Shown here: positions 1 to 64,000 of the stretch, piece by piece | How the letters are laid out: each line of letters starts with the position of its first letter | How positions within the stretch are numbered: the stretch's first letter is position 1 | Source of the DNA: an uncultured bacterium | Lineage (GTDB): Bacteria; Patescibacteriota; JABMPQ01; CAVVCK01 | Reading direction: 5' to 3' | DNA: 64,000 bases | NCBI GenBank assembly: GCA_963746775.1 | Contig: CAVVCK010000001.1 | Span: forward strand, 19,050-83,049 | Translations under genes and position numbers: made by a program | Notes under the pieces: generated by a model | Database searches by the model: none | What the model was told of the DNA's origin: nothing | What the model saw: the letters and a program-made list of their open reading frames with translations, nothing else

Positions 1-1
1 T

Positions 2-787
2 GAAGATTTTGGCTATCAAACAGTTTCATTTGAAAAAGGAACAACAACAATGGATGGCGATTTAGCTTTAAAATACGCTAGATCAAGACACGGAGTCGTT
101 ACCGATGGTGAAGAAAGCGAAGGATCTGATTTTGCCAGAGCAAAAAGACAACAACAAATACTGACTTCTCTAAAAAATAAAGCATTCTCAATTTCCACCC
201 TAACAAATCCTAAAAAAATTAATGAGATACTCAATACCCTGGGTAATCACGTCAGAACCAATATAGAACCTTGGGAAATGTTAAAATTAAAAGATATTGC
301 CCAAGATGTAGATAATGAAAAAATAATAAATAAAGTTATCGATCAAGAAAGTGGCTTACTACAAGCAACCAAAGGTAGAAATAATGCTTACTTATTAATG
401 CCAAACGATAAAGAATACTCAGAGATTAAACAAGTTTTTCTTAATATTTTTAACCCTGAAGAGCTAAATAAAGAAAAAAATCAAGCTAGCGTAGCCATAT
501 TAAATGGTACCTCAATCGCAGGCTTAGCAAATAAAAATGCGAATAAATTATTAAATGAAAAATATAAAATTATTCATACTGGCAATGCCACTAATAATGA
601 TTATGAAAAAACAGTTATTTATGATCTTACAGCAGGTAAAATGCCTAGTGTATTGGCAAATTTAATAGAGAAATTCAATGCTAATCTATCTACTACTAAT
701 TTTACTGAAAATTTATCTAAAAATCCTATAAAAAACATCGAGGGAATAAACTTTATTGTTATATTAGGATCAAACTCTAATATCTAA
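2..787 (+). CDS. LytR-CpsA-Psr (LCP) family protein, C-terminal part; 5' end lies outside the window
   Basis: The reading frame is open from base 2. LCP-like motif ...RSRHG...GSDFARAKRQQQIL. The first Met at 50 is internal. Confidence 0.5.
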   Translation, partial: EDFGYQTVSFEKGTTTMDGDLALKYARSRHGVVTDGEESEGSDFARAKRQQQILTSLKNKAFSISTLTNPKKINEILNTLGNHVRTNIEPWEMLKLKDIAQDVDNEKIINKVIDQESGLLQATKGRNNAYLLMPNDKEYSEIKQVFLNIFNPEELNKEKNQASVAILNGTSIAGLANKNANKLLNEKYKIIHTGNATNNDYEKTVIYDLTAGKMPSVLANLIEKFNANLSTTNFTENLSKNPIKNIEGINFIVILGSNSNI

Positions 788-799
788 TATATTATAAAT

Positions 800-2119
800 A
801 TGAAAAATACTGTTGCTATTATAGGAAAGCCCAATACAGGAAAATCAACCCTCTTTAATAAAATATTAGGTAGAAGAGAATCTATAACCAGTAAAGATAT
901 TGGAACTACTCGCGACATAATAATTCGAGATACAGCTTGGCAAGGAGTAAATTTTCAAATATTTGATACAGGAGGAATAGATTTAAAGACAAAAACAAAC
1001 CTTGAAGAAAATATTCAGCTACAAACAAGAATTGCTATTGATAGAGCGAATGTTATTTTACTCCTTATTAATATAAAAGAAGGCATAAAATTAGAAGATA
1101 TAGAAATTATAAATAAACTAAAAAAAACTAAAAATAATATAATTTTAGTAGCTAGCAAAGCTGATACTGAATTATTACGTGAAGAATCTTTAAATTTATA
1201 TAAGCTAGGCTTAGATAAGCCATTCCCAATTTCAGCAACAAACGGATCAGGCGTTGGTGATTTGCTAGATAAAATAGTTTCTTACTTTAATAAAAATGAA
1301 CATAAAATTGAAAGTGAAAGTGGCATAAAGGTTAGTATTTTAGGAAAACCAAATGCTGGTAAATCATCTTTATTTAACGCCATATCAAAGGAAAACAAAG
1401 TAATAGTTTCTGAAGAAGAAGGTACAACTAGGGATACAATAAATACCATAATCAAATATAAAGACAATAATATTATAATTACAGATACAGCTGGACTTCG
1501 CAGAAAATCAAAAATTAAATCTGATATTGAAAAAATAAGCTCTTTTAATAGTATCCATAATATTAAAAATTCTGATATTTGTTTACTTATAACTGACGCA
1601 ACTAAAAATTTATCACATCAAGATACCAGAATTATTACAAGAATTCTAGAAAATAAAAAAAGTATAATATTAGTAGTCAATAAATGGGATAAAATAAGGA
1701 TAAATAAAACCAAAACTGAAAATAAAATCCAAATTAAAAAACATATAAAATACATTAAATCTTATTTCCCATTTGTTGATTGGGCACCCTTAATCTTTAT
1801 ATCTGCTAAGAAAAAAGAAAATATAAGCGATTTACTAGAATCAATATTACTTGTTAATAAAGAAAGGGGTAAAATAATAGATGAAAAAGAATTGGATACC
1901 CTATTTAAAACAGTCACTAGAGATTTTTACAACAAAAAAGAGAAAAAGCGTTCGAACAATTATTTTATTCAGTCTAACAGTAATCGAAAAAAATTTATTT
2001 TATATACAAAGAAAGAAAAAGAAATACCAATCGCTTATTTAAATTTTTTAGAAAAAGCTATAAGAAAAGAATTTGGTTTTATAGGAACTCCAATTGAAAT
2101 AAACATTAATAAAATATAA
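800..2119 (+). CDS. der: Ribosome-biogenesis GTPase Der (EngA), with two tandem GTPase domains
   Basis: Two G1 P-loops, GKPNTGKST and GKPNAGKSS. DTGG/DTAG and NKxD motifs are present. C-terminal KH-like domain. Confidence 0.9.
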   Translation: MKNTVAIIGKPNTGKSTLFNKILGRRESITSKDIGTTRDIIIRDTAWQGVNFQIFDTGGIDLKTKTNLEENIQLQTRIAIDRANVILLLINIKEGIKLEDIEIINKLKKTKNNIILVASKADTELLREESLNLYKLGLDKPFPISATNGSGVGDLLDKIVSYFNKNEHKIESESGIKVSILGKPNAGKSSLFNAISKENKVIVSEEEGTTRDTINTIIKYKDNNIIITDTAGLRRKSKIKSDIEKISSFNSIHNIKNSDICLLITDATKNLSHQDTRIITRILENKKSIILVVNKWDKIRINKTKTENKIQIKKHIKYIKSYFPFVDWAPLIFISAKKKENISDLLESILLVNKERGKIIDEKELDTLFKTVTRDFYNKKEKKRSNNYFIQSNSNRKKFILYTKKEKEIPIAYLNFLEKAIRKEFGFIGTPIEININKI

Positions 2120-2129
2120 CCCCCTAATT

Positions 2130-2684
2130 ATGAAACTAATAGTAGGATTAGGAAATCCTGATTTAAAATACCATACAACAAGACATAATATAGGTTTTAT
2201 GGCCCTGGATTATATTAAAAAAAGATTTAACAGTGAAGGATCTTCTTTTGAAAATTTTATTTTTGACAAGAATTCAAATGCAAAAATATCCGAAGGAGTA
2301 TTTGATTCAGAAAAATTATTATTAGTAAAACCTCAAACCTATATGAATAATTCTGGTTTTTCAGTAGAAAAACTCGTTAATTATTACAAGATTAATTTCA
2401 AAAATAATTTGATTATTATTTACGATGATATAGATTTACCTTTTGGTAATATAAAAATAAAGGGGCAAAGCTCCGGAGGACACAAAGGGATGCAGTCTAT
2501 AATTGATAATATAAAAACTGATGAAATCCCCAGAATAAGAATAGGAATTCTTAACAAAGATAAAGATAAGATCAAAGACACTGCTTCGTATGTACTACAA
2601 AATTTTAATAAATCAGAAAAAGAAAAACTAGAAAACATCTTTGAGAATGTTCTGAACTCACTTAAAAAACTTTTAAACATTTAA
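2130..2684 (+). CDS. pth: Peptidyl-tRNA hydrolase
   Basis: N-terminus LIVGLGNP...HTRHNIGF is typical of Pth. The size, 184 aa, fits. Confidence 0.9.
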   Translation: MKLIVGLGNPDLKYHTTRHNIGFMALDYIKKRFNSEGSSFENFIFDKNSNAKISEGVFDSEKLLLVKPQTYMNNSGFSVEKLVNYYKINFKNNLIIIYDDIDLPFGNIKIKGQSSGGHKGMQSIIDNIKTDEIPRIRIGILNKDKDKIKDTASYVLQNFNKSEKEKLENIFENVLNSLKKLLNI

Positions 2685-2692
2685 TATATAAA

Positions 2693-2722
2693 AACAATCC
2701 ATCAAATACGGATTGTTTTTAT
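2693..2722 (+). terminator. Rho-independent terminator after pth
   Basis: 8-bp stem aacaatcc/ggattgtt with a 9-nt loop, followed by a T-run. Confidence 0.65.
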
Positions 2723-2873
2723 AATAAAATAACACCTATTATCCTACCCGTGATTGGCCGATAAGACGTAAGGAGGGTTGTCTTACAAAACCTTTCACAG
2801 ATAGGATATTAAGTGCTATTTACTTGAGACACTTTATTATATACAATCAACCTTTAATGTCAATATTTTTTAT

Positions 2874-5800
2874 ATGCCTCTAGAAAATATATTTAGAAAT
2901 TCTTTAGAAATTATTCCGAAAAAAGAAATTAAAACAAATATAGCAAGTTTAGATGATAAATTTAAGCCTTATTTTATATTAAATTTGCTAAATTTTACTA
3001 AATGCCTTGAAAATCCTTTACTAATATTTGCCTCAGAAGAAAGCAAAATAAATCTGTTATTTAACACATTTGCTTACTGGAATAAGTTTCTGTCACAAAT
3101 TTTAAAATTTGAAACCGCTTCTATTTATAACTACACTTTTAACAAAGAACATCTAGCTACAGAAGAAAAAATAAATTTTTCTAATGCAAAAATTATAGCC
3201 AATCTCTTCTCTAGAAATAAAGGCATTTACCTCTTCCCTATTGAATCAATTACAGAAAAAACTATATCTATAAATTCCTATAACAGCAAGATTTTAAAAT
3301 TAAAAAAAAATCAAGATGTAGATCTTGATCAATTACTCAAAAACTTAGTTACTCTCGGCTATAAAACTGAAAATGGTACTTTTATTCCTGGTTATTTTGA
3401 AAAGAGAGGTGGAATAGTTAACATTTTCCCTATTAATTATAAAAATCCAATAAAATTAGATTTGTATGGAAATAAAATTGAGAATATAAAGACTTTTAAT
3501 ATTAAAAGTAAAATAACAAGTAAAAACTTAGACCTAATTAATATATACCCCGCTCAAACAAATAGTTTAGAAAATAAAAACAGTTCTCTTATTCTTGATT
3601 ATTTAAATATTTATAAACCAAATATAATTTTAGATAATCCAGATACTTTTGAAAATTATTTAGATTTTAGCCAAACTGACAGATTAGCAACTTTTAAGAA
3701 AATAACCGATGAATGTAAGAGTATAGTTTTTAATAATCTTCCCTTAAATTCTAAAAACAATCATTTTTTAAACTATCAGAAGATTACACCCTACAGGAAA
3801 AATATAGCTTTATTTAAAAATAACATAATCAAAAAACAAAAAGATAATTATCAAATTATAATTATTACTGATTTTGAAAAACAATTTAAAAATATATTTA
3901 AAAATTTAAAAAATATTTATTTTGTCAAAAAGAAAAAAGTATGTTTTGAAAATATTAATCTAGTGTCAGGCTTTGATAATAAAAAGACAAAAACTCTACT
4001 CATCTTTGATCAAGAAATTTTAGGTGAAGAAATTGATATTAAAAAAAGAAAAAAAATAGATGAAGTGTTTATTTCAGATTTAAACCCGGAAGATTTTATA
4101 GTGCATATAGATCATGGTATTGGCATATTTAAGGGCGTAATTCAGCTAAATGTAGATGAAGGTCTAAGAGAATTTCTAATAATTGAATATGCTAAAGGTG
4201 ATAAATTATATTTGCCAGCTGAATATACCGACAAGGTTAGTAAATATATAGGTGCTGGTAAGCCTAAAATAAACCGTCTTCATGAAATTTCCTGGAAAGA
4301 ACTTAGAAAGAAAGTAAAAGCAGATGCGGAAAAACAAGCAAAAGAACTATTGCAAATTTATGCACAAAGAGAAACATCTTCTGGCTTTATGTTTTCTAAA
4401 GACACCCCCGAACAAAAGTTACTAGACAGCTCATTTGAATATCAAGAAACCCCAGATCAATTAAAAATTATAAAAGAGATTAAAGCTGATATGGAAGGAG
4501 GAGATATGCTTTTTAAAGAATTTAATATTAAGAAACCAATGGACAGGCTTGTTTGCGGTGATGTTGGTTTTGGGAAAACAGAGATAGCTATACGAGTTAG
4601 TTTTAAAGCAACTCAAGACAAGAAACAAGTAGCTATACTATGCCCTACTACTATTTTAGCAGAACAACATTTTGAGACTTTCTCAAAAAGATTAAATAAT
4701 TTTCCCTGTAAAATTGGAGTATTGTCTAGATTTAAAACAAAAAAAGAACAAAAAGAAATAGTTCAGAAATTAGCTGCTGGAAAAATTGATATTATTATTG
4801 GCACTCATAGATTATTATCAAACGATATAAAATTTAGTGATTTAGGTCTAATTATAATTGACGAGGAACAAAGATTTGGCGTAAAACACAAAGAAAAATT
4901 AAAAAAATTAAGACCAAGGGTTGATATTATTACACTTAGTGCCACTCCTATTCCTCGTACTTTAAATTTAGCCTTATCAAAACTAAAAAACATAAATATT
5001 CTGGAAACTCCGCCTGAGGGAAGATTAGCGGTAGAAACTCATATTCTCCCATACGATGATAAAAAAATTATTGAGGCTATTCAATTTGAAATAAAAAGAA
5101 ATGGTCAAGTTTATTATCTCCATAATCGTGTAGCAACTATTGATGTAGAGTTAAAGAGATTAAAAAAACTAATACCTAACGCTTCCTTCGGAATAATACA
5201 TGGACAATTATCTGAAAAAGAAATAGCTAATATGATGGATAAATTTAACAGAAAAAAAGAAATTGATGTCTTAATCTGTTCTTCAATTATTGAAAATGGT
5301 CTTGATTTACCAAATGTAAACACCTTAATCGTAGATAATGCTATTATGTTTGGACTGGCAGATTTGCATCAATTAAGAGGGCGAATTGGCAGAAGTAAAA
5401 GAAAAGCTTATGCCTATTTCTTTTACAAAAGTCAAAAATTAAAGAAAAAAGCGCATCAAAGATTAGAAGCCTTGCTTTCAGCCAAAGAATTAGGGGCAGG
5501 TTTTCAAATTGCTATGCAAGATTTAGAAATAAGAGGTGCTGGAAATATCTTAGGTGAACAACAGTCGGGTAATATTAAATCAGTAGGCTTAAATCTCTAT
5601 TGCCAATTATTAAATCAGGCAGTCAAAGAACTTGAAACTGGTGAGGTAGAAGAATTAGCTCTAGATATAACTATAGATTTACCCATATCAGCCTATATCC
5701 CTAAAACTATGATTCAAGATTCCAAGAAGAGAATAAAATTATATCAAGAATTAGCCAAAATACATGATTTAAACGAATTAATAATTTCAAAAAGAAAACT

Positions 5801-6107
5801 TAATGATCAATATAAGAATAACTCCGTAGAATTTAGAAATTTATTTAAAATTTTAGAATTTAAAATTCTGGCTAAAAATGCTAATATAAAAAGTATTGAT
5901 TCCAAAAAAATAATAAAATACGGAGATGAAATCTATCGACTAACTTTAGAATTTAGTAAAATTCCACCTTTTAAAAAAATAAGAAGTTTAATAGATAGAA
6001 ATATAGATTTTACTATTGATAATAATTTATTAAAAATTGATTCTAATAACTTAGACAAAAATAATTTGTTAAGCTTATTAAAAAACATTTTAATTTCTTT
6101 AAAATAA
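2874..6107 (+). CDS. mfd: Transcription-repair coupling factor Mfd
   Basis: RecG-like SF2 helicase core: GDVGFGKTE Walker A, DEEQRFG, and TATPIPRTL motif. Central ...FIVHIDHGIGIFKG... (Mfd D4/KOW-like region). The TRG-type C-terminal region is present. Confidence 0.85.
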   Translation: MPLENIFRNSLEIIPKKEIKTNIASLDDKFKPYFILNLLNFTKCLENPLLIFASEESKINLLFNTFAYWNKFLSQILKFETASIYNYTFNKEHLATEEKINFSNAKIIANLFSRNKGIYLFPIESITEKTISINSYNSKILKLKKNQDVDLDQLLKNLVTLGYKTENGTFIPGYFEKRGGIVNIFPINYKNPIKLDLYGNKIENIKTFNIKSKITSKNLDLINIYPAQTNSLENKNSSLILDYLNIYKPNIILDNPDTFENYLDFSQTDRLATFKKITDECKSIVFNNLPLNSKNNHFLNYQKITPYRKNIALFKNNIIKKQKDNYQIIIITDFEKQFKNIFKNLKNIYFVKKKKVCFENINLVSGFDNKKTKTLLIFDQEILGEEIDIKKRKKIDEVFISDLNPEDFIVHIDHGIGIFKGVIQLNVDEGLREFLIIEYAKGDKLYLPAEYTDKVSKYIGAGKPKINRLHEISWKELRKKVKADAEKQAKELLQIYAQRETSSGFMFSKDTPEQKLLDSSFEYQETPDQLKIIKEIKADMEGGDMLFKEFNIKKPMDRLVCGDVGFGKTEIAIRVSFKATQDKKQVAILCPTTILAEQHFETFSKRLNNFPCKIGVLSRFKTKKEQKEIVQKLAAGKIDIIIGTHRLLSNDIKFSDLGLIIIDEEQRFGVKHKEKLKKLRPRVDIITLSATPIPRTLNLALSKLKNINILETPPEGRLAVETHILPYDDKKIIEAIQFEIKRNGQVYYLHNRVATIDVELKRLKKLIPNASFGIIHGQLSEKEIANMMDKFNRKKEIDVLICSSIIENGLDLPNVNTLIVDNAIMFGLADLHQLRGRIGRSKRKAYAYFFYKSQKLKKKAHQRLEALLSAKELGAGFQIAMQDLEIRGAGNILGEQQSGNIKSVGLNLYCQLLNQAVKELETGEVEELALDITIDLPISAYIPKTMIQDSKKRIKLYQELAKIHDLNELIISKRKLNDQYKNNSVEFRNLFKILEFKILAKNANIKSIDSKKIIKYGDEIYRLTLEFSKIPPFKKIRSLIDRNIDFTIDNNLLKIDSNNLDKNNLLSLLKNILISLK

Positions 6108-6112
6108 ATATA

Positions 6113-7204
6113 ATGCAGGAGGATTTAAAGTATTGGAACGCTATTAATTTAAATACTAGAATAGGTCCGGTAAAATTTAAAAAGCTTTACAATTACTTCG
6201 ATACAATGGAAGAAGTTTGGCAAACTGATTCTTTGAAACTTTTAAAATGTGGCTTAAAAGAAAAGGATATAAACTATTTTTTGGCCAAAAGACAATCAAT
6301 TGATGCAAATAGTGAATTTGAAAAATTATTAAAAGAAAATATAGAGCTTATCTCTATCAAGGACAAAAAATACCCAAAATTATTAAAAGAAATATTTGCT
6401 CCACCGCCTCTCCTTTATGTTCGAGGTAATATAGATACTAACCCTTGTATTGGAGTAGTAGGCACCAGAAAATACTCTTCTTATGGTAAACAAGTAGTTG
6501 AAAATATAGTAAAAGATTTAGCATTATCAAAAATTACTATAGTTTCTGGACTAGCCCTAGGTATAGATGCTCTAGCTCATCAGGAAACTCTTAACAATAA
6601 TGGCCAAACTTATGCTATCCTGGGATCAGGAGTGAACCAAGGAAGTATTTATCCCTCAAATAATAGAATAATCGCCGATAAGATATTAGAAAAAGGTGGA
6701 GCTATTATATCTGAATATCCCTATGGAACACCACCACTAAAACAGAATTTTCCTGCTAGAAATAGGATAATATCAGGCTTATCCCTGGCTACTTTAGTAA
6801 TTGAAGCTCCTAAAGAATCTGGTGCTCTGATCACGGCTAATTTCGCCCTTGAACAAAATAGGGATGTTTTTGCAGTACCTGGTAATATTTTCAGCAAAAA
6901 CTCTGAAGGAACAAATAATTTGATCAAGAAAGGAGCAGCTATGGTTACTTCTGCAGCTGATATTTTAGAAGAACTAAATTTAAAAGAAATAATCAATACA
7001 GGCATTAAAAAAGAAATCATGCCAGATAGCCCGGAGGAAGAAAAAATAGTCTCTTCCTTATCACAAGATCCTATCCATATCGATAAAATTGCTAAAATAA
7101 CTGGTTTAAATATAAAAAATGTATCATCTACTCTAACCATAATGGAAATAAAAGGTATGGTAAAAAATATGGGTAATATGGAATATATTTTGGTTTATAA
7201 ATAG
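6113..7204 (+). CDS. dprA: DNA-processing protein DprA (Smf)
   Basis: Rossmann-like DprA core: GVVGTRKYSSYG...SGLALGIDALAH...VIEAPKESGALITA. Has a C-terminal winged-helix-like tail. Confidence 0.85.
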   Translation: MQEDLKYWNAINLNTRIGPVKFKKLYNYFDTMEEVWQTDSLKLLKCGLKEKDINYFLAKRQSIDANSEFEKLLKENIELISIKDKKYPKLLKEIFAPPPLLYVRGNIDTNPCIGVVGTRKYSSYGKQVVENIVKDLALSKITIVSGLALGIDALAHQETLNNNGQTYAILGSGVNQGSIYPSNNRIIADKILEKGGAIISEYPYGTPPLKQNFPARNRIISGLSLATLVIEAPKESGALITANFALEQNRDVFAVPGNIFSKNSEGTNNLIKKGAAMVTSAADILEELNLKEIINTGIKKEIMPDSPEEEKIVSSLSQDPIHIDKIAKITGLNIKNVSSTLTIMEIKGMVKNMGNMEYILVYK

Positions 7205-7274
7205 CAAATTTGCATTTTATAGAATAAAAACTATAATTTAAAGTTATAGAACATAAAATTAATAAAGTTTAACT

Positions 7275-9509
7275 ATGAAATTAATTATCGTTGAATCCCC
7301 CACAAAAGCTAAAACTATATCACGCTTTTTAGGTAAAGATTATAAAGTAGAATCCTCTTATGGACATTTGCGTGATTTACCAAAAAAAGAAATAGGTGTT
7401 GATGTTGAAAATGATTTTAAACCTACTTATATTGCCATACCTAAAGCTAAAAAAAGGATAGCTGAACTTAAAAAATTAGTGAAAAACTCTACTGAAGTAA
7501 TACTTGCTTCTGATGAAGACCGGGAAGGAGAAGCTATCGCTTGGCATATTATTCACATCCTAGATCTATCAAAAAATGGTAAGAAAAAATATTCCCGTAT
7601 TGTATTCCATGAAATTACTAAAGATGCCATAGAAAAAGCTCTAGAAAACCCCAGAGACATAGATTTTAAATTAGTTAATGCCCAACAAGCCAGAAGAATT
7701 CTGGATAGACTAGTTGGTTATAAATTATCTCCTCTTCTGTGGAAAAAGGTAAAAATGGGATTATCCGCGGGAAGAGTCCAATCAGTAGCTGTAAGGTTAA
7801 TTTGCGATCGAGAAGAAGACATCAATAAATTTAAACCTCAAGAATATTGGACTATTGAAGCAGATCTAAACAAATCAGGAGAAAAAGATAAACCGTTTGT
7901 CGCCAGGCTAGCAAAGAAAGATGATAAGGCTCTATCTAAATTGGGTATAAATAATAAAAAAGAAGCTAATAAAATACTAGATGATTTAAAAAAGGCTACT
8001 TATAAAGTAGTTAATATAGAAAAGAAGGAAGTAAGAAAATCTCCCCCACCTCCTTTTATTACCAGCACCCTACAACAAGCTGCTATTAGAAATTTGGGTT
8101 TTTCTGCCAAACAGACTATGATGTTAGCCCAACAACTATATGAAGGTATTGAAATAAACGACAAGTCTGAAGGTTTAATTACTTACATGAGAACAGATTC
8201 ATATAATTTAGCTGAAACTGCTCTTAATTCCATTAAATCATTAATAGAAAAAGAATATGGTCAGAGTTATTCATTGTCTGCCCCTAGATTTTACAAGAAA
8301 AAATCAAAAAATGCTCAGGAAGCTCATGAAGCAATTAGACCAACAGATTTTGCAAAAAGTCCAGAAAGTATCAAGAGTTTTTTAGAACCAAGACAATATA
8401 GACTTTACAATTTAATCTGGAAAAGAGCTATAGCTTGCCAAATGCAAGATGCTATACTTGATTCAACCGCTATTGACATCAAGGCTAATAATTACACTTT
8501 CAGGGCTAATGGATCAATTGTTAAATTTGACGGATTTAGTAAAATTTACTCAGAAAATAAAGACATATTTAAAGAAGCTCTTCTACCTAATTTGGAATTA
8601 GATGAAATACTAGAATTAATTAAATTAAATCCAGCTCAACATTTCACAGAACCTCCAGCTAGATACTCCGAAGCATCGCTAGTAGCGGCTTTAGAAAAAT
8701 ACGGCATAGGACGCCCTTCTACTTATGCTCCTACCCTAAGTACTATCCAAGATAGAGGCTATGTAGAAAAAATAGAGAAAAAATTCCATCCCAAAGAAAT
8801 AGGTACCCTAGTAAACAAAATATTAAAAGAACATTTTCCCAATATAGTCGACATAGAATTTACCGCCCAAATGGAAGAAGATTTGGATCTAGTCGCTCAA
8901 GATAAAAAAGAATGGGTTAAAACTTTATCTGATTTTTATAATCCTTTTATAAAAAATATCAAAAAGAAAGAGAAAGAATTATCCAAGAAAAAATTAACTG
9001 AAGAAAAAACCGATAAAAAATGCCCTAAATGCGGAAAACCAGTAGTCATTAAATTAGGAAGATTTGGAAAATTTTATGCTTGTTCTAACTACCCCGATTG
9101 TAAACATACAGAGCCATTAGAAGAAGAAAAGAAGGAGAAAGAAAAGATAAATGAAAAATGCGAAAAATGCGGAAGCCCGATGGAATTAAAAATAGGAAGA
9201 TTTGGAAAATTCTTAGCTTGTTCAAAATATCCAGATTGCAAAAACACTAAACCTTTTACTGTATCTTTAAATGTAAAATGTCCTAAATGTAAAATTGGTG
9301 AAATTGTTGAAAAAAGAACTAAAAAAGGGAGAAACTTCTATGCTTGTAATAAATATCCAGACTGTGATTTTGCTATGTGGCAAAAACCTTCTGGTAAAAA
9401 ATGTCCAAAATGTGATAGTCTTTTAATATACGCTGGTAAAAATAAAATTAAATGTAGTAAAAAAGAATGTGGTTATGAAGAAGAAAATAACGATAATGAT
9501 AAAACATAA
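7275..9509 (+). CDS. topA: DNA topoisomerase I with C-terminal tandem zinc ribbons
   Basis: TOPRIM N-terminus MKLIIVESPTKAKTI, with EGEAIAWH. Active-site region ITYMRTDS. Four C-terminal C-x2-C...C-x2-C zinc-ribbon repeats. Confidence 0.9.
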   Translation: MKLIIVESPTKAKTISRFLGKDYKVESSYGHLRDLPKKEIGVDVENDFKPTYIAIPKAKKRIAELKKLVKNSTEVILASDEDREGEAIAWHIIHILDLSKNGKKKYSRIVFHEITKDAIEKALENPRDIDFKLVNAQQARRILDRLVGYKLSPLLWKKVKMGLSAGRVQSVAVRLICDREEDINKFKPQEYWTIEADLNKSGEKDKPFVARLAKKDDKALSKLGINNKKEANKILDDLKKATYKVVNIEKKEVRKSPPPPFITSTLQQAAIRNLGFSAKQTMMLAQQLYEGIEINDKSEGLITYMRTDSYNLAETALNSIKSLIEKEYGQSYSLSAPRFYKKKSKNAQEAHEAIRPTDFAKSPESIKSFLEPRQYRLYNLIWKRAIACQMQDAILDSTAIDIKANNYTFRANGSIVKFDGFSKIYSENKDIFKEALLPNLELDEILELIKLNPAQHFTEPPARYSEASLVAALEKYGIGRPSTYAPTLSTIQDRGYVEKIEKKFHPKEIGTLVNKILKEHFPNIVDIEFTAQMEEDLDLVAQDKKEWVKTLSDFYNPFIKNIKKKEKELSKKKLTEEKTDKKCPKCGKPVVIKLGRFGKFYACSNYPDCKHTEPLEEEKKEKEKINEKCEKCGSPMELKIGRFGKFLACSKYPDCKNTKPFTVSLNVKCPKCKIGEIVEKRTKKGRNFYACNKYPDCDFAMWQKPSGKKCPKCDSLLIYAGKNKIKCSKKECGYEEENNDNDKT

Positions 9510-9539
9510 TTTCAAAAATTATATTATAATTCTTAACTA

Positions 9540-11690
9540 ATGTTAACTATAGATCAACTTATAAAAAAAATTGAAAAGAACTCTACAGATGTTGATCTAG
9601 AAGAGGTTAAAAAGGCTTACGAATTTGCAGCTAAATACCATAAAGATCAAAAAAGAAGAAGTGGTGTCCCCTTTGTTCAACATCCTCTAAGCGTAGCTTA
9701 TCAACTAGCTAGTTTTAAGTTTGATACAGCTACTTTTGTGGCTGCTCTCCTGCACGATGTTGTAGAAGATACTAAAGCAACCCCTAAATTAGTAAATAAA
9801 ATATTTGGGAGAGAAGTATTAAAATTAGTTTTAGGTGTTACAAAATTATCTAAAATTCAATTAGGCGAAAAAGCTGAGGAATATACTATTGAAAACTTAA
9901 GAAAAATGTTTTTGGCTATGGCTCAAGACATAAGAGTCGTAATTATTAAACTGGCAGATCGTTATCATAATCTAAAAACACTAAAATACTTAGATTCAGA
10001 GAAAAAAATACAAAAAGCTAGAGAAACAATGGAAATATATGCACCCCTAGCTAATAGACTGGGTATGGGAGAATTAAAAGGAGAACTTGAAGATCTTGCT
10101 TTTCTCCATTTATACCCCAAAGAATATAAGTGGGTTAGAGATTTAGTAGAAGAAGAAATCGAGAGAAGAAAAAAATATGTGGAAAAAATAAAAAAAGATT
10201 TGAAATTAAAGCTTAACGAAAATAATATAAAATATGTAGATATCCACGGTAGAGCGAAGCATTATTATAGTTTATATAAAAAATTAAAAAAACATGACAA
10301 TAATATTAATAAGATATATGACCTCACCGCTTTAAGAATTATCGTAGAAACTATTTCAGACTGCTATAAAACTCTGGGAATAATACACCAAAATTGGAGA
10401 CCCTTGCTTGGCAGAATTAAAGATTATATTTCTATACCCAAAAATAATGGTTATCAGTCACTACATACTACTGTTCTCTATCCTCCTGATATAACCATGG
10501 AAATTCAAATTAGAACTCCTCAAATGCATATTGAGGCAGAGTATGGAGTAGCTGCTGCTTGGCATTATTCTGAAAAAGATAAACCTAATGCAGGCGCTAT
10601 AGTACCTAAAAAACTTTCCTGGATTAATGAACTTATTAAGTGGCAAGATGAACTTAAAGATAATAAAAAGTTTGCGGAAGTCCTAAGAATTGATTTCTTT
10701 ATTGATAGAATATTTGTTTTTACACCAAAAGGAGAAGTATTTGATCTACCCGAAGAATCAACCCCTATTGATTTTGCTTATCAAATACATACAGACATAG
10801 GTAATCACTGCTATATGGCTAAAGTTAATAATAAAATCGCTCCCCTAGATTATAAACTTAGAAATGGTGATGTAATAGAAATACTAACTTCAGAAAAAAT
10901 AAAACCAAAAAGAGATTGGCTGAGTTTTGTACATACTAATCTAGCTAAAAACAGAATCAAAGATTGGCTAAAAAAACAAAATAAAGATAAAAATTTAAAA
11001 ATAGGAAAAATAATATTCAATCAGGAATTATCAAAAATAAAAAAGAAATCTTTAAAATTATCTATAGGATATAAAAATAGGCTAAATAAAACATTAACAG
11101 CTCTGAATTATAAAAATTTTGATGATCTATTGGTTGGTATTGCCCAGGGCGATATTACAGCTAACCAATTTATCAAAATTTTTTATTCTGAAAATGAAAT
11201 GTTACCGCCGGTTAAAAAATTTAAAAAATTTATTTTTTTTGAAAATAAAGAACATGAAAGAAAAGCAATCATAGAGAATGAAGAAGGCTTGCTGACTAAT
11301 ATAGCTAAGTGTTGTAATCCCAAATTAACAGACTCAATTGTAGCTCATATTACTAGAAATAAAGGAGCCAGTATTCATAAGGCCAATTGCAAAGAATTAA
11401 AGAAAAAAGAAAAAGGCAGAATAGTAAAAGCTAAATGGATTGAAAATAACCAAGATCAAAGAATAATAAAATTAAGATTAATCACTCTTGATCGAATTGG
11501 TTTAATTAGTGATATTTCCTCTCTAATTTCAAATTTACAAATAAGCATAGAAAACATCAAATCATTAAAATTAAACAATGACACTATTAATTTAATGATA
11601 AACATTGGTATAAATAATATAGAACAATTATCTTCAGTTATGGAAAGTCTAAACAAGGTTAAAGGAGTGCTAGAAGTAAAAAGAATGTAA
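9540..11690 (+). CDS. rel: Bifunctional (p)ppGpp synthetase/hydrolase (RelA/SpoT family)
   Basis: The HD hydrolase motif LLHDVVEDT is present. The protein has a RelA_SpoT synthetase domain and TGS and ACT-like C-terminal regions. Length 716 aa. Confidence 0.85.
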   Translation: MLTIDQLIKKIEKNSTDVDLEEVKKAYEFAAKYHKDQKRRSGVPFVQHPLSVAYQLASFKFDTATFVAALLHDVVEDTKATPKLVNKIFGREVLKLVLGVTKLSKIQLGEKAEEYTIENLRKMFLAMAQDIRVVIIKLADRYHNLKTLKYLDSEKKIQKARETMEIYAPLANRLGMGELKGELEDLAFLHLYPKEYKWVRDLVEEEIERRKKYVEKIKKDLKLKLNENNIKYVDIHGRAKHYYSLYKKLKKHDNNINKIYDLTALRIIVETISDCYKTLGIIHQNWRPLLGRIKDYISIPKNNGYQSLHTTVLYPPDITMEIQIRTPQMHIEAEYGVAAAWHYSEKDKPNAGAIVPKKLSWINELIKWQDELKDNKKFAEVLRIDFFIDRIFVFTPKGEVFDLPEESTPIDFAYQIHTDIGNHCYMAKVNNKIAPLDYKLRNGDVIEILTSEKIKPKRDWLSFVHTNLAKNRIKDWLKKQNKDKNLKIGKIIFNQELSKIKKKSLKLSIGYKNRLNKTLTALNYKNFDDLLVGIAQGDITANQFIKIFYSENEMLPPVKKFKKFIFFENKEHERKAIIENEEGLLTNIAKCCNPKLTDSIVAHITRNKGASIHKANCKELKKKEKGRIVKAKWIENNQDQRIIKLRLITLDRIGLISDISSLISNLQISIENIKSLKLNNDTINLMINIGINNIEQLSSVMESLNKVKGVLEVKRM

Positions 11691-11691
11691 A

Positions 11692-11718
11692 AATAACCTA
11701 CTAATAGGTTATTTTTAC
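11692..11718. terminator. Bidirectional hairpin terminator between the convergent genes rel and parB
   Basis: Stem aataacct/aggttatt with T-runs on both strands. Confidence 0.55.
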
Positions 11719-11735
11719 ATTCTTTTTACAAATCA

Positions 11736-12629
11736 TTATATTGAAAAATCGTCTTTTCCAATAATTTTGTCGATAAGATTATATAGTTCTTCATTAGAAT
11801 AAAATTCAATCGAAATCTGTCCTCCTTTTCCTCTTTTTTTTATTTCTACTTTAGTAGATAAATAATCTTTTAATTTTTCTTCTAAACCTAATATCTCTGC
11901 ATTCTTTACTTTTATTTTTCTAGAATGACTCTTTACACTTACTTTTTTAACTTGATTTTCTGTCTCTCTAACAGAAAATTTTTCATTCACTATTCTATTA
12001 AAAAGTTCTTTTTGTAATTTTTCCTCTTGTAATGCTAAAATTGCCTTAGCATGGCCCATGGTTATTTTTTCTTCAGATAAAGCTTCCTGTATTTCACTGG
12101 GTAATTTAAATAATCTTAAATGATTAGTTACCCAACTTCTATTTTTTCCTACTCTATCAGCTACCGTATCTTGTGTTAAATTAAATTCATTAATTAATTT
12201 TTGATATGAAAATGCTTCCTCGATGGGATTGAGATTTTTTCTTTGAATATTTTCCACTAGTGCTAATTCTAACTTTTGCTGTTTAGAAGCAGTTCTAATA
12301 ATTGCTGGAACACTCTTTAATCCTATTAATTTAGATGCCTTCAGCCTTCTCTCTCCGGCAAGCACCTGATATTGATCATCTTCTGTTTCTGTTTTTACTA
12401 ATATTAGTGGTTGCAAAATGCCATGTTCTCTAATTGATTTAGCTAGTCCTTCAATTGGTTCTTGTTCAAAATTTTGTCTAGGTTGATAAGGATTGGGAAT
12501 TATTTTCTCAACATCAACTTCAACTATATTATTTTTAACATCTTCTTTAATTGATTTTACCTGTATCTTTTTAGTGCCTATTGTTTTGGGAATTAGTGAT
12601 TCTAATCCACGACCTAATCTTTTATCCAT
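11736..12629 (-). CDS. parB: Chromosome partitioning protein ParB
   Basis: ParB box LAGERRLKAS. N-terminal ParB/Srx domain plus HTH. Confidence 0.85.
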   Translation of the reverse strand: MDKRLGRGLESLIPKTIGTKKIQVKSIKEDVKNNIVEVDVEKIIPNPYQPRQNFEQEPIEGLAKSIREHGILQPLILVKTETEDDQYQVLAGERRLKASKLIGLKSVPAIIRTASKQQKLELALVENIQRKNLNPIEEAFSYQKLINEFNLTQDTVADRVGKNRSWVTNHLRLFKLPSEIQEALSEEKITMGHAKAILALQEEKLQKELFNRIVNEKFSVRETENQVKKVSVKSHSRKIKVKNAEILGLEEKLKDYLSTKVEIKKRGKGGQISIEFYSNEELYNLIDKIIGKDDFSI

Positions 12630-12648
12630 ATATATTTAAATTAATTTA

Positions 12649-13410
12649 TTATTCAAAACTTACTATTTCCTTGGCTAAATCATTATAAGCCTTAGCCCCA
12701 GTAGAACTTGCAGCATAATCTATAATAGATTTACCAAATGAAGGAGCCTCAGCTAGACTTATATTTCTTGGGATAGATGTTTTAAATACTCTATAAGGAA
12801 AATTTTTTCTGACTTCATTTACTACTTCCTTAGCTAATCTGAGCCTAGCATGGTGCATAGTTAAAACAACTCCTAAAACATGTAAGTCTGGTTGCAAATT
12901 TTTCCAAATCATATTAACTGTATTCAAAAGCTGACCCAACCCTTCTAATGAATAATATTCACATTGCACTGGCACTAAAATATCTCTTGAAGCTACTATA
13001 CCATTTATAGTAATAATTCCAAGGCTTGGCGGGCAATCGATAAATATATAATCATATTTATCTTTAATTAAATTTATCTTTTTCTCTAACAAAAATTCCC
13101 TGCTCTCAGTATTCACAAATTCTATATTAGCTCCAGCTAATGATTCAGTGGCTGGCATAATATCTAAATTATCTATATATGTATGCTTTATAACTTCTGC
13201 TGGTGTTTTTTGATCACATAAAACTTCATAAATTCCATAATCATTTTCACCTAATTTAACACCTATACCGCTAGTAGCATTCCCCTGAGGATCAAAATCT
13301 ACAATTAAAACTTTCTTACCTAGACGCGCCAAAGAAGCAGATAAGTTAACTGTTGTTGTTGTTTTTCCTGTTCCTCCTTTTTGATTTACTACTGATACTA
13401 TTCTATTCAT
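12649..13410 (-). CDS. parA: Chromosome partitioning ATPase ParA/Soj
   Basis: Deviant Walker A NQKGGTGKTTTTVNL. The stop is 17 nt upstream of the parB start, so parAB form an operon. Confidence 0.9.
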   Translation of the reverse strand: MNRIVSVVNQKGGTGKTTTTVNLSASLARLGKKVLIVDFDPQGNATSGIGVKLGENDYGIYEVLCDQKTPAEVIKHTYIDNLDIMPATESLAGANIEFVNTESREFLLEKKINLIKDKYDYIFIDCPPSLGIITINGIVASRDILVPVQCEYYSLEGLGQLLNTVNMIWKNLQPDLHVLGVVLTMHHARLRLAKEVVNEVRKNFPYRVFKTSIPRNISLAEAPSFGKSIIDYAASSTGAKAYNDLAKEIVSFE

Positions 13411-13461
13411 TATTAAAAATTATACTTATTACTACTTACTATTATAAATTATTTTCTTAAA

Positions 13462-13490
13462 TTGACAAGATAGCTTTTTAAAACTATAAT
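13462..13490 (+). promoter_or_regulatory. Consensus sigma70-type promoter upstream of tRNA-Leu
   Basis: TTGACA (13462-13467), a 17-bp spacer, then TATAAT (13485-13490). About 65 nt upstream of the tRNA 5' end. Confidence 0.5.
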
Positions 13491-13555
13491 TTTTATACTC
13501 ATATCGGTTCTAGACGATTAAAAGTATAAATTATTAATTATTTTATTATTAATTA

Positions 13556-13639
13556 GCCGCGGTGGCGGAATTGGCAGACGCGCTGGATTCAAAATCCAGT
13601 GGAGGCAACTTCATGAGGGTTCAACTCCCTCCCGCGGCA
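13556..13639 (+). tRNA. tRNA-Leu (anticodon CAA), long variable arm, CCA not encoded
   Basis: Hand-folded cloverleaf. Acceptor GCCGCGG/CCGCGGC. Anticodon stem CTGGA/TCCAG with loop TTCAAAA, giving anticodon CAA. Long variable arm. T-arm GGTTCAACTCC. Confidence 0.85.
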
Positions 13640-13646
13640 TATTAAA

Positions 13647-13676
13647 ACACAGGAATTTAACTTCCTGTGTTTTTTA
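13647..13676. terminator. Rho-independent terminator after tRNA-Leu; also lies downstream of glyA on the opposite strand
   Basis: 9-bp stem acacaggaa/ttcctgtgt, 6-nt loop, then TTTTT. Confidence 0.7.
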
Positions 13677-13694
13677 TTGTTTTCTGTAAAAAAA

Positions 13695-14942
13695 CTAATC
13701 AACTCCCGGCATACTATATTGCAAACAAAATTTTTCTACTTCTTTCTTAATTTCTTTTATTTTTTTATCATTATTAATATTTTCAACCACTTCATTCGTC
13801 CAATAAGCCATTTTTTTCATTTCTTCTTCTCGCATACCACGAGATGTCATTGCAGGTGTACCCAATCTAATCCCTGAGGGATCAAAAGGAGATCTTTTAT
13901 CAAATGGAACAGTATTAAAATTACATATTATATTTGCCTGAGCTAATGCTTTAGCAGTTTCTTTGCCTGAAATTTTCTTGCTACTCATATCTATAAGCAA
14001 AAGATGATTATCCGTGCCTCCAGTAACCAAATCAAAGCCATAATTTCCTAGTTCTTCTGCTAAAACTTTAGCATTTTTCACAATCTGCTTCGCATACTCC
14101 TTAAAATTAACTTCCCTAGCCTCTTTCAGGGCAACAGCTATAGCAGCCGTTGTATGATTATGGGGACCTCCTTGAAGCCCTGGAAAAACCGCTTTGTCTA
14201 TTTGATCAGCAATTTCTTTTTTGCATAAAATCATAGCTCCTCTTGGACCACGCAATGATTTATGGGTAGTAGTAGTCACTACATCTGCATAAGGAATTGG
14301 GCTAGGATGCTCTCCAGTAGCAACTAAACCAGCTATATGAGCTATATCAGCCATTAAATATGCACCAACACTATCAGCTATCTCTCTAAACTTTTTGAAA
14401 TCAATTAATCGCGGATAAGCCGTAGCTCCGCAAACAATTATTTTAGGCTTTTCTTCTTTAGCAAGCTTAGCAATCTCTACATAATCTAATAACTTCGTCT
14501 TTTCATTAACTTTATATTGAACTGATTCAAAAAACTTTGAAGTAAATGACACTTTAAATCCATGAGTTAAATGACCACCATGGAATAAATTCATACCCAT
14601 TATTTTCTCTCCAGGCTTAATTAAAGCACAATAGGCTGCTAAGTTAGCCGGACTACCAGAATAAGGCTGCACATTAGCATGATCAGCTCCAAAGAGCTCA
14701 CTAGCCCTATCACATGCTATCTCCTCTATCTGATCAATATACTCTTGTCCTTCATAATAACGCTTCCTGGCATACCCTTCAGAATATTTATTAGTTAAAA
14801 TTGAACCAGTAGCTTCTAGAACTGCTTTGGATACATAATTCTCAGATGGTATTAGTCTAATACTTTTTCTTTGTCTCTCGAGTTCACCCTGAATTAAATT
14901 AAATATTTTTTTGTCTTCTTTTTCTAAAGATGTTATTTTCAT
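13695..14942 (-). CDS. glyA: Serine hydroxymethyltransferase
   Basis: LIPSENYVS..., the PLP-lysine region TTTTHKSLRGPRG, and 415 aa are all typical of SHMT. Confidence 0.9.
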   Translation of the reverse strand: MKITSLEKEDKKIFNLIQGELERQRKSIRLIPSENYVSKAVLEATGSILTNKYSEGYARKRYYEGQEYIDQIEEIACDRASELFGADHANVQPYSGSPANLAAYCALIKPGEKIMGMNLFHGGHLTHGFKVSFTSKFFESVQYKVNEKTKLLDYVEIAKLAKEEKPKIIVCGATAYPRLIDFKKFREIADSVGAYLMADIAHIAGLVATGEHPSPIPYADVVTTTTHKSLRGPRGAMILCKKEIADQIDKAVFPGLQGGPHNHTTAAIAVALKEAREVNFKEYAKQIVKNAKVLAEELGNYGFDLVTGGTDNHLLLIDMSSKKISGKETAKALAQANIICNFNTVPFDKRSPFDPSGIRLGTPAMTSRGMREEEMKKMAYWTNEVVENINNDKKIKEIKKEVEKFCLQYSMPGVD

Positions 14943-14979
14943 GTAATTAAAAAATTAAAATTTATAATAGAGTTCTTAT

Positions 14980-15618
14980 TTAATTTTTTAAATAATTTAC
15001 AACATCTTTATATTTTATTGGACCAGATCTAATTAATTTTATTTTTTTATCACTTAAATCAATGATGGTTGATGATCTATTTTTAGACAAAATTCCAATA
15101 TCAACAACCAAATCTGGCTTATTTTTCTTCTTTTTGTATTGTCTAAAAATCGCTTCAGCTGAATATGAATCTTTTTCTCCTGATATATTAGCACTTGTAG
15201 CTGAAATTGGAAAATCTATTTTTTCCATCACTTTTTCTATAATCTTACTTTTCGGCATTCTTAGCCCAACCGAATTTCCTCCAGCTAATAAAATAGTAGG
15301 TAATTTCTCCTTCTTTTGCGCAATTATTGTCAATCTCCCTGGTAAAAATTTATTGAACAATTTTTTTGTTCTTTTATCTATTACACTGTACTTCTTAGCC
15401 TGAGCAATATTTTTTACAATAATAGATAATGGTTTTTTCTTATCTCTGTCTTTTATTCTATAAATCTTATTTATAGCCTTTGAATCTAGAGCATTTACAG
15501 CCATTCCATAAGAAGTGTCTGTAGGCAAAACAACTACTTTCCCCCTTTTTAAGTAATCCACAATATAATTAATCTTTTTTTTATCAATTCTTTCAGGATC
15601 TATTTTAATTACTTCCAT
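14980..15618 (-). CDS. tsaC: L-threonylcarbamoyladenylate synthase (TsaC/YrdC/Sua5 family)
   Basis: YrdC-fold signatures: LPTDTSYG, KxR, and SATSANISG. Confidence 0.75.
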   Translation of the reverse strand: MEVIKIDPERIDKKKINYIVDYLKRGKVVVLPTDTSYGMAVNALDSKAINKIYRIKDRDKKKPLSIIVKNIAQAKKYSVIDKRTKKLFNKFLPGRLTIIAQKKEKLPTILLAGGNSVGLRMPKSKIIEKVMEKIDFPISATSANISGEKDSYSAEAIFRQYKKKKNKPDLVVDIGILSKNRSSTIIDLSDKKIKLIRSGPIKYKDVVNYLKN

Positions 15619-16333
15619 AATTATATTCTTTCTCTATAAAATTTTCTAAATTTTCTATATCTTCTGGTTTTCCAAAATCTTTCCAATAATCTTCTAAATT
15701 CTTTACTTTAACCTTCTTTTCTTTAGCTAATATATTTACTGCATCTGTTATTTCATACTCTCCTCGCTCAGACTTACCTACTTTGTTTATTGCTTCAAAT
15801 ATGTCCGCAGTAAATTTAAAAAGATTTATATTAACTAGATTACCATAAAATTCTTTCGGTTTTTCAATAATTTTAGTTACAAAGTCTCCTTCTATATTTA
15901 AAACACCATATAACTCAGGATTTTTACTTTCAAAGCCTGCTACATAACAAAAATCATCCTCTATTCTAAAAGCTTCTAAATCTTTTGAAGAATATAAATT
16001 ATCACCATTTACAGAAACAAAATCTTCATTTCCAATCAAATCTTTTGCGCTTAAAATAGGACAAACTGTACCGTATCTTTCTTCTCCTAATTTTTCAAAC
16101 TGATTAACTGTTTGAATACTACTATCATAATCTTTTAAAAATTCCTCGACCTTTTCGCTTTTATAACCAGTTACAACAATAATCTCAGAAAAACCTGCCA
16201 ATTTTATATTTTCTAATAAATAATACAAAAAGGGTTTTCCTCTAACCTCAAGTAGTGGTTTGGGAATATCTTTAGTTAAATCCCCCATTCTAGTTCCCCT
16301 ACCTGCTGTTGATATAACAATTTTATTAATCAT
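15605..16333 (-). CDS. Sugar-1-phosphate nucleotidyltransferase (NTP_transferase fold)
   Basis: N-terminal G-x-G-T-R motif STAGRGTRMGDLTKDIPKPLL. Its 3' end overlaps the tsaC start. Confidence 0.7.
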   Translation of the reverse strand: MINKIVISTAGRGTRMGDLTKDIPKPLLEVRGKPFLYYLLENIKLAGFSEIIVVTGYKSEKVEEFLKDYDSSIQTVNQFEKLGEERYGTVCPILSAKDLIGNEDFVSVNGDNLYSSKDLEAFRIEDDFCYVAGFESKNPELYGVLNIEGDFVTKIIEKPKEFYGNLVNINLFKFTADIFEAINKVGKSERGEYEITDAVNILAKEKKVKVKNLEDYWKDFGKPEDIENLENFIEKEYNYGSN

Positions 16334-16335
16334 AG

Positions 16336-19300
16336 CTATATATTTAGACCTTCAGCTAATATATTTAATAATCTGTCTTTTACTAAAATTAGTTTATAAA
16401 CTTTTTTACCCTCTAAATACTTTTCAATTTTGCCTTTTTTTTGGGCCATTTGATAAATTTCTGAATCAGTTAATCCACGTTTTGCTATTATTTTATCTCT
16501 AAATTTGCCATTAATTTGAATAATTATAGTAACCTTATCTTCTTTTATCAATTTATCATTATATTCAGGCCATTTTTCTTTAAAAATGCTTTCTTTATTT
16601 TTATCCGCTGAAGTTTTAACGGAAGCGGAGCCCAATTTTTCCCATAATTCTTCTGTAATATGAGGTGCAAAAGGCGACAAAATTAATAAAAACTTCTCTA
16701 AAGTATATTTTGTAATTTCCTTATTTTCCAATAATTTATTTAATAAAACCATCATGGAAGAAATGGCTGTATTAAAATTAAAACTTTCAATATCTTCAGT
16801 TACTTTTTTAATTGTTTTATGAAGTAACTTTTTAATTTCTAAATTTTCATCTTTTGAACTAGGGGTTTGATTTTCTTCATATAAATTCCAAACCCTATCT
16901 AAAAATCTCCTAATTCCTTTAATGCTCTGCGTATCCCAAGGCTTAACCTCTTCAAAAGACCCCATAAACATTTCATACATTCTTAAAGTATCCGCTCCAT
17001 ATTCTACCACCACTTCATCAGGATTAATTACATTGCCTCTAGACTTGCTCATTTTTTGATGATCTTCTCCTAAAATCATCCCTTGATTTTTTAATTTCTG
17101 GAAAGGTTCATCATGATCTACTTTAGAATTTATTTTTATAAATCCTAAATCTTTTAAGGCTTTATAGAAAAATCTAGCGTAAATCAAATGCAAACAAGCA
17201 TGTTCTGCTCCCCCAACATATAAATCAACTGGCATCCACTGCTTTAATTTTTTATTGTCAGCAAATTTTTCTTTATTTTTAGGATCGCAATATCTTAAAT
17301 AATACCAAGAAGAACAAACAAAAGTATCCATAGTATCTACTTCTCTTTTTACACCCTCAGAAGCTCCACATTTTGGACATTTAACCTTATGAAAGCTTTT
17401 AGAATCTTTCAAGGGAGATTCGCCAGTAGGCTTAAAATCAACATCTTCCGGTAATTTTACCGGCAATTGTTCCTCCGGAACCGGAACCTCGCCACATTTA
17501 TCACAATAGATTATAGGAATAGGCGCTCCCCAATAGCGCTGTCTAGATATTAACCAATCTCTTAACTTGTAATTAGTAGTAATTTTTCCTCCTACTTTTT
17601 CCGTAATTTTCTTCTTCGCCTCCATAGAATCCATACTATTAAACTCATCTGAATTAGTTAAATTTCCAGTACCTGCATAAACCTTCTCTCCATTTAACAA
17701 AATATTCATATACCATTCATGACTATTCAAATTAATATATTTTTCTAATTTATCTTTTTCTATCCATTCTTCTTTATGGTGTCTAACATGCTCTTCTTCT
17801 GGCTCTACATACTCCCCATCTGCTAATTCTACATAATACCCCTCTAGAATTGTGTCCCTATTTACCCCCTTATGCATAGCATAAAATTTAGTAGCAATCT
17901 TACCTCCTAATTTTTTTATAGACTTTATATTTTGATAACCAGATTCTTCCTTCATTTCCCTTATAGCTGCTTCTTCATAACTTTCTCCATTCTTCACCCC
18001 ACCAATAACAAAAGATTTCCAGCCATATTTGACCCAATCAAGACAATAATATTTATCTTCTTGCCAATGTTTAATTATAACAATTACATTATTTCTTTTT
18101 ACAGTCTCTTTGTCCTCTCTTGGTAGATCTTTTTCAAAATTTGTTTTAAGAAATGGAATTATAACTTGTTTAATTGGTATGTTATATTTTTTAGCAAATT
18201 CAAAATCCCTTTCATCGTGAGCTGGTACCGCCATTATTGCTCCTGTTCCATAGGAAGATAGAACATAATCAGCTATATAGATTGGTATTTCTTCTTCATT
18301 TGCTGGATTAATAGCCTTAACGCCTTTAATTTGAACACCCGTCTTTTCTTTTTGCAACTCTGTTCGTTCTAAATCAGACTTACCTTTTGCTTGCTCCTTA
18401 TATTTATAGATTTCTTCTAAATTCTCAATTCTAGATTCTAAATTCTTAATTAATTCATATTCAGGAGCTAAAACCATATAGGTAGCACCATATAGCGTAT
18501 CTGCTCTGGTAGTAAATATTTTTATATTTGGAATAATATTTTTTAAAATAATGGGTTCTTTTTCACCATTAAAATGACTACCTTGAGTCTCTGATTCAAT
18601 AAGTTCAGCATTTAATTCCCTGGATAAAGTTTTCCCTTCTTCCCTGGGCACTGCATGATCATTAAGAGAGCTTAATATTTTAATAAAGCCAGCTTTTTTC
18701 TTTATATCTTCATAATCATAATCCCAATTGAATTTATCTTTAAATGGTCTATCTATATCTTTAAATTTAGCCTTTGTAAAACCTCCTGCCAAAACCAACC
18801 TAGTAATATTATGAGGTAATTTTTCTACTACTTTCATAGCCACTACTGCCCCTAAACTATGACCAAATAAAATAGTACTTTCACTAAATTTAATATTTTT
18901 TAAGACATAATTGACTTGTTCTTCTTCTGTGGGATTATCAGAATTAGGCATATCGGGTACATCAACTTTGTAACCTCTATTTTCTAGTTCCTTTTTTAAC
19001 CAAGGGAAAAAATTGCTTTTAGAATTACTACCAAAACCATGTAACAAAACAAAATGAAAATCAGATTTTACTTCGAAATCTATTTCAGAACCTTCTGATC
19101 TTCCTATCCACTCCCTCTGCATTAATTTAATAGGCTCCGGCCAATCCATATTGTCTAAATCATCAAGCAATCTTTGTGCATATTTTGTAGTTTTAAAAAA
19201 CCATTGCTTTAAATCTTTTTGAATAACTTCATTCTTACAACGTTCACATTTTCCATTTATTACTTGTTCATTAGCAAGTACAGTCTTGCAAGATTCACAC

Positions 19301-19773
19301 CAATTAACTGCTGCCTTCTTTTTGTAGGCCAAACCATTTTTATATAATTGCAAAAATATCCATTGCGTCCATTTATAATATTCTGGATCAGAAGTAGCTA
19401 TTTCTCTGTCCCAATCATAACTAAAACCAAGAGACTTTATCTGTCTTCTGAATGTTTTAATACTATCTCCTGTTGTTTTTTTAGGATGTACTCCTGTTTT
19501 TATAGCATAATTTTCAGCTGGCAATCCAAAAGCGTCCCAACCCATTGGATGCATTACTTCTCTGCCCTTCATCCTCATATATCGAGAAAAAATATCTGTA
19601 GCTGTATAGCCTTCTGGATGACCAACGTGAAGTCCAGCAGCTGAAGGATAAGGAAACATATCTAGACAATAAAATTTCTCTTTTTTAGAATTATCATCAG
19701 CTTTATATAATTCTTCTTCCTCCCATTTCTTTTGCCATTTTTTCTCTATTTTCTTTGGATTATACTTTCCCAT
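16336..19773 (-). CDS. leuS: Leucyl-tRNA synthetase with two inserted accessory domains (alpha/beta serine hydrolase and Nudix)
   Basis: HVGH (HIGH) and KMSKS motifs. Editing-domain motifs TTRADTLYGATYMVLAPE and GTGAIMAVPAHDERD. Extra domain at about aa 235-412 carries GHSLG (a GxSxG motif; RBBP9/YdeN-like serine hydrolase). Extra domain at about aa 540-697 carries the Nudix box GGVKNGESYEEAAIREMKEESG. Total 1145 aa, versus about 800-870 for a typical LeuRS. Confidence 0.9.
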   Translation of the reverse strand: MGKYNPKKIEKKWQKKWEEEELYKADDNSKKEKFYCLDMFPYPSAAGLHVGHPEGYTATDIFSRYMRMKGREVMHPMGWDAFGLPAENYAIKTGVHPKKTTGDSIKTFRRQIKSLGFSYDWDREIATSDPEYYKWTQWIFLQLYKNGLAYKKKAAVNWCESCKTVLANEQVINGKCERCKNEVIQKDLKQWFFKTTKYAQRLLDDLDNMDWPEPIKLMQREWIGRSEGSEIDFEVKSDFHFVLLHGFGSNSKSNFFPWLKKELENRGYKVDVPDMPNSDNPTEEEQVNYVLKNIKFSESTILFGHSLGAVVAMKVVEKLPHNITRLVLAGGFTKAKFKDIDRPFKDKFNWDYDYEDIKKKAGFIKILSSLNDHAVPREEGKTLSRELNAELIESETQGSHFNGEKEPIILKNIIPNIKIFTTRADTLYGATYMVLAPEYELIKNLESRIENLEEIYKYKEQAKGKSDLERTELQKEKTGVQIKGVKAINPANEEEIPIYIADYVLSSYGTGAIMAVPAHDERDFEFAKKYNIPIKQVIIPFLKTNFEKDLPREDKETVKRNNVIVIIKHWQEDKYYCLDWVKYGWKSFVIGGVKNGESYEEAAIREMKEESGYQNIKSIKKLGGKIATKFYAMHKGVNRDTILEGYYVELADGEYVEPEEEHVRHHKEEWIEKDKLEKYINLNSHEWYMNILLNGEKVYAGTGNLTNSDEFNSMDSMEAKKKITEKVGGKITTNYKLRDWLISRQRYWGAPIPIIYCDKCGEVPVPEEQLPVKLPEDVDFKPTGESPLKDSKSFHKVKCPKCGASEGVKREVDTMDTFVCSSWYYLRYCDPKNKEKFADNKKLKQWMPVDLYVGGAEHACLHLIYARFFYKALKDLGFIKINSKVDHDEPFQKLKNQGMILGEDHQKMSKSRGNVINPDEVVVEYGADTLRMYEMFMGSFEEVKPWDTQSIKGIRRFLDRVWNLYEENQTPSSKDENLEIKKLLHKTIKKVTEDIESFNFNTAISSMMVLLNKLLENKEITKYTLEKFLLILSPFAPHITEELWEKLGSASVKTSADKNKESIFKEKWPEYNDKLIKEDKVTIIIQINGKFRDKIIAKRGLTDSEIYQMAQKKGKIEKYLEGKKVYKLILVKDRLLNILAEGLNI

Positions 19774-19785
19774 AATTAAAATTTA

Positions 19786-20544
19786 TTATAAATTAAAAAA
19801 TTTAATTGCATTATTTGTGGTAATCTTAGCTACTTCTTCAAAACTTACTCCTTTTATTTCAGCTACTTTCTCAGCCACATACTTTATATAAGCTGGTTCA
19901 TTTCTCTCTCCTCGATAAGGTTCTGGCGCTAATAGAGGCGCATCTGTTTCAATCATTATCCGATCCAGAGGAGTGGCTTCCACTGCTTTACAGGACCCAA
20001 TATCATAAGTAATAAGCCCAGTATAGGATATAAATAATCCTTTTTCAATAATACTACTTACCTTTTTGTAGCTTGAAGAATAGCAATGAATAACTGCCTT
20101 ATTTTTATGCCAATCATATTTACTTAAAATATTCATGACATTTTCAAAAGCATCTCTTATATGTAAAATTACCGGCAGCTTTAATTCTATAGCTAAACTA
20201 AGTTGTTTTTCAAAAACTTCTATTTGCTTTTCTTTTGAAACACTACCCGCATGATAATCAAGCCCTATCTCTCCAATAGCAACTACTTTTTTACTTTGTG
20301 CTATTTTTCTAAATAAATTCAAAACTTCTTCATCCAACACCAATGCTTCCTCTGGATGAATGCCTATAGCAGCATATACACCTTCATATTTTTTAGCTAA
20401 TTCTGGTCCTTTTTTAGAACCTTCTAAAGATGCGCCTATAGTTATAATTTTTTCAACTTGATTTTTACGTGCTCTATTTATAACTTCTACAAGATCATTT
20501 TCATAATCTTCCAGATCTAAATGAGCATGGGTATCAATTAACAT
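19786..20544 (-). CDS. tatD: TatD-family metal-dependent deoxyribonuclease
   Basis: N-terminal IDTHAHLD; conserved His and Glu TIM-barrel residues. Commonly linked to metG. Confidence 0.85.
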   Translation of the reverse strand: MLIDTHAHLDLEDYENDLVEVINRARKNQVEKIITIGASLEGSKKGPELAKKYEGVYAAIGIHPEEALVLDEEVLNLFRKIAQSKKVVAIGEIGLDYHAGSVSKEKQIEVFEKQLSLAIELKLPVILHIRDAFENVMNILSKYDWHKNKAVIHCYSSSYKKVSSIIEKGLFISYTGLITYDIGSCKAVEATPLDRIMIETDAPLLAPEPYRGERNEPAYIKYVAEKVAEIKGVSFEEVAKITTNNAIKFFNL

Positions 20545-20559
20545 CTATTTAAATTATCC

Positions 20560-20590
20560 CGCGCTTGCCCGCCGAAGAGGCGGATCTATC
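20560..20590. repeat. Copy of small GC-rich palindromic element (REP-C: TGCCCGCCG-N-AGAGGCGG)
   Basis: cttgcccgccgaagaggcggatc is near-identical to segments at 42403 and 45972, and related to 44806 and 45781. Confidence 0.4.
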
Positions 20591-20606
20591 CGCCTGTATT
20601 ATCGAA

Positions 20607-20948
20607 TTAACAAGTTAAATGGAAACAACCAATTACTTGAACACTCTCTTTTTCTAATTTATTATATTCCTCAACCGCACCATTAGTATTTTTGGCAATA
20701 AAATCTATTTTATTTTTCTTAACATAATCTAACACCTCTGGCATAATTCTCATTTTCCCATCTTGACCAGTACCAATCACAACTACTTCCGGCTCACTTT
20801 TTAATACTTTCTCTATGTCGGATAAAGTTAGTTTATGACCATCTTCTCGCCACCAATTTTCGCTAACTGATTTTGGTGTAACAATAACATCTGTATTATA
20901 AGTTTTGCCATTGATAGTAATTGAGCTAAATTGATATTTTTCTATCAT
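20607..20948 (-). CDS. Mth938-like (DUF498) domain protein
   Basis: Pattern ITINGKTY..DVIV...WW...HKL...PEVVVIGTGQ resembles the Mth938/NDUFAF3 fold. Confidence 0.45.
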   Translation of the reverse strand: MIEKYQFSSITINGKTYNTDVIVTPKSVSENWWREDGHKLTLSDIEKVLKSEPEVVVIGTGQDGKMRIMPEVLDYVKKNKIDFIAKNTNGAVEEYNKLEKESVQVIGCFHLTC

Positions 20949-20952
20949 AAAA

Positions 20953-22449
20953 TTAGATACGTGGAAATAACATTATTCCCTCTTTTATTTTTTCTATCCT
21001 AAATTTTCTCCATTGCTTAATTTCATCAAATGCTAATTTTTTATCATCCAAACATCCAATTTGTTCAATAATTTTATTAGAGGTATCTGGCATAAAAGGA
21101 TTAATCATAAAAGCAATGTGCCTGATCATTTCTAGAAGTGAAATCATTAGACTAGAAAATTCTTCTTGATTGGTTTTCTTTAACTCCCAAGGTTTTTTTT
21201 CATCAATATATTTATTACCAAAATCCATCAAAGCTCTTACGCTATTTAAACTTTTATCAATTTTAAAATCATTCATTGTTTCTGTATATTCCGTCCAAGC
21301 ATTTAGAGTCTTTTCTTTTATTTTCTCATCAATTTTAACCTCAGAATTCTCTACGCTTTGAGCTAATTTTAATACTCTACTAAATAAATTACCTAAATTA
21401 TTAGCTAATTGATTATTATATTGCTCATCAAATTTGTCTGCTTTTATATCACCATCTTGACCAAAAGGAAATTGAGATAATATTAAATATCTAGCTGCAT
21501 CTGCCCCATATTTTTCAATTAAATCATTGGGGTCTATTACATTACCTATAGTTTTACTCATTTTCTGTCCATCTATAGTAAAAAATCCATGAGCAAAAAT
21601 CGTTTTAGGCATAGGTAGGCCTGCAGCTAAGAGCATTGCTGGCCAATAAATAATATGAAACTTTATAATGTCCTTGGCCATCAATTGTACATCTGCCGGC
21701 CAAAACTTATTAAACATTTCTTGATCATTTTCATACCCTATAGTAGAAATATAAATTTGTAAGGCCTCTATCCAAACATATGAAACCTGATTTTCATCAA
21801 AAGGAAGTTTAATTCCCCATTTTACTGATTCCCTAGATATAGAAAAATCTTGCAAATCTTGCTTAAATAAACCCAGCACTTCTTTCTTAATATGCTCTGG
21901 CTCTACTTTTATTTCATTTGATTCTATTTTCTCCTTAACTTCTTTTAAATAATCTTTTAGCTTAAAAAAATAATTTTCTTCTGAAATTTTCTCTGGTTTT
22001 TTTTGATGATCTGGACACTTGTTATCAACTAGTTCTTTTTCTGTTATAAATTTTTCACAACCCGTACAATAAAGTCCTTCGTATTTATCCATGTATATAG
22101 CATCTTTATTCTTTAATAGAGTATAAAATTTTTCTACAGATTTTTTATGTTTTTCATTGGTGGTTCTAGCAAAAACATCATTAGAAATATTTAGACTGTC
22201 CCAAGTTCTCTCAAACCTTGCAGCCACTTCATCGCAAAATATTTGAGGCTCTTTTCCAGCCTTCTCTGCTGCCTGAGCAATTTTAGCACCATGCTCATCA
22301 GTTCCAGCCAAAAAAAATACTTCTTTACCCAATAAACGATTATAGCGCGCCAAAACATCAGCCGCAATCGTAGTATAGGCATGTCCTATGTGTGGCTTAT
22401 CATTTACATAATATATTGGTGTGGTGATATAGAATTTATTTTTATTCAT
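20953..22449 (-). CDS. metG: Methionyl-tRNA synthetase (short form, no C-terminal tRNA-binding domain)
   Basis: PIYYVNDKPHIGHAYTT (HIGH) and KMSKTIGN (KMSKS). CxxC...CxxC zinc knuckle. 498 aa. Confidence 0.9.
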   Translation of the reverse strand: MNKNKFYITTPIYYVNDKPHIGHAYTTIAADVLARYNRLLGKEVFFLAGTDEHGAKIAQAAEKAGKEPQIFCDEVAARFERTWDSLNISNDVFARTTNEKHKKSVEKFYTLLKNKDAIYMDKYEGLYCTGCEKFITEKELVDNKCPDHQKKPEKISEENYFFKLKDYLKEVKEKIESNEIKVEPEHIKKEVLGLFKQDLQDFSISRESVKWGIKLPFDENQVSYVWIEALQIYISTIGYENDQEMFNKFWPADVQLMAKDIIKFHIIYWPAMLLAAGLPMPKTIFAHGFFTIDGQKMSKTIGNVIDPNDLIEKYGADAARYLILSQFPFGQDGDIKADKFDEQYNNQLANNLGNLFSRVLKLAQSVENSEVKIDEKIKEKTLNAWTEYTETMNDFKIDKSLNSVRALMDFGNKYIDEKKPWELKKTNQEEFSSLMISLLEMIRHIAFMINPFMPDTSNKIIEQIGCLDDKKLAFDEIKQWRKFRIEKIKEGIMLFPRI

Positions 22450-22891
22450 TTTTACTTTCTAATAATTTTTTATATGCAAATCCTTTTTTAATCATACGCA
22501 AAGCATTTGGCCACACAAACTTATAATTTTTCGATTCTTCTTCGGTAACCCATTTAAACCGATTGTGTTCATTACTTAACTTTATTTTATCACTATCATT
22601 TTTAATTAAACTAGCAATACCGCACACAGAAGTTCCAATATCAGTATACCAGATATCATAATCAACAACCTCAATTTTATTAAAACTTGAAAAATCTAAT
22701 TCTTCTTTGATTTCTCTCTTAAAAGCTTCCTTGCCTGATTCACCCCTATCTAATCTTCCTCCAGGTAATCCCCAATATCCTAATCTATCGGCAAACTCTA
22801 AAATTAAACACTTATTATCTCTAATCAAAACACCAACCTGACTAATGGTAAATTTTTCAAACTCTTTTGCCATATTATTTTTTACCTTCAA
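22442..22891 (-). CDS. Nudix hydrolase
   Basis: Nudix box GGRLDRGESGKEAFKREIKEELD. Its 3' end overlaps the metG start by 8 nt. Confidence 0.75.
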   Translation of the reverse strand: MKVKNNMAKEFEKFTISQVGVLIRDNKCLILEFADRLGYWGLPGGRLDRGESGKEAFKREIKEELDFSSFNKIEVVDYDIWYTDIGTSVCGIASLIKNDSDKIKLSNEHNRFKWVTEEESKNYKFVWPNALRMIKKGFAYKKLLESKNE

Positions 22892-23546
22892 TTATTACTA
22901 CAAATTCTCCTTTTATTTTATCTTTATTATTTTCAAAATAATTTAAAGCATCTTCGCTGCTGCCTCTAATAATTTCTTCAAACATTTTGGTTAATTCCCG
23001 ACAAACAACAACTTTTCTATTACCTACATTTAAACTTTCTAAAGTTTTTAAAATTCTATGTACAGATTCATAAAATACTACTGTTTTTTCTTCCTCTGCT
23101 ATTTCCCTAAAAATAGTTTCTCTTCCTTTTTTAGTAGGTAGAAAACCTAAGAACACAAATTTATCAGTATTTAACCCCGATACGCTCAGAGCAGTAATTA
23201 TGGCTGATGGCCCAGGAATAGGTACTATTTTTATTTTGTTTATCTTTTCAACCGCCTCTACTAATTTTCTTCCAGGATCTGATATGCCAGGCGTACCCGC
23301 ATCAGATACCAAAGCTAAATTCTTACCTTCTGTTAAACTATTTACGATATAATCAATTTTAGTAATTTTGCTATGTTGATGATATGAAATTAACTTTTTA
23401 TCTATTTTGTAATGATCTAATAATACTTTAGTTTTTCTGGTATCTTCACATAAAATATAATCAACTTTCTTTAATATTTCTAAGGCCCTTATAGTAATAT
23501 CATCTAAGTTACCAATGGGCGTAGCTACTATATATAAAATTCCCAT
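22875..23546 (-). CDS. rsmI: 16S rRNA (cytidine1402-2'-O)-methyltransferase RsmI
   Basis: Tetrapyrrole-methylase-fold N-terminus LYIVATPIGNLDDIT...ILCEDTR is typical of RsmI. Confidence 0.85.
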   Translation of the reverse strand: MGILYIVATPIGNLDDITIRALEILKKVDYILCEDTRKTKVLLDHYKIDKKLISYHQHSKITKIDYIVNSLTEGKNLALVSDAGTPGISDPGRKLVEAVEKINKIKIVPIPGPSAIITALSVSGLNTDKFVFLGFLPTKKGRETIFREIAEEEKTVVFYESVHRILKTLESLNVGNRKVVVCRELTKMFEEIIRGSSEDALNYFENNKDKIKGEFVVIIEGKK

Positions 23547-23567
23547 AATAATTTACTTTTTACCAAA

Positions 23568-24731
23568 TTATTTTTTTCTATTGATAGGGCAAATCATCCC
23601 CTTTAACTTTTTCTTTTGCTCTATTTCTTTTTCAGTTAAACCTTCTATTTCCACCTTATCATTTGAACATATTTGTTCTTTCAATTCCGCCACTTCACGC
23701 GCATCTTTCATTTCAAAAATATCTTTCAGAAAAACTTGCAAGGCTGTAGCAATAGGCACAGCTATAATAGCTCCCATAATTCCTGCTATTTTACTGCCAA
23801 CTAATATAACTAATATTACAATCAAAGGATTTAAGCCAACTGTTTTTCCCATTACTTTAGGTACGATAATGTGATTCTCCAGCTGCTGAACAACAAGATA
23901 AAGGACTATTACTGAGAGACCAGCCACAGGAGATTGGTTAAAAGCTAGAAATACAGCCGGAATAGCAGCCATAATAGGACCAATATATGGCACTATCTCA
24001 AATATAGCTGCTAATAATGCTAAAATTAAAGCATACTTTACATTTAAAACAGTTAAACCTATAAAAATAAAAACACCAACAATCAACCCTAAGGTTAACT
24101 GGCCTCTAAGCCATAAGCCTATTTGCCCCTGTATTCTTTTCACTAAATCTTCAATATATGGCCTATGCTTAGTGGGAGTAATTGACCTGATGAATTTTTT
24201 AAAATTATTTTCTTCAACTGTAAAGTAAAATGATAAAACAAATATTATAATTAATGTAAATATACCTCCCAAAAATCCCGATAAAGTAGCATATATGTTA
24301 GTTGCTAAATCTCCAACCTTGCCTGTGAGTGTTTTAGTTAATTCTTCTGCATTGCCAATCCCTTGCTCAAATATATTAAAATTTTCTCCTAAATAATTAG
24401 ATACTATCTCAAAATACTGGGGCAATATTATAATCAACTGCTGCATTTGATCTATAATGGGCGGTACTAAAACATAAATTATTAAAGCAACTATAGCTAC
24501 TAGAAAAATATAAACTACCAACAAAGAAATAGTCCTTGGAATTCTTCTCTTCTGAAAAAAATCTATCAAAGGATCAAGTCCCGAAGCAATTACAATTGCT
24601 ACAAATATTATTAAAAGCAAATCTCTAACTAAATAAAGAAATATAACTAGAATTACAAAAGCAATTAATTTAAAAAAGGAATGAGAAGATAAGTCGAATA
24701 CTATTTTCTTATTTTCAGTATTGGTTGCCAT
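23568..24731 (-). CDS. AI-2E family transporter (PerM/YhhT-like permease)
   Basis: Polytopic membrane protein with conserved C-terminal region GIMGAIIAVPIATALQVFLKD. Confidence 0.65.
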   Translation of the reverse strand: MATNTENKKIVFDLSSHSFFKLIAFVILVIFLYLVRDLLLIIFVAIVIASGLDPLIDFFQKRRIPRTISLLVVYIFLVAIVALIIYVLVPPIIDQMQQLIIILPQYFEIVSNYLGENFNIFEQGIGNAEELTKTLTGKVGDLATNIYATLSGFLGGIFTLIIIFVLSFYFTVEENNFKKFIRSITPTKHRPYIEDLVKRIQGQIGLWLRGQLTLGLIVGVFIFIGLTVLNVKYALILALLAAIFEIVPYIGPIMAAIPAVFLAFNQSPVAGLSVIVLYLVVQQLENHIIVPKVMGKTVGLNPLIVILVILVGSKIAGIMGAIIAVPIATALQVFLKDIFEMKDAREVAELKEQICSNDKVEIEGLTEKEIEQKKKLKGMICPINRKK

Positions 24732-24733
24732 TT

Positions 24734-25996
24734 TTATATTTTTAATATTTTTTCAAACTTATTTTTGTCCTGATGAGGACCAATAATTGATAAATTTAAT
24801 TTATTATTTAAAAACACATCACTAGCCACATTCTCTATCTCTTTCGCAGTAACATTTTCTATATTTTTAAATAATTGTTCCTCAGTCTCTATCTCATCTT
24901 TTAAAATCTTTTGATTGGTTAGAAAAGAAGCAAGTTCATCTGAAGTCTCCAAGCCTATCATCATTTTCCCTCTAATATTCTCCTTGGCTTTATTGATTTC
25001 TTTAATAGATACGCCCTTGCTTAAAACTTTTTTAAATTCATTAATACTGGCTTCTATAGCTTTTATAGCCTTTTTATTATCTACCCCGGCTTGCACCACA
25101 AAATAGCCTGAGTCTGTAAATGTCTCAATGCCAGATCTAATATAATAAGCAAGCCCTAATTTCTCCCTAACTTCAAGAAATAGCTTAGAGCTCATAGTTT
25201 CACCTAGTATTGTAGATAGAATTTTTAAAGCATATTTATTCTTATTAAAAACATCATAAGCTCTAAAACCTAAGCAAAAATGTGTCTGATCAGTTTTTTT
25301 GTTCATTAAATAAAAAGCTGGTTTAATTTGTTTTTCAGTTACTTTTTTCTTTCTCTCTGGCTTACCCTGCTTAATATTTTTAAAATATTTTTCTGTCAAA
25401 CTTTTAAATTTGTTTTCACTAATATCACCAGCTAAGCATAAGACTGTATTTTCTGCCAAATAATGTTTTTTGTAATATTTAACAAAATTATCTCTTTTCA
25501 TAGAATTAACACTTTTCTTATCCCCTATTATCAACCTGCCAGCAGGTTGTCCTTTATAAAGTAATTCCTCAAATTTTTCACCGACATAGGCCATTGGATT
25601 ATCTTGGTACATATTCATCTCCTCAATAATTACACCCTTTTCTCTTTCGATATCTTCTGATCTAAATTTTGAATTAAGCAAAATATCTGATATAAAATCA
25701 AAGGCTCTTTCAATATGTTCCGTAGCTACTTTGGCATAAAATCCGGTATATTCTTTGGAAGTAAAAGCATTATATTCTCCACCTATTTCATCTAAATACT
25801 CCGATATTGTCTTAGTATTCGGTCTTTTAGCAGTACCTTTAAAAAACATGTGTTCTAAAAAATGCGATAAACCTGCTATTTTATCTTCTTCGTATTTTGA
25901 GCCAACTTTAACCATAACTAATAACGTCGCTGCTTTGCTTTTTATAGGCGCGTGTATTAAGTTTAATCCTGATTTTAATCTATATTCTTTAAACAT
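24734..25996 (-). CDS. M16-family (pitrilysin/insulinase-like) zinc peptidase
   Basis: Inverted zinc motif HFLEHMFFKGT (HxxEH) followed by a downstream Glu-containing region. Confidence 0.8.
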   Translation of the reverse strand: MFKEYRLKSGLNLIHAPIKSKAATLLVMVKVGSKYEEDKIAGLSHFLEHMFFKGTAKRPNTKTISEYLDEIGGEYNAFTSKEYTGFYAKVATEHIERAFDFISDILLNSKFRSEDIEREKGVIIEEMNMYQDNPMAYVGEKFEELLYKGQPAGRLIIGDKKSVNSMKRDNFVKYYKKHYLAENTVLCLAGDISENKFKSLTEKYFKNIKQGKPERKKKVTEKQIKPAFYLMNKKTDQTHFCLGFRAYDVFNKNKYALKILSTILGETMSSKLFLEVREKLGLAYYIRSGIETFTDSGYFVVQAGVDNKKAIKAIEASINEFKKVLSKGVSIKEINKAKENIRGKMMIGLETSDELASFLTNQKILKDEIETEEQLFKNIENVTAKEIENVASDVFLNNKLNLSIIGPHQDKNKFEKILKI

Positions 25997-25997
25997 T

Positions 25998-27389
25998 TTA
26001 TTTAGTTTTAAATAATTCTTCTTTTAAATAATTTTTCAAATCTTTTATGTCCTTTCTTTTTTGCTCCATACTATCTCTATCTCTTACAGTAACTGTATTA
26101 TTTCCCAAACTATCAAAATCAACCGTTACACAATAAGGTGTACCAATTTCATCTTGTCTTCTATATCTTTTTCCAATATTGCCATTATCATCAAATTCAC
26201 AGACAAAATCGTCTTTCAAATCATTAAATATTTCTTTTGCCTTACTTACTAATTCTGGTTTGTTCTTTAATAGAGGAAAAATTGCTACTTTAACTGGAGC
26301 TAATTCCTTTCTAAATTTCATAACAATTCTTGTATCCCCTTTTTCAGTTTTTTCTTCAGTATAAGCCGAAAGCATGGCCACTAATAATGCTCTATCTACT
26401 CCAAAAGTAGGCTCTAGCACATGTGGTACATATCTTTTATTTGTTTTAGGATCTAGATATTCTAATTTTTGTCCTGAAAATTTAGCATGTTGTGTTAAAT
26501 CGAAATCACCTCTATGAGCCAGTCCAAAAAGTTCACTAAAGCCAAAAGGGAAATCATATTCAATATCTACGGTTTTTTTAGAATAATGAGATAATTTTTC
26601 TTTAGGGTGTTCATACTCTCTTATCTTTTTACCTTGCTTACCGTCAGTTAAAATATTATTTACAAAACCCTTTTGTTTACTTAACCATTCCTCAAATAAT
26701 CTTTCCCAATCAGCTTCAGGATCTATAAAGTATTCAATTTCCATCTGTTCAAATTCTCGAAGACGAAATATAAAGTTACCAGCCACAATTTCATTGCGAA
26801 AGGCTTTACCGATCTGAGCTATGCCGAAGGGAACCTTCATCCTGGTCGAATCCAAAATATTTTTAAATTCAATAAATATAGCCTGGGCTGTCTCTGGTCT
26901 CAAATAAACATTTTCTTCTTTCACTCCATTCATTTGAGTTTTAAACATCATGTTGAAATTTCTCACCTCAGTCCAACTAGAACTCCCGCAATCAGGACAT
27001 CTAACCTTTTCCTCCTGTAAAATTTTAGTCATTTCATCTAATTTTCCCTCTAAATCTTTGCCTGTAGCTTCTTCCACTAAATGATCTGCTCTAAATCTGT
27101 TTTTACATTTTTTACAATCTACCATAGCATCATTAAAACTCTCCGTATGGCCTGATGCTTCCCAAACCTTGGGATGTAAAATAATGGGTCCATCAATACC
27201 TACTATATCCTCTCTATCATGCACAAACATTTTCCACCAAGTAGATTTTATATTATTTTTAAGCTCTACACCATAAGGACCATAAGTATAAGTATTAGCA
27301 AAACCACCATAAATATCCGAAGAAGGAAATATAAAACCCCTACGCTTAGCTAATGATATGATTTTTTCCATTAAATTTTGTTTTTCCAT
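25998..27389 (-). CDS. glyQS: Glycyl-tRNA synthetase, alpha2 (eukaryote/archaeal-like) type
   Basis: Class II motifs; N-terminus FIFPSSDIYGGFANTYTYGPYGVELK. C-terminal anticodon-binding domain. 463 aa. Confidence 0.9.
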   Translation of the reverse strand: MEKQNLMEKIISLAKRRGFIFPSSDIYGGFANTYTYGPYGVELKNNIKSTWWKMFVHDREDIVGIDGPIILHPKVWEASGHTESFNDAMVDCKKCKNRFRADHLVEEATGKDLEGKLDEMTKILQEEKVRCPDCGSSSWTEVRNFNMMFKTQMNGVKEENVYLRPETAQAIFIEFKNILDSTRMKVPFGIAQIGKAFRNEIVAGNFIFRLREFEQMEIEYFIDPEADWERLFEEWLSKQKGFVNNILTDGKQGKKIREYEHPKEKLSHYSKKTVDIEYDFPFGFSELFGLAHRGDFDLTQHAKFSGQKLEYLDPKTNKRYVPHVLEPTFGVDRALLVAMLSAYTEEKTEKGDTRIVMKFRKELAPVKVAIFPLLKNKPELVSKAKEIFNDLKDDFVCEFDDNGNIGKRYRRQDEIGTPYCVTVDFDSLGNNTVTVRDRDSMEQKRKDIKDLKNYLKEELFKTK

Positions 27390-27474
27390 TTTTTAAATCG
27401 TTTAGTATTTTTTCAAACACAAAAACTCATATATGATTAAATTATATCACGAAAAAAATAATAATAAAGCCAAA

Positions 27475-28563
27475 CTAAGCTAAACTAGCTCTTATTTTTT
27501 CCATTAAACGCATATAAAATCTTACATTATGAATTGTAGCCAATCTTTGGACCAAATAATCTTCAGACATAAATAGATGGCGCAAATAGGCTTTAGTATA
27601 ATTCTGACAAGTTAAACAGTCACATTTCGAATCAAGCGGAGTAAAATCATTTTTATATTTTTCGTTTAATATTTTAATTGTTTTATATTTTAAATTATTG
27701 AGGCTATCAAATTTTAGTTCAGCAAACAAAAATCCATGCCGTGCATTCCTTGATGGTATCACACAATCAAACATATCAATACCACACTTTACTGCTTCGG
27801 TTATATCTTCCGGCATACCAACCCCCATCAAATATCTAGGCTTGTTTTTAGGCAATAAGTCAGTAGTAAAATTAGCTATTTTGTACATTTCATTTTTAGA
27901 CTCCCCGACAGCTAATCCTCCAATAGCATAGCCATCAAATCCTATATCAATTAAATCCTCAACACTTTTCTCCCTTAAATCTTTAAATGTTCCTCCTTGA
28001 ACAATACCAAATAATAAAGGTTTTTTGTTTTTTAATTTATTATTTTCTTTTTTACATCTTTGAGCCCATCTGGTAGTTAGCTCAACTGAATCCTGGATAT
28101 ATTCATACTCAGCAGGTAACGCTACGCATTCATCTAAAACCATAATAATATCTGATCCTAGGTCTCTTTGTATTCTTATAGCTTTCTCAGGTGTTAATAC
28201 ATACTCATGACCATCGATATGAGATTTAAATTTTACTCCTTCTTCACTAATTCTTCTAAATTTAGCTAAACTAAATACTTGAAAACCTCCACTATCGGTT
28301 AGAATCGGTTTATCCCAATTCATAAATCCATGCAATCCGCCTGCTTTTTTTATTATCTTCTCCCCAGGTCTTAATAATAAATGATAGGTATTACTTAATA
28401 ATATTTGCGTACCAAGATCTTCCATATCCAAAGAAGAAAGACCTTTGACTGCTCCTTTAGTTGCAATCGGCATAAAAAAAGGGGTTTCAATTTTACCATG
28501 CCTAGTGGTCAATCTACCCCTTCTTGCTTTTGAATTTTTATCTTCTTTAATTAATTTAAACAT
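27475..28563 (-). CDS. tgt: Queuine tRNA-ribosyltransferase
   Basis: GKIETPFFMPIATKG, DSGGFQ and C-terminal zinc-site cysteines CDCLTCQNYT. Confidence 0.9.
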   Translation of the reverse strand: MFKLIKEDKNSKARRGRLTTRHGKIETPFFMPIATKGAVKGLSSLDMEDLGTQILLSNTYHLLLRPGEKIIKKAGGLHGFMNWDKPILTDSGGFQVFSLAKFRRISEEGVKFKSHIDGHEYVLTPEKAIRIQRDLGSDIIMVLDECVALPAEYEYIQDSVELTTRWAQRCKKENNKLKNKKPLLFGIVQGGTFKDLREKSVEDLIDIGFDGYAIGGLAVGESKNEMYKIANFTTDLLPKNKPRYLMGVGMPEDITEAVKCGIDMFDCVIPSRNARHGFLFAELKFDSLNNLKYKTIKILNEKYKNDFTPLDSKCDCLTCQNYTKAYLRHLFMSEDYLVQRLATIHNVRFYMRLMEKIRASLA

Positions 28564-28597
28564 TTTCTATTTTAATGTGGATTACAAAATAAATAAT

Positions 28598-28676
28598 TAT
28601 CCGCGATATCCGCTATAATCCGCTTATCCGTAATACTATAAAAAGTAGATTTGGCGAATTTATGCGGATAAGCGGA
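28598..28676. promoter_or_regulatory. Cluster of direct and inverted ATCCGC / TTATCCG(C/T) repeats upstream of tgt
   Basis: ttatccgcg, atccgctat, aatccgctt, ttatccgta, then the inverted atgcggataagcgg. Possibly an operator; the repeats are also DnaA-box-like (TTATCCACA). Confidence 0.3.
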
Positions 28677-28708
28677 AAAATATATAAGGAATTTCGTAAT
28701 TCTCACAT

Positions 28709-30481
28709 TTATAAATCACTAACTTTTTCACTTACTTCAGGATTTTCCTCCGCACCCGCCACAACTTTCCCTTGTTCCTTGGTTATACCCGTATCGCCTT
28801 CCAGAGCTGTTGTTATTGGTTTAGTCTCAAGCTGAACATTTTGTTCCGTATATACATCCTTACCAGTAAAAACAGTTTTATTTACTAGGGTCACTAAATT
28901 ACCTACTTGTTCTTCGGTAGGTGTAATACCAACTTCAAAATTTGCTTCGAGCCTTGATCCCTCACTTACTAAATTTTTATCTATCTTTCCTATGTCCCAA
29001 ACTAATTTTTTATCAATAAAAGAAAGGTTACCTACTCCAACTTCCTTGATTCCTGTCCAAGAAACATTATCAGGCAAGTATACTTCAACTTTTCCATTAA
29101 TTATTTCACTAGTTGTATTACTTACAAAAAGATATATTCTATATTTTGTAGTTTCACCTACTTTAGGAGGCATGAGACCTGACCCAATTTCTACATTATC
29201 AAAATCATAGAAACGTCCAATAGATTCTAATTTTACTAAACTCCCAATTTTAATTTCTATTTCATTACTTTCTCTCTCTAGATTTATGCCAGTTTCTGAA
29301 TTTAAGCTAATAAATTTCACTTTACTTTTTAGAACAGGGTTCTCTATCATGCCAGAATCAATATTATTTTTTATTTTTGCACTAAATTTTAATTCTCCAC
29401 TACTATCTTTTTTTAAATTTTTTAAAGAAGGAATACCTGAACTATCCCAGGTTATTTTACCATCTAAATATTTTCCACCTTCAATTTTTATACTCTCTTC
29501 ATCTAAAAATTCCTTATCAATTGTAGCTTCAACTTTTGCTTCCGGTAAATTTTCTGTTCCAGTATTTTTATATTGTATTTTATAATTCAACTCTTGCCCC
29601 TGAGCTGCAGCAATACTGTCCTGCTCATTTACTGTATACTTCAAATCAACATCTATTTTGGAAATTTTTGTACTAAAGATTTCTTCTTTTTGCTTATAAT
29701 AAATTCCTTTTTGATCAAAAACTCCAGCTTCTACATTTAAATCCTTTTTATCTTCAAGTTCTCCCTGAACTTTGTGTTCAATTTTTATTTCTTTTTCTTC
29801 TCCAGCAGCAATTTTAGTAAAATCCCAAATTTTATTGTCAGAGGTAGGCTCAGGAGAAGCTTTTACAAATTCAAAATCTTTAGGATTTTCTATTTTTATT
29901 CTTAAATTTGAAATATCAAAATTTTCTTCATTTTTAACTTTAATACTATAATCTAGCGTATCTTCTTGAGAAACAAACTTAGGAAAATTAGAAGAAATAC
30001 TTAAATTTGTCTTTAGCATTTTTACATCAATTTCTGCTTCCTTTTGATAACTACTAGCTATACCTGTTGGAGTGTAGTCAAAAATTGCTTTAATATTTTT
30101 CATATCACTTGGATTTCCATATAATTTTCCTGTAATAGAAATTTCTTTCTTCTCTCCTGGAGATATTTTTCTTATCTTCCATTTATTACCATCATTGTTT
30201 TCTGGTTTTTCACTGCTTGATTCATACATAAACCCATCAGGATAAATCATTGTAATCTCAACATCTTTTAAAGAAGTCCCCTCCTGGTTGTCATATAAAA
30301 TTCTGTATTCAACTAAACCTCCGCTTTGGATGTTTCTAGAACCAGCAATATCAAAAGAAACTCTATCGCCAGTAAAATTTGGTTTTCTGTTAAATAAAAA
30401 CCAAACAAGAAGGCTTAAAACTATTATAATTATCATAGCCAGTATGATAAATAATTTATTTTTACCGATTTTATTAGTCAT
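28709..30481 (-). CDS. Membrane-anchored extracellular protein with repeated beta-rich domains (DUF11/CARDB-like); function unknown
   Basis: N-terminal TM helix LFIILAMIIIIVLSLLVWFLF followed by about 550 aa of repetitive beta-strand-type sequence. Confidence 0.4.
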   Translation of the reverse strand: MTNKIGKNKLFIILAMIIIIVLSLLVWFLFNRKPNFTGDRVSFDIAGSRNIQSGGLVEYRILYDNQEGTSLKDVEITMIYPDGFMYESSSEKPENNDGNKWKIRKISPGEKKEISITGKLYGNPSDMKNIKAIFDYTPTGIASSYQKEAEIDVKMLKTNLSISSNFPKFVSQEDTLDYSIKVKNEENFDISNLRIKIENPKDFEFVKASPEPTSDNKIWDFTKIAAGEEKEIKIEHKVQGELEDKKDLNVEAGVFDQKGIYYKQKEEIFSTKISKIDVDLKYTVNEQDSIAAAQGQELNYKIQYKNTGTENLPEAKVEATIDKEFLDEESIKIEGGKYLDGKITWDSSGIPSLKNLKKDSSGELKFSAKIKNNIDSGMIENPVLKSKVKFISLNSETGINLERESNEIEIKIGSLVKLESIGRFYDFDNVEIGSGLMPPKVGETTKYRIYLFVSNTTSEIINGKVEVYLPDNVSWTGIKEVGVGNLSFIDKKLVWDIGKIDKNLVSEGSRLEANFEVGITPTEEQVGNLVTLVNKTVFTGKDVYTEQNVQLETKPITTALEGDTGITKEQGKVVAGAEENPEVSEKVSDL

Positions 30482-30524
30482 TTAATTTATTAACATCATC
30501 ATTAATTCATCCATTTACATAAAG

Positions 30525-31172
30525 TTATATATTTCTAATTTTTCCTAAATTACCTCTTATTTTTTTCTTTTTTAATTTAATATTTGAAAAAATAAACAAA
30601 AAGATAAATACAGATACTAGAATCACTACAAAGACTAGTGAACTATATTTATTTTTTTCATTATTTCCCATCTTATATTCTCCTAAAATAGCTGCCATCA
30701 AAGCCTTATTTCCTTTTTCTAATCCTTCCAAGTACATACTCTCCTGAAAGCTAGGACTTATTTCATTTTCAATGATGTTTTGATTAATTTCAGAAGTAAC
30801 TGTACTTAATAGCCCATACCCGACTTTAATATATATTTTCTTATCTTGCAAGCAAACAACGATTAATACTCCATCATCCTTGTCTCTGCCTACTCTCCAT
30901 TTATCATAAAGTTTGTCTGCATATCTATCAATACTGGCATCTTCCAAAGTATTTAAGACGGTGATATTTATTCTACTAGAAGTATTTTTTTCAAATTTCT
31001 CAATTTCTGCTTCTAGGGAAGAAGTATCACCTAAAACATTTGTAAAATCATTAACATATTCTTGTTTTTTTTCAGGATATAAAACTTGTGCACTGGAGAC
31101 AAGCGGAAACAAAATTAATATAGAAATTATAAATATTATCTTTTTCATATAGAAAAATAGATTATATACCAA
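30525..31172 (-). CDS. TPM-domain (YgcG/Repair_PSII-like) membrane protein
   Basis: Signal peptide. TPM motifs VNDFTNVL...INITVL...DDGVLIVVCLQDKKIYIKVGYGL. C-terminal TM helix. Confidence 0.6.
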   Translation of the reverse strand: MVYNLFFYMKKIIFIISILILFPLVSSAQVLYPEKKQEYVNDFTNVLGDTSSLEAEIEKFEKNTSSRINITVLNTLEDASIDRYADKLYDKWRVGRDKDDGVLIVVCLQDKKIYIKVGYGLLSTVTSEINQNIIENEISPSFQESMYLEGLEKGNKALMAAILGEYKMGNNEKNKYSSLVFVVILVSVFIFLFIFSNIKLKKKKIRGNLGKIRNI

Positions 31173-31947
31173 ATTGCTTTTCTAAAGAATTAATCTTTTC
31201 TAAAAATTCAGAAGACTTTATTTTTTTATTCATTAAATATAATATGTAGCGATCAATCAATTCTTTTATAATAAATCCTTGTTTGTTTTCTATCTTAAGA
31301 CTAATTAAAACCTCCGTGTTGCCTCTATATATTTTATCAATCAAGCTCACAATAACCTCGTCTACCTGATAAGAATATGCTCTGCTGTCATTATCACAAT
31401 TAGAACAAATAAAACCTCCTGAAGTAAAATCAAAATAATTACTATCTTTAATTATATTTTTTCCACATTTCACACAACTCCCTACCTCTGGCAAAAATCC
31501 CAACAAGCTTAGGAGCTTTAATTCAAAAGACCAAAATAAAACTCTAATTTGTATCAAATTTTCAATATCAGGTACATTCAAAGTTATAAAAAAATAGTAC
31601 AATAATCTATAAATTCTGGTATCTTTATAATCTTCTAATAAAAAATTATCCAAAAGCTCACTGGCATAAAAAGCTATACCTGTTTTTGTAAGATTACTTT
31701 TTATGTTTTTAAAACTATCTAACGCATTAGCATAAACTAGAGTGGGCATGCTCTTACCTTTTGCTAAAACCAGATTTGAATTTGTGAATAAATCTAAATG
31801 ACCTCCTAATTTTGAATTTATCTTACCCGTACTTCTACCATAAGCCTGTATTTTTCCTAAATTATCAGTAATAATAGTAAAAATCTTGTCAGCTTCTCTT
31901 ACTTTTTTATTTTTTATAATAATACCCCTTGCTCTAAATGTAGGCAC
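31162..31947 (-). CDS. recO: DNA repair protein RecO
   Basis: N-terminal OB-fold region. C-terminal Cys4 motif CVKCGKN...CSNCD. Low-identity call. Confidence 0.6.
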   Translation of the reverse strand: MPTFRARGIIIKNKKVREADKIFTIITDNLGKIQAYGRSTGKINSKLGGHLDLFTNSNLVLAKGKSMPTLVYANALDSFKNIKSNLTKTGIAFYASELLDNFLLEDYKDTRIYRLLYYFFITLNVPDIENLIQIRVLFWSFELKLLSLLGFLPEVGSCVKCGKNIIKDSNYFDFTSGGFICSNCDNDSRAYSYQVDEVIVSLIDKIYRGNTEVLISLKIENKQGFIIKELIDRYILYLMNKKIKSSEFLEKINSLEKQFGI

Positions 31948-31949
31948 GT

Positions 31950-34900
31950 TTATTTTTTTACTCCTAATTTTATTTTCATCTTGTTAATCTCAAATTCTTT
32001 TTCCAAATCCATCTTTCCATTTTCCACTATCTCCTCAGCCAAGACTTCTTTTTTAATAATTGTGCTTATTTCTTCCAGATCTATACCACTAATTTTTATT
32101 TTAATCCTATCTTCAACATTATAACCTGCTTCTTTCCGCATTTCTTGAATATGTCTAATAATATCACGAGCAACACCTTCTTTTTCTAGCTCAGGTGTTA
32201 TATTAGTATCCAAAATAACTACTAATTCCCCGTCAACTTGAATCTCAATATTTTTATGCCCTTCCTTCGACTCATAATTCATTTCCCATTCATCAGATAG
32301 CAATGTATATTTATTTAAAATTAAATTATCACCTGTCACTTTATATTTACCTTGACCAAATAATTTCTGAATTTCTTTCAAATCAGCACCATATTTTTTC
32401 CCTAATATTGGAAAATTCAATTTAACCTTAGTTTCAACATATTTTTCCATCATTGACTTACTTTCAAATTCATCAAATAACTGAACATTTTTCACATTAA
32501 GTTCATTAACCAATAATTTAACCAAATCCTCGCCTAATTTAGTACCACCTATTATTTTTATATCATTTAACGGTTGTCTGGCTTTAATATGAGCTTTATC
32601 ACGAGCAGCATGACCTAGCGTCACAACCCGCAAAACTATATCCATTTCTGTATTTAATTTCTTATCAATTAATTCATTATCAACTTTAGGCCAATCTTCT
32701 AAATGGACTGATTCATTCCCTGTTAAATTTCTATAAATATCTTCAGTTAGAAATGGAAGCATGGGCGATAATATCTTTGATAACTCTATTAAACAAGTAT
32801 GAAGTGTCTGATAAGCTTCTGATTTATCCTTATCATTTTCAGACTTCCAAAATCTTCTACGTGATTGCCTTACATACCAATTAGATAAATTATCAATAAA
32901 TTTCTCCACTTTCTCCATTACCTTGTAGACTCTAAATTCATCTAAATTTTCTTCAGCATTTTTAATTAATTCATGAAGGCTCGAAATAATCCACTTATCT
33001 AATAAATTATTTGATTCTAAATTCTTGATTCCCCCTACGGGGCTCGTAAAGCTAGATTCTTGATTCTCCCATTTATCAATATTAGCATACATAATAAAGA
33101 AAGAATAAGTATTCCATAATGTTATAATCCTCTTTTTAACCTCATCAGCAACTTTATAGCCAAACCTCAAATTAAATTCGGGGTTTTGTGAACAATATAA
33201 AAAGCGCATAATATCTACTCCCATTTTATCGGCCGCCTCATCAAACCAAATAGCATTACCTTTTGATTTATGCATTTCTTCGCCCTTATCATCACGAACC
33301 AAAGAATGACCTAGTAATGTCTTAAAGGGATTGGTATTTTCTAAAACAGTACTCATCGCTATTAACGAATAAAACCAATTTTTAAACTGGCCAGGAAAAC
33401 ACTCCGTAATAAAATCTGCCGGAAACCATTTTTCCCAATATTCATGGTCTTCAAAATATTTCATAGTTGAAAAAGGCACAATACCAGCATCAAGCCAGGG
33501 ATTACCAACATCAGGAATACGTGATATTTTTTTACCGCATTTTGAACATTTAATTTTTACTTTATCAATAAAGGGCTTATGAGGAGAATTTCCTTCAAAT
33601 TCTTCCCATCCCTCTACTGCCTTCTCTTTTAATTCTTTTTTTGATCCAATTACTTCGAAATGTCCGCAAGAACATTCGTAAATAGGTAGAGCCAATCCCC
33701 AATAACGTTTTTTTGATATCATCCAATCATCCATATTTTTCAACCAATCCAACTCTCTATCCAGACCAAAAGATGGAATCCATTTTATCTTTTTAGCTAC
33801 TTCCATCATTTTTGGACGTAATTTATCCATTGATATATACCATTCATTTACTACCCGCCAAACTAACTCCTCCTTACAGCGCCAACAAGTAGGATATCTG
33901 TGGGTATAATTTTGAATTTTAAATAAATATTTACCATTCTCTTTATTCTTCAAATATTCAAATATAATTTTAGGATTTTGCTTAGCATTCTTCCCACTAA
34001 ATTCATTCATCCCATCTAAATAGATGGCTTCATCATTAATAACTGCTATAACTGGCAAATTCTTATCCTTACTTAATTTAAAATCTTCAGCTCCAGCACC
34101 TGGAGCTATATGTACAATACCAGTACCCTCCTCAGCAGTTACTAATTCTTCTGCTTCAATCACAGTATGAAATGTCTGATTATTTTCATCTCTGGCTTCT
34201 TTTACTCTATCTAAATAATCAAAGGGTCCCTCATATTTTAAACCCACCAAATCCCTACCCTTAAACTCTTTTTCTAACTCGTATTCATCTTTTAATACCT
34301 TCTCGGCTAAATCCTTCAACATAATTAAACTTTCTTGGCCATTATTATATAATCCATATTTAAAATCAGGATGAATGGCAACTGCAACATTAGCAGGAAT
34401 TGTCCAAGGTGTAGTAGTCCAAACTAAGAATTTTGTATTTTCAAATTTACTATCTAAAATTGGCAATTTAAAAAATACAGAATCATGCGTTATTTGTTTG
34501 TATTCTTCAGTTAAAATTTCATGCTGTGAAATAGCAGTAGCACATCTCGGACACCAAGGTACACTATCTTTGCCTTTGTATAAATATCCTTTTTCCTTAC
34601 ACTTTTTCAGAAAATGCCAAATAGTATAATTATTAACATCAGACATAGTATAATAGGAATTCTCCCAATCCATCCATTGACCCAATCTTATTGATTGCTC
34701 AGTTTGAATATCTGAATATTTTTTAACCCTATCCTTACATTTTTGTACAAATTCGGCTACCCCATATTCTTCAATATCTTTCTTAGTTTTAAATCCTAAT
34801 TCTTTTTCAACTTCTACTTCCACCCAAAGACCCTGACAATCAAAACCATTTTGATACCTCAAATCATAACCTTGCATAGCTTTATATCTCTGAAAAGTAT

Positions 34901-35096
34901 CTTTGAGAGTTCTTCCCCAAGCATGGTGGACTCCCATAGGATTATTCGCAGTTATTGGACCATCCAAAAAAGACCAAGGCTTATTGCCCTTATTTTTCTC
35001 TTGAAGTTTCTGGAAAGTATTATTACTTTTCCAATAATCTAGAACTTCGTGCTCTAATTTTACAAAATCTTGCTTAGGATTAACGGATTTAAACAT
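31950..35096 (-). CDS. ileS: Isoleucyl-tRNA synthetase
   Basis: A class I HIGH-like region (PMGVHHAWG) and KMSKSKGN. Also has a CP1 editing domain and a C-terminal zinc-binding region. 1048 aa. Confidence 0.9.
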   Translation of the reverse strand: MFKSVNPKQDFVKLEHEVLDYWKSNNTFQKLQEKNKGNKPWSFLDGPITANNPMGVHHAWGRTLKDTFQRYKAMQGYDLRYQNGFDCQGLWVEVEVEKELGFKTKKDIEEYGVAEFVQKCKDRVKKYSDIQTEQSIRLGQWMDWENSYYTMSDVNNYTIWHFLKKCKEKGYLYKGKDSVPWCPRCATAISQHEILTEEYKQITHDSVFFKLPILDSKFENTKFLVWTTTPWTIPANVAVAIHPDFKYGLYNNGQESLIMLKDLAEKVLKDEYELEKEFKGRDLVGLKYEGPFDYLDRVKEARDENNQTFHTVIEAEELVTAEEGTGIVHIAPGAGAEDFKLSKDKNLPVIAVINDEAIYLDGMNEFSGKNAKQNPKIIFEYLKNKENGKYLFKIQNYTHRYPTCWRCKEELVWRVVNEWYISMDKLRPKMMEVAKKIKWIPSFGLDRELDWLKNMDDWMISKKRYWGLALPIYECSCGHFEVIGSKKELKEKAVEGWEEFEGNSPHKPFIDKVKIKCSKCGKKISRIPDVGNPWLDAGIVPFSTMKYFEDHEYWEKWFPADFITECFPGQFKNWFYSLIAMSTVLENTNPFKTLLGHSLVRDDKGEEMHKSKGNAIWFDEAADKMGVDIMRFLYCSQNPEFNLRFGYKVADEVKKRIITLWNTYSFFIMYANIDKWENQESSFTSPVGGIKNLESNNLLDKWIISSLHELIKNAEENLDEFRVYKVMEKVEKFIDNLSNWYVRQSRRRFWKSENDKDKSEAYQTLHTCLIELSKILSPMLPFLTEDIYRNLTGNESVHLEDWPKVDNELIDKKLNTEMDIVLRVVTLGHAARDKAHIKARQPLNDIKIIGGTKLGEDLVKLLVNELNVKNVQLFDEFESKSMMEKYVETKVKLNFPILGKKYGADLKEIQKLFGQGKYKVTGDNLILNKYTLLSDEWEMNYESKEGHKNIEIQVDGELVVILDTNITPELEKEGVARDIIRHIQEMRKEAGYNVEDRIKIKISGIDLEEISTIIKKEVLAEEIVENGKMDLEKEFEINKMKIKLGVKK

Positions 35097-35345
35097 AATA
35101 TTATTAAATGACTAATAACTAAATTAAAACAAGTACTTAATTAATTATTTTATTATTGAATTTCTAATATCTAATATCCAATACCTAATAAAATTTTTAA
35201 TGCTAAAATTTAAATAACAAACAATCTCTAATTATTTATTTGTCATTTTAGTTTTTTATTAGAAATTGGTAATTAAAAATTATGAATTACAAACCATAAT
35301 CAGTACAAAAACTGAATTTAAATATTTAGATCAAATTTACTCAAG

Positions 35346-36722
35346 CTAAACTATACATACCATAACTATATCTCCCACATTTATTCCAGTATACCCAGTC
35401 TTAATAAGTTCATCAAGTCCTTTAAAAAATTTATAGGAATCATTATTGGCTAAAAATTTATCTATATTAATTTTTTCACTTGAAATTCTATTTAATGTCA
35501 CTATATCAGCTATCGCTCCTGCCACAGGCTCAGGAGTTTGCCCATCTACACCATCTGTAGCAAAAGACACTAATGTTATATCTTCTTTTAAATTTTTTAC
35601 TCCCGCCATAACTAATTCTTGATTTCTGCCACCACAGCCATTTCCTTTTAAATTAAGAGTTGTTTCCCCTCCAGCAATTAAAATAGCTGGCTTTTTAGCC
35701 GGTTTATTATTTTTTTTCACTTTAATAGCCAGAGATATTAAATCTTTGGCAACTCTATGCACTTCTCCCTGAAGAAAACTACTTACTATATAACAATTAT
35801 AACCTAATTTGCTTATTTTATGGCAAGCTATAGCTAAAGCCTTCTTGTTACCGCTAATAATATAGTTGAACACTTTATTTGTTCTAAATATTTTATTACT
35901 ACTTTTAGGAGTTTCTAGGGTTTTATCGTTTAAACCAAAATTAAGATGTTCTTCAATAGATTTTGGAATTTTAGACCAAATTTTATACTTTTTTAAAATA
36001 TTTACTGCTTCCTTAAAAGTAGAATCATCCGCTGCTGTTGGCCCCGAAGCAATAGTATCTAACCTATCACCTACCACATCAGAGACATATAGAGAAACAA
36101 TTGTTGCTGGATATGCAATTTCTGCCATTCTACCACCTTTAATTTGGGAAATATGTTTTCTAACTATATTTATTTCTGTTATCGGAGCTCTAGATTTTAC
36201 TAATAGACTAGAAATTAATTTTAAATCTTCTAAATTTATCTCCTCGACCGGTAGTGGCATCAAGGCAGAACCTCCGCCTGATATTAAATTTATTATTAAA
36301 TCCTCTTTGTCAGCTTTTCTTAAAATTTCTGCTATTTTTCTAGACCCTTTAATACCTGCCTTATCTGGTATAGGATGAGAAGCAATATTTATATTTATAT
36401 ATTTTAATTTTTTACCTAGAATTTCTGGAACATTAATTAATCCATCTTTTATCCTCCTAGTTAAAATTTTCTCTAAAGATAAAGCCATATAATAGGTTGC
36501 CTTACCAGCGCCTACTACATATATATTTTTATACTTCTTTAAATTAAATTTTTTTCCTTCAATTTTTAAATTACTGTCCTGTAAAATAACACTATTTTTT
36601 ATTATTTTTTCAGGATTAATTTCCTTAATTACTTTTTCTAAAATATCCAATAAATCACCTCTAACTTTTCTCTGTTCGGGTGTTTTTCCGTTTGCAATTA
36701 ATTGTTTTTTATTTTTGATCAT
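35346..36722 (-). CDS. Glycerate 2-kinase (MOFRL family, GckA/TtuD-like)
   Basis: DUF4147-like N-terminus. Glycine-rich LISGGGSALMPLP. MOFRL-like C-terminal domain. Confidence 0.65.
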   Translation of the reverse strand: MIKNKKQLIANGKTPEQRKVRGDLLDILEKVIKEINPEKIIKNSVILQDSNLKIEGKKFNLKKYKNIYVVGAGKATYYMALSLEKILTRRIKDGLINVPEILGKKLKYININIASHPIPDKAGIKGSRKIAEILRKADKEDLIINLISGGGSALMPLPVEEINLEDLKLISSLLVKSRAPITEINIVRKHISQIKGGRMAEIAYPATIVSLYVSDVVGDRLDTIASGPTAADDSTFKEAVNILKKYKIWSKIPKSIEEHLNFGLNDKTLETPKSSNKIFRTNKVFNYIISGNKKALAIACHKISKLGYNCYIVSSFLQGEVHRVAKDLISLAIKVKKNNKPAKKPAILIAGGETTLNLKGNGCGGRNQELVMAGVKNLKEDITLVSFATDGVDGQTPEPVAGAIADIVTLNRISSEKINIDKFLANNDSYKFFKGLDELIKTGYTGINVGDIVMVCIV

Positions 36723-36809
36723 TTATTTAGATAGACATTAGCAAATTAGACATTGGTCATCAGCTCACATTTTAATAATATTTGCTAATTACTAATGTCT
36801 AATGTCAAA

Positions 36810-37952
36810 TTAACTCATTATTTTATTATAAACTTCTAAGGTTTCTACCGCGCATTTCTCCCAAGAAAACTTTTTAACACGGACGTATCCTTTTTGCATT
36901 AAACTTCTTCTTAAATTTTCATCGCCTAGCATTTTTTTTATAGCTTGCATTATAGAAGAAGATTTGTAGGGATCAACTAATAAAGCTGCTTCCCCTGCTA
37001 TTTCTTTAGTGGATGTTATATTTGAAGTAATCACTGGCGTTCCTTGCTGCATAGCCTCCAGTATTGATAAACCAAAGCCCTCGTAAAAGGAAGGAAAACA
37101 AAAACAAGAAGCAGCGTTAAGTAATCTAATTTTATCTTCCTTAGTTATATAATTAGTAAAAATAACTTTTTTGGTTAGTCCTTTTTCTCTTACTTTTTCA
37201 AATATACTCTCATAATTCCATCCTTTTTTGCCAGCAATAACTAATTGATAATTTTCAAATACTTTAGTACCTCTCAATCTATCAAAAGCCGATATTAAAC
37301 CTCCTATATTCTTCCTAGGCTGAAGAGTTCCAATAAATAAAATAAAGTCTTGTTTTATATCAAATTTTTGCTTAATTTTCTCTTTGTCTTCTGGATTTTT
37401 ATTACCAACGTCTTCTCTCTCTTCTATACCGTTCAAAACTACTGCAATTTTTTCTGCTGAAATTTTTAGAATATTTATCAAATCAGCTTTAGTATATTCA
37501 GAGACGGCAATTATTTTTTTAGCTTTCTTTAAACTCTGAGGCACAGATATTTTAGTGCTAAAATATTGCTTAGGAAACCATTTGGGATTCTTATAAATAG
37601 CTAGATCATGAATAGTTATAACTGCATTTTTACTATAGGCTAGCGGAATAGTTGAGGCTGGAGAATGGAAAACATCTAAATTTTCTCGTGAAACAAAAGA
37701 AGATATTAATAAATGAGAATAAGCAATTGGTAAAAACTTCTTATATTCTTTGTAAGGGAAAAATTTAATCTCACTATTTTTTTGTTTAAAACTACCCGCA
37801 TCACCTACACCTTTGTCAAAAAATAAAATATATTTATTTTTTTTATCCAATTCCAAAAGGTTCTTAACCAAATGATAAGTATAATGACCAACACCAGCTG
37901 CCTCTCCTGCTTTAGGATCTAAGATTGTACGACAGTCGATACCGATTTTCAT
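36810..37952 (-). CDS. GT4-family glycosyltransferase
   Basis: C-terminal GT-B motif EGFGLSILEAMQQGTPVITSN (E-x7-E). Confidence 0.75.
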   Translation of the reverse strand: MKIGIDCRTILDPKAGEAAGVGHYTYHLVKNLLELDKKNKYILFFDKGVGDAGSFKQKNSEIKFFPYKEYKKFLPIAYSHLLISSFVSRENLDVFHSPASTIPLAYSKNAVITIHDLAIYKNPKWFPKQYFSTKISVPQSLKKAKKIIAVSEYTKADLINILKISAEKIAVVLNGIEEREDVGNKNPEDKEKIKQKFDIKQDFILFIGTLQPRKNIGGLISAFDRLRGTKVFENYQLVIAGKKGWNYESIFEKVREKGLTKKVIFTNYITKEDKIRLLNAASCFCFPSFYEGFGLSILEAMQQGTPVITSNITSTKEIAGEAALLVDPYKSSSIMQAIKKMLGDENLRRSLMQKGYVRVKKFSWEKCAVETLEVYNKIMS

Positions 37953-38062
37953 ATCTTTAATATTAGTAATTGGATTTGTAGGGGCTCAAAATTTTAAGCC
38001 CCTACAGAAAATTTTGAGCCTCTACAAATAAATTTTTACCAACATATAATAACTACCAGCCT

Positions 38063-38740
38063 TTAAATAACATAATAGCTCTCCTCAAACTCCTTATCTT
38101 TATTTCCTACAAACTGTACTCTAAACCCTAAACTCTGTTTTTTAATTTCTTTCTTTATTTTATTAAAATCCTCATCCGAAATTTTCAACTCTTCTGCAAA
38201 TCTTTTCGCTTTCCCTTCAGCCTTAAATTGAAACAAACGCCACTTATATATATCTTCTGGCAGAACATTACTTATACTGCTTATAAAATACTTATTTTTA
38301 GAGGTTACTACCGTTGAGATTATAACTCGAATGGGACTTTTTTTCAATAAATAAAGTAAATTCATAATTTTTTTAAAATGTCCAGGCAAGCGCATCTTAC
38401 TATTAGTTTTTTCATCATACCCATCAAGCGGTAAATTAATTTGATCAACTATTTTTTCTAATATTTTTATTTTATCCCAATTTAGGAGTAAACCGTTAGT
38501 GTGTAAAATTACAAACATGCCCTTGTCTTTGGCATATTTTAATAATTTAAAGACAAAAGAACAAAGTAGTGGTTCCCCTCCAGTAAAAACAATCTTTTTA
38601 ATACCCCCTGAAACTGCTTCGTCAATTATTTTAATACCTTGTTTTTCTGTAATTCCACTATCACCTTTCTTCGGTCCAAAACAAAACTGACAATCCATAT
38701 TGCATTTGGGAGTTATATTGAGGACTAGTATTTTATTCAT
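38063..38740 (-). CDS. Small radical SAM enzyme (4Fe-4S/AdoMet)
   Basis: CNMDCQFC, a Cx3Cx2C motif, near the N-terminus. Glycine-rich GGEPLL. 225 aa with no SPASM domain. Confidence 0.6.
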   Translation of the reverse strand: MNKILVLNITPKCNMDCQFCFGPKKGDSGITEKQGIKIIDEAVSGGIKKIVFTGGEPLLCSFVFKLLKYAKDKGMFVILHTNGLLLNWDKIKILEKIVDQINLPLDGYDEKTNSKMRLPGHFKKIMNLLYLLKKSPIRVIISTVVTSKNKYFISSISNVLPEDIYKWRLFQFKAEGKAKRFAEELKISDEDFNKIKKEIKKQSLGFRVQFVGNKDKEFEESYYVI

Positions 38741-38755
38741 AAAATATCTAAAAAT

Positions 38756-38780
38756 GATTTATTTACCTGGCTTTAGTCAG
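38756..38780. repeat. REP-A element copy (GATTTATTTACCTGGCTTTAGTCAG; palindromic core ctgRctttagYcag)
   Basis: Matches the copies at 39386-39489, 40868-40926 and 48143-48165, the last in opposite orientation. Confidence 0.65.
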
Positions 38781-39307
38781 CTCTTACCAGTTTTAAACTT
38801 AGAGCTATCTTCTAAATCTAATTTTATAACATTTTTAACTATTTCCACAGTAAATTCAAGTCCATGTTCTCTAACAGCTTGTGAAAAACTAGAATATGGC
38901 GATTTATTTAATTCGCTAAAATCCTGCACTTCTTTATATTTTAGCAAATTACCAATAATATATCCCCAAACATTATAGAACATTCTTTCTTCTAAAATAA
39001 TTTTTGTCCAATAATTATCCCATATCCTACGATTTATGCCATCTATTTTGTTTAACACAAATGAACTTCCACCGTTTATTACCCTGATAATATCTTTTAA
39101 CCTATTTTTATCTTCTAAATAAAATAATAAGTGATAATGATCATAAGCTATACTATAAGCATAGATAGAAATCTTAAATTTATTTTTTATATTATTTAAC
39201 TGCTTTAAAATAATATTTTTCTTTTTATTAGTATTAAAATATTTCTCATGATTAAAAGTTGGTGTGGTTAAAAAATAGTAAGAATTATTTAGAATAACTC
39301 GTGGCAT
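38777..39307 (-). mobile_element. IS200/IS605-like Y1 (HuH) transposase, REP-associated tyrosine transposase type (RAYT-1)
   Basis: HuH motif DHYHLLFYL. Downstream region with Tyr-containing WDNYWTKII. 176 aa. Flanked on both sides by REP-A palindromes. Confidence 0.6.
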
Positions 39308-39320
39308 ACAATTTTAATAT

Positions 39321-39489
39321 CCGGCTAAAGCCGGGGAAATTACTTTTTTAAAAATTCATTAAAGCGATTTGTTTTATATAAAAATGATTTATTCACCTGA
39401 CTTTAGTCAGCCTATTCTTAAAAGTGATTTATTTACCTAACTTTAGTCAGCCTATTCTTAAAAGTGATTTATTTACCTGACTTTAGTCA
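39321..39489. repeat. REP-A cluster: hairpin ccggctaaagccgg plus 3 tandem ~39-bp units
   Basis: Units at 39386-39410, 39425-39449 and 39465-39489 (gatttattYacctRactttagtcag), each followed by the identical cctattcttaaaagt. Confidence 0.7.
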
Positions 39490-39590
39490 GTTATTTTATT
39501 ATACCAAATAACCATATACCTACACAAAATCTATTTTTCTGTTAAAATATTAGCATAATTAGTATTAATTAGTATATTAGCATCGACCCA

Positions 39591-40811
39591 ATGAAAATCC
39601 TCCTAGCCAATAAATTCTACTATCTAAAAGGCGGAGCCGAACGCCACTTATTTGATTTGAAAGAATTATTAGAAGAAAACGGTCACAAGACTATTCCTTT
39701 TGCTATGCAGGATAATAAAAACGTCAACTCATCTTATTCTAAATATTTGGTAAGCCCGGTTAATTTAGAAAAATCTAGCTTTTCTCTGGAAGGAATAAAA
39801 GCAGCCGGACGAATAATTTATTCTTTTGAAGCTAGATCAAAAATGGAGGATCTAATTAAGACCGAAAAACCTGATATAGCCCATATTCATAATATTTATC
39901 ATCAAATTTCGCCTTCTATTCTAACTCCGCTCAAAAAAGCAGGTATTCCTATTGTAATGACCGTCCATGATTTTAAATTGATGTGCCCTAATTATATTTT
40001 TTATACCCAAAATAGGGTTTGTGAGCGCTGCAAAAAATATAAATACTATAATTGTGTAATCCACAAATGTGTTAAAGATTCTTATGCAGCCAGCAAGATT
40101 AATATGCTAGAAATGTATTATCACAGATTTTTAAAGATTTATAAAAATAATATTGATTTATATATTACACCCAGCCAATTTGTCAAAGACAAACTTATAG
40201 AATTTGGCTTTAATAGAAATAAAATTGAAGTTTTACCTCATTTTATAAAACAAGAACAAATTATTGAACAAAACAATTATTCAGAAAATTATATCTTATA
40301 TTTTGGCCGCCTTTCTAAAGAAAAAGGACCAGTAGTTTTATTAAAAGCAATGCAAAAGGTTAAAAATATAAAATTAAAATTAGCTGGCACAGGACCGCAA
40401 GAAAAAGAATTAAAGGATTATGTACAAAAAAATAATATGGATAATGTTGAATTCTTGGGATATTTAAAAGGTGAAAAGCTTAAAGAAGCTATTCTAAATT
40501 CCCTTTTTGTAATTATGCCCTCGGTATTTTATGAGACTTTTGGTCTAACTGTGCTAGAATCTTATACCTATGGAAAATCTGTTATAGCCTCTAATATAGG
40601 TGCTCTGCCAGAATTAGTACAAGAAGGTAAAACTGGCCTATTGTTTGAAAGTGGTAACAGTGATAACTTAGCTCAAAAAATTAATAAAATGCTTCAAAGT
40701 AGAGAAAAAATAGAAAATATGGGAAGTATGGGAAAAGAATTTAGTAAGAAATTTAATAGAGATGATTATTATGAGAAAATAAAGGAAATTTATAAGAGAA
40801 TAACCGGCTAA
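39591..40811 (+). CDS. GT4-family glycosyltransferase
   Basis: C-terminal ETFGLTVLESYTYGKSVIASNIGALPE GT-B motif. Flanked by REP-A clusters. Confidence 0.75.
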   Translation: MKILLANKFYYLKGGAERHLFDLKELLEENGHKTIPFAMQDNKNVNSSYSKYLVSPVNLEKSSFSLEGIKAAGRIIYSFEARSKMEDLIKTEKPDIAHIHNIYHQISPSILTPLKKAGIPIVMTVHDFKLMCPNYIFYTQNRVCERCKKYKYYNCVIHKCVKDSYAASKINMLEMYYHRFLKIYKNNIDLYITPSQFVKDKLIEFGFNRNKIEVLPHFIKQEQIIEQNNYSENYILYFGRLSKEKGPVVLLKAMQKVKNIKLKLAGTGPQEKELKDYVQKNNMDNVEFLGYLKGEKLKEAILNSLFVIMPSVFYETFGLTVLESYTYGKSVIASNIGALPELVQEGKTGLLFESGNSDNLAQKINKMLQSREKIENMGSMGKEFSKKFNRDDYYEKIKEIYKRITG

Positions 40812-40926
40812 AGCCGGGAAAATAACTTTTTAAAACTTACTAATACAACTTACTTAATATAAAAAGTAATTTATTTACCTGGCTTTAGTCAGATTAAAAA
40901 TGTTTTATTGGCCTGGCTTTAGCCAG
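40804..40926. repeat. REP-A cluster (ccggctaaagccgg; aatttatttacctggctttagtcag; cctggctttagccagc)
   Basis: Three palindromic copies of the same family, immediately 3' of the glycosyltransferase. Confidence 0.65.
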
Positions 40927-40951
40927 CTTTTTATTTATTATTTCTAAAAAA

Positions 40952-40976
40952 ATAGCCCCATCAGGGCTATTTTATA
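40952..40976 (+). terminator. Rho-independent terminator
   Basis: Stem atagccc/gggctat with loop catca, followed by a T-rich tail. Confidence 0.55.
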
Positions 40977-41063
40977 TTGAAACTAATTATATTAATTGGG
41001 AAGCCCACTTTCAAACGCTAATCCAGGACGGATCAACTAGGTGGGCAATTTTTCGGTAGGTTA

Positions 41064-41810
41064 TTACTCACGAGAGATGGGCGGGGTGTGCGGGGTCCAG
41101 CAGATGGAATAGCAGCCCCGATATTCCCTCTCATCGAAGCGTGGTTGTGCCAAGTATCCCTCAATTCCGCTGGAAAGACCAGCCTCCCATTCCTCGCAAG
41201 TAGGGGTTGGAGTCTCAAAATCCCAGCAGTCACCCTCGAACAACAGGGCGACGCCAGTCACGTATTCCAGAGGGCATTCACATGTTCCCGAAAACGCGAA
41301 ACCTCTCCAACCAGGCTCACTATGAGACTCATCGTCCCAAGGAAACCCGGCCAGACGGTCCCAGTCTTCACATTGTGCCTCTGAGGAAGAATCGCAGATG
41401 GGCAAATCGCTATCGGAGTCAGTGTCGTCATCAAAGTCGAAATCAGAATCGGCGTCACCGTCCGTGTCTCCGTCTACATCACCGCCACCATCTCCATCGC
41501 TATCCAAATCAGAGTCGCTGTCGGAGTCACCATCACCATCCACTTCCATATCACTGTCCGAGTCCGTATCACCGTCAGAATCACTGCCTCCATCGCTATC
41601 CATATCTCCGTCAATATCCGAGTCGCTATCGGAGTCAACATCGCTATCGCTGTCTACGTCTCCATCGACATCGCTATCGACATCCGCATCCGCATCTGCA
41701 TCATTATTTCGTGATGCATGTCCACATGCTGCCACGACCGAAGCCGCGACAACCAACATGGTCAAAAACACTACGCCCCAAAGGGCCTTCTCTTGCTGAT
41801 GCTTTCGCAT
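41064..41810 (-). CDS. GC-rich secreted lipoprotein A: conserved leader, poly-Asp/Ser/Gly acidic repeat, C-terminal 6-Cys domain
   Basis: The probable start is the second Met (41810), with RBS gaggaggaaggg upstream. Signal peptide plus lipobox (VVAACG). Repeats (DSDVDGDVDSDSD)n. The Cys-rich C-terminal domain is paralogous to that of 43142..43894. About 53% GC by eye. Confidence 0.5.
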   Translation of the reverse strand: MRKHQQEKALWGVVFLTMLVVAASVVAACGHASRNNDADADADVDSDVDGDVDSDSDVDSDSDSDIDGDMDSDGGSDSDGDTDSDSDMEVDGDGDSDSDSDLDSDGDGGGDVDGDTDGDADSDFDFDDDTDSDSDLPICDSSSEAQCEDWDRLAGFPWDDESHSEPGWRGFAFSGTCECPLEYVTGVALLFEGDCWDFETPTPTCEEWEAGLSSGIEGYLAQPRFDEREYRGCYSICWTPHTPPISRE

Positions 41811-41944
41811 CCCTTCCTCCTCAGCCCCGGAGGGCTTCATCTATAACCTACTACGAAAAGATAAAGAGCTTTCCATAGTAATTTAAGCCTTAATTTATTA
41901 TAAAATAACGATTTAAAGCCTAAATTCCTACTTTAAGATATTAA

Positions 41945-41973
41945 ATTGTGTCAATTTATAATATATTTGTCAA
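41945..41973 (-). promoter_or_regulatory. Minus-strand sigma70-like promoter of lipoprotein A (conserved module TATTGACAAATAT)
   Basis: On the minus strand: TTGACA (41968-41973), a 17-bp spacer, then CACAAT (41945-41950). The -35 module is the same as at 44063 and 46119. Confidence 0.4.
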
Positions 41974-42015
41974 TATTTTTAAGTGCTCTATATTTTAGTT
42001 CACTACTATTATAGC

Positions 42016-42747
42016 CTAAATATCCTCATCACTATAATCCAATATAGGATAATCCTCGAAACTAGAATTTATCCATTCTCTCCCCTTTTTCCTAATCCAA
42101 GTATTAAAGCTAGAAAAATTATAAAGATTTAGTTCTTCTATATTTTTTACTTTTTTGTGTTTAATAGAGTTGTTATGTATATAGTTGAAATGCTTATAGA
42201 AATCTTCTTCATCGCGAATGCAATGGTCCCAATATTGATACCATATTTTACGTTTTGAAGTATTATTTATTTTATTTAAAATCCTGGAACTATCTTTATG
42301 TATTTTTCTAATAAATTCTACTAGTTGATATTTAGACGCGAAATTCGTTTCACTCATTTCGCTATTCCTTAATTCATCACCTCTAGGATTAGCAAATTGA
42401 CTGGCCTGCCCGCCGGAGAGGCGGGAAGGAAATTTGCGTTCTGCAGCTGACGCGAAATTCACTCCGTTCATTTCGCTATTCCTTAAATCACTTTCTTTAG
42501 GATTAGCAAATTGAGCGAAGCGAAATTTGCGCTTTATATGAAATAATAAATGATAATGATTATCCATTATTACCCAAGCATAGATTTTTATATTAAATCT
42601 TTGAATAGATTTAATTAGTACGCTTTTTAATACTTCTTTTCTATTATCAGTATTAAAATAACAAATCTCTTCGTGCGTTCTAGAAGTTAAAAAATAAATC
42701 TGATTATCTCTATAAATATGTGGCGGACGATGTTTTTCTTTTGGCAT
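42016..42747 (-). mobile_element. IS200-like HuH tyrosine transposase (RAYT-2) carrying an in-frame insertion of its own REP-B palindromes
   Basis: HuH motif DNHYHLLFH. C-terminal WYQYWDHCIRDEEDFYKHFNYIHNN is RAYT-like. A roughly 70-aa segment (aa 72-140, nt 42328-42534) is encoded by two tandem REP-B units (FAQFANP appears twice). Possibly a pseudogene. Confidence 0.55.
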
Positions 42748-42756
42748 ATTTTTGTT

Positions 42757-42960
42757 TTTAGGATTAGCAAATTAAGTATAACAAAATTTGTGCTCTTTAA
42801 AATTACTAGGATTAGCAAATTGAGCTATTTATCCGCCAAAGAGGAGGAATGCGAAATTTGCGCTTTGTAAATTACCAGGATTAGCAAATTGACTGGAAGG
42901 AAATTTGCGCTACGTGTAGTAAGCGCGAAATTCCCCATTAGGGTCATTTCGCTAGTCCTG
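42757..42960. repeat. REP-B array: 3 units of AGGATTAGCAAATTGA...GGAAATTTGCGCT
   Basis: Palindromic arms GCAAATT/AATTTGC. Further copies at 42330-42545 (2 units), 45955-46070, and cores at 7205 and 36735. Confidence 0.65.
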
Positions 42961-43141
42961 ATTTTATTATTATATCAAAAAAACAGCCTATTTGCTGCTT
43001 ATGTGAAATGCTTAACTAATTGATGTGGAATTGTGAGCCCGCGTAAGATTGGATGTCTCTTACGCGGGTGTTCAAGAATGAACATGGGCTCCAGCTACCC
43101 GGGGTTACACTGGATTTTGGTAGGATTCGTTTTTTTGACGA

Positions 43142-43894
43142 CTAGAACCACTCGGGGTGGCAGTCACCGCCAGGGGGGAGGTCGCAGTAGGCGACGTTCA
43201 AGCACTCCCCGCCGGTCCTGCCGAGTGCCCGTTCCCCAGCGATCGCGTCCACCGACCCGTACGCAGCCTCAGCTTCGACGCAAGCGTCTCCGCTGTCTCC
43301 AGGACCCCAGTTCGTCGGAACCCAACATCCGTCGGGGAAACGGATAATGATCTGGGTTCCACCGGGAGTGACCTCGACAGCACCGGGACACCCTCCCCAA
43401 GCACCTGCTGCCCGCGGATGATCGAAAGCTTGACATTGCGAAATGTCGGCTTCCTCACACATGGGCTCGGGCTCGATCGGGGTCGTATCACCGTCGGAAT
43501 CGCCATCGCTGTCGGAGTCCGCGTCGCCGTCGCCGCCGTTGAGGTTGTTCTCGACGTTGACGTCGACATCGACGTTCACGTCGATCTCGGCACAATCCGC
43601 GACCCCGTTGCCGTCCTCGTCGGCGAAGCCCTCGTCGATCTGCCCGTCGCAGTCGTCGTCGATGTTGTTGCAAATCTCCGGAGCGCCGGGATAGACCGAG
43701 GGGTTGCTGTCGTTGCAGTCGCGGCCACCGTCGCCGACGGCCTCGAAGCTGTCCTGGTCGAGATCGTACACGTACGTCTCGATCGTATCCGGCCCGCAGC
43801 CGGTGTTGAAGGTCACCACGACCAGAAGGGTCGCGATGAGCGTTGCGGTTTCGATCAACTTGCCCCGAAGGGCCTTCTCGTGATGCTCTTGCAT
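43142..43894 (-). CDS. GC-rich secreted lipoprotein B: conserved leader, MopE-like Cys-rich metal-binding motif, acidic repeat, 6-Cys C-terminal domain
   Basis: Leader MQEHHEKALRG, compared with A's MRKHQQEKALWG. Lipobox FNTGCG. Motif RDCNDSNPSVYPGAPEICNNIDDDCDGQIDE. (DVNVDVDV)(DGDADSDSDGDSDGD) repeats. C-terminus aligns with A. About 65% GC by eye. Confidence 0.55.
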   Translation of the reverse strand: MQEHHEKALRGKLIETATLIATLLVVVTFNTGCGPDTIETYVYDLDQDSFEAVGDGGRDCNDSNPSVYPGAPEICNNIDDDCDGQIDEGFADEDGNGVADCAEIDVNVDVDVNVENNLNGGDGDADSDSDGDSDGDTTPIEPEPMCEEADISQCQAFDHPRAAGAWGGCPGAVEVTPGGTQIIIRFPDGCWVPTNWGPGDSGDACVEAEAAYGSVDAIAGERALGRTGGECLNVAYCDLPPGGDCHPEWF

Positions 43895-44044
43895 CTCTCT
43901 TCTCCTTGCGGCCCCTTGGGTCCGCCTTGTTTCCTCAAAAAAATCCTAGAAGGTACACCTTAAATTATTATTTATAATATTTTAAGGTGTAACTTCATTT
44001 AATTGCTATTTTTAAAGTACTACACTATTTTATTTTAACACTAT

Positions 44045-44073
44045 ATTATATCACTTTTTACTATATTTGTCAA
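44045..44073 (-). promoter_or_regulatory. Minus-strand consensus sigma70 promoter of lipoprotein B
   Basis: On the minus strand: TTGACA (44068-44073), a 17-bp spacer, then TATAAT (44045-44050). Confidence 0.55.
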
Positions 44074-44291
44074 TAGATTTCTTAATAATTCTTTATACCA
44101 GATACTAGCTTCTAAATACTATATTCTTGCCTTTTAGCAGCTCATATTTAGCATAAATCCCCTCCCTTATTATCTTGTTCTTGTGTTATCTTGTTATTTT
44201 GATTTAAGGAGGGTATTTTGCGTCAGCACAAGTATGATCTTTTTAATTTGATCAACTGTGCTGACGCAGGTGGGATTTTTGAGGTGGGAAA

Positions 44292-44624
44292 TTACCGGTG
44301 AGTGACAACCGTATGGTCGCCGTCAGACGCCTCCACGGCGCCCCATGTGCCGAGACCGACACCGGCACCGAGAGCTACGCTCCCGAAGCCGATGAGCAGC
44401 CCACAGGCCACTCGGTTCCGGTGACACCAGTCCGGCTGGGTTTCCACGGTCGTCGGACCTTCCACGTCGTCGGGAAGGGGGGTCGAGGTGACCTCGCCGT
44501 CCTCGTCCAGACCAAACTGAACGGGACGATCCTCGCGCACCACCTGAAAGGTGGACACGCCGCAACCGACCGAGCCGAACACCACGACCATCGCGATCGC
44601 CGCCAACTTCGTCATGTCTCTCAT
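44292..44624 (-). CDS. GC-rich small lipoprotein C
   Basis: Likely start MRDMTKL, with RBS aaggagaaggaaag upstream. Signal peptide plus lipobox FGSVGCG. About 60% GC by eye. The first Met at 44696 is less likely. Confidence 0.4.
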   Translation of the reverse strand: MRDMTKLAAIAMVVVFGSVGCGVSTFQVVREDRPVQFGLDEDGEVTSTPLPDDVEGPTTVETQPDWCHRNRVACGLLIGFGSVALGAGVGLGTWGAVEASDGDHTVVTHR

Positions 44625-44974
44625 CTTTCCTTCTCCTTCGTTCCTTGACCCTGCCATGACCCCCCTCTTTCTCAAGAGGAGGTCGGTTATGACCACCCTA
44701 AGGGGGGCCGTGTTTCCTTACCTCAAAATGTGAAATGTACTAACCTTGAAGGTATACCTAGAATTATTATATTTATAACAACTTAAGGCATAACTTCCCT
44801 TGTTCGCCGAAGCCTAATGGCGTAGGCGGATATTTTCTTCCTAATCTCTACTCCCTACTAACTACTAACTACTCACTAATAAAGAATTGGAAGCACCCGC
44901 GCATCAGTAGACATGGTAGGAACGAACCGAAGTTCGTCTATGTCATACTATAATGATGCGCGGGGCTTTTGAGG

Positions 44975-45655
44975 CTAGGGGCAGACTCGAGTATGCTGAC
45001 CACCGAAGTGAGTCAGCTCGATGCACCGTCGTCCGCGAGGACGGGGCGGCGCTTCTGCCACCTTCGTGGGGGTGGGGGGAACGGTGGGCTCCTCGGCGAC
45101 CGGGGTGGGCGGATTCGGCAGCCTTGGCGCAGGAGGCGTCTTGTTCGGGCTTGGGGCCTTCGCATGATCGTCCTCGTCGCAGTCGCCGCACTCTTCGATA
45201 CGGGTCAGAATTTCTTCCGCCCGGTCATCGATGTGTCCATTGACCGCTCCGACTCCTCTGTCGACCTCACTCGAGACGTGACCCTTGATGTCCGTCGCGA
45301 CACCGTCGGTGTGGGAATTGACGGCGTTGACCGTCTTTCCCAACTCCGACCGGAGCTGACCGAGGGTCACGCCGGTCGGCTGTCCCTTGACGGGTGCCGG
45401 CGCGGGGTTCGTCGGCGGGGGCGGCCGGTCGGGGGTCAGCGTGTTGTCCGCCTCCTGCGCTTCCGCGTCGCCACCGAACAGCCCGAGGGCCCAAGCTCCT
45501 CCGAATCCAAGCCCCACCAGAAGCACAACCATTACGATCGCCCACTTCCAGTGGGTCCTCACGTTGGCCGCGGCCCTGCGGATGCGCCCGGGCTGCGGTT
45601 CTTCGGTCACCGTCTCTGTCTCGGTCCCTTCTTCGGTCCCTGTCTCGTCGGCCAT
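44975..45655 (-). CDS. GC-rich single-pass membrane protein D with Pro-rich extracytoplasmic region (anti-sigma-factor-like topology)
   Basis: RBS aaaggagg. Acidic N-terminus. TM helix WAIVMVVLLVGLGFGGAWALGLF. Pro-rich segments PDRPPPPTNPAPAP and PPAPRLPNPPTP. Confidence 0.4.
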   Translation of the reverse strand: MADETGTEEGTETETVTEEPQPGRIRRAAANVRTHWKWAIVMVVLLVGLGFGGAWALGLFGGDAEAQEADNTLTPDRPPPPTNPAPAPVKGQPTGVTLGQLRSELGKTVNAVNSHTDGVATDIKGHVSSEVDRGVGAVNGHIDDRAEEILTRIEECGDCDEDDHAKAPSPNKTPPAPRLPNPPTPVAEEPTVPPTPTKVAEAPPRPRGRRCIELTHFGGQHTRVCP

Positions 45656-45954
45656 TTCTGGCCTCCTTTCTTTCTATCGTTTCCAACAATGAACTTCCAT
45701 CTTTCTTTCGATTGATTGAAGTCCGCGATTTTAAGAAACAATATTTATATTATTCCCTAAAAGCGAAACTCCAACCGTGTCCGCCAAAGCCTAATGGCGT
45801 AGGCGGATTTTTCATATAGCCTCAATTTATAAAATGTGCTCTCTTTAAAAAACAAATATCGTTTTATTAATCTTTCTTAATTAAGCTTTATTTGTCTTTT
45901 AATTATATGGATTTTAATGTGCAAGTTCTCACTAGCTCATTTCCTTAATCCTTA

Positions 45955-46070
45955 TCCCAGGATTAGCAAATTGACTGGCTTGCCCGCCGTCAGAGGCGGG
46001 AAGGAAATTTGCGTTTCGTACAGTAGGCGCGAAATTCGCTTCACTCATTTCGCTATTCCTTGATTCCAAA
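45955..46070. repeat. REP-B composite unit (isolated copy)
   Basis: caggattagcaaattgactggcttgcccgccgtcagaggcgggaaggaaatttgcg...gcgaaattcgcttcactcatttcgc matches the units at 42330-42545. Confidence 0.6.
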
Positions 46071-46100
46071 TTCCTAATTCCGTATTTTCAATAACACCGC

Positions 46101-46129
46101 AGTATAGCATATTGTAACATATTTGTCAA
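46101..46129 (-). promoter_or_regulatory. Minus-strand sigma70-like promoter upstream of protein D
   Basis: On the minus strand: TTGACA (46124-46129), a 17-bp spacer, then TATACT (46101-46106). Confidence 0.45.
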
Positions 46130-46430
46130 TACTATTTACCCACCTTTTTATATACTAAAAACAAGGCTTTTTTTGGGCTTAAATTAGACTACTCCAGATT
46201 AGACTTTTCTAAAAACATTGTTTTTATATAAAATATCTTTTTGCAAAATATTCGTAACAGCCTTACGGCTGTTAATCTTGATAATATTATTTTTTAGGAC
46301 TACCACTCGTAATGATGTTATTGTTTTAATAAAATTCTACATTCTAATGGATTTTTGCCCGCGCCAGAACTTATTAAGTTAAGACGCGGGCTATGAGATG
46401 CAGCGAACTAGTCGCTGCTTTGAGGTAGGA

Positions 46431-47420
46431 TCATGGAGGTGCTGCCCGGTAGGCTATCCCTATCTTGTCTTGCACCACGGCTTGACCGAGGTGCTCTGGA
46501 GTATCAGGTGGAATTTCTGAAATGTACGTATTCCACCCTGCTCCACAGACCGATAGGAAGAGATAGCGATCTCCCCTGCCGCGCAGCTCAGCGTACTGCC
46601 AGCCTCTCCATTGCCCCCGGCTTATCAACTGCCCAGGGATAAATGTCGGACTGACGTCTTCGCCAAAAACTGCTACGCAGGAGAAATACTCACTTCTCCA
46701 CCAAAGCCCCCGACCCCTACGGAAAATATTATCTACCGAGCCTTGATAGGTGGGGCTTTTCAACACCAGATTCCGTGGAGGTGGCGAACGCGGCTCAATC
46801 CGCTTGGAAGCCTGCTTTTTCGCCTTTGTCGCCTGAATCGGCCGACGCACCACCTTGCTGTGCGACAAACCCAGAGACTGAAACCACGGAGAAGGAGAAG
46901 GCACAGAAATCCAAATAATATAACCCAAACCAGCCAAAATCGATACTAGGCAAAAACCGACGAAAACACGCAATTTCCAAGGCGAGGGCTGCCAGCCCAT
47001 ATAATCAATCTCGATTTCTTTTTCAGAAGAGTCATCTTCACTATCTGAATCAGAACCAGTCTTGACGTCGCCATGGTCTTCTTCAAAATCAGCACTATTG
47101 ACACTCTCTTCCGGAGAGCTACCATCACTCTGATTTTCCGAGTTGGCTCCCCCCTTGCCATCTTGACTTTCTCCAATCCCGATTATTGACTTCCAAGTTA
47201 AATCCTCGGGGTCAATTCCGGAATATCCCGGCACTGTGCTATCCCCTCTCAGGGGACTTTCCGAACATATTCTCACAGAACGGGGAGGCTCCGGCGGCCT
47301 TAAGATATGACGAGAAGGAGGAACAAGCCCCCTTAACTCAGACATACAATATCCACAATTCGTACAAAAAGCATATTCTACCTCATGTCCACACTTCGGA
47401 CACTTTTTCATCTCACTCAT
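46431..47420 (-). CDS. Zinc-ribbon membrane protein E
   Basis: N-terminal zinc ribbon CPKCGHEVEYAFCTNCGYC. Acidic S/D/E segment. One TM helix VFVGFCLVSILAGLGYIIWISV. C-terminal domain of unknown function. About 50% GC by eye. Confidence 0.4.
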   Translation of the reverse strand: MSEMKKCPKCGHEVEYAFCTNCGYCMSELRGLVPPSRHILRPPEPPRSVRICSESPLRGDSTVPGYSGIDPEDLTWKSIIGIGESQDGKGGANSENQSDGSSPEESVNSADFEEDHGDVKTGSDSDSEDDSSEKEIEIDYMGWQPSPWKLRVFVGFCLVSILAGLGYIIWISVPSPSPWFQSLGLSHSKVVRRPIQATKAKKQASKRIEPRSPPPRNLVLKSPTYQGSVDNIFRRGRGLWWRSEYFSCVAVFGEDVSPTFIPGQLISRGQWRGWQYAELRGRGDRYLFLSVCGAGWNTYISEIPPDTPEHLGQAVVQDKIGIAYRAAPP

Positions 47421-47883
47421 GACTATCCCCTTCCCATCTCCATGGAGGTTTTGTTGTTTGCAAATTAATAAAAATACCTAATTATTCACAATAAGCTGCA
47501 AACAACTTTTTTACTCACCAATTCCAATTCTACATTATAAATTATACATTTTGCATTCATTTATCTACCTCAATTTTAAAAAAGAACGCTCTTATCCTAT
47601 GACATATAACCAAAGTCTTCGAATACATACACCTTTTACTTTAAATTAAAGAATAAAAATTTTATTCAAAAATGTTTAATAACTTTTGACTAAGGCTGTA
47701 TTTTTAAGATAAAAGAACATTATATTTAATCATAAAATAATAATATGTCAAACCCAAAAAGGTTAAAAACAGCTGTCTATTTAAAATCTTATAAAATTTA
47801 AAAAACGGTGGATAATTTATCTTTGATTCAAATTAAATTTTACATTAAAATAATAAGCACCTCTAAAAAATAACTACAAAAAA

Positions 47884-48138
47884 ATGGTACAAAATAAAAA
47901 GAAAACTAAGCAAAAAACTCAAAAAGAAATAGCTCTAGAATTAATAAAATTAATGCCCGATAGCATTGAATGGAGTGATATAAACAGTATTTTCTATGAG
48001 AAAGGAAGATTAGAGAAAACATTGAATGATGCTTTTGAAAAAGGAATTTTAACTAAAAAAGAAGCCCTGAAGCGCTATAATATGTTAGATAAGACAATAA
48101 TTACCGATTGGCTTAAAAATAAGTATGGTTTTGAATAA
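47884..48138 (+). CDS. Small hypothetical protein (84 aa)
   Basis: The ORF has native AT-rich codon usage. No recognisable domain. Confidence 0.3.
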   Translation: MVQNKKKTKQKTQKEIALELIKLMPDSIEWSDINSIFYEKGRLEKTLNDAFEKGILTKKEALKRYNMLDKTIITDWLKNKYGFE

Positions 48139-48298
48139 GAAGCTGGCTAAAGCCAGGTAAATAAAAACACTTTTTACCACGTACGAAATTTCAAGAATAC
48201 TTATAAAATTTTACATAATCCACAAAATTTCGTACGTGGTTTACTAAAAATAAAAAATGTGCTAACTTATAAATATTATACAAAAATAATCAATTTCT

Positions 48299-48691
48299 AT
48301 GGATAAGGAATTAAAAAACGAATTTGAAAAAATTAATAAACATTTCGAAAAAGTTGACAAGCGATTTGATAAAATAAATTCTCAAATTGAAATTTTAGCC
48401 GCTACTATTAATAACGATGTAGCTAAAAAAGAAGATTTAGAAAATTTAGAGAAAAAAATGGACACTGGCTTTGAAAAAATGAATAAAAAATTTAAAGATC
48501 TAGAAGAAAATGTAAACGACATATCTGCTAAAGTACAAATACAAAAAAACGTCCCCATTATTAGAAAAGTTAATGAGAAAGTAAACAAACATATTGAAAT
48601 TCATGAAAAAAGAGGAAATATAACTAAAGAAGATATAGCTGTAATTAGTAAAATTAATCCCTTCCCAAGCAAAGAAGCTCTAGCCCAATAA
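48299..48691 (+). CDS. Hypothetical coiled-coil protein (130 aa)
   Basis: Heptad-like K/E-rich sequence. The ORF is followed by a clear terminator. Confidence 0.35.
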   Translation: MDKELKNEFEKINKHFEKVDKRFDKINSQIEILAATINNDVAKKEDLENLEKKMDTGFEKMNKKFKDLEENVNDISAKVQIQKNVPIIRKVNEKVNKHIEIHEKRGNITKEDIAVISKINPFPSKEALAQ

Positions 48692-48703
48692 TAATTTCTA
48701 TAA

Positions 48704-48741
48704 AACCTACTTGAAAGATAAATTTATAAGTAGGTTTTTTT
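48704..48741 (+). terminator. Rho-independent terminator
   Basis: 9-bp stem aacctactt/aagtaggtt followed by TTTTTT. Confidence 0.7.
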
Positions 48742-48834
48742 AATTGTAAGGTATATAAATAATTTAATCCCCTATAAAAGCAAAACAGACCGGGCGGATG
48801 CCAGATCTGAACTCTAGGAAGGTGCAAAAAAGAA

Positions 48835-49242
48835 CTAATATTTCAACAACAAAAATCCAAAAATAGCTAAAATCAATAATGCAGTAATGATACCGGCGAT
48901 AGCCTTAATCCTGCCCTGTGCCATCCCGGGCACAATAATTTCCTCCTCTGAGAACTCTTCTTTCTTCATTGCCTCTTTAGTCTCATCATCATCAATAAAA
49001 ACATTTTCTTGTTGAGCTCCTTCCAGAAGCTCAAACCCCCGTTGGGTTGTCCTGGGATCCTCTACTGCTTTCAAAACAACCTTAGGGGCCATGCCATTAG
49101 GAGATTGTATTCTAGGAGTCGGCATCCCCATGGTGGTACCCATATGGGGGCGCTCTGGGAGAGCTTCTAATCTTTTTGGCTTTTCTCCTTTCTTTCCAAC
49201 GCCTTTACCGATAACCTTGATTGGCTTTCCATTAGAAGACAT
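48835..49242 (-). CDS. Hypothetical tail-anchored membrane protein (135 aa)
   Basis: A single C-terminal TM helix IAGIITALLILAIFGFLLL. No recognisable domain. Confidence 0.3.
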   Translation of the reverse strand: MSSNGKPIKVIGKGVGKKGEKPKRLEALPERPHMGTTMGMPTPRIQSPNGMAPKVVLKAVEDPRTTQRGFELLEGAQQENVFIDDDETKEAMKKEEFSEEEIIVPGMAQGRIKAIAGIITALLILAIFGFLLLKY

Positions 49243-49390
49243 GATTCCTCTCTTCTCCCCTTAGGGATTATGCGTGTTATTACAACATGCTATTACACCA
49301 TTTTGATATTAAAAAATCAATAAATTATATTAAATAATGACAATTTAATTAAATTTATATATTATAACAAGGACTTAATAAACTATAATT

Positions 49391-50518
49391 ATGATACACA
49401 ATTCATTACTTTTAACCAAATTCTTTCCGCCAGACAAAGGCGGTATCCAAAATTATTTATACAATATTTGTAAAAATTTAGAAAATAATAAAATATTTGT
49501 ATTAACGGAAAAAGAAGCTAAAAATAAAGAAGATTTTAAAATTTTTAGCTATAAAACAAAAAAAATATATTCATATTTAAACTTAAGCTTTTTGCCTGTC
49601 CTCCTTGAAGCTTCAAAAATAATAAAAAATAATAATATAGAAAATCTACTTTTAGGCCATTTCTATGTTCCCTACGCCCTATCTGCCCTAATTTTAAAAA
49701 AATTTAAAAAAATACCCTATACCATATTCACTCACGGATTAGAAATATTAGAAACAAAAAATAGCCGTAAAACGGATTATATTCTAAAGCTCTGTTTTAA
49801 AAATGCTCAAAATATTATTGTTACGACAGATTATTTAAAAAGAGAAATTATTAATAAATACCCCAATCTTAATTTAGATAAAAAAATAATAAAAATACCA
49901 CCCGGAGTTGATTCTGATTTTTTTAAACCTAATTTGGACATATCAAATTTAAGAAAATATCATAACCTGGAAGATAAAAAAATAATCTTTACCTGCGGAA
50001 GATTGGTTAAAAGAAAAAATCATCAGCTCATCATAAAAGCTCTGCCAGAAATTATAGAAAAAGTTCCTAATATTATTTATTTAATTGGAGGAGTGGGCCC
50101 CGAGGAAGAAAACTTAAAAAAACAAGTAATCACGCTTAATCTGGAAAATAACATAAAATTCCTAGGAGAAGTTAAAAATAAAGATTTGCCCCTATTTTAC
50201 AATTTAGCTGACATCTTCTGCATGCCTTCTACCTACAATAAAGAAAAAGGCGATGTTGAAGGCTTTGGCTTAGTCTTTATAGAAGCGCAGGCCTGTGAAA
50301 CTCCCACTATAGGTTCAAATACAGGAGGCATCCCTGATGCTATTATTAATAATATAGATGGATACCTTATAAATCCAGACTCAAGCCAAGAATTAGCTCA
50401 AAAAGTTATAGAGCTATTATTGAACAACAATTTAGCTCAACAATTTGGAAGAGCTGGCAGAGAGAAAGTTGTAAGAGAGCATAATTGGAGCAAGTTAGTT
50501 AAGAAGTTACCACGGTGA
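49391..50518 (+). CDS. GT4-family glycosyltransferase
   Basis: C-terminal EGFGLVFIEAQACETPTIGSNTGGIPD GT-B motif. Confidence 0.75.
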   Translation: MIHNSLLLTKFFPPDKGGIQNYLYNICKNLENNKIFVLTEKEAKNKEDFKIFSYKTKKIYSYLNLSFLPVLLEASKIIKNNNIENLLLGHFYVPYALSALILKKFKKIPYTIFTHGLEILETKNSRKTDYILKLCFKNAQNIIVTTDYLKREIINKYPNLNLDKKIIKIPPGVDSDFFKPNLDISNLRKYHNLEDKKIIFTCGRLVKRKNHQLIIKALPEIIEKVPNIIYLIGGVGPEEENLKKQVITLNLENNIKFLGEVKNKDLPLFYNLADIFCMPSTYNKEKGDVEGFGLVFIEAQACETPTIGSNTGGIPDAIINNIDGYLINPDSSQELAQKVIELLLNNNLAQQFGRAGREKVVREHNWSKLVKKLPR

Positions 50519-50721
50519 CATCCGAGATTGCCAATGTTAAATTAAAGTAGGTTGGGTTGAGTAATCGAAACCCAACAAATAAACTCTGAGTTACGCTTCG
50601 CTCAACCCAAACTACTAAATAATATAATCCTCAATAATTCACATCAACAGCACCAATCTTAGAAATCCTCTTCTGACTCCTCTTTTTTAAAGGAGGAGGG
50701 CTAGAGTAATTTTCTCACCAA

Positions 50722-50750
50722 TAAAAAAACCGCCAATAAGGCGGTTTTAA
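50722..50750. terminator. Bidirectional terminator between convergent genes
   Basis: Stem aaccgcc/ggcggtt with loop aataa, flanked by A-run and T-run. Confidence 0.65.
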
Positions 50751-50766
50751 AATATTCAAATTCTAA

Positions 50767-51411
50767 TTAAACCTTATCGCTTAATTTATACGCTTCGCTT
50801 TTTTCTACTTTCTTAGAACCCATCAACACAGTTATAACTATTGACAATAATATTCCTAAAGCCAAACCGGCAAAAGTATTTAATAATATATTAGGTCTAA
50901 CAGTCTTCTCTGAGGTAATAGGTAAATCCACCATTTTAATTTCAATCTGAGAGCCTCCACCATGATAATATTGACCATAATTGATCATGGTATAAGCTAT
51001 GCCAAAAGCAATTTGTTCCGCTTGTTTCTGATCTTCATTATAAACACTAATTTGAATAGAACCCGTTTCGTCGCTTAACTTTACCTTAACTCTATCTTCC
51101 CATTTCTTTTTTCTTTTCTCTGGATCAGAACCAAAATCATCATTTATATCAAATTTAGAAGTTAAAACTCTATCAAAAAAACTGGAGGTATAAACCATTT
51201 TAGAGATAACCTCACCAACTGTCTGAGCAGATCTAGCCGCCGTATAAGCATCAAGCCTTTGACCTTGATTCTGTATAACTAAAAGCTTTACATCAGATCT
51301 GTACTCAGGCTTCTGCACCGCACTAATACCAAAACTAGAAACAGTAATTAATACTGTTAATAGCAGGAAAAGATGCCAATATTTTTTAAGTATTTCAATA
51401 TAAATATTCAC
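50767..51411 (-). CDS. Polysaccharide co-polymerase / chain-length determinant-like protein (Wzz/CapA-YveK type)
   Basis: Two TM helices, one N-terminal and one C-terminal (GLALGILLSIVITVL), around a periplasmic-type domain. Adjacent to GT4 genes. Confidence 0.45.
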   Translation of the reverse strand: MNIYIEILKKYWHLFLLLTVLITVSSFGISAVQKPEYRSDVKLLVIQNQGQRLDAYTAARSAQTVGEVISKMVYTSSFFDRVLTSKFDINDDFGSDPEKRKKKWEDRVKVKLSDETGSIQISVYNEDQKQAEQIAFGIAYTMINYGQYYHGGGSQIEIKMVDLPITSEKTVRPNILLNTFAGLALGILLSIVITVLMGSKKVEKSEAYKLSDKV

Positions 51412-51503
51412 TTTTTTATAATTTAAAAATTATACTTTATTTAAACAAAAATTATTATAACATATAAACTATAAAAAATCAAGACTAAATTGTAATTTTT
51501 GTT

Positions 51504-52703
51504 TTATTCCCCTAATTTAAGCCTAGATGAAAGCTCTTGATTATCTCTAATGTACTTTATTTCTACTTCATCCCCTATATTATAATTTTCTAAGATTTGA
51601 ACTAAATCTTTATTCTGGTTTATTTCTATATCATTAATAGCATAGATTAAATCATCTTTCATAAGACCTGCCTTGTCAGCTGGGCCATTAGGAATAACGG
51701 CATCATCGTTTAATAGATACAGACCATAATCTTTAGGAAGTTCTATCTCTTCCACTAAATAAGGTGTAATTTTAACATATTTGATACCTAATTTTGGCCT
51801 TACTATTTTATTATCTTCAATTACACTATTTAGAGAATTTTTAATTAAATCTATAGGTAAAATATAATTTGATACCTTATTATCTTTATCTCCACTAACA
51901 TTAATACCTACTACCTTACCAGATAAGTCTATTAGCGGTCCGCCTGAATTCACCATATTAATTTCAGTATCTGCTAAAATCATCGCATTCACCTGCTCAT
52001 TATTTTCATTATTCATTATAAATGAATTTACGTTATTTATTATGCCTAGGCTAGCCTGATTTTGAAAATTATTACCACTATATCCTAGTGATATTACTTT
52101 TTGACCTAATTTAAGATCTTTTGAAATACCCAAAGATACTACTGGCAGATTATCCGCTTTAATTTTCAAAAATATTAAGCTAGAAGCATTATCAATGTGT
52201 ATAATATCAACATCATAGCTTTTACCATCCTGGGCAAAAACAATATATTTATCCTGATTATTATCTACTACATGGCTATTAGTTACAATCAATCCGTCAG
52301 AAGTAATTACAAAACCAGAACCATATGCTTGAGGCTGCGGTTTATTTTCATCCTTTATAATAGTTACTACTGCAGGCTTAACTTTATTGATAGCTTCATT
52401 TATAACACTACTTTCGTCAATTTTTACTGTTTCTTTTTCCTGAACAATAATTTTTGTCTCTTCTGGCTTTAAAAATTCATATTTCTCGAAAAAAGAAGTG
52501 GCAGCTAAATAAGGAAATAAAAATTTATCAACTAATACCCCACTTCCACCTCCAATAACTACTACAAATAAAAAAACAAATGTTGCTTTAAATATTTTTT
52601 TTATAATCCCAGGCTTTTTTTCTTTGCCCTTTATAGTTTCGACAGAAGAAGGCTTTTCCTCTTTATTATTATCTTCCAATGATTTTATTTTAATATTAGA
52701 CAT
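51504..52703 (-). CDS. htrA: HtrA/DegP-family serine protease with PDZ domain
   Basis: N-terminal TM helix. Trypsin-like core AYGSGFVITSDGLIVTNSHVV. Active-site Ser region GGPLIDLSGKVVGIN. C-terminal PDZ domain. Confidence 0.8.
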   Translation of the reverse strand: MSNIKIKSLEDNNKEEKPSSVETIKGKEKKPGIIKKIFKATFVFLFVVVIGGGSGVLVDKFLFPYLAATSFFEKYEFLKPEETKIIVQEKETVKIDESSVINEAINKVKPAVVTIIKDENKPQPQAYGSGFVITSDGLIVTNSHVVDNNQDKYIVFAQDGKSYDVDIIHIDNASSLIFLKIKADNLPVVSLGISKDLKLGQKVISLGYSGNNFQNQASLGIINNVNSFIMNNENNEQVNAMILADTEINMVNSGGPLIDLSGKVVGINVSGDKDNKVSNYILPIDLIKNSLNSVIEDNKIVRPKLGIKYVKITPYLVEEIELPKDYGLYLLNDDAVIPNGPADKAGLMKDDLIYAINDIEINQNKDLVQILENYNIGDEVEIKYIRDNQELSSRLKLGE

Positions 52704-52770
52704 TTCAAATAATTAAACTATTTCTCAAAAATTTTGTTATCTTACTCTTGTGTTTTAATGTTTTTTCGAC

Positions 52771-53538
52771 TTAAAACGTCCACTTGGTAGTACTTAAAAT
52801 AATGGCTAAAGAAACAAAGGCTACTATTAAATGTTCTTTAACAACTTTTTTATTTAGGGTTTTATTAAAGTAGTTTTTAATCAACCCGGCAAATACATAG
52901 AACATGATAAATAAAACCATTCCTCTGGATATAAAACCTGTCGGCCAAAAAGACAGCGCCCAAGCCATTTCACAAGAAATAAGCCCAAATACAGAATAAA
53001 ATATTAGATTCTGACTTAATTGAATTTTGTTATAACAAAAATGAAAATAAGCTGCAAAAACTGAAATAAGTAAGGTTTGTAGCATTAAAATCCAAGTTGG
53101 AAGATTTAAAAATAAGTAAAAACCAAATATACAAGCATATGAGAAAAAGGCATAAACTAAAATACTTATTTCCCCCAAAGAATAATATTTGTGTTTAGAA
53201 TCTAGGGTTATTCTCTTGGCTGCTAGATTACCAGTATAGAAAGTAAGTAAGGCATAAACTAAGCTACCTATGGCAGCAAATATATGACGGAATAAATCTC
53301 CGGGGATAAAGACAAAGAAACCAATCAAACTAGCTAAAAACAAGATAGGAAATAAAGCAAAAGCCATTTTATCAGACTGAATCCTGCCTTTTCTTACAAA
53401 ACTAACAGATATTATAAAAGATAAAGTAATTAATAAAGCCGCCACTAAATAAACACGAGATTTATCATGGGAAATATATTCCAGTCCTCCTAAAACAGCT
53501 ATAAATACTAAAATTGATTTTATAAAAGAAGAAATCAT
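52771..53538 (-). CDS. Hypothetical polytopic membrane protein
   Basis: About 7 predicted TM helices. No recognisable domain. Confidence 0.35.
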   Translation of the reverse strand: MISSFIKSILVFIAVLGGLEYISHDKSRVYLVAALLITLSFIISVSFVRKGRIQSDKMAFALFPILFLASLIGFFVFIPGDLFRHIFAAIGSLVYALLTFYTGNLAAKRITLDSKHKYYSLGEISILVYAFFSYACIFGFYLFLNLPTWILMLQTLLISVFAAYFHFCYNKIQLSQNLIFYSVFGLISCEMAWALSFWPTGFISRGMVLFIMFYVFAGLIKNYFNKTLNKKVVKEHLIVAFVSLAIILSTTKWTF

Positions 53539-53875
53539 AAATTTTTTTATTTTCTTTCTTTCTATATTTTATATTCTATCAGATTTGCTATAATAAAAAA
53601 AGTACTAATTAAATAAAAAACAATGGGATTATTTTCTTCAGACAAAAAGACAAAACATCTAAGCAGCAAGGAAGTACACAAAGCGCTATTTGGTATATCC
53701 GGCGTTAACAGATCAGAAAGAGAACCAGATTATGGATGCCCTAGAACCTGATAAAGATATGGGTGGCATTACTGAATTTGAATTGGAGAGAACCTTAAGA
53801 AGATTAGCTAGTCAGGGTATTATATCCAAAGGACGTATCGAAAGGATAAAAAAGAAATTATTAAAATAAATCACT

Positions 53876-53946
53876 CTGCCGGACATGGATTCGAACCATG
53901 ATTGACGGCTTCAAAGGCCGCTGTCCTACCATTAGACGATCCGGCA
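53876..53946 (-). tRNA. tRNA-Gln (anticodon TTG)
   Basis: Hand-folded. Acceptor TGCCGGA/TCCGGCA. D-stem GTCT/GGAC. Anticodon stem GCGGC/GCCGT with loop CTTTGAA. T-arm CATGG-TTCGAAT-CCATG. Confidence 0.8.
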
Positions 53947-54022
53947 TAATTAAAACATTAAAACACAAATAAAAAAACTTGATAGATTCAATCTATTATA
54001 TCTTTATTTTTCTAAAAATCAA

Positions 54023-54493
54023 TTAAATATTATTAAAAAATGGCAAATTAAACTTGTCTTTTTTATATTCTAAATATAATTCTATATTTTCATAGTGATC
54101 AAAAGCTACTTCATCTTTTTTTGGTAAATCATTAAAATCAAACCATTTAACCTCAGCTACTTCTTTGTCATGTTCACCTGTTTTTTCTAAGGTTTTAACT
54201 AAAAAAATAAAATCTACATTTCCCTTGTCCCTCTTGGGATTTCCATTAATCCTAAATAATGTTACAACCCCAGAGTCATAACCAGTTTCTTCTTTCACTT
54301 CTCTTAAAATTCCTTTTTCTATAGTTTCCCCTTGATCCAAATAACCCCCAGGCAAACAATATAAATTTGGCATATACATTTTAGATGATCTTTTAACTAA
54401 AAGAATCTTATTATCTTTTTCAATAATAGCATTAGTAGTTACGTGTCTAAAATTCAATTTTTTATCACTATTTTCAAAATGACATGTGATCAT
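54023..54493 (-). CDS. Nudix hydrolase
   Basis: Nudix box GGYLDQGETIEKGILREVKEETGY. Confidence 0.75.
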   Translation of the reverse strand: MITCHFENSDKKLNFRHVTTNAIIEKDNKILLVKRSSKMYMPNLYCLPGGYLDQGETIEKGILREVKEETGYDSGVVTLFRINGNPKRDKGNVDFIFLVKTLEKTGEHDKEVAEVKWFDFNDLPKKDEVAFDHYENIELYLEYKKDKFNLPFFNNI

Positions 54494-54571
54494 TTTTTTT
54501 AATTATTTAAGGTTTAAATTAATAATATCCTACATCCCTTTATTCTAAATTCAAGATTTAGATTCTATACT

Positions 54572-56533
54572 CTAATTCACCCCATGATAGTTATCTATTA
54601 CCGCTATCCCCACTCCATTGCGAAGTGCCTCATCGCCAAAAGCAAAAAAATTAGGCCAGGATCGAAGTTTACCTGAGGGCTCATAAGCTAATACTTGAGG
54701 ACCATTAGAGCCTATGGGAGAGACTAATAATTCATCAACACCGTCTAGATCTATATCTCCGGCAACATTAGTGTAATCACCTCTAATATGTTCTTGATAA
54801 GCCCACCAGAAGTTCTTTCTATTTCCATTTTTGTCAAAGACATTTATTTGGGAAGAACCGTTATTAGGAGTAGTATAGATTCGATCTTGAATACCAGATG
54901 CTGTTAATCCCTGATTAATAGGAGCATCATAAGCCCAAAAGTCTTTCTTGAGAGTACCGCCTACTGTATACATCCAAACTTTAGGTTCAGCTAAACCATG
55001 ATTAGGAGTAATTAGCAGTTCTTCTGCTCCGTCATCATATTGAAATGTACCTAAATTACAGCCAGCAGCACCAAAAGCAGCATCAAATTGGTTAATTAAT
55101 TTCCAGTTATCTATACCAGAAACGTCTCTAAAAATTTTTACTCGCGGATTATAATCTCCTGTCAAACAAAAAGCCGCATCATCTTGATAACCATCATTGT
55201 CAAAATCTCCACTCATTGCAGAGAGACCATCTCTGATAGAAGAATCAAAGACAAATTGTTGTCCTAGGTAGGAAACACTTTTATCTTCTTTAATACCAAT
55301 TACTCTAGCTTGTGGTCCACCATTGTTAATAGCAAAGATTAAAGCTTGATCCTTTACCCCATTATTATTAGCATCAATTGGAACCATACCAGCACCACCA
55401 GCGTAGGAATCAGGAAATAACCCGGTAATAACATCTCCCGTAGCAACACCTTTTCTATCATAGACTTGCGCTCTGGTTACCTCTCCGGGACCAGAAGTAG
55501 TGATTATTTTAGGAGAAATAGTGTTACCTTCTTCAGTGGTACGAGAGGCGGTGTCTTCAGTTGTTGTTGAAGCATCTGAGGAATTATCAGAAGAATCGTC
55601 TGAAGTATCGTCAGAAGAATCATCGGAAGTATCAGAAGAATCATCACTATCATCTCCAGTATCTTCTCCATCTTCACCACTATCTTCATCTTCTAAACAT
55701 ACGATAGGATAGCTGTTATAAGCCCACACATCTCCACTATCCTGGGCTATATAAATATTAGAGGAAGTAGAAGGACAAGAAGATACTACGCTTACACCCT
55801 CTTGACTATCACCTGGTAAATTATAAATATGGACAACCGTACCATCCGGTTCCATTTCCACTAATAAATTAAGAGTATCATAAATAGCATAAACCAATCC
55901 TGTTTCACTATTATAATCTAATCCTGAAATATCCGTGTAAGAATCATTAACGGTAATAGTATCAATATAAGTCACTGACCCACTTGTAGACAAATCAACA
56001 TCAAAGACATATATTTTCCCATCGTATTGTAAGCCAGCATAAAAAAATCCTCCTGAACTGCTATTCTTGTTAGTATAAGGATGCGCACCATTAGGTACAA
56101 AGGTTAAGGCTTCTAATCCTGAATTTGGATCTCCTGTCATCCAAGAGGTTAAATCCCACTGTTTCTCTCCGTAAGCTTTAGTGGATAAATTAAAACTTTT
56201 AATACTATCCGGATTTTCCACACCCACATAAACGTAATCTGTATTTGGATCTGCAATAGCAACACCTTCCAGATCATTACTAGTATCCGACCAGGTGTCT
56301 ACGCCAGATCCATCAATATTTATGGTGGTAATATCTCCGCCATCGCCTACTAAAACTAATTTATCAAGACGACTATGGTAAGCCAGTCCACTTGGTTCAT
56401 ATTCAAACCCTAAATTAGTTCCATCTCCAATAACTACTCCACTGTCACCTGGCCAATCTGCTGCGTATACTGAAATAGAAAATGATAAAATTACAACAAG
56501 AACAAAACTGGTAATTAATTTTAATTTTCGCAT
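54572..56533 (-). CDS. Secreted protein: N-terminal beta-propeller-like domain, acidic D/S linker, C-terminal FG-GAP repeats
   Basis: Signal peptide. Repeated D.EG(V/L) blade-like motifs. Linker DDSDDSSDTSDDSSDDTSDDSSD. FG-GAP-like DFDNDGYQDD and DIDLDGVDELLV. Confidence 0.45.
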   Translation of the reverse strand: MRKLKLITSFVLVVILSFSISVYAADWPGDSGVVIGDGTNLGFEYEPSGLAYHSRLDKLVLVGDGGDITTINIDGSGVDTWSDTSNDLEGVAIADPNTDYVYVGVENPDSIKSFNLSTKAYGEKQWDLTSWMTGDPNSGLEALTFVPNGAHPYTNKNSSSGGFFYAGLQYDGKIYVFDVDLSTSGSVTYIDTITVNDSYTDISGLDYNSETGLVYAIYDTLNLLVEMEPDGTVVHIYNLPGDSQEGVSVVSSCPSTSSNIYIAQDSGDVWAYNSYPIVCLEDEDSGEDGEDTGDDSDDSSDTSDDSSDDTSDDSSDNSSDASTTTEDTASRTTEEGNTISPKIITTSGPGEVTRAQVYDRKGVATGDVITGLFPDSYAGGAGMVPIDANNNGVKDQALIFAINNGGPQARVIGIKEDKSVSYLGQQFVFDSSIRDGLSAMSGDFDNDGYQDDAAFCLTGDYNPRVKIFRDVSGIDNWKLINQFDAAFGAAGCNLGTFQYDDGAEELLITPNHGLAEPKVWMYTVGGTLKKDFWAYDAPINQGLTASGIQDRIYTTPNNGSSQINVFDKNGNRKNFWWAYQEHIRGDYTNVAGDIDLDGVDELLVSPIGSNGPQVLAYEPSGKLRSWPNFFAFGDEALRNGVGIAVIDNYHGVN

Positions 56534-56600
56534 TGCTTTTTTAATTTTATTTTGTATTTATTATAACAAAAAATCTCGAAATTTACGAGATTTTTATATT

Positions 56601-56671
56601 CTGCCGGACCAGGATTCGAACCTAGATTAGCGGAGCCAGAGTCCGCTGTCCTACCATTAGACGATCCGGCA
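56601..56671 (-). tRNA. tRNA-Gln (anticodon CTG)
   Basis: The 5' 29 nt are identical to the tRNA at 53876-53946. Anticodon stem GCGGA/TCCGC with loop CTCTGGC. T-arm CTAGG-TTCGAAT-CCTGG. Confidence 0.8.
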
Positions 56672-57211
56672 TTATTTATTATTGGGCAATACCTTCCCCT
56701 TAAAAATTAACCAATTTCCTTTCTTTGGATCTGATTCACCTTCTTCTTTTTCCCAACTAAATATGTTACCGCCCACACCAATAGCCCAGTCCTTCAATGA
56801 CTTATGCTGAGTTTCTAAAAGTAAAGTAGATATTTTTTTATTGACACATGAATAATTTTCTAATATTTTTTTTGTAGCTTCAAATAGGAGTGTTGTTTGC
56901 TTTTCTTTTCTTCTCTTATCTCCACTTGAACCAACGTCTATGTCGGTTATATAAACACCGAAAACATCTTTTCCAAGCTCTCTGGTCAACTTAATTCTTC
57001 TATTGCCATACTCCAAATTATAATGTATTTTTCCTCTTTTCCCCTCCTCTAAATATTTTTGCTCTAATTTATGTAGCTCATCAAAACTTTCAGGATATTC
57101 ATAACTTTCTTCCAACGAAACATCTAATCTAACATTTTTATATATTCCATTAATAATTTCTTCTTCTAATCCTCTCTCTGAATTTTCTAAATATCTATAA
57201 TTCTCGACCAT
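56672..57211 (-). CDS. Hypothetical protein (179 aa)
   Basis: ORF only, with no confident domain. Abuts tRNA-Gln. Confidence 0.3.
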   Translation of the reverse strand: MVENYRYLENSERGLEEEIINGIYKNVRLDVSLEESYEYPESFDELHKLEQKYLEEGKRGKIHYNLEYGNRRIKLTRELGKDVFGVYITDIDVGSSGDKRRKEKQTTLLFEATKKILENYSCVNKKISTLLLETQHKSLKDWAIGVGGNIFSWEKEEGESDPKKGNWLIFKGKVLPNNK

Positions 57212-57224
57212 AATTAATAAATTA

Positions 57225-58142
57225 TTAAACTTTCAAATACTTTCTTATAGCAACATAGGTAGATATTATACTAAGTAATATGCCTAAACCTAATTGTAAT
57301 AAAATCAAATACCATAATCTCTCGTTAGTAAAAGATACTATATCTAATTGGTCATTTCCAATAAATTCAATTATATAAGGAGAAATGTATCTTAACAAAA
57401 AATATAACACTATGCTAGATAAAATACTGGCTATTAGGGCATAAATAATGCCTTCAATAAAAAATGGTACCCTAATAAATAAATTTTTTGCTCCAATAAG
57501 ACGCATTACTTTTATTTCATCTTTCTGTGCATATATGGCTAACCTAATAGTATTAAACATAAAAATAACAGTAATAAAGCTAAATATAATACCAGCTATC
57601 ACTCCTGCTTTTTCAACAAATTTAGTAGTGTTATTGATCTTATTAATAACGTTCTCATTATCATCAAAAGTAATTTTATCTACAATATTTGCATATTTAT
57701 CTCCTTTTAAATAACCAGAAATAATTGAGTAGTCCTCTGGATATCGAGCTTTAATAGTAAAAGAAGCTTGAAGCGGATTCTTATCTAGTTCTTCAATTGA
57801 TGAAATTATTAAAGAATTATCCTGATGCTTTTCTTTAAACAAATCCAGGGCTTCTTCTTTAGAAATATATTCAATAGATCTAACCTCAGGCATTACCTCT
57901 AGGTTATTTTTTATTTCACTTATTTCATTCTCCTTAATCTCAGGATTTAAATAAACACTAATATCAACTCTCTCTTTTACAGAAATTAGAGCAGATTCAC
58001 CAATCATACTTAAAATTATTAGGCTGCTAACAGTAAATAAAGCTAAAAACATAACTAAGGTAGTAGCTAGAGATAACCAAATATTTCTATAAAAATTTTT
58101 CAGACCAAATTTTAAAACTCTAAACAATGATACTAATTTCAT
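57225..58142 (-). CDS. ftsX: Cell-division ABC transporter permease FtsX
   Basis: Four-TM FtsX topology with a large extracytoplasmic loop. Directly downstream of ftsE. Confidence 0.8.
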   Translation of the reverse strand: MKLVSLFRVLKFGLKNFYRNIWLSLATTLVMFLALFTVSSLIILSMIGESALISVKERVDISVYLNPEIKENEISEIKNNLEVMPEVRSIEYISKEEALDLFKEKHQDNSLIISSIEELDKNPLQASFTIKARYPEDYSIISGYLKGDKYANIVDKITFDDNENVINKINNTTKFVEKAGVIAGIIFSFITVIFMFNTIRLAIYAQKDEIKVMRLIGAKNLFIRVPFFIEGIIYALIASILSSIVLYFLLRYISPYIIEFIGNDQLDIVSFTNERLWYLILLQLGLGILLSIISTYVAIRKYLKV

Positions 58143-58240
58143 TATGTGTGATGCTAATATACTAATGCATACGAATTATACGAATAAATTTATTAGTATT
58201 ATTAGTATCAATTCGTATATTGGCATCGAAATATTCGTAT

Positions 58241-58936
58241 TTATAACATATAGTCTCCCTTTACCCTGTCTCTTAATATTTTTCCTTCTTCTAGGGTAAT
58301 AACCCTTTTTTGTAATCTATTTACTATATCCCTATCGTGTGTTGATAAAAAAATAGTCGTTCCTAATTTATTTATTTTTAATAAAATTTCCATAATTTCC
58401 CAAGAATAAATAGCATCTAGCTCTCCTGTTAACTCATCAGCTATTAATATTTCCGGATGATGAATAAAAGCGCGGGCAATAGCTACTCTCTGCTGCTCTC
58501 CACCTGATAATTCATATGGAAAAGCCTTTTCCTTGCCAGATAAACCCACTAGACTTAAAACTTCTGGTACAACTTTTTTTATTAAACTATTTTTTTCTTC
58601 ACAAACCATCATAGCAAAAGCTACATTTTCATAAATTGTTTTTTTGTTGAGCAATTTAAAGTCCTGAAAAACAACCCCAATTTGCCTCCTAAATTCAGAT
58701 ATTTTTCTTTTTCTAATTTTTTTTAAATCCCACCCTAAGACATTAATTTCTCCCCTAGTTGGCCGCACTTCTGCTATTAATAATTTTACCAAAGTAGTTT
58801 TCCCTGTGCCAGATCTGCCAACAATTGAAACAAATTCCCCTTTCTTAATTTCTATATTTATATCTTGTAAAGCTAAAATATCCTCCGAATAAGCCTTACT
58901 AATATTTTTTAATTCTATAACATTTTCCTCACTCAT
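58241..58936 (-). CDS. ftsE: Cell-division ABC transporter ATPase FtsE
   Basis: Walker A GRSGTGKTT. ABC signature LSGGEQQRVAIARA. Walker B ILIADE. Confidence 0.85.
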   Translation of the reverse strand: MSEENVIELKNISKAYSEDILALQDINIEIKKGEFVSIVGRSGTGKTTLVKLLIAEVRPTRGEINVLGWDLKKIRKRKISEFRRQIGVVFQDFKLLNKKTIYENVAFAMMVCEEKNSLIKKVVPEVLSLVGLSGKEKAFPYELSGGEQQRVAIARAFIHHPEILIADELTGELDAIYSWEIMEILLKINKLGTTIFLSTHDRDIVNRLQKRVITLEEGKILRDRVKGDYML

Positions 58937-60028
58937 TTATTTTTAGTTTTTAAATATGATTCAATAAATTTTTGTATATTGCCATCTAAAACTTCTTCAG
59001 CATTTTTAACTTCCATTTTAGTTCGATGATCTTTAACCATTTTATAAGGATGTAATACATAAGATCTAATTTGATTACCCCAACTAGCGTCAACATGCTT
59101 ACCTCGTGCTTCTAATTTTTCTTTTTCCGATTTATCAATTAAATTTTTATATAATTTTGATTTTAAAATTTTCATAGCAGTTTCCTTGTTTTGTGCTTGT
59201 GACCTCTCTGTTTGACAGGTAACTACTATATTTTGAGGCAAATAAGTAATCCTGACTGCCGATGATGTTTTGTTAACACTCTGCCCCCCTGCACCCGATG
59301 ATCTAAAAGTATCAATTTTTAAATCTTCCGATTTTAGCACAATTTCTTTATCATCCTCAATAACCGGAAAAACCTCTACTAAAGCAAAGGAAGTGTGTCT
59401 AGCATGATCAGCATCGAAGGGAGATTGGCGAACAAGACGATGCGTGCCTCCTTCTGCCTTTAAATAGCCATAAACATATTTACCCGTAACTTCTATAGTT
59501 ACGCTCTTGATCCCAGCTTCATTACCCATTATTTTATCACTAATCCTAGCCTTCCATTTTCTACTTTCAATATAGCGCAAATACATGCGCATTAGCATTT
59601 CTGCCCAATCTTGCGCATCTACACCACCAGATCCTGCATGAATTATTAAAATAGCATCACCTCTATCATATCTTTTATCCATTATAAACTCCAGTTCTGC
59701 CTGAACAAATACTTTATTCAACTTTTTGTATCTTTCTTCTACTTCCTTAAGTATGCCATTGTCTTCTTCTAATTCTGCCATTTCAGCAAGTTCCAGAAGA
59801 TCATCTTTTTCTTTATTAATATTCTGCCAAAATTCTATTTCTTTCTCTAAATCACCCAATTCTTGAGATATTCTATGTGCTTCCTTAACATCATCCCAAA
59901 AACCAGGTTTTAATATTTTTTCTTTTAATTTTTCGATTTGATCTTTTTTTTCATCTAAATCAAAGACAGTCCATTAATTTTTGAACCTTATCTCTAAAAA
60001 TCTTTAATTGTTGAATCAAGTTCTCCAT
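58933..60028 (-). CDS. prfB: Peptide chain release factor 2 with programmed +1 frameshift
   Basis: The protein has the SPF tripeptide (RQSPFD) and the GGQ motif. Upstream ORF0 is MENLIQQLKIFRDKVQKLMDCL, ending in CTT TGA (stop codon at 59960-59962). The +1 frame then reads DLDEKKDQIEKL... and joins the main ORF. Confidence 0.8.
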
Positions 60029-60051
60029 ACCTATAATATTACATTAAAAAT

Positions 60052-60909
60052 TTATCTTTGACAAACGGGACAATAATGCGTTCCACGACCGCAAATTTTA
60101 ATTCTCTTTATTTTCCCTCCACATTTGAAACATTTCTCACCTTCTCTTTGATATACTTTTAATAATTTCGTAAAATTACCCCTATTTCCGCTACCATCAA
60201 CATAATTACTAAAAGTAGTACCTCTATACGTTATAGCTTTCTTTAATATTTTGTTTATTGCTAAATAAATTTTTTCTTTTTCTAGTCTTGATAATGAAAT
60301 AATATTCCTAGTAGGTTTTATTTTGGCATTAAATAATATTTCATCAGCATAAATATTACCAATACCAGCAATATATTTTTGATTAAGTAGAAATGCTTTA
60401 ATATTGGTTTTCTTGTTCTTAATGGTTTCCAAAAAATCACTTTTTATAAATTTACTATTTATAGGATCTAGGCCAAAATTAGATTTTATTTCTTTTAATT
60501 CATTTTTATTAACTATCTTCATATAACCAAATTGCCTGATATCATTATAGAAAAGCTTTGACTTGTCTTGAAAAGTAAAAATAATATGGCTGAATTTATT
60601 GGGTAACTTATCTATCTTTGGATAATTATGGCCCCCTGAAATAATATTCTTCCCAGATATATAAATAAGCTGACCAGTCATTTTTAAATGTACTAGTAAA
60701 AATTTATCCGTTTTATTTAAAACAAAAATCATTAATTTACCAATTCTATCTATTTTTTTAAAATAGCTGCCCTCTAAACTATTCTTAAAATTTATAAGAC
60801 TGCTTTTTACTATTTTAGGTTTAGAGATTTTAATGCTTACTATTTTTTTATTTAAAATACTTTTACTTAAATCATTTCTAATTGTTTCTACTTCTGGTAA
60901 TTCTGGCAT
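60052..60909 (-). CDS. fpg: Formamidopyrimidine-DNA glycosylase (Fpg/Nei family)
   Basis: N-terminus MPELPEVE (catalytic Pro2/Glu3). H2TH domain. C-terminal zinc finger CFKCGGKIKRIKICGRGTHYCPVC. Confidence 0.8.
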   Translation of the reverse strand: MPELPEVETIRNDLSKSILNKKIVSIKISKPKIVKSSLINFKNSLEGSYFKKIDRIGKLMIFVLNKTDKFLLVHLKMTGQLIYISGKNIISGGHNYPKIDKLPNKFSHIIFTFQDKSKLFYNDIRQFGYMKIVNKNELKEIKSNFGLDPINSKFIKSDFLETIKNKKTNIKAFLLNQKYIAGIGNIYADEILFNAKIKPTRNIISLSRLEKEKIYLAINKILKKAITYRGTTFSNYVDGSGNRGNFTKLLKVYQREGEKCFKCGGKIKRIKICGRGTHYCPVCQR

Positions 60910-60914
60910 AAATT

Positions 60915-62102
60915 TTATTTTAATATCCTACAATAATAAGTACTGCTACCATATTTATTTTCTACATTTTCAATCTCTGTTTTTACAACCCTAGATTCAA
61001 TCCCAGCATCTAAAACCAAATTTGGCTTATCTATAAATAAAGAAACGTGGCTGATATTACTGTTATTTTCATAAAAAACTATATCGCCTATTTGTAAATC
61101 ATCGTTAAAAATTAAATCTTTATTTTTACAATAATTATATAAATTCTCCGTTCGGTCACTAAATAAATAATCCTTATTAGGTGTTCCTATGTAATTATTG
61201 GGTTCTTTTTTAAAATCTTCTCCTATTTCATTTTTCAAAAATATTCCCGCATAATCATAAGATTTATAAATAACATCAATATTGCTTAAAAAACCAAATC
61301 GTGAAAAAAGTCCATATAAACCTTCCTCTGTACTGTCATAATAAACTCCCCTCATCTTTTCTGCTGTTTCTATTAAATCACTAAGATTACTCTTCTCATT
61401 ATTATTAGCATCTACATCTTCTAAATTTATTATATTATCCCCATCTATATCTAAATCCTTCATATTCATAATCCCGTCTGAATCCAAATCACCATAATAA
61501 ACATTGGAATTTATAGAAAACATGTGCTGATTTATATAAAATAATATGGATATTAAAATAACAGTAAAAAGTGAAGTAGCTATTATAATGCTTGTTTTTA
61601 ATTTTTTAAATTTTATAAAAAACAATAAGTTTAAAAATACTACTAATATCGAAATTTCAATAGAATAATTAATAGCAAAAAAATTCTCTCCGTAAAAGCC
61701 CTCGCTCAACGAAGAAAAACTTAAAAGTCCATAAGGCAGCTTATCAAAAGGATAAAGCCAAGCCACACCAGATCCTATTGAATCTAATAATAGGTGGGAA
61801 AAAGAAGAAATCAATATTATAAATGAAATAAATTTTACAATTCTCTTTTTTGTAAAATAACCAACTAAAAATACGATTAGAGAAATAGCCAGATATAAAA
61901 TAGGTGTATGAGTAATTAATGCCCGATGAGTTTCTGAAGCTGATATAAAATAATAATAAAACAAATCCAAATCAGGAAAAATTGCAAAAATAATTCCAAA
62001 TAAAAAAATCCAAAACGTTTGCTTTTTGGTAAATTTAATTTTAGAAATTTTTGAAGAAAAATAAGTAATAATATATCCAGCTGGTGCGTGAGAAAAAATC
62101 AT
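60915..62102 (-). CDS. Membrane protein: DUF457/YdjM-like metal-dependent hydrolase domain, then dockerin-like Ca-binding repeats, then a C-terminal papain-like (DUF1287-like) domain
   Basis: N-terminus MIFSHAPAGY plus about 6 TM helices. Repeats DLDSDGIMNMKD and DIDGDNIINLED. C-terminal ...GDIVFYENNSNISHVSLFID. Confidence 0.35.
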   Translation of the reverse strand: MIFSHAPAGYIITYFSSKISKIKFTKKQTFWIFLFGIIFAIFPDLDLFYYYFISASETHRALITHTPILYLAISLIVFLVGYFTKKRIVKFISFIILISSFSHLLLDSIGSGVAWLYPFDKLPYGLLSFSSLSEGFYGENFFAINYSIEISILVVFLNLLFFIKFKKLKTSIIIATSLFTVILISILFYINQHMFSINSNVYYGDLDSDGIMNMKDLDIDGDNIINLEDVDANNNEKSNLSDLIETAEKMRGVYYDSTEEGLYGLFSRFGFLSNIDVIYKSYDYAGIFLKNEIGEDFKKEPNNYIGTPNKDYLFSDRTENLYNYCKNKDLIFNDDLQIGDIVFYENNSNISHVSLFIDKPNLVLDAGIESRVVKTEIENVENKYGSSTYYCRILK

Positions 62103-63193
62103 TATTTAAAATGTTTACTTAAACGAGGCCCTCTTTGCGTATGATAATGAGAACCAAGACTACCAACACCATATACTAATTCCGGATATTCTACTAATGA
62201 TTCGTAAACCACCTTACAGATAGGCTGTCCATCGCGTAAAACAAAATCATTGTCATTAGTAAAAACTTCTAAAACTAATGGTGTTCCTTTTACTTCACCG
62301 TTTTTTCCATATCCCCAGCCCGGATCAATAAAACCAGCATAATGAGATCTATATTCACCTTTGGAAGTATCATAAGCAATCATTTCCATGGCATATTCAC
62401 AAGGTACTCGAACATATTCTTTGGTGGATAAAATATAAAAATGATCTTTCTTTAAAACTACAGTTCCATCTTTTGGCCTTATTATAGATTCAAAAAAGTC
62501 TAAAGGATCATGAGAAAATTCATTAAAATCCAATACTTTTTCAGCTTGAGGTATACATTTATATCCCACAATATCTTGATCTAAATCAACAGTCATCGTC
62601 AAACCTCCGCCGCTGTCAAACTCAATTTCACTACAATCTATTGGTTTGCCTTGGCTATTATATAACAGATTATATTTTCTATATAAAGCCCCATGCTCCT
62701 TTTCTGTAAGTCTGGCATCAATATCAAAAAACATCATTTGATTTAGGGCATTGCCTGGTTTTAATTTTACGGCAAAAGATTTAGGACTGACTAAAGCCCA
62801 CAAATCACCTTTATATCCACGAGGTATCTTATCAAATTTCGAAACACCGTCCGCTAAGATTCTTACTTGCAAGTTTATTCTGCCCGTTGAGCTCTTATTA
62901 TTTGTTAGAGCAAATATTTGGCTGGAAAGATTTAGCGATTCGTTAAGTTTAATCATATAAACTCCTTCACATTCCAGAGGTTTATTAAGATCAGTTTTAT
63001 ACAGAGAACCAGTTTTAATAATATCAATTACTTTTTCATGCTTTCTAGGTAAAAATATTCCTTTCATCTTATAAATCTCATCAGAAATCGACAAATCTAA
63101 TGAGGCAGGCTGTAAATTTTTTTCATCTGCTCCTAATATCAATTTCTCTTCAATTAATTTTTTAATAGCTTGAGAAGGATAAGCACCTAACAT
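62102..63193 (-). CDS. dCTP deaminase-like protein (long-form DCD family)
   Basis: The dUTPase/dCTP-deaminase-type motif QPASLDLSI is present. The beta-rich fold and the length, 363 aa, match the long DCD family. Confidence 0.5.
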   Translation of the reverse strand: MLGAYPSQAIKKLIEEKLILGADEKNLQPASLDLSISDEIYKMKGIFLPRKHEKVIDIIKTGSLYKTDLNKPLECEGVYMIKLNESLNLSSQIFALTNNKSSTGRINLQVRILADGVSKFDKIPRGYKGDLWALVSPKSFAVKLKPGNALNQMMFFDIDARLTEKEHGALYRKYNLLYNSQGKPIDCSEIEFDSGGGLTMTVDLDQDIVGYKCIPQAEKVLDFNEFSHDPLDFFESIIRPKDGTVVLKKDHFYILSTKEYVRVPCEYAMEMIAYDTSKGEYRSHYAGFIDPGWGYGKNGEVKGTPLVLEVFTNDNDFVLRDGQPICKVVYESLVEYPELVYGVGSLGSHYHTQRGPRLSKHFK

Positions 63194-63194
63194 T

Positions 63195-63812
63195 TTAATT
63201 TTTTATTTTTATAATTTTTTTACTAACTACTGCGACTTTACTTAACTTTAAAATAATAGCCAAACTAAGGCTTGCTACTAATATAATAGTTAAATTTGCA
63301 AAAAGATTCATTTTAAAAAAAGGTAAACCCATAATATAGCATTGTATCAATCCAGATAAAGTATGAGGATACATATCCCAGCCAAGCCAAACACCAAAAT
63401 TAGTCCAAATAAAAAAAACTATTGATGATACAATTCCCATACCTGTCATTTTTAATCCAAAAGATAAACTATCTTTTTTACTTTTTCTTAATACTAAACC
63501 AAGCAAACCAATAATCGCCCAAGCAGACCAAGTGTAAAATAGAATTGAAGTATTACCAATATACATGTCAGATATAGCAACTACGGATAAGGGTACAATT
63601 AATGCATACGAAAACCCCAAGAACGATCCAGCTAAAAGAGAAACTAAGGTTATTAGTTCCACATTATACAATCCTGGGAAAAAATGAATTCTAATTATAC
63701 GCCCTCCTACTCCTAAAGTTATTAGTAGTAAAGCTATAACTAACTTCTTTTTATTAATTTTTTTTAAATTTTCTAAAAAATTCATATTATTTAAATTATT
63801 CCTAAACACCAA
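63195..63812 (-). CDS. Hypothetical membrane protein (possibly an ECF-type S component)
   Basis: About 6 TM helices. No confident family assignment. Confidence 0.3.
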   Translation of the reverse strand: MVFRNNLNNMNFLENLKKINKKKLVIALLLITLGVGGRIIRIHFFPGLYNVELITLVSLLAGSFLGFSYALIVPLSVVAISDMYIGNTSILFYTWSAWAIIGLLGLVLRKSKKDSLSFGLKMTGMGIVSSIVFFIWTNFGVWLGWDMYPHTLSGLIQCYIMGLPFFKMNLFANLTIILVASLSLAIILKLSKVAVVSKKIIKIKN

Positions 63813-64000
63813 ATTGTAACTGATATCCGAAACCCTGTAGGATTCCGGATACCTTTTATTCTAAATTTTTCTTAACCTATTCAAATCTGCTTGTATCCTT
63901 ACATGGTACTCGCTTCATACTTAAATTCTACCTTCATACCTTCAGTTAGTATTTGTTTATCCGCTGCAACTGGAGAAGTTGTACCATCAATATAATACAT

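Follow-up and report, generated by a model that had tools for sequence, protein, structure and literature searches.

A leucyl-tRNA synthetase of a candidate-phyla-radiation bacterium with a serine hydrolase and a Nudix domain inserted in its CP1 editing domain

Introduction

Why should additional enzymes sit in the proofreading domain of an essential synthetase? This question is raised by the leucyl-tRNA synthetase (LeuRS) of an uncultured candidate-phyla-radiation (CPR) bacterium, encoded within the window analysed here, that is, the whole stretch of 64,000 nucleotides. The proofreading domain, CP1, is a mobile domain contacting the tRNA acceptor arm. Additional hydrolases that clear wrong aminoacyl products are known as free-standing trans-editing factors, such as AlaX, YbaK/ProXp and D-Tyr-tRNA deacylase. 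We found no account in the literature of a LeuRS with an embedded hydrolase/Nudix architecture.

Results

The leuS gene (16336..19773, minus strand) is a single ORF of 1145 aa with an ATG start, and no second leuS was found within the 64-kb window. It lies in a tightly packed gene string (14980..22891, minus strand; Nudix / MetRS / DUF498 / TatD / LeuRS / NTP_transferase / Sua5-YrdC), with a spacer of 12 nt to the TatD gene. In HMM searches, the whole protein matched TIGR00396 (leuS_bact) with 1024.1 bits against a cut-off of 548.4; the match falls into four stretches because two inserts interrupt the LeuRS. The N-terminal catalytic core (aa 1-232; 19078..19773, minus strand), aligned to Thermus thermophilus LeuRS residues 1-237, contains the HIGH motif, the ZN1 cysteines and the first CP1 strands up to SEIDFEV. 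The C-terminal part of CP1, the second half of the catalytic core with KMSKS, and the anticodon-binding and C-terminal domains (16336..17682, minus strand) were aligned to residues 374-593 and 637-878, and Anticodon_1 scored 85.3 bits. The leucine-specific domain is absent, as T. thermophilus residues ~594-636 have no counterpart in the alignment. A motif search located HIGH (as HVGH, aa 49-52) and KMSKS (aa 907-911); both are invariant across 94 relatives, as are H49, G51, C159 and C176. With these motifs intact and the TIGR00396 match, the protein is a full LeuRS with an editing domain, as a preliminary description of this DNA had stated. The GC content across leuS is uniform (0.25-0.37) and does not shift where the inserts begin and end. 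The AlphaFold2 model of the whole protein had a pLDDT of 91.7 and a pTM of 0.82, and its TM-scores to LeuRS structures in Foldseek, normalised to the target, were 0.81-0.86.

The CP1 editing core (aa ~414-552; 18118..18534, minus strand) matched PF13603 with 187.6 bits over model positions 21-145, and was aligned to T. thermophilus residues 243-362. It contains TTRADT, the T-rich motif (aa 421-426), as well as GTGAIMAVPAHDERD (aa 509-523), which includes AVPAHDERD (aa 515-523). T421, T422, R423, D425, T426, H519, D520, R522 and D523 are invariant in relatives with and without inserts. Since the editing residues are kept regardless of inserts, the hydrolase described below would supplement CP1 and not replace it. 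In the alignment, the inserts are located between T. thermophilus residues 237 and 243 (site 1) and between residues 362 and 374 (site 2). Both positions are within the CP1 of the T. thermophilus enzyme (1H3N), which we take to be residues 224-417; therefore, the inserts are inside CP1, and the preliminary description erred in placing them on its flanks, although its coordinates for them (nt 18538-19071 and 17683-18156) were off by no more than a few residues.

Insert 1, at site 1 (aa ~237-413; 18535..19065, minus strand), is an alpha/beta serine hydrolase of the YdeN/RBBP9 type. Ser_hydrolase (PF06821) matched aa 242-403 with 38.2 bits in the full protein and 43.5 bits in the insert alone, the cut-off being 22, and comparison with solved structures gave 1uxo (E=9.9e-16) and RBBP9 (E=1.1e-10), in agreement with the proposal of such a hydrolase before TTRADT. 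The catalytic triad consists of Ser306 within GHSLG (aa 304-308, nt 18850-18864), Asp372 (LND) and His400 (GSHF), with an oxyanion HG at aa 245-246, and the three residues align with RBBP9 S75, D138 and H165. Among 77 embedded hydrolases with an overall identity of 25-45%, Ser306 and His400 are invariant and Asp372 is present in 72 (94%). The AF2 model of the insert shows a strand-helix alternation with pLDDT 93-98. RBBP9 removes single hydrophobic amino acids and captures Leu/Ile, Met, Phe, Tyr or Trp as acyl-enzyme adducts, provided that the alpha-amine is free; the linkage is given as 'amide (or ester or thioester)' (PMC8866121). This biochemistry lends indirect support, by analogy, to the idea that the insert may be an esterase. 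RBBP9 Glu108, the anchor of the alpha-amine, is not conserved in the embedded hydrolases. Within the limits of an uncertain loop alignment, the site-1 copies have Phe in place of the cage residue Y99 in 41 of 58 and Val/Ile in place of L141, L103 and F140 are replaced, and an aspartate near the Glu108 position, D339, is kept in 47 of 58.

Insert 2, at site 2 (aa ~553-697; 17683..18117, minus strand), is a Nudix domain. PF00293 matched aa 583-682 with 40.8 bits in the full protein and 45.3 bits in the insert alone, against a cut-off of 21.1. The Nudix box, GGVKNGESYEEAAIREMKEESG (about aa 591-613, nt 17938-18003), exactly fits GX5EX7REUXEEXGU (G591-x5-E597-x7-R605 E606 M K E609 E610 S G612 Y613), and the canonical box reported after the editing core was thus borne out. 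The preliminary description had also staked its reading on the domain HMM thresholds, and both PF06821 and PF00293 scored above theirs. In 44 embedded Nudix copies, G591, E606 and G612 are invariant and E597, R605, E609 and E610 are 89-98% conserved; R560, [FY][FY]AxHKxxNR (aa 630-639) and W670 form a subfamily signature. The model of the domain (pLDDT 95.4) matched Nudix structures with a Foldseek probability of 1.0; of 463 PDB matches with E<=0.001, the best 50 listed all had the Nudix fold, the first being an uncharacterised Enterococcus faecalis protein, 2azw. The Ap4A hydrolases 1f3y and 3i7u were not closer to the insert than NudI, RppH, MutT or ADP-ribose pyrophosphatases. Since these neighbours are functionally mixed at similar scores, the structure matches assign no substrate, and the Ap(n)A hydrolase and deacylase activities suggested in the preliminary description stay candidates. 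The ApnA (Ap4A) subgroup is said, in work by Dunn et al. from 1999, to be marked by a Tyr ~16-18 residues past the Nudix box. Positions +17 and +18 (aa 630 and 631) are aromatic in 43-44 of the 44 embedded copies (Phe in 31 and Tyr in 12, and Phe in 24 and Tyr in 17, respectively), and are F630-Y631 in our protein. RppH/NudH-like Nudix enzymes hydrolyse dinucleoside polyphosphates (PMC7705103).

A search of 1.84 billion proteins found 328 representatives of this Nudix subfamily at E<=1e-3. Most of the top matches lie within LeuRS, where they occupy site 1, 2 or 3, and one is in ProRS; no copy embedded in a host unrelated to LeuRS/ProRS was found in the top 150 representatives. The subfamily is small and overwhelmingly aaRS-embedded. 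The preliminary description correctly listed two free-standing Nudix genes in the window (22442-22891 and 54023-54493; 46.8 and 77.2 bits in HMM searches). However, they scored only 27-38 bits against an HMM of the embedded Nudix domains, mostly over the Nudix box; they are of another subfamily as judged from sequence, and are no evidence that the lineage makes use of the insert type.

The preliminary description knew of no such architecture in standard LeuRS, and it is indeed absent there: inserts were found in none of ~40 non-Patescibacteria loci and in none of the solved LeuRS structures, which align to the core only. Among the 120 closest LeuRS, ~100 carry at least one insert and ~20 carry none. 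Exactly the same architecture, a site-1 hydrolase with a site-2 Nudix, is present in 18 of the 120, from independent assemblies. The other forms are a site-1 hydrolase only (40/120), a site-2 Nudix only (23/120), Ham1 at site 1 with a hydrolase at site 2 (11/120), a site-2 hydrolase only (4/120), and a site-2 Nudix with a site-3 hydrolase (3/120). The recurrent two-insert forms thus combine one hydrolase and one nucleotide pyrophosphatase, in either order. The repertoire comprises hydrolase, Nudix, Ham1/ITPase, an ANT(2'')-like nucleotidyltransferase and Y1 transposase, as well as His_Phos in relatives; up to three LeuRS sites are used, tandem inserts occur, and a protein may have as many as four. 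In GTDB, our architecture was found in five genomes (L001-L004 and L007), and also in L005, where the gene is cut at the contig end. The present LeuRS is a single example of insertions that occur in many combinations throughout the lineage, in hundreds of related uncultured bacteria, which the preliminary description had not noticed.

In a neighbour-joining tree, the hydrolases at site 1 and those at site 2, which share only ~25% identity, fall into separate clades; the hydrolase was thus acquired by LeuRS independently at least twice. Identities across relatives were 0.46 and 0.32 for the inserts versus 0.40 for the anticodon-binding and C-terminal region; on these values, the inserts evolve no faster than that region.

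Free-standing homologues were found next to leuS as well. Three hydrolase genes (P0122, P0123 and P0276; 179-180 aa, 48-53% identical to the insert) precede leuS by 4-6 nt in three contig sets; the adjacent leuS is insert-less in two of the sets (808-809 aa), and cut by the contig end in the third. By neighbour joining, these proteins nest inside the site-1 embedded clade, while the generic free-standing CPR hydrolases form another clade. A genetic linkage between hydrolase and synthetase is thus supported. In one relative (L081), the order MetRS-TatD-LeuRS-Sua5 of the window recurs with a hydrolase gene between TatD and LeuRS, and another hydrolase gene, P0292, follows an IleRS-type gene after 60 nt. 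As for Nudix, the free-standing gene P0160 precedes leuS by 1 nt, and in L020 a Nudix ORF immediately precedes leuS. Other free-standing members of both subfamilies are away from any aaRS, namely after fpg/mutM (P0170), after HepT (P0324) and near MazG (P0125).

Discussion

We tentatively prefer the explanation, to which we give slightly less than an even chance as a whole, that the gene encodes a working LeuRS, as predicted from the intact synthetase and editing motifs, and that two predicted catalytically competent enzymes in CP1 surface loops serve as a tethered clean-up of aminoacylation side-products. The modules would be kept linked to LeuRS, physically or genetically, because they act on small molecules made or bound there. 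The hydrolase may cleave an aminoacyl ester or amide in which the side chain is hydrophobic and the alpha-amine free, with non-cognate aminoacyl-tRNA(Leu), aminoacyl esters and adenylate-derived products as candidate substrates, adding to the intact CP1 site and not substituting for it. A pyrophosphate linkage in a nucleotide would be the target of the Nudix domain, or of the Ham1/ITPase that replaces it in other lineages; candidates are Ap4A/ApnN formed from Leu-AMP and ATP, or damaged analogues of ATP, which would be kept out of adenylation in this way. Tethering may provide stoichiometric co-expression and local clearance in very small genomes.

We counted in favour of this explanation that the closest structural matches of the Nudix insert include the Ap4A hydrolase 3i7u. 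Counted against it were the mixed functions of the Nudix neighbours and the loss of RBBP9 Glu108 and parts of the cage, the free-standing members away from aaRS and the ~20 insert-less relatives of 120, and the Y1 transposase and ANT(2'')-like domains at site 1, as expected of a merely permissive loop.

An alternative explanation, possible but in our judgement doubtful, is that the inserts are stand-alone housekeeping enzymes lodged in permissive CP1 loops and independent of LeuRS, such as nucleotide-pool sanitisers and a general esterase/aminopeptidase, the fusion giving only expression from an essential, constitutive gene in a streamlined genome. Nudix and Ham1 proteins are textbook examples of NTP pyrophosphatases with a house-cleaning role, and the position of a free-standing Nudix member beside fpg/mutM agrees with it. 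At least five unrelated types of domain are found at site 1, among them the transposase-derived Y1_Tnp (59 bits) and the ANT(2'')-like nucleotidyltransferase (24.2 bits); the tandem copies and up to four inserts per protein suggest easy insertion and duplication; ~20 of 120 relatives do without inserts; and free-standing PF06821 genes are common in CPR genomes. However, the host range is narrow, with the Nudix domain embedded only in LeuRS and one ProRS among the top 150 representatives, and the IleRS and MetRS of the same window have no inserts. The independent entries of the hydrolase into LeuRS at different sites, and the position of its closest non-embedded relatives directly upstream of leuS, also argue against passengers.

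We consider it improbable that the inserts protect LeuRS by detoxifying aminoacyl-nucleotide inhibitors at the target enzyme, such as Leu-AMP mimics (the toxic moiety of agrocin 84), microcin-C-like compounds or aminoacyl-sulfamoyl nucleosides, with the hydrolase attacking the aminoacyl-nucleotide bond and the Nudix/ITPase the nucleotide part. LeuRS is targeted by natural adenylate mimics, and 3zgz (with TM84) and 5ah5 (the agnB2 self-resistance LeuRS) were among the structural matches. The NCBIfam exception model for an IleRS with an appended N-acetyltransferase (NF040702) offers a precedent for an aaRS with a small-molecule-modifying enzyme, some relatives have a resistance-type ANT(2'')-like nucleotidyltransferase at site 1, and the patchy, combinatorial spread with rapid turnover resembles that of defence/resistance genes. 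Yet there is no evidence for inhibitors of this kind in CPR habitats, no biosynthetic or immunity genes are found beside leuS, and conservation over many CPR classes is more like housekeeping than an arms race.

It is very unlikely that the inserts are non-catalytic modules for structure, tRNA binding or protein docking, with enzyme activity irrelevant or lost. Non-catalytic appended domains are common in eukaryotic aaRS, and the inserts sit on the mobile CP1 that contacts the tRNA acceptor arm; however, conservation within the inserts is highest at the triad and at the metal ligands of the Nudix box, a pattern that one would not expect if catalysis could be dispensed with. A chimeric assembly, three misjoined ORFs (a case that the preliminary description had allowed for) or a decaying pseudogene can be practically dismissed, since no support for it was found, the frame is continuous with uniform composition and a confident fold throughout, an identical protein is on record in NCBI/ENA on a 547-kb contig, and assemblies from JGI, ENA, NCBI and Logan together contain 18 or more proteins with the architecture as a single ORF.

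Going beyond tethered clean-up in this one protein, CP1 of LeuRS in Patescibacteria (possibly DPANN), and less so ProRS/IleRS, might be a modular docking platform for hydrolytic cassettes, swapped between embedded and adjacent-gene forms, which would amount to a new layer of quality control or inhibitor defence; we regard this generalisation as rather unlikely at present. The cassettes would be an aminoacyl esterase, Nudix, ITPase, histidine phosphatase and nucleotidyltransferase. If true, the layer would work on aminoacyl-nucleotide chemistry at the synthetase itself, and the serine hydrolase would represent an editing factor of a new class, acting in cis or in trans on hydrophobic aminoacyl products.

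As compared with canonical bacterial LeuRS (T. thermophilus 1H3N/2BYT; Escherichia coli 4AQ7/4ARC), the protein has the same order of domains (HIGH, ZN1, CP1, KMSKS, anticodon-binding, C-terminal), the same CP1 motifs (T-rich and GTG...HD..D) and ~45-60% identity in core blocks, but has ~320 extra residues forming the two enzyme folds in CP1 loops, and lacks the leucine-specific domain. Its hydrolase shares with YdeN (Bacillus subtilis, 1UXO) and RBBP9 (2QS9, 7OEX, 9FCR) the minimal alpha/beta-hydrolase fold of ~180 aa and the Ser-Asp-His triad, but is embedded in a loop instead of free-standing, and departs from RBBP9 at Glu108 and part of the aromatic cage. The Nudix domain shares the canonical box and fold with the Aquifex aeolicus Ap4A hydrolase 3I7U, RppH/NudH, NudI, MutT and 2AZW (TM-score normalised to target up to 0.79), whereas identities are 13-22% and it belongs to a small subfamily of its own, almost only inside or beside LeuRS. 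The likeness of the hydrolase to trans-editing factors and CP1 is conceptual, as the folds are unrelated; by analogy, it would be an alpha/beta serine hydrolase with a candidate editing role in cis or from an adjacent gene. NF040702 (ileS_w_GNAT) is likewise a bacterial class-Ia synthetase with an added small-molecule-modifying domain, but differs in synthetase, fold (GNAT) and position, and has a single domain in place of a hydrolase pair within CP1.

Domain Organization of the LeuRS Protein

The leuS gene (window 16336-19773, minus strand) begins with ATG and runs for 1145 codons with zero internal stops, and its base composition is even throughout, with no step where the inserts begin or end. 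The protein, which is recorded in identical form in NCBI/ENA from a 547-kb contig, matched the bacterial leuS model TIGR00396 at 1024 bits (cut-off, 548) in four stretches. It contains the HVGH (aa 49-52) and KMSKS (aa 907-911) motifs and, in the editing domain CP1, the T-rich motif TTRADT (aa 421-426) and the motif GTGAIMAVPAHDERD (aa 509-523). When Pfam gathering thresholds were applied to the full protein and to each insert separately, both inserts scored above them: Ser_hydrolase (PF06821, aa 242-403) gave 38.2 bits in the full protein and 43.5 bits alone (cut-off, 22), and NUDIX (PF00293, aa 583-682) gave 40.8 and 45.3 bits, respectively (cut-off, 21.1). The GHSLG signature and the Nudix box reported in the preliminary description were found at aa 304-308 and aa 591-613, the latter fitting GX5EX7REUXEEXGU, and the proposed YdeN/RBBP9 type of the hydrolase agreed with matches to YdeN (PDB 1uxo, E=1e-15) and RBBP9 (E=1e-10). 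An assembly artefact or a split ORF was ruled out by the single open frame, the even composition and the recurrence of the architecture in independent assemblies.

The same description had placed the two inserts on either side of CP1, which was not borne out. Query aa 1-236, 417-538, 696-916 and 907-1142 aligned with residues 1-237, 243-362, 374-593 and 637-878, respectively, of Thermus thermophilus LeuRS (PDB 1h3n), in which we take CP1 to span residues ~224-417; therefore, both inserts lie inside CP1. Site 1, occupied by the hydrolase, is the loop following the first CP1 strands, and site 2, occupied by the Nudix domain, is the loop past the HD..D motif. The inserts break the Pfam editing-domain model, positions 21-145 of which fall between the two. 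The leucine-specific domain, present in the T. thermophilus and E. coli enzymes, is absent from the query (aa ~896-907), leaving T. thermophilus residues ~594-636 unmatched. An AlphaFold2 model built with a 94-sequence alignment showed a mean pLDDT of 91.7 and a pTM of 0.82, with block averages of pLDDT of ~93-98 across most of both inserts, and its comparison with solved LeuRS structures gave TM-scores of 0.81-0.86, normalised to the target. The predicted secondary structure of aa 240-413 fits a beta-alpha-beta hydrolase and that of aa 557-694 a Nudix sandwich.

Insert Architectures in Related LeuRS Proteins

Domains in the 120 best-scoring LeuRS relatives were located by HMMs built from the inserts and spot-checked with Pfam. 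The query architecture, a hydrolase at site 1 and a Nudix domain at site 2, was present in 18 of the 120, so that the double insertion is shared by related genes. A site-1 hydrolase alone was found in 40 proteins and a site-2 Nudix domain alone in 23, while four had only a site-2 hydrolase. At a third insertion point downstream of CP1 (site 3), a hydrolase occurred together with a site-2 Nudix domain in three proteins and by itself in one. Eleven proteins of ~1200-1240 aa (P0085-P0087, P0067, P0082, P0095, P0097, P0100 and P0104-P0106; P-numbers denote homologous proteins from sequence searches) had Ham1/ITPase (PF01725) inserted at site 1 and the serine hydrolase at site 2 instead, so that the order of hydrolase and pyrophosphatase is the reverse of that in the query. 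The remaining 20 of the 120 were without hydrolase, Nudix and Ham1/ITPase domains. Among these 20, the Falkowbacteria LeuRS P0088 has an IS200-type Y1 transposase domain at site 1 (aa 273-387, 59 bits), and P0050 and P0058 have an ANT(2'')-like nucleotidyltransferase (PF10706) at site 1 (aa ~236-395, 24.2 bits versus a cut-off of 21). A nucleotidyltransferase-like insert at site 2 of P0028 scored 15.5 bits, under the cut-off.

The source names on the relatives are all Patescibacteria/CPR and include Komeilibacteria, Doudnabacteria, Uhrbacteria, Moranbacteria, Kerfeldbacteria, Falkowbacteria and Parcubacteria. These names, together with low GC, are the basis on which the window is placed in Patescibacteria. 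Across 80 LeuRS loci scanned in GTDB, inserts were confined to Patescibacteria-type MAGs and a few MAGs labelled as DPANN archaea or otherwise, and were absent from all of the ~40 loci from other phyla. The DPANN-labelled MAGs (Woesearchaeota, Pacearchaeota or 'archaeon'; loci L005, L007, L035, L036 and L044) encode a bacterial-type LeuRS with the same hydrolase and/or Nudix domain, which reflects either gene transfer from CPR to DPANN or errors of binning or labelling.

Some LeuRS genes contain three or four inserted domains (L032:5962-9417, L006:5821-9936, P0126, P0158 and P0157), and tandem hydrolases at site 1 occur among them. The LeuRS at L032 has four inserts, namely Nudix-Nudix-hydrolase at site 1 and Nudix at site 2, and P0126 has three Nudix copies; such tandem cassettes imply repeated in-frame duplication. 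At four further GTDB loci (L028, L054, L058 and L064), the tblastn match to LeuRS extends over 4.8-5.1 kb. LeuRS appears as two large ORFs ~1-1.4 kb apart at L028, L058 and L064, and only the distal 810-aa ORF was detected at L054; an intein, an intron, a mobile-element interruption or a split gene may account for these.

Conservation of Catalytic Residues

Among the embedded hydrolases (n=77, 25-45% identity overall), Ser306 and His400 of the triad are invariant, Asp372 is kept in 94% and is Glu in four copies, and the HG oxyanion motif is conserved. The three triad residues align with S75, D138 and H165 of RBBP9. In the embedded Nudix domains (n=44), G591, E606 and G612 are invariant, and E597, R605, E609 and E610 are 89-98% conserved; R560, [FY][FY]AxHKxxNR (aa 630-639) and W670 form a subfamily signature in these copies. 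Mean pairwise identities over 17 double-insert proteins were ~0.61 for the catalytic and CP1 cores, 0.46 for the hydrolase insert, 0.40 for the anticodon-binding/C-terminal region and 0.32 for the Nudix insert. The inserts are therefore as constrained as bona fide LeuRS domains, to a comparable degree, and the constraint is concentrated at the catalytic residues. No CP1 editing residue varies among the query and 93 aligned relatives, whether or not these carry inserts, and thus the hydrolase adds to CP1 editing and does not replace it; a role in making up for a degenerate CP1 is ruled out for these proteins.

Linkage of the Inserted Domains to Synthetase Genes

Identity between site-1 and site-2 hydrolases is ~25%, and the two sets fall into separate clades, between which the site-3 copies are divided; the hydrolase was thus acquired independently at least twice. 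The nearest free-standing relatives of the hydrolase insert, P0122 (53% identical), P0123 (50%) and P0276 (51%), are encoded by genes for 179-180 aa, each ending 4-6 nt ahead of a leuS start codon. Two of the three contig sets have a complete, insert-less leuS (808-809 aa) at this position, and the leuS of the third (L084) has no site-1 insert in the 338 codons that precede its truncation by the contig end. A TatD gene precedes the free-standing hydrolase in two of the three sets, and the gene order of the window is likewise MetRS-TatD-LeuRS-...-Sua5, but with the hydrolase within leuS. In a neighbour-joining tree, P0122, P0123 and P0276 nest in the site-1 embedded clade, and the generic free-standing CPR hydrolases P0125, P0369, P0386, P0318 and P0286 form a separate clade. 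The hydrolase lineage has thus alternated between embedded and adjacent-gene forms while retaining its link to leuS. The partial leuS downstream of P0123 (L084:780-1793) has a degenerate T-rich motif, GSYDSVPQTYMAQTF replacing TTRxDT; from this one partial sequence, it is possible that a weaker CP1 editing activity is made up for by the separate hydrolase in that lineage.

When 1.84 billion representatives were searched exhaustively by phmmer with the Nudix insert, only 328 proteins reached E<=1e-3, and most of the best 150 were whole or fragmentary LeuRS having the domain at one of the three sites. We found the same Nudix subfamily in a second synthetase, unrelated to LeuRS, the class-II ProRS P0205 (643 aa), at aa ~381-538 between the anticodon-binding and C-terminal domains, as well as in a free-standing protein (P0160) encoded 1 nt upstream of a leuS, and a Nudix ORF lies just upstream of leuS at L020. 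A more distant free-standing PF06821 hydrolase, P0292, is encoded 60 nt downstream of an IleRS-type gene (L093:1-3441; GCA_038063255.1, Patescibacteria), and that synthetase itself contains a histidine-phosphatase insert (His_Phos_1, 106 bits) at aa 480-644, after the editing domain. There are counter-examples to the synthetase linkage, however, as P0170 lies after fpg/mutM, P0324 after a HepT toxin gene and P0125 close to MazG. A profile search with the hydrolase insert yielded mostly free-standing proteins of ~188 aa and is no gauge of host range among long proteins, and a single-sequence search, limited by its word index, gave 4 matches only.

Possible Functions and Significance

Acyl-enzyme adducts with a single Leu/Ile, Met, Phe, Tyr or Trp residue are formed by RBBP9, the PF06821 member studied in most depth (PMC8866121), and this is the chemistry that deacylation of a hydrophobic aminoacyl ester would need. 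The Glu108 amine anchor of RBBP9 and part of its cage appear unconserved in the embedded hydrolases, in which a nearby Asp339 is conserved; therefore, the comparison is only suggestive of a deacylase. For the Nudix insert, no substrate-discriminating match was obtained by sequence or by fold, the nearest solved structures, with similar scores, being the uncharacterised 2azw, NudI, the Ap4A hydrolase 3i7u, RppH and MutT. An aromatic pair lies 17-18 residues past its Nudix box, with Phe as frequent as Tyr. In the recurrent two-insert forms, a single hydrolase is paired with a single nucleotide pyrophosphatase, which is either a site-2 Nudix domain or, where the hydrolase occupies site 2, a site-1 Ham1/ITPase; this pairing is a hint of a unit with two activities directed at aminoacyl and nucleotide moieties. 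We tentatively prefer the hypothesis that the inserts are tethered clean-up enzymes for side-products of aminoacylation or their analogues, in which the hydrolase would act on aminoacyl esters and the Nudix domain on Ap4A/ApnN or damaged ATP. The main rival, which we regard as less likely, is that independent housekeeping enzymes have been parked in permissive loops of an essential gene, and the acceptance of unrelated domains of many kinds at site 1 speaks for it. Detoxification of Leu-AMP-mimicking inhibitors has precedents in agrocin 84, which targets LeuRS (3zgz and 5ah5 were among the structural matches), and in an NCBIfam model of IleRS with a GNAT domain, and seems improbable here.

Few known enzymes are as conserved as the aminoacyl-tRNA synthetases, and catalytic accessory domains within the editing domain of a bacterial LeuRS would constitute a new architectural class. 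Such a class is supported by recurrence, that is, by at least two separate acquisitions of the hydrolase, three sites, tandem copies, alternation of Nudix and ITPase, and the adjacent-gene form. The query is a genuine LeuRS carrying catalytic domain insertions of an undescribed class and is one ordinary member of a larger phenomenon, in which the value lies. We found no paper describing this architecture in full-text searches of open-access papers and bioRxiv; the sequences have been public for years, with Pfam domains already precomputed for these proteins, and one relative from a RIFCSP-series Komeilibacteria MAG is annotated as 'hypothetical protein'. A hydrolase active on aminoacyl esters would be an editing factor of a new type, drawn from the alpha/beta-hydrolase superfamily, and would supply the orphan YdeN/RBBP9 family with a class of physiological substrates. 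Clearance of Ap4A or damaged ATP at source by the Nudix or ITPase domain, if it occurs, would tie synthetase side-reactions to nucleotide housekeeping in organisms with minimal genomes. Even as 'passenger' enzymes, the inserts show that whole domains can be accommodated in two CP1 loops, a property of use in protein engineering, and they make an essential gene a natural setting in which to study domain insertion and gene fission. Since the proteins are easily expressed and assayed, the matter can be put to a direct test.

Other Genes in the Window

Among the synthetases of the window, LeuRS alone carries inserts, with none in MetRS or in IleRS (31950-35096, 1048 aa), which gave one continuous ileS match. 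No rRNA was found in the 64,000-nt window. The Nudix insert was ruled out as a paralogue of the free-standing Nudix genes of the window, as it resembles them only weakly and solely within the Nudix box. One of these genes (22442-22891, minus strand), of another subfamily, overlaps the metG start by 8 nt and heads the gene string containing leuS, making it another Nudix-synthetase adjacency in this genome. A 653-aa ORF at 54572-56533 (minus strand) has a signal-like N-terminus, a long acidic low-complexity stretch rich in Asp/Ser/Thr and repeat-like Gly/Asp-rich segments, and is probably a surface protein.

Follow-up and report, generated by a model that had tools for sequence, protein, structure and literature searches.

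The 64-kb stretch of DNA analyzed here (the window) very probably carries a REPtron, in which a RAYT gene that occurs once in the 73 kb examined, designated RAYT-A, is accompanied by its cognate family of REP hairpins, designated REP-A, in the genome of a Parcubacteria-type (CPR) bacterium. RAYT-A is a HuH tyrosine transposase of the domesticated kind. Studies of REP/RAYT systems have dealt almost exclusively with Proteobacteria, and to a lesser extent with Cyanobacteria and Bacteroidetes, and these systems are believed to persist in genomes of larger size. A complete REP/RAYT system in a CPR genome of ~1 Mb would mean that the host range reaches highly reduced genomes, and this extension rests on a conserved ortholog and on a large CPR-wide clade with one very small hairpin type. 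Because a tblastx comparison of a Kuenenbacteria contig (L013) with the window found no shared genes, taxonomy was taken from IleRS, whose best named matches were all from Parcubacteria/Patescibacteria, and on these matches the putative assignment of the host to the CPR holds. The earlier note on this DNA had called such an occurrence in CPR noteworthy if that placement held; the placement stands, but the occurrence is less novel than supposed, since every named member of the RAYT clade is a CPR MAG protein that is annotated already as 'transposase' or 'RayT'. What is seen here is a system of known type in a host that has been little studied, and it leaves the RAYT/REP concept unchanged.

Nine REP-A copies were found at four intergenic sites, all between positions 38755 and 48168 (9.4 kb). 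The repeat has a 5-bp stem and an apex, CTTTAG/CTAAAG, that never varies; its T-rich foot is conserved and reads TTATTTAC on one strand and GTAAATAA on the other. Two copies lie inverted on both sides of RAYT-A (38777-39307, minus strand): one on the plus strand directly 3' of the gene (38755-38780; TGATTTATTTAC-CTGGC-TTTA-GTCAG), inside which the TGA stop of RAYT-A (38777-38779) falls, and one on the minus strand 14 nt upstream of its ATG (39321-39346, core 39321-39334; stem CCGGC/GCCGG). Three plus-strand units (39385-39410, 39425-39450 and 39465-39490, with hairpins at 39397, 39437 and 39477) form a tandem array at 39379-39490, in the intergenic region from which RAYT-A and a glycosyltransferase (GT4) gene diverge. 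Three tandem units of 39 bp had been proposed at this place; the period is 40 bp (2.8 copies, 94% matches). At a distance of 1.5 kb from RAYT-A there is a REPIN-like inverted group (40798-40932, no strand assigned), in which the copy at 40804-40817 faces two copies of opposite orientation (40867-40892, hairpin 40879-40892, and 40901-40926, hairpin 40913-40926), and the loop of the 40804-40817 copy is the TAA stop of the GT4 gene (40809-40811). As single-stranded DNA the group is predicted to fold into a long hairpin (−19.7 kcal/mol, z = −3.6), and single REP-A hairpins are weak as DNA (−1.7 to −6.1 kcal/mol, z-scores not significant). The distal copy is inverted, on the minus strand (48134-48166, core 48143-48156), where it follows immediately on the stop of a small ORF (47884-48138), and is 91% complementary to 40903-40935 across 33 nt. 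The copies flanking the gene, those at 40804-40926 and the inverted one at 48143 had all been pointed out in the earlier note.

The palindromic core that the same note had described as a family in both orientations is far too frequent for chance, as the pattern CTGRCTTTAGYCAG, with at most one mismatch, had 7 matches vs 0.05 expected, and the 26-nt REP-A unit had 5 matches vs 0.00 expected. The only hairpins in the whole 64 kb that fit the rule of a 5-bp stem and a TTTA/TAAA loop are eight REP-A copies; the ninth, at 39437, fails it by one stem mismatch (arms CTAAC/GTCAG). The stems covary: across 23 copies taken from five genomes, paired cells made up 95.7%, compared to at most 39% in slid controls, and double-sided changes occurred in 23 cells vs 8.7 in shuffles (a value of 23 was reached by 0 of 500 shuffles) and involved three of the five stem pairs. 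As to spread, there was no REP-A in the rest of the window (~54 kb), nor in the 9.2 kb past its right end (73 kb examined overall). The expectation of a dispersed family was borne out only in part: the copies occupy four separate sites, but all nine lie within 9.4 kb and the other ~63 kb examined are empty, so that wider dispersal within the source genome is hypothetical. The REP population is small here and is kept close to RAYT-A. When a genome collection that lacks the source genome was scanned with TTATTYNCCYRRCTTTAGYYRG, ~17 single matches were obtained in unrelated higher-GC genomes, and these look like chance. REP-A itself was found as doublets at 13 extragenic sites in related low-GC material; twelve of these are spread over 10 contigs of the related CAYHOD MAG, and the other is on a Kuenenbacteria contig.

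RAYT-A encodes a 176-aa class-2 (TnpA-REP-like) Y1 HuH nuclease. As anticipated from the reading frame, the protein contains a DHYHLLF motif, which is the HuH pair (H57 and H59), and a downstream Tyr region, GYIIGN, with Y116 (the nucleophile) and N120. The catalytic set of class-2 Y1 HuH proteins is present (H57-Y-H59, W96 and Y116-IIG-N120), and the five residues H57, H59, W96, Y116 and N120 were invariant in an alignment of 45 relatives. The residue after N120 is Leu instead of Pro, as it is in 10 of the 45. Pfam Y1_Tnp (PF01797), one of the profiles by which the earlier note had proposed to check the gene, matched RAYT-A at 38 bits (gathering cut-off 23; E = 2e-9). The RAYT profile gave a mixed answer: NCBIfam REP_Tyr_transpos (NF047646) was the best NCBIfam family at 60.3 bits, well above the 23.5 bits of the IS200 model (cut-off 55), but under its own curated cut-off of 80. 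All 45 clade members match NF047646 at E ≤ 0.001. Since RAYT-A as a single-sequence phmmer query had no matches in the PDB, a profile of the 45 members was built, and its best PDB match was E. coli TnpA-REP (4ER8; 3.9e-15), in an alignment that covers the HuH motif and YIxxNPxKH, whereas the IS200, IS608 and ISDra2 structures reached only 3e-6 or worse. An AlphaFold (AF2) model of RAYT-A (pLDDT 94.5) likewise had 4ER8 as its best Foldseek match (TM 0.68/0.72, rmsd 2.4 Å), and other structures gave a query-normalized TM of ~0.5, a target-normalized TM of 0.57-0.69 and an rmsd of 4-15 Å. By profile and by predicted fold, RAYT-A is nearer to E. coli TnpA-REP than to the IS200/IS608 transposases, in favor of the reading in the earlier note.

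If RAYT-A acts like E. coli TnpA-REP (PMC3479197), it would bind the hairpin and foot on single-stranded DNA, would cut close to them by way of a 5'-phosphotyrosine at Y116 and a metal held by H57, H59 and N120, and would rejoin the strands so that REPs are copied or rearranged locally. The metal ligands of the E. coli protein are H59, H61, N119 and H123 (PMC3479197), and this full set is incomplete in RAYT-A, which has a Tyr at position 124, the equivalent of H123, where 44 of the 45 relatives, including the ortholog described below, have His. To judge from its sequence, this copy of RAYT-A may have weakened or lost activity.

An ortholog of RAYT-A with 67% identity was found at the syntenic position on a related contig of 1.05 Mb (L002; ERZ1757541:contig_6554), with the same REP layout as in the window, including the same hairpin as the 39321 copy at 4 nt upstream of the annotated ATG of the ortholog. 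The RAYT/REP organization claimed for this locus is upheld by the inverted REPs on both sides of the gene, the upstream array and this shared layout. In two other relatives, the slot is empty (L117) or holds a different, degraded RAYT (L118), and REP-A is absent from the slot in both; thus, in these four genomes, REP-A co-occurs with RAYT-A. We also considered that the system could be a fossil, in which RAYT-A is catalytically dead and the REP-A copies are decaying relics, kept only because they have come to serve the host, for example in stop codons, at transcript ends or in regulation. Because the slot holds a degraded RAYT in L118 and is empty in L117, RAYT genes appear to be lost frequently in this lineage. 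Such degraded or empty slots favor a fossil, as do the substitution of a conserved metal ligand that L002 retains, the low number and local distribution of the REP-A copies, and their diverged stems and flanks in the window compared to the near-identical copies of the related MAG. However, the RAYT-A ORF is intact and of full length and keeps all five invariant residues, and the Tyr at position 124 might still serve as a metal ligand. Moreover, the 94% match among the three tandem units suggests a fairly recent duplication, and the number and sites of REP-A copies differ between the window and L002, which, for example, has no REP-A at the place of the distal 48143 copy. We therefore regard a dead system as rather unlikely, though as an alternative to be taken seriously.

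The REPtron reading is further supported by the association of gene and hairpin throughout the clade, which comprised 428 clusters at 50% identity in a full HMMER search. At 68 distinct metagenomic loci, the density of hairpins of this type was 4.80/kb within 350 nt of the RAYT gene, on both sides of it, compared to 0.077/kb elsewhere (~60-fold). These loci had 52 different stem arms, and other loops were essentially absent; REP-A fits the clade consensus stem-TAAA-stem-GTA[G/A]AA. A strict rule of inverted orientation around the gene was not supported, as pairs upstream and downstream of the gene in relatives were inverted in 12 cases and direct in 13. Among 44 related loci in which a hairpin follows closely downstream of the gene, 15 have the loop TAA as the stop codon of the RAYT gene. 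REPs remodel gene ends too, by supplying stop codons.

This enrichment is difficult to reconcile with the idea that these hairpins serve the host as ordinary intrinsic terminators, or as a regulatory motif of some other kind, and lie beside a transposase gene by coincidence. Four REP-A copies do pass a simple scan for a hairpin followed by a T-rich tail, one of which, at 40913-40926, has a suitable position behind the GT4 gene, and known REPs are able to act as terminators or mRNA stabilizers (PMC3479197, PMC6006769). Nevertheless, the array at 39397-39490 is located in a divergent promoter region with no transcript on that strand to terminate, the copy at 38767 is followed on the transcribed strand by an A-rich run and not a T-rich one, and the motif is absent from the other 63 kb, whose genes need terminators too. 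In L117, the same GT4 gene is closed by a different, conventional terminator and lacks REP-A at its 3' end (the contig of L118 ends inside the GT4 gene, the 3' end of which is outside its coverage). Coincidental terminators are thus highly unlikely. That the gene is the ordinary TnpA of an autonomous IS200/IS605-type insertion sequence, with the flanking hairpins as its subterminal left and right ends, is more improbable still: IS200/IS605 TnpA proteins (IS608, ISDra2) share the HuH-Y1 fold and recognize subterminal hairpins on single-stranded DNA, and such an element would be in keeping with a hairpin-flanked Y1 HuH gene and with a slot that is filled in some relatives and unfilled in others, but the Y motif of RAYT-A is Y---N (class 2) and not the Y----Q of IS200 (PMC6006769), its IS200 profile and fold matches are much weaker than those to TnpA-REP, the gene occurs as one copy in 73 kb and is matched by an ortholog at the syntenic position, further hairpins form tandem arrays or stand apart from the gene at 40.8 kb and 48.1 kb, and tnpB is absent among the neighbors of RAYT-A.

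As a REPtron, the locus resembles that of E. coli (TnpA-REP, RAYT, YafM; PDB 4ER8; REP/BIME) in a Y1 HuH nuclease of the same predicted fold that carries the HuH, W and Y---N motifs and may likewise be single-copy (one copy in 73 kb), in the position of the gene between inverted cognate palindromic repeats, in repeats that also form inverted doublets (REPIN/BIME-like) and clusters, and in the presence of the gene at the syntenic position in a relative. The two differ in several respects. Sequence identity between RAYT-A and 4ER8 is ~19%, and the host of RAYT-A is a ~1-Mb CPR genome. The REPs of E. coli have long imperfect stems and number hundreds of dispersed copies, whereas REP-A has a stem of 5 bp only with an invariant apex, and the nine copies seen are all local. 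The E. coli foot is GTAG on the 5' side, whereas that of REP-A lies 3' of the hairpin and reads GTA[A/G]A: the canonical 5' GT[AG]G foot is absent from REP-A, whose copies have GTAAAT or GGAAAT at the 3' foot position. With five base pairs and a fixed apex, REP-A would offer an unusually simple substrate for how a RAYT reads its hairpin.

Among the TnpA-REP-like subclasses of Quentin et al. 2018 (PMC6006769), a survey that used complete genomes, RAYT-A has the class-2 signature Y---N[P] and shares the HuH motif HYH with subclass 2.8, and subclasses 2.5 and 2.6 have short or atypical REPs without the canonical GT[AG]G foot, as REP-A does. The Y-motif consensus of the clade, GYIxGN[PL]LKH, matches no subclass motif tabulated there; a hairpin type with a constant apex and four freely covarying outer base pairs is undescribed in that paper, in whose text a search found no mention of candidate phyla, Parcubacteria or Candidatus. 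We tentatively raise the possibility, which we hold to be somewhat less than even, that RAYT-A belongs to an undescribed RAYT subclass widespread in CPR/Patescibacteria, with a cognate minimal REP (a 5-bp stem in which the outer four pairs may covary freely, a constant CTAAAG apex and a 3' foot of GTAGAA type) whose tiny populations cluster around the gene in genomes of ~1 Mb and often donate stop codons. If so, the foot would mirror that of E. coli, and the implied geometry by which hairpin and guide are recognized would differ as well.

Other readings of the neighborhood were set aside. The CRISPR reading of the 40-bp array was dropped because the entire unit repeats and unique spacers are absent. 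For the adjoining GC-rich stretch, an rRNA or intron reading was rejected, as Rfam gives three tRNAs only, and REP-A does not mark the edge of a mobile GC-rich island, since both L002 and L117 have the island, the former without the far REP-A copy and the latter without REP-A at the GT4 end. A paralog, RAYT-B, is located 3 kb from RAYT-A and scores 86.5 bits with REP_Tyr_transpos. [quoted passage not shown]

The gene designated RAYT-A lies at 38777..39307 on the minus strand and encodes a 176-aa protein with the motif DHYHLLF and, downstream, GYIIGN, in agreement with the ORF and coordinates read from the sequence in the earlier note. Its membership of the Y1 transposases was supported by the Pfam Y1_Tnp model (38 bits vs a cut-off of 23), and its best NCBIfam family was REP_Tyr_transpos, at 60.3 bits and under the curated cut-off of 80, compared to 23.5 for IS200. 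Searched in full with HMMER, 1.84 billion representatives yielded 428 relatives at E <= 1e-3, and alignment of 45 of these showed that H57, H59, W96, Y116 and N120 are invariant. Class-2 TnpA-REP-like proteins are defined by this HuH / W / Y---N set (PMC6006769), and RAYT-A thus carries the class-2 signature. When a profile of the RAYT-A clade was compared with solved structures, the top match was E. coli TnpA-REP 4ER8 (3.9e-15), whereas the IS200, IS608 and ISDra2 transposases reached only 3e-6 to 3e-5. The AlphaFold model (pLDDT 94.5) likewise superposed best on 4ER8 (TM 0.68/0.72, rmsd 2.4 A, 148 columns), with query-normalised TM values of ~0.5 for IS transposases. Based on the HMM scores, the invariant residues and the preference for 4ER8 in both profile and fold, RAYT-A belongs to the RAYTs rather than to the IS200 TnpA proteins, as the earlier note had proposed. 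An IS200-type element at this locus is contradicted by the Y---N motif and by these HMM and fold preferences, as well as by the single copy of the gene in the 73 kb examined, the existence of a syntenic ortholog and the occurrence of REP copies without the gene.

The cognate hairpin family, REP-A, was far more frequent than expected: CTGRCTTTAGYCAG, with at most one mismatch, matched 7 times in the 64-kb window vs 0.05 expected, and the 26-nt unit 5 times vs 0.00 expected. The complementary-orientation variant CCGGCTAAAGCCGG contributed the copies at 39321 and 40804, giving a total of nine copies in four intergenic places. One copy (38755-38780) is directly 3' of the RAYT-A stop codon; the divergent region upstream of RAYT-A contains another (39321-39346) and a tandem array (39379-39490, 2.8 copies); three (40804, 40879 and 40913) are found behind the neighbouring GT4 glycosyltransferase gene; and a single inverted copy occupies 48134-48166. 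The placing of these copies had been read correctly from the sequence, but the tandem period is 40 bp and not 39. A structural rule of a 5-bp stem with a TTTA/TAAA loop matched, across the whole window, only eight of the nine copies, the one at 39437 failing by one stem mismatch. The RAYT-A stop codon TGA is within the stem of the copy at 38767, and the loop of the copy at 40804 (40804-40817) provides the TAA with which GT4 ends. REP loops can in this way supply stop codons; the apex reads TAA one way and TAG the other. Directly after the distal copy, and upstream of an ORF at 48299-48691, there is a perfect 15-nt inverted repeat (CCACGTACGAAATTT ... AAATTTCGTACGTGG, 48177-48239, ~32 nt between arms).

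The repeat alignment comprised 23 copies, taken from the window, from the locus of the ortholog, from a homolog of 45% identity and from a related MAG. It gave the unit TTATTTAC-CYRRC-TTTA-GYYRG, in which 95.7% of the cells of the 5-bp helix were paired. Both-sided changes were seen in three of the five stem pairs (CG/UA, GC/AU), and the number of double-sided changes (23 vs 8.7 in column shuffles) was reached in none of 500 shuffles; sliding the partner by 1-3 columns reduced pairing to <=39%. As single-stranded DNA, single hairpins are weak, but the inverted group at 40795-40935 folds into a long REPIN-like hairpin (-19.7 kcal/mol, z = -3.6).

A protein-profile scan of metagenome contigs gave 80 loci, 68 with distinct gene DNA. 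In these 68 loci, 5-bp-stem TAAA/TTTA-loop hairpins with 52 different stem arms had a density of 4.80 per kb up to 350 nt from the RAYT gene vs 0.077 per kb elsewhere, and among all 256 possible loops the only common ones were TAAA, TTTA and, as variants, TTCA and TGAA. The clade consensus is stem-TAAA-stem-G-T-A-[G/A]-A-A, with a loop-adjacent pair that is almost always C:G (apex CTAAAG), and REP-A, with its foot GTAAAT or GGAAAT, agrees with it. In E. coli REPs the canonical foot is a 5' GTAG (PMC3479197; PMC6006769), whereas on the GTAG-reading strand the clade foot is 3' of the hairpin, the mirror arrangement. The hairpin of this module is unusually small and its foot is non-canonical. Beyond 1 kb from the RAYT gene, 29 hairpins were found vs 9.5 expected under a Markov model, concentrated in few loci; relatives therefore do have distal copies, at low density. 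Among L037-L116, 44 loci have a hairpin immediately 3' of the gene, and in 15 of these the loop TAA is the stop codon of the RAYT.

An identical RAYT-A protein was found on a 547-kb NCBI contig, and a 67%-identity ortholog on a 1.05-Mb contig (L002) in the same gene neighbourhood, flanked on one side by radical SAM, GT4, MOFRL, IleRS and RecO, and on the other by GT4 and GC-rich ORFs. The anatomy of L002 is that of the window: the hairpin TCCGGCTAAAGCCGGG is immediately upstream of the ATG, a five-REP array lies beyond it, two REPs are 3' of the stop codon and one is behind GT4. Among its stems is CCAGC/GCTGG, which differs from CTGGC/GCCAG by a double compensatory change; the site equivalent to window 48143 has no REP-A copy. 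The slot between GT4 and radical SAM varies among close relatives, with RAYT-A in the window and L002. Two relatives were located by way of IleRS, L117 (81% IleRS identity) and L118 (87%). The L118 slot (L118:1290-1960) holds another RAYT, a RAYT-B-like pseudogene (46% identical to RAYT-B, the second RAYT of the window) with an in-frame TAG and a HuH motif changed to YYH, and has no REP-A. The L117 slot (L117:6464-6640) is empty and contains the perfect double-foot palindrome TTGTAGGGGTTCAAAATTTTGAACCCCTACAA; the GT4 gene there ends in an ordinary terminator, with no REP-A. Because L118 and L117 lack RAYT-A in the slot and have no REP-A there, REP-A was seen only where RAYT-A is present, among four genomes only. 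Hairpins of the general class to which REP-A belongs occur in the L117 genome, next to its other RAYT.

Four REP-A copies passed a terminator scan, and the GT4 transcript may well terminate at the copy at 40913; that the hairpins are plain terminators is, however, at odds with the array in the divergent promoter region, the absence of the motif behind all other genes examined, and the hairpins on both sides of RAYT genes in dozens of loci.

Dispersal is where the case is weakest: four intergenic places are occupied, but all nine copies are confined to 9.4 kb, with no REP-A in the other 54 kb of the window or in the 9.2 kb past its right end (Logan contig). A scan for REP-A in a genome collection that does not include the source genome matched a 26-30% GC MAG (CAYHOD01), with proteins at 45-66% identity to window proteins. 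In CAYHOD01 the family occurs as inverted doublets, almost identical in sequence, at 12 extragenic sites spread over 10 contigs (L009-L012, L014, L023, L027, L030, L032, L033); a Kuenenbacteria MAG has one further doublet site. These sites indicate that the family can be dispersed in this lineage, copies in the window's own genome being known only within the 9.4 kb. CAYHOD01 is labelled 'uncultured Gammaproteobacteria', which is probably wrong given its GC content, its protein identity to a Parcubacteria window and the doublet common with the Kuenenbacteria MAG.

The supposed CPR placement holds, the best named matches of the window IleRS being Parcubacteria group, Patescibacteria group, Staskawicz-, Nealson- and Woesebacteria. 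Named matches to the RAYT clade profile came from CPR MAGs only (Buchanan-, Jackson-, Berkelbacteria, Patescibacteria group), annotated as 'transposase', 'hypothetical protein' or, in JGI, 'REP element-mobilizing transposase RayT'. No description of REP/RAYT systems in CPR was found in the published full texts searched. The clade proteins are already catalogued, the part that appears undescribed being the cognate repeat and its anatomy.

Overall, the locus is a real REPtron-type RAYT/REP module (a RAYT gene with its cognate REPs) in a Parcubacteria genome, and we infer that it is mobile. A more serious qualification than either an IS200-type element or plain terminators is that the system may have lost its activity in this genome, which we consider unlikely but far from negligible. 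RAYT-A has Tyr at position 124, where 44 of the 45 relatives, the closest ortholog included, have His, and the E. coli equivalent, H123, is a metal ligand (PMC3479197); in addition, the REP-A copies have diverged and the slot is often lost in relatives.

RAYT-B (42016-42747, minus strand, 243 aa) scored 86.5 bits for REP_Tyr_transpos, over the cut-off, and is accompanied by a long palindromic repeat family of its own (AGGATTAGCAAATTGA..., GCGCTACGTGTAGTAAGCGC; 42335-42514, 42757-42967 and 45959-46091). Two copies are inserted in frame within its ORF, separating the HuH motif from the Tyr motif, an insertion that is the hallmark of Quentin subclass 2.4/2.8; the ortholog in L121 (172 aa) is without it. 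Immediately downstream of that ortholog, in the island of the relative, is a HepT-like / nucleotidyltransferase (MNT) toxin-antitoxin pair (L121:6574-7195), absent from the equivalent position in the window. The window region 40950-47450 contains five minus-strand ORFs (41064-41840, 43142-43894, 44292-44696, 44975-45655 and 46431-47420) of 55-70% GC, whereas the spacers that separate them have 25-35% GC and the genome ~29%. A Cu-binding_MopE motif (E = 5.8e-13) is present in one of the ORFs, and Asp-rich DSD repeats in two. A chimera was ruled out as the source, since the independent assemblies L002 (55-65% GC) and L117 (about 50%) have GC-rich ORFs at the equivalent place; their foreign-looking composition is retained in the CPR lineage. 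The AT-rich spacers have in common the repeated motifs (...TATATTTGTCAATA...) and CCGAAGCCTAATGGCGTAGGCGGAT and a 23-nt palindrome (41942-41980, 44042-44080, 46098-46136; 44798-44835, 45775-45812; 43949-43996), and the motifs may be common promoters or terminators of the island genes.

What the first reader, a model, noticed from the sequence alone, without database searches (positions are those of the whole stretch)
41000..47450. Cassette-like array of GC-rich secreted lipoprotein and membrane-protein genes in a ~30% GC genome
Five minus-strand ORFs stand out from the host composition: A 41064-41810, B 43142-43894, C 44292-44624, D 44975-45655 and E 46431-47420. Their GC content is about 50-65% by eye, and their codon usage is GC3-rich, against AAA/AAT-dominated neighbours. 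A simple chimeric or contaminant insert seems unlikely, because the genes are separated by host-like AT-rich spacers. Those spacers carry three features. The first is nearly identical consensus promoters (41945-41973, 44045-44073, 46101-46129). The second is a conserved 5'-UTR hairpin. The third is the genome's own REP and RAYT elements. All five products are exported: A, B and C have lipoprotein signal peptides, and D and E have single TM helices. Two readings seem possible. One is a multigene family of variable surface lipoproteins, analogous to mycoplasma Vlp/Vsp loci with a conserved promoter and leader and a variable repeat body. The other is an acquisition platform expressing genes captured from high-GC bacteria, for example the host of an epibiotic lifestyle. 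Either would be an undescribed system for this kind of genome.
Basis: partly seen in the sequence, partly recalled or inferred. Interest (0 to 1): 0.85.

Follow-up and report, generated by a model that had tools for sequence, protein, structure and literature searches.

The report
GC-rich surface-gene island in Parcubacteria
A tiny AT-rich (31% GC) candidate-phyla-radiation bacterium carries a conserved row of six secreted or membrane-protein genes with foreign-looking 43-64% GC coding sequence, each mounted on its own host-type promoter and structured leader and trailer; the GC-richness has lasted longer than simple decay of imported DNA predicts, and no described system accounts for this.

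Summary
ORFs A-E, plus a sixth (F, 48835-49242), have GC3 0.41-0.77 against 0.14-0.25 for host genes. They are separated by 18-30% GC spacers carrying near-consensus promoters, a 5' stem-loop with covariation, REPs and a RAYT gene. It is not a chimera: other assemblies reproduce the junctions, and the same gene order (F-E-D-C-B-RAYT-A, between two GT4 glycosyltransferase genes) recurs in related genomes from other samples, again GC-rich in AT-rich DNA.

It is not a Vlp/Vsp-type switching family: only A and B are paralogs, and there is no switch element. It is not an integron: no integrase, each gene has its own promoter, and the order is fixed.

New here: each unit is bounded by complementary boxes (5' TTGAGGTAGG / 3' CCTACCTCAA) and followed by a GC-rich hairpin. 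The proteins are essentially lineage-restricted orphans under purifying selection.

Synonymous sites in flanking genes keep almost no memory between genomes (rho 0.085). Passive decay should therefore have erased the GC-richness, yet gene-specific GC3 is kept. A slower clock from the embedded RAYT leaves recent capture borderline.

Best reading: a recombining surface-protein locus of foreign origin whose GC-rich, highly structured mRNAs are maintained by selection. The main rival is cassette capture still ameliorating.

The parts
48835..49242 (-). Gene F: 135-aa tail-anchored membrane protein with GC 0.43 and GC3 0.41. It is the sixth GC-elevated gene and was not in the finding.
   Evidence: Orthologs sit at the same position in L002 and L006. 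It is absent in the closest relative, L087.
47720..47752 (-). E promoter (TTGACA, then TGnTTAAAT/TATAAT region). It is conserved in four genomes.
   Evidence: Read (window, L002, L006, L087). It was not listed by the consensus scan.
47564..47573 (-). E 5' box, TTGAGGTAGA (Shine-Dalgarno-like). It is complementary to the box that follows the E stop codon.
   Evidence: The 5' and 3' boxes of C and E are the only 4 matches with 1 mismatch or fewer in the window.
46431..47420 (-). Gene E: zinc-ribbon N-terminus, one transmembrane helix, and a conserved C-terminal outer domain. GC3 is 0.47.
   Evidence: For the C-terminal domain, dN is 0.14 and dS is 0.82 against L087.
46357..46429 (-). E trailer: 3' box CCTACCTCAA (46420-46429) directly after the stop codon, then two GC-rich hairpins (46400-46418 and 46357-46391).
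   Evidence: The same layout is present in L087, L002 and L006.
46101..46129 (-). D promoter, TTGACA-17-TATACT with an upstream TG.
   Evidence: It is conserved in L002 and L006.
45959..46091 (.). A type-2 REP copy (AGGATTAGCAAATT...) inside the long D leader.
45815..45828 (-). D 5' box, ATTGAGGCTATA.
   Evidence: It gives 9 perfect base pairs with the D 3' box; 0 of 200 shuffles reach that length.
44975..45655 (-). Gene D: 226-aa signal-anchored protein with a Pro-rich region and a Cys-containing C-terminus. GC3 is 0.76.
   Evidence: Orthologs in L002 and L006 share the motif PPTKVAEAP...RR.C.
44893..44977 (-). D trailer: 3' box TAGCCTCAAAA, which overlaps the stop codon, followed by a long hairpin CCCCGCGCATCA...TGATGCGCGGG.
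   Evidence: The hairpin has 20 pairs and is nearly invariant in sequence in 3 genomes, with 4 copies in total.
44717..44799 (-). C leader: AT-rich stem-loop (44744-44799) and 5' box TTGAGGTAAG (44717-44726). No promoter was found upstream of it.
44292..44624 (-). Gene C: 110-aa lipoprotein with a Gly-rich C-terminal hydrophobic segment. GC3 is 0.77.
44218..44288 (-). C trailer: 3' box CCCACCTCAA (44279-44288) and a hairpin (about 44220-44267).
43929..44073 (-). B upstream module: promoter (44045-44073), stem-loop (43945-43998) and 5' box TTTTTGAGGAAAC (43929-43943).
43142..43894 (-). Gene B: lipoprotein-like, with a MopE metal-binding motif, an Asp-rich linker and a Cys-rich C-terminal domain. 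GC3 is 0.77.
   Evidence: (PF11617, 49.3 bits against a cut-off of 27).
43037..43124 (-). B trailer: weaker 3' box CCTACCAAAA (43115-43124) and hairpin (43037-43070).
42016..42933 (-). RAYT gene (42016-42747) with type-2 REP copies both inside and beside it. It holds the same position, between B and A, in all relatives.
   Evidence: Positions in relatives: L002, L006 and L089.
41841..41973 (-). A upstream module: promoter (41945-41973), stem-loop (41875-41929) and 5' box TTTTCGTAGTAGGTTA (41841-41859).
41064..41810 (-). Gene A: lipoprotein with an Asp/Ser-rich repeat linker and the same Cys-rich C-terminal domain as B. GC3 is 0.53.
   Evidence: For the C-terminal domain against L002, dN is 0.21 and dS is saturated.
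41003..41066 (-). A trailer: 3' box TAACCTACCGAAAAA, which overlaps the stop codon, and a hairpin (41003-41046).

Best explanation
This is a conserved, lineage-specific cell-surface locus of a small AT-rich Parcubacteria (Patescibacteria/CPR) lineage. It sits between cell-envelope glycosyltransferase genes.

Content. It encodes two paralogous Cys- and Asp-rich lipoproteins (A, B), a small lipoprotein (C) and three single-pass membrane proteins (D, E, F). These are probably a host- or environment-contact apparatus.

Architecture. The genes look foreign (GC-rich codons in all families, almost no Lys). Four or five of them are autonomous expression units (C has no promoter of its own and may be co-transcribed with D). 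A unit runs in this order, with the 5' stem-loop present only in A, B and C:
1. a near-consensus sigma-70 promoter;
2. an AT-rich 5' stem-loop;
3. a Shine-Dalgarno-like box;
4. a short GC-rich leader hairpin and the true SD;
5. the CDS;
6. an anti-SD-like box complementary to the 5' box;
7. a long GC-rich hairpin.

Shown: the anatomy, its conservation and synteny in at least 4 related genomes, purifying selection on the proteins, and GC-richness confined to these units while interleaved genes are host-like.

Inferred:
(i) The genes derive from GC-rich bacteria.
(ii) The 5' and 3' boxes pair in the mRNA (as in B. subtilis hbs and S. aureus icaR) and, together with the terminal hairpins, make long-lived transcripts.
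(iii) The GC-rich coding composition is held near a gene-specific equilibrium by selection on the transcript (strongly folded, nuclease-resistant mRNA for abundant surface proteins). It is not simply a fading trace of import.
(iv) The locus is exchanged between relatives by recombination in the conserved flanks.
For: Reality and conservation:
- A Logan assembly matches window 43643-53723 at 99.99%.
- Syntenic GC-rich islands occur in ERZ1757541 (a 1.05 Mb contig) and ERZ24794656/648, and the E ortholog with the same promoter, boxes and flanking GT4a gene on a short contig from JGI 3300037424.

Gene-specific composition:
- GC3 keeps the same ranking in three genomes: B .77/.71/.61, C .77/.67/.55, D .76/.74/.56, A .52/.53/.35, E .47/.41/.35, F .41/.34/.26.
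- The RAYT, toxin-antitoxin and coiled-coil genes interleaved in the island have GC3 .14-.21.

Persistence:
- The S/W (G/C versus A/T) state correlation at 2,420 synonymous sites of 10 flank genes between the window and L002 is 0.085 (CI .045-.129). Under that process even an ancestral GC3 of 1.0 would now be at or below .43-.49.
- In well-aligned domains rho is about 0 while GC3 is equal in both genomes: A domain .57/.58, E domain .52/.53.
- 27% of strictly aligned sites that are G or C in both genomes differ (C versus G).

Real proteins: dN/dS is about 0.17 for the E domain; for the A domain dN is .21 with dS saturated.

Expression and mRNA features:
- Promoters.
- Hairpin covariation and specificity.
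- Complementary boxes: 9-11 nt for A-E in the window, and island-specific at 1 mismatch or fewer. There is a compensatory C-G to T-A change in the D family, read.
- A conserved 3' hairpin.
- Predicted mRNA folding energy is -0.35 to -0.50 kcal/mol per nt in island genes against -0.16 to -0.20 in host genes. It is also below synonymous-codon shuffles for C and D (z = -3.2 each).

Precedents for 5'/3'-UTR pairing: PMC5737220, PMC3868564.

Decoupled genealogies: between the window and L087, E has dS .82 against .28 for the flank. Between the window and L002, the RAYT has dS .72 against 1.5-1.7 for the flanks.
Against: - Selection on synonymous sites this strong is unexpected in a reduced symbiont. 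No expression data exist.
- The clock is uncertain. The RAYT embedded in the island is less diverged than the flanks (rho .31), and island spacers are 66-78% identical against about 51% for host spacers. The island may therefore be younger than the genomes. On that clock a still-decaying import from a donor with GC3 about 0.95 is possible for A and E and borderline for B-D.
- In the closest pair, polarised changes lean towards A/T (10 against 4; the outgroup is saturated).
- L006 shows GC3 below GC1, a classic amelioration signature.
- The excess of mRNA structure is absent for A (z = -0.4) and rests on only 24 shuffles.
- Box pairing rests on short motifs and on one clean compensatory change. 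At the DNA level the boxes are equally well inverted repeats.
Confidence: 0.42

Rival explanations
1. Cassette capture that is still ameliorating. GC-rich units (leader + CDS + terminator hairpin), bounded by short inverted repeats, were inserted one at a time behind resident AT-rich promoter and hairpin slots in a recombination-prone surface locus. They came from GC-rich bacteria such as the episymbiont's hosts. The island is younger than the genome divergence and spread among relatives by recombination. Its GC-richness is decaying at different stages (F > E > A > B-D; L006 furthest along).
For: - GC-rich composition starts right after the 5' box and ends after the 3' hairpin, while the spacers are fully host-like.
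- Codon usage resembles a genome of about 65% GC in all families, including G-ending codons.
- MopE motifs are typical of GC-rich phyla.
- One homolog carrying two A/B domains lies on a GC-rich contig from a sister sample.
- The RAYT and the spacers are less diverged than the flanks.
- L006 has GC3 below GC1.
- Polarised changes lean towards A/T, 10 against 4.
- Content varies: F is absent in the closest relative, and L006 has an extra 1,079-aa MopE gene with the same type of promoter.
- The hairpin module is shared by the non-homologous genes B and C.
- DprA is present.
Against: - The order and orthology are the same in three diverged genomes.
- No integrase or recombinase was found among the window ORFs scanned, and there is no attC-like GTTRRRY core.
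- D returned no hit at all (not even itself), E's only hits are these relatives, and no homolog of C turned up by chance in the searches run on other genes; C was never itself used as a query.
- The A/B domain has about 8 representatives in 1.84 billion proteins.
- The flank clock forbids GC3 above 0.49. Even on the RAYT clock, B-D exceed the central estimate.
- The A/B duplication is deep (21-33% identity in the C-terminal domain) and predates the split of the three genomes, yet both copies keep GC3 of about 0.6 in the shared domain.
Confidence: 0.3
2. Recurrent replenishment. The genes decay towards A/T but are repeatedly overwritten, wholly or in patches, by gene conversion from GC-rich homologs taken up as DNA (from host DNA or a GC-rich mobile element). 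This keeps only the homologous coding parts GC-rich.
For: - GC-richness tracks the conserved outer domain of E, while its non-conserved N-terminus is AT-rich in L002 and L087.
- Synonymous divergence of E is three times that of the flank between close relatives.
- The N-terminal part of E differs completely between the window and L087.
- DprA competence gene.
- P0061 sits on a GC-rich contig.
Against: - No GC-rich reservoir of E or D homologs exists among 5.8 billion proteins; C was not searched.
- P0061 itself has GC3 of only 0.42, lower than B.
- Close relatives share 17 of 18 identical G/C-G/C sites in E, so there has been no recent overwrite there.
Confidence: 0.1
3. A phase- or size-variable lipoprotein family of the mycoplasma Vlp/Vsp kind: a conserved promoter and leader, a variable repeat body, and switching between members.
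For: - A and B share promoter, hairpin and leader peptide, and have Asp-rich degenerate repeats.
- All products are exported.
Against: - There are only two paralogs; C-F are unrelated to them.
- The promoter spacers have no homopolymer tract.
- There are no inverted recombination sites flanking the promoters, and no recombinase among the window ORFs scanned.
- Order and content are stable across genomes.
- The tandem repeats score low.
Confidence: 0.03
4. Assembly chimera or contamination: GC-rich fragments from another organism were stitched into an AT-rich contig.
For: Only the abrupt composition steps themselves.
Against: - The junctions are reproduced by a different assembler.
- They are reproduced in two samples of another population at 99.99% identity.
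- They are present in a 1.05 Mb contig and its Logan counterpart, and in a JGI contig.
- The junction sequences (boxes, hairpins, promoters) are conserved across species.
Confidence: 0.01

Closest known systems
Compositionally atypical genomic islands from horizontal transfer, with amelioration (Lawrence-Ochman model; from my own knowledge)
   Same: Foreign-looking base composition, codon usage and amino-acid usage in a contiguous set of accessory, surface-related genes. One lineage (L006) shows GC3 below GC1, as expected during amelioration.
   Different: - The intergenic DNA is fully host-like while the CDSs are not.
- The island is syntenic and orthologous in genomes whose flanking synonymous sites are nearly randomised.
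- There is no tRNA, integrase or direct-repeat boundary.
- No donor homologs exist beyond a short motif.
Integron cassette arrays
   Same: Co-oriented genes, each followed by an imperfect hairpin, with short conserved sequences at the unit boundaries and foreign-looking cargo.
   Different: - Every unit except C has its own strong promoter.
- No IntI or attI was found among the window ORFs scanned (about 20 of about 57).
- The boundary boxes are TTGAGGTAGG/CCTACCTCAA, not GTTRRRY.
- The order is fixed among relatives.
Mycoplasma Vlp/Vsp/Vsa variable surface lipoprotein loci
   Same: An AT-rich reduced genome, clustered lipoprotein genes, a shared promoter, leader and signal peptide between two members, and an acidic repeat body.
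   Different: - Only two paralogs.
- No poly-A or inversion switch.
- GC-rich rather than host-like coding sequence.
- Stable orthology across genomes.
Long-range 5'/3'-UTR pairing in bacterial mRNAs: B. subtilis hbs (PMC5737220) and S. aureus icaR (PMC3868564)
   Same: A 9-14 nt complementarity between an SD-like 5'-UTR segment and a C/U-rich segment just after the stop codon, in strongly expressed or tightly controlled monocistronic mRNAs with structured leaders.
   Different: - Here the pairing recurs in five neighbouring genes with gene-specific matched variants.
- It flanks compositionally foreign CDSs.
- It is untested experimentally, and a DNA-level role as inverted repeats is not excluded.
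MopE-type 'putative metal-binding motif' (PF11617) Cys-rich secreted proteins, and Asp/Ser-repeat adhesins (Sdr/Clf type)
   Same: B (and A in L006) carry PF11617 motifs. A has an Asp/Ser-rich linker that weakly matches SD-repeat regions.
   Different: - The C-terminal Cys-rich domain of A and B is a separate, nearly lineage-restricted domain with no structural match.
- The Sdr matches are low-complexity only and far below the family cut-offs.
REP/RAYT systems
   Same: Two RAYT genes with their own REP types lie in and next to the island. The boxes contain GTAG/CTAC next to hairpins, as REPs do.
   Different: The REPs occupy the AT-rich spacers and differ in sequence from the unit-bounding boxes and hairpins. 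No evidence links RAYT activity to the GC-rich units.

Membership tests
Vlp/Vsp-type variable lipoprotein family | Several paralogous lipoprotein genes with a highly conserved 5' region | tested here: not met
   Only A and B are paralogs, sharing promoter, hairpin, leader and C-terminal domain. C-F are unrelated.
Vlp/Vsp-type variable lipoprotein family | A switching device: a homopolymer tract in the promoter spacer, or a site-specific inversion with a recombinase | tested here: not met
   The promoter spacers read have no homopolymer tract. No inverted repeats flank the promoters. No recombinase was found among the ORFs scanned, about 20 of about 57 in the window.
Vlp/Vsp-type variable lipoprotein family | Variable gene number and order between strains | tested here: not met
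   The order F-E-D-C-B-RAYT-A is the same in the window, L002 and L006.
Integron | IntI tyrosine recombinase with an adjacent attI and Pc | tested here: not met
   No such gene was found in or next to the island. About 20 of the window's ORFs were scanned with Pfam or NCBIfam, including all ORFs in and beside the island. The rest of the genome could not be seen.
Integron | attC sites with R''/L''-L'/R' arms and a GTTRRRY core at cassette junctions | tested here: not met
   Hairpins do follow each gene, but the junction motifs are CCTACCTCAA/TTGAGGTAGG. No attC covariance model was available.
Integron | Promoterless cassettes expressed from a common promoter | tested here: not met
   A, B, D and E each have their own conserved promoter.
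Horizontally acquired genomic island | Atypical composition relative to the genome | tested here: met
   GC3 is 0.41-0.77 against 0.14-0.25, and codon usage is GC-rich in all families.
Horizontally acquired genomic island | Patchy presence among close relatives, or mobility genes and a tRNA at the borders | tested here: not met
   The core set is present and syntenic in all relatives found. No tRNA or integrase lies at the borders. Only F and the extra L006 genes vary.
Horizontally acquired genomic island | Identifiable donor-lineage homologs | tested here: inconclusive
   Only the MopE motif is shared with outside lineages. One protein containing the A/B domain sits on a GC-rich contig. D returned no hit and E's only hits are the relatives.
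REP/RAYT | An HUH Y1 transposase of the RAYT class flanked by its REP repeats | tested here: met
   NCBIfam REP_Tyr_transpos scores 86.5 bits (cut-off 80) for 42016-42747 and 60.3 bits (below cut-off) for 38777-39307. Pfam Y1_Tnp is above its cut-off for both. REP clusters lie next to each.
5'/3'-UTR-pairing mRNAs (hbs/icaR type) | Complementary segments in the 5' leader and just after the stop codon of the same transcript | tested here: met
   Perfect complements of 9 nt for A-E in the window, 11 nt in L087 E, and 9 nt in L006 D. The motif is island-specific at 1 mismatch or fewer.
5'/3'-UTR-pairing mRNAs (hbs/icaR type) | Pairing demonstrated in RNA, with an effect on stability or translation | not testable with these tools
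   The evidence is comparative only: one clean compensatory change in the D family (C-G in the window and L002, T-A in L006) and a similar one in the C family.
MopE-type metal-binding motif proteins (PF11617) | A Pfam match above the gathering score | tested here: met
   B scores 49.3 bits against 27. L006 A scores 80.9 bits and the L006 1,079-aa protein 163 bits. Window A has no match.

The most novel reading that the evidence does not exclude
The GC-rich codon make-up is itself the functional device. In an episymbiont whose own codon usage is complementary to that of GC-rich hosts and which may import host RNA (bioRxiv 10.64898/2026.06.21.733656), these contact-apparatus genes could be kept in 'host-type' codons. 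They would then be translated efficiently only when host-derived tRNAs or RNA are present, or could even be decoded in the host. That would amount to a codon-composition switch for host contact, with the boxed, hairpin-protected mRNAs stored until then.
Probability: 0.07. Interest if true: 0.9.

Novelty: new variant of a known kind. Interest (0 to 1): 0.62.

Why it matters
Base-composition islands are routinely read as recent horizontal transfer that will fade. Here a set of exported-protein genes in a reduced, AT-rich CPR bacterium stays GC-rich, gene by gene, across relatives whose neutral sites have turned over, while DNA a few bases away is host-like.

Two outcomes are possible, and both are of interest:
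- If selection holds the composition, this would be an unusually clear case of selection on mRNA or codon composition in a tiny-genome symbiont. It would also point to which genes matter most at the cell surface of organisms whose host-contact machinery is largely unknown.
- If it is capture, it would be a new integrase-less way of mounting foreign genes on resident promoter and leader slots.

The recurring 5'/3' complementary boxes, 5' stem-loop and conserved 3' hairpin are also candidate regulatory RNA elements, so far undescribed, for Patescibacteria. No Rfam family matches them.

Tried and rejected
Searches that found nothing:
- Scan of GTDB representative genomes with the E alignment: no relative.
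- Scan of JGI metagenome contigs with the E alignment: none.
- Exact 20-mer of the conserved hairpin arm in JGI metagenome contigs: none.
- A second genome scan with the flanking GT4 gene found only relatives at 56% identity or less ('Parcubacteria group bacterium'), with no comparable island.
- Rfam at E <= 1: only chance miRNA-like hits on REPs.
- Homolog search for D: nothing.
- Cluster look-up gave no organism names.

Structure and function:
- AlphaFold of E: pLDDT 37, unusable.
- The afdb50 library was unavailable.

Technical dead ends:
- The A/B domain alignment was too divergent for locus finding.
- RNAduplex on long flanks was uninformative, because GC-rich leaders pair promiscuously. 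It was replaced by a longest-complement test.
- The first mRNA-folding script timed out.

Hypotheses considered and rejected:
- Regional mutation bias or biased gene conversion: interleaved genes are AT-rich.
- A diversity-generating retroelement: no template/variable repeat pair and no reverse transcriptase.
- Translational optimisation: G-ending and CGG/TCG/GCG codons are enriched.
- The antisense ORFs as the real genes: the Pfam motif, signal peptides, conserved Cys pattern and GC3 > GC1 > GC2 all favour the minus strand.

Literature: searches found no description of such islands in Patescibacteria.

Full report
**1. Checking the observation**

The window is 31.5% GC. One-kilobase bins between 41 and 47 kb jump to 45-58% GC, and 100-nt bins alternate between 50-77% and 18-30%. 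All five ORFs exist as described on the minus strand.

Computed properly, 39 host ORFs have GC3 of 0.14-0.25. The island ORFs have these GC3 values: A 0.53, B 0.77, C 0.74-0.77, D 0.76, E 0.47. A sixth minus-strand ORF, F (48835-49242), has GC3 0.41.

B, C and D use GC-ending codons in every family, including GCG, CCG, TCG, ACG and CGG. They never use AAA, ATA, TTA, CTA or TCA. Lys falls from 11.6% in host proteins to 1.7%. The mature parts of A, B and C contain no Lys at all.

The three promoters are the best sigma-70 matches in the region. The 11-mer TTGACAAATAT occurs only at those three places in the 64 kb.

A and C fit a lipobox pattern. B has a signal-like helix with an atypical box, whereas its orthologs have canonical boxes. 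D, E and F each have one hydrophobic helix. B has a Pfam MopE motif. Both RAYT genes and two REP types are confirmed.

**2. Not an assembly artefact**

- A Logan assembly of run ERR11571143 matches window 43643-53723 at 99.99%. It crosses every junction from inside B to beyond F.
- Homolog searches led to contigs from other samples with the same layout. These are ERZ1757541 contig_6554 (1.05 Mb, L002/L004, identical in Logan ERR4921265), ERZ24794656 and ERZ24794648 (L006/L007, 99.99% identical to each other), ERZ24794671 (L089) and JGI 3300037424 (L087).
- In each, 45-68% GC genes sit in DNA of about 28% GC.
- The order F-E-D-C-B-RAYT-A is kept between the same two GT4 glycosyltransferase genes and a radical-SAM gene.
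- The nearest GTDB representatives, at 56% identity in the flanking GT4 gene, are labelled Parcubacteria/Patescibacteria and lack such an island.
- The window otherwise holds ordinary housekeeping genes: aminoacyl-tRNA synthetases, TopA, ParAB, Mfd, RecO and DprA.

**3. Anatomy of a unit**

Reading the spacers of three to four genomes side by side shows non-coding elements that are conserved even though host intergenic DNA is not alignable (about 51% identity, against 66-78% for island spacers). The elements are as follows.

(a) Promoters for A, B, D and E. C has none and may be co-transcribed with D, or processed.

(b) An AT-rich 5' stem-loop upstream of A, B and C. It has 17 pairs, four of them with compensatory changes. 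A covariance model finds it only there in 233 kb, and it picked up the untrained copy upstream of L006 B.

(c) A Shine-Dalgarno-like box in the leader (consensus TTGAGGTAGG) and its reverse complement (CCTACCTCAA) at or overlapping the stop codon.
- All five window genes have a perfect 9-nt complement between their own leader and the 28 nt from the stop codon. The fraction of shuffles reaching this length is 0.00-0.05 per gene.
- At 1 mismatch or fewer, the motif occurs only four times in the window. These are exactly the 5' and 3' boxes of C and E.
- Variants are matched within a gene: D has GAGGCTA/TAGCCTC, and A has TTCG.TAGGTTA/TAACCTACCGAA.
- In the D family, the C-G pair of the window and L002 is T-A in L006.

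(d) A short GC-rich hairpin just before the true SD.

(e) One or two GC-rich hairpins after the 3' box. The one after D (CCCCGCGCATCA...TGATGCGCGGG) is almost invariant in three genomes.

No Rfam family matches any of this. GC-rich composition begins just after the 5' box in A, B and C and ends after the 3' hairpin.

**4. The proteins**

- A and B are paralogs. They share a leader peptide, a lipobox, an acidic repeat linker and a Cys-rich C-terminal domain of about 100 aa.
- An exhaustive profile search of 1.84 billion representatives finds that domain in only about eight real proteins. All but one come from these relatives.
- The exception is P0061: a glycosyl-hydrolase-like region, MopE motifs and two copies of the domain. 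It lies on a 3.7 kb GC-rich contig from a sister JGI sample.
- E has three hits in 5.8 billion proteins, one of them itself. D has none. Outside hits to B cover only the MopE motif.
- The proteins are under purifying selection. For the E domain, dN is 0.14 and dS 0.82. For the A domain, dN is 0.21 with dS saturated.
- Structure prediction failed for E. It gave a medium-confidence model for the A/B domain with no structural neighbour. Function is therefore inferred only from export signals, acidity, Cys content and the cell-envelope neighbourhood.

**5. The central puzzle: persistence of GC-richness**

Evidence that the composition has persisted:

- GC3 is gene-specific and ranks the same way in three genomes.
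- The RAYT, HepT/MNT toxin-antitoxin and coiled-coil genes interleaved in the island have GC3 of 0.14-0.21. This excludes a regional mutational or conversion bias.
- Between the window and L002, the S/W (G/C versus A/T) state at 2,420 synonymous third positions of ten flank genes correlates at only rho = 0.085 (CI 0.045-0.129). By Cauchy-Schwarz, the square root of rho bounds the compositional memory. So even an ancestral GC3 of 1.0 would now be at or below 0.43-0.49 under the host process. B, C and D are at 0.70-0.86 at conserved codons.
- In reliably aligned domains rho is about 0, yet GC3 is equal in both genomes.

Caveats that I could not remove:

- The RAYT inside the island is less diverged than the flanks (dS 0.72, rho 0.31), and the spacers are unusually similar. 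The island may therefore share a more recent ancestor than the genomes. On that clock a decaying import from a donor with GC3 about 0.95 is possible for A and E and borderline for B-D.
- At strictly aligned four-fold sites, 19 of the 26 sites that are G or C in both genomes are identical. That value (0.73) falls between the relic expectation (0.9 or more) and full turnover (0.51).
- In the closest pair, polarised changes lean towards A/T, 10 against 4, but the outgroup is saturated.
- In that same pair the island is older than the flank (E dS 0.82 and coiled-coil gene dS 0.64, against GT4a dS 0.28). Island and flank genealogies are therefore decoupled, as expected for a surface locus exchanged by recombination. 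DprA is present.

**6. Interpretation**

The Vlp/Vsp reading fails its defining tests, and so does an integron (see the membership table). Chimerism is excluded.

Two explanations remain:

- **Capture still ameliorating.** GC-rich units were captured from GC-rich bacteria into promoter and leader slots and are still decaying. This needs a younger island and an unknown insertion mechanism that produces inverted-repeat ends.
- **Composition maintained.** GC-richness is held by selection.

I favour maintenance by selection on the transcript, for these reasons:

- Every conserved non-coding feature is of the kind known to stabilise bacterial mRNAs: a 5' stem-loop, an SD-like box, 5'/3' pairing as in hbs (PMC5737220) and icaR (PMC3868564), and 3' hairpins.
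- The CDSs fold 2-2.5 times more strongly per nucleotide than host genes. For C and D they also fold more strongly than their own synonymous-codon shuffles (z = -3.2 each).
- The deep A/B duplication predates the three genomes, yet both copies keep GC3 of about 0.6 in the shared domain.

This is an inference held with modest confidence.

A recent preprint reports that Patescibacteria codon usage is complementary to that of GC-rich hosts and that one cultivated member imports host RNA (10.64898/2026.06.21.733656). This makes a codon-based link to host contact conceivable, but it is untested.

**7. Novelty and score**

I found no description of such islands, or of these RNA elements, in Patescibacteria.

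The kind of object, a compositionally foreign surface-protein island, is known. Three features are new:

- its persistence across diverged genomes;
- its confinement to individual expression units amid host-like DNA;
- the boxed unit architecture.

I rate it a new variant of a known kind, with interest 0.62. It is a robust and reproducible anomaly with clear decisive tests, but its function and mechanism remain inferred.

Noticed in passing
window 48835-49242 (-): A sixth GC-elevated gene, F (GC3 0.41, tail-anchored), lies beyond the finding's coordinates. Two AT-rich small genes on the plus strand (47884-48138 and 48299-48691) separate it from E. F has positional orthologs in L002 and L006. 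In the closest relative, L087, coiled-coil genes take its place.
   Followed up: partly
window 42335-42514, inside the RAYT ORF 42016-42747: Two REP copies sit in frame inside the RAYT coding sequence. The ORF is 243 aa, against 172-213 aa in orthologs, and still reads through. The L002 ortholog carries one such insert.
   Followed up: partly
window 43157-43963 (+), 44298-44648 (+), 44969-45715 (+): Full-length antisense ORFs cover B, C and D. On that strand the 3' box reads as an SD (GAGG) a few bases before a start codon. These ORFs are most likely a by-product of GC-rich composition, because the Pfam motif, the signal peptides and the GC3 > GC1 > GC2 pattern all favour the minus strand. Antisense translation was not excluded.
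   Followed up: partly
L006 11600-12221 and 14377-17616: In one relative the island also holds an AT-rich HepT/MNT toxin-antitoxin pair. It also holds a 1,079-aa protein made of ten MopE motifs (GC 0.51, GC3 0.46) on the opposite strand, with its own consensus promoter and an anti-SD-like box after its stop codon.
   Followed up: partly
L088 1275-3452 (JGI 3300037483): This is the only protein carrying the A/B domain outside the AT-rich relatives. It is 725 aa (glycosyl-hydrolase-like region + MopE motifs + two domain copies) and sits on a contig whose neighbouring ORFs have GC3 of 0.73-0.82. Its own GC3 (0.42) is lower than that of its neighbours, so the direction of any transfer is unclear.
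   Followed up: partly
window 46431-47420 compared with L087 2718-3536: Between two close relatives (flank dS 0.28) the cytoplasmic N-terminal half of E is unalignable, and it is GC-richer in the window. The outer C-terminal domain is 75% identical. This points to sub-genic replacement or mosaicism within the island.
   Followed up: partly
window 44855-44882: A (CTACTAA)x4 microsatellite lies in the D-C spacer. Similar short AT-rich repeats (tagaatc/tagtatt) occupy equivalent spacers in L002 and L087. This is possible length-variable DNA next to the leaders.
   Followed up: no
window 38762-40926 and 48143-48161; 42385-42890 and 45959-45972: Within the 64 kb, both REP types are confined to the 38.7-48.2 kb region around their RAYT genes. 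They are not dispersed across the window.
   Followed up: partly
L006 10675-11001 and 13955-14279: The 3' flanks of the paralogs B and A share a 329-nt repeat at 84% identity. The A/B duplication therefore included downstream non-coding DNA.
   Followed up: no
window 6113-7204 (+): A DprA gene (DNA-processing protein for natural transformation) is present. This is consistent with DNA uptake and recombination in this organism.
   Followed up: no
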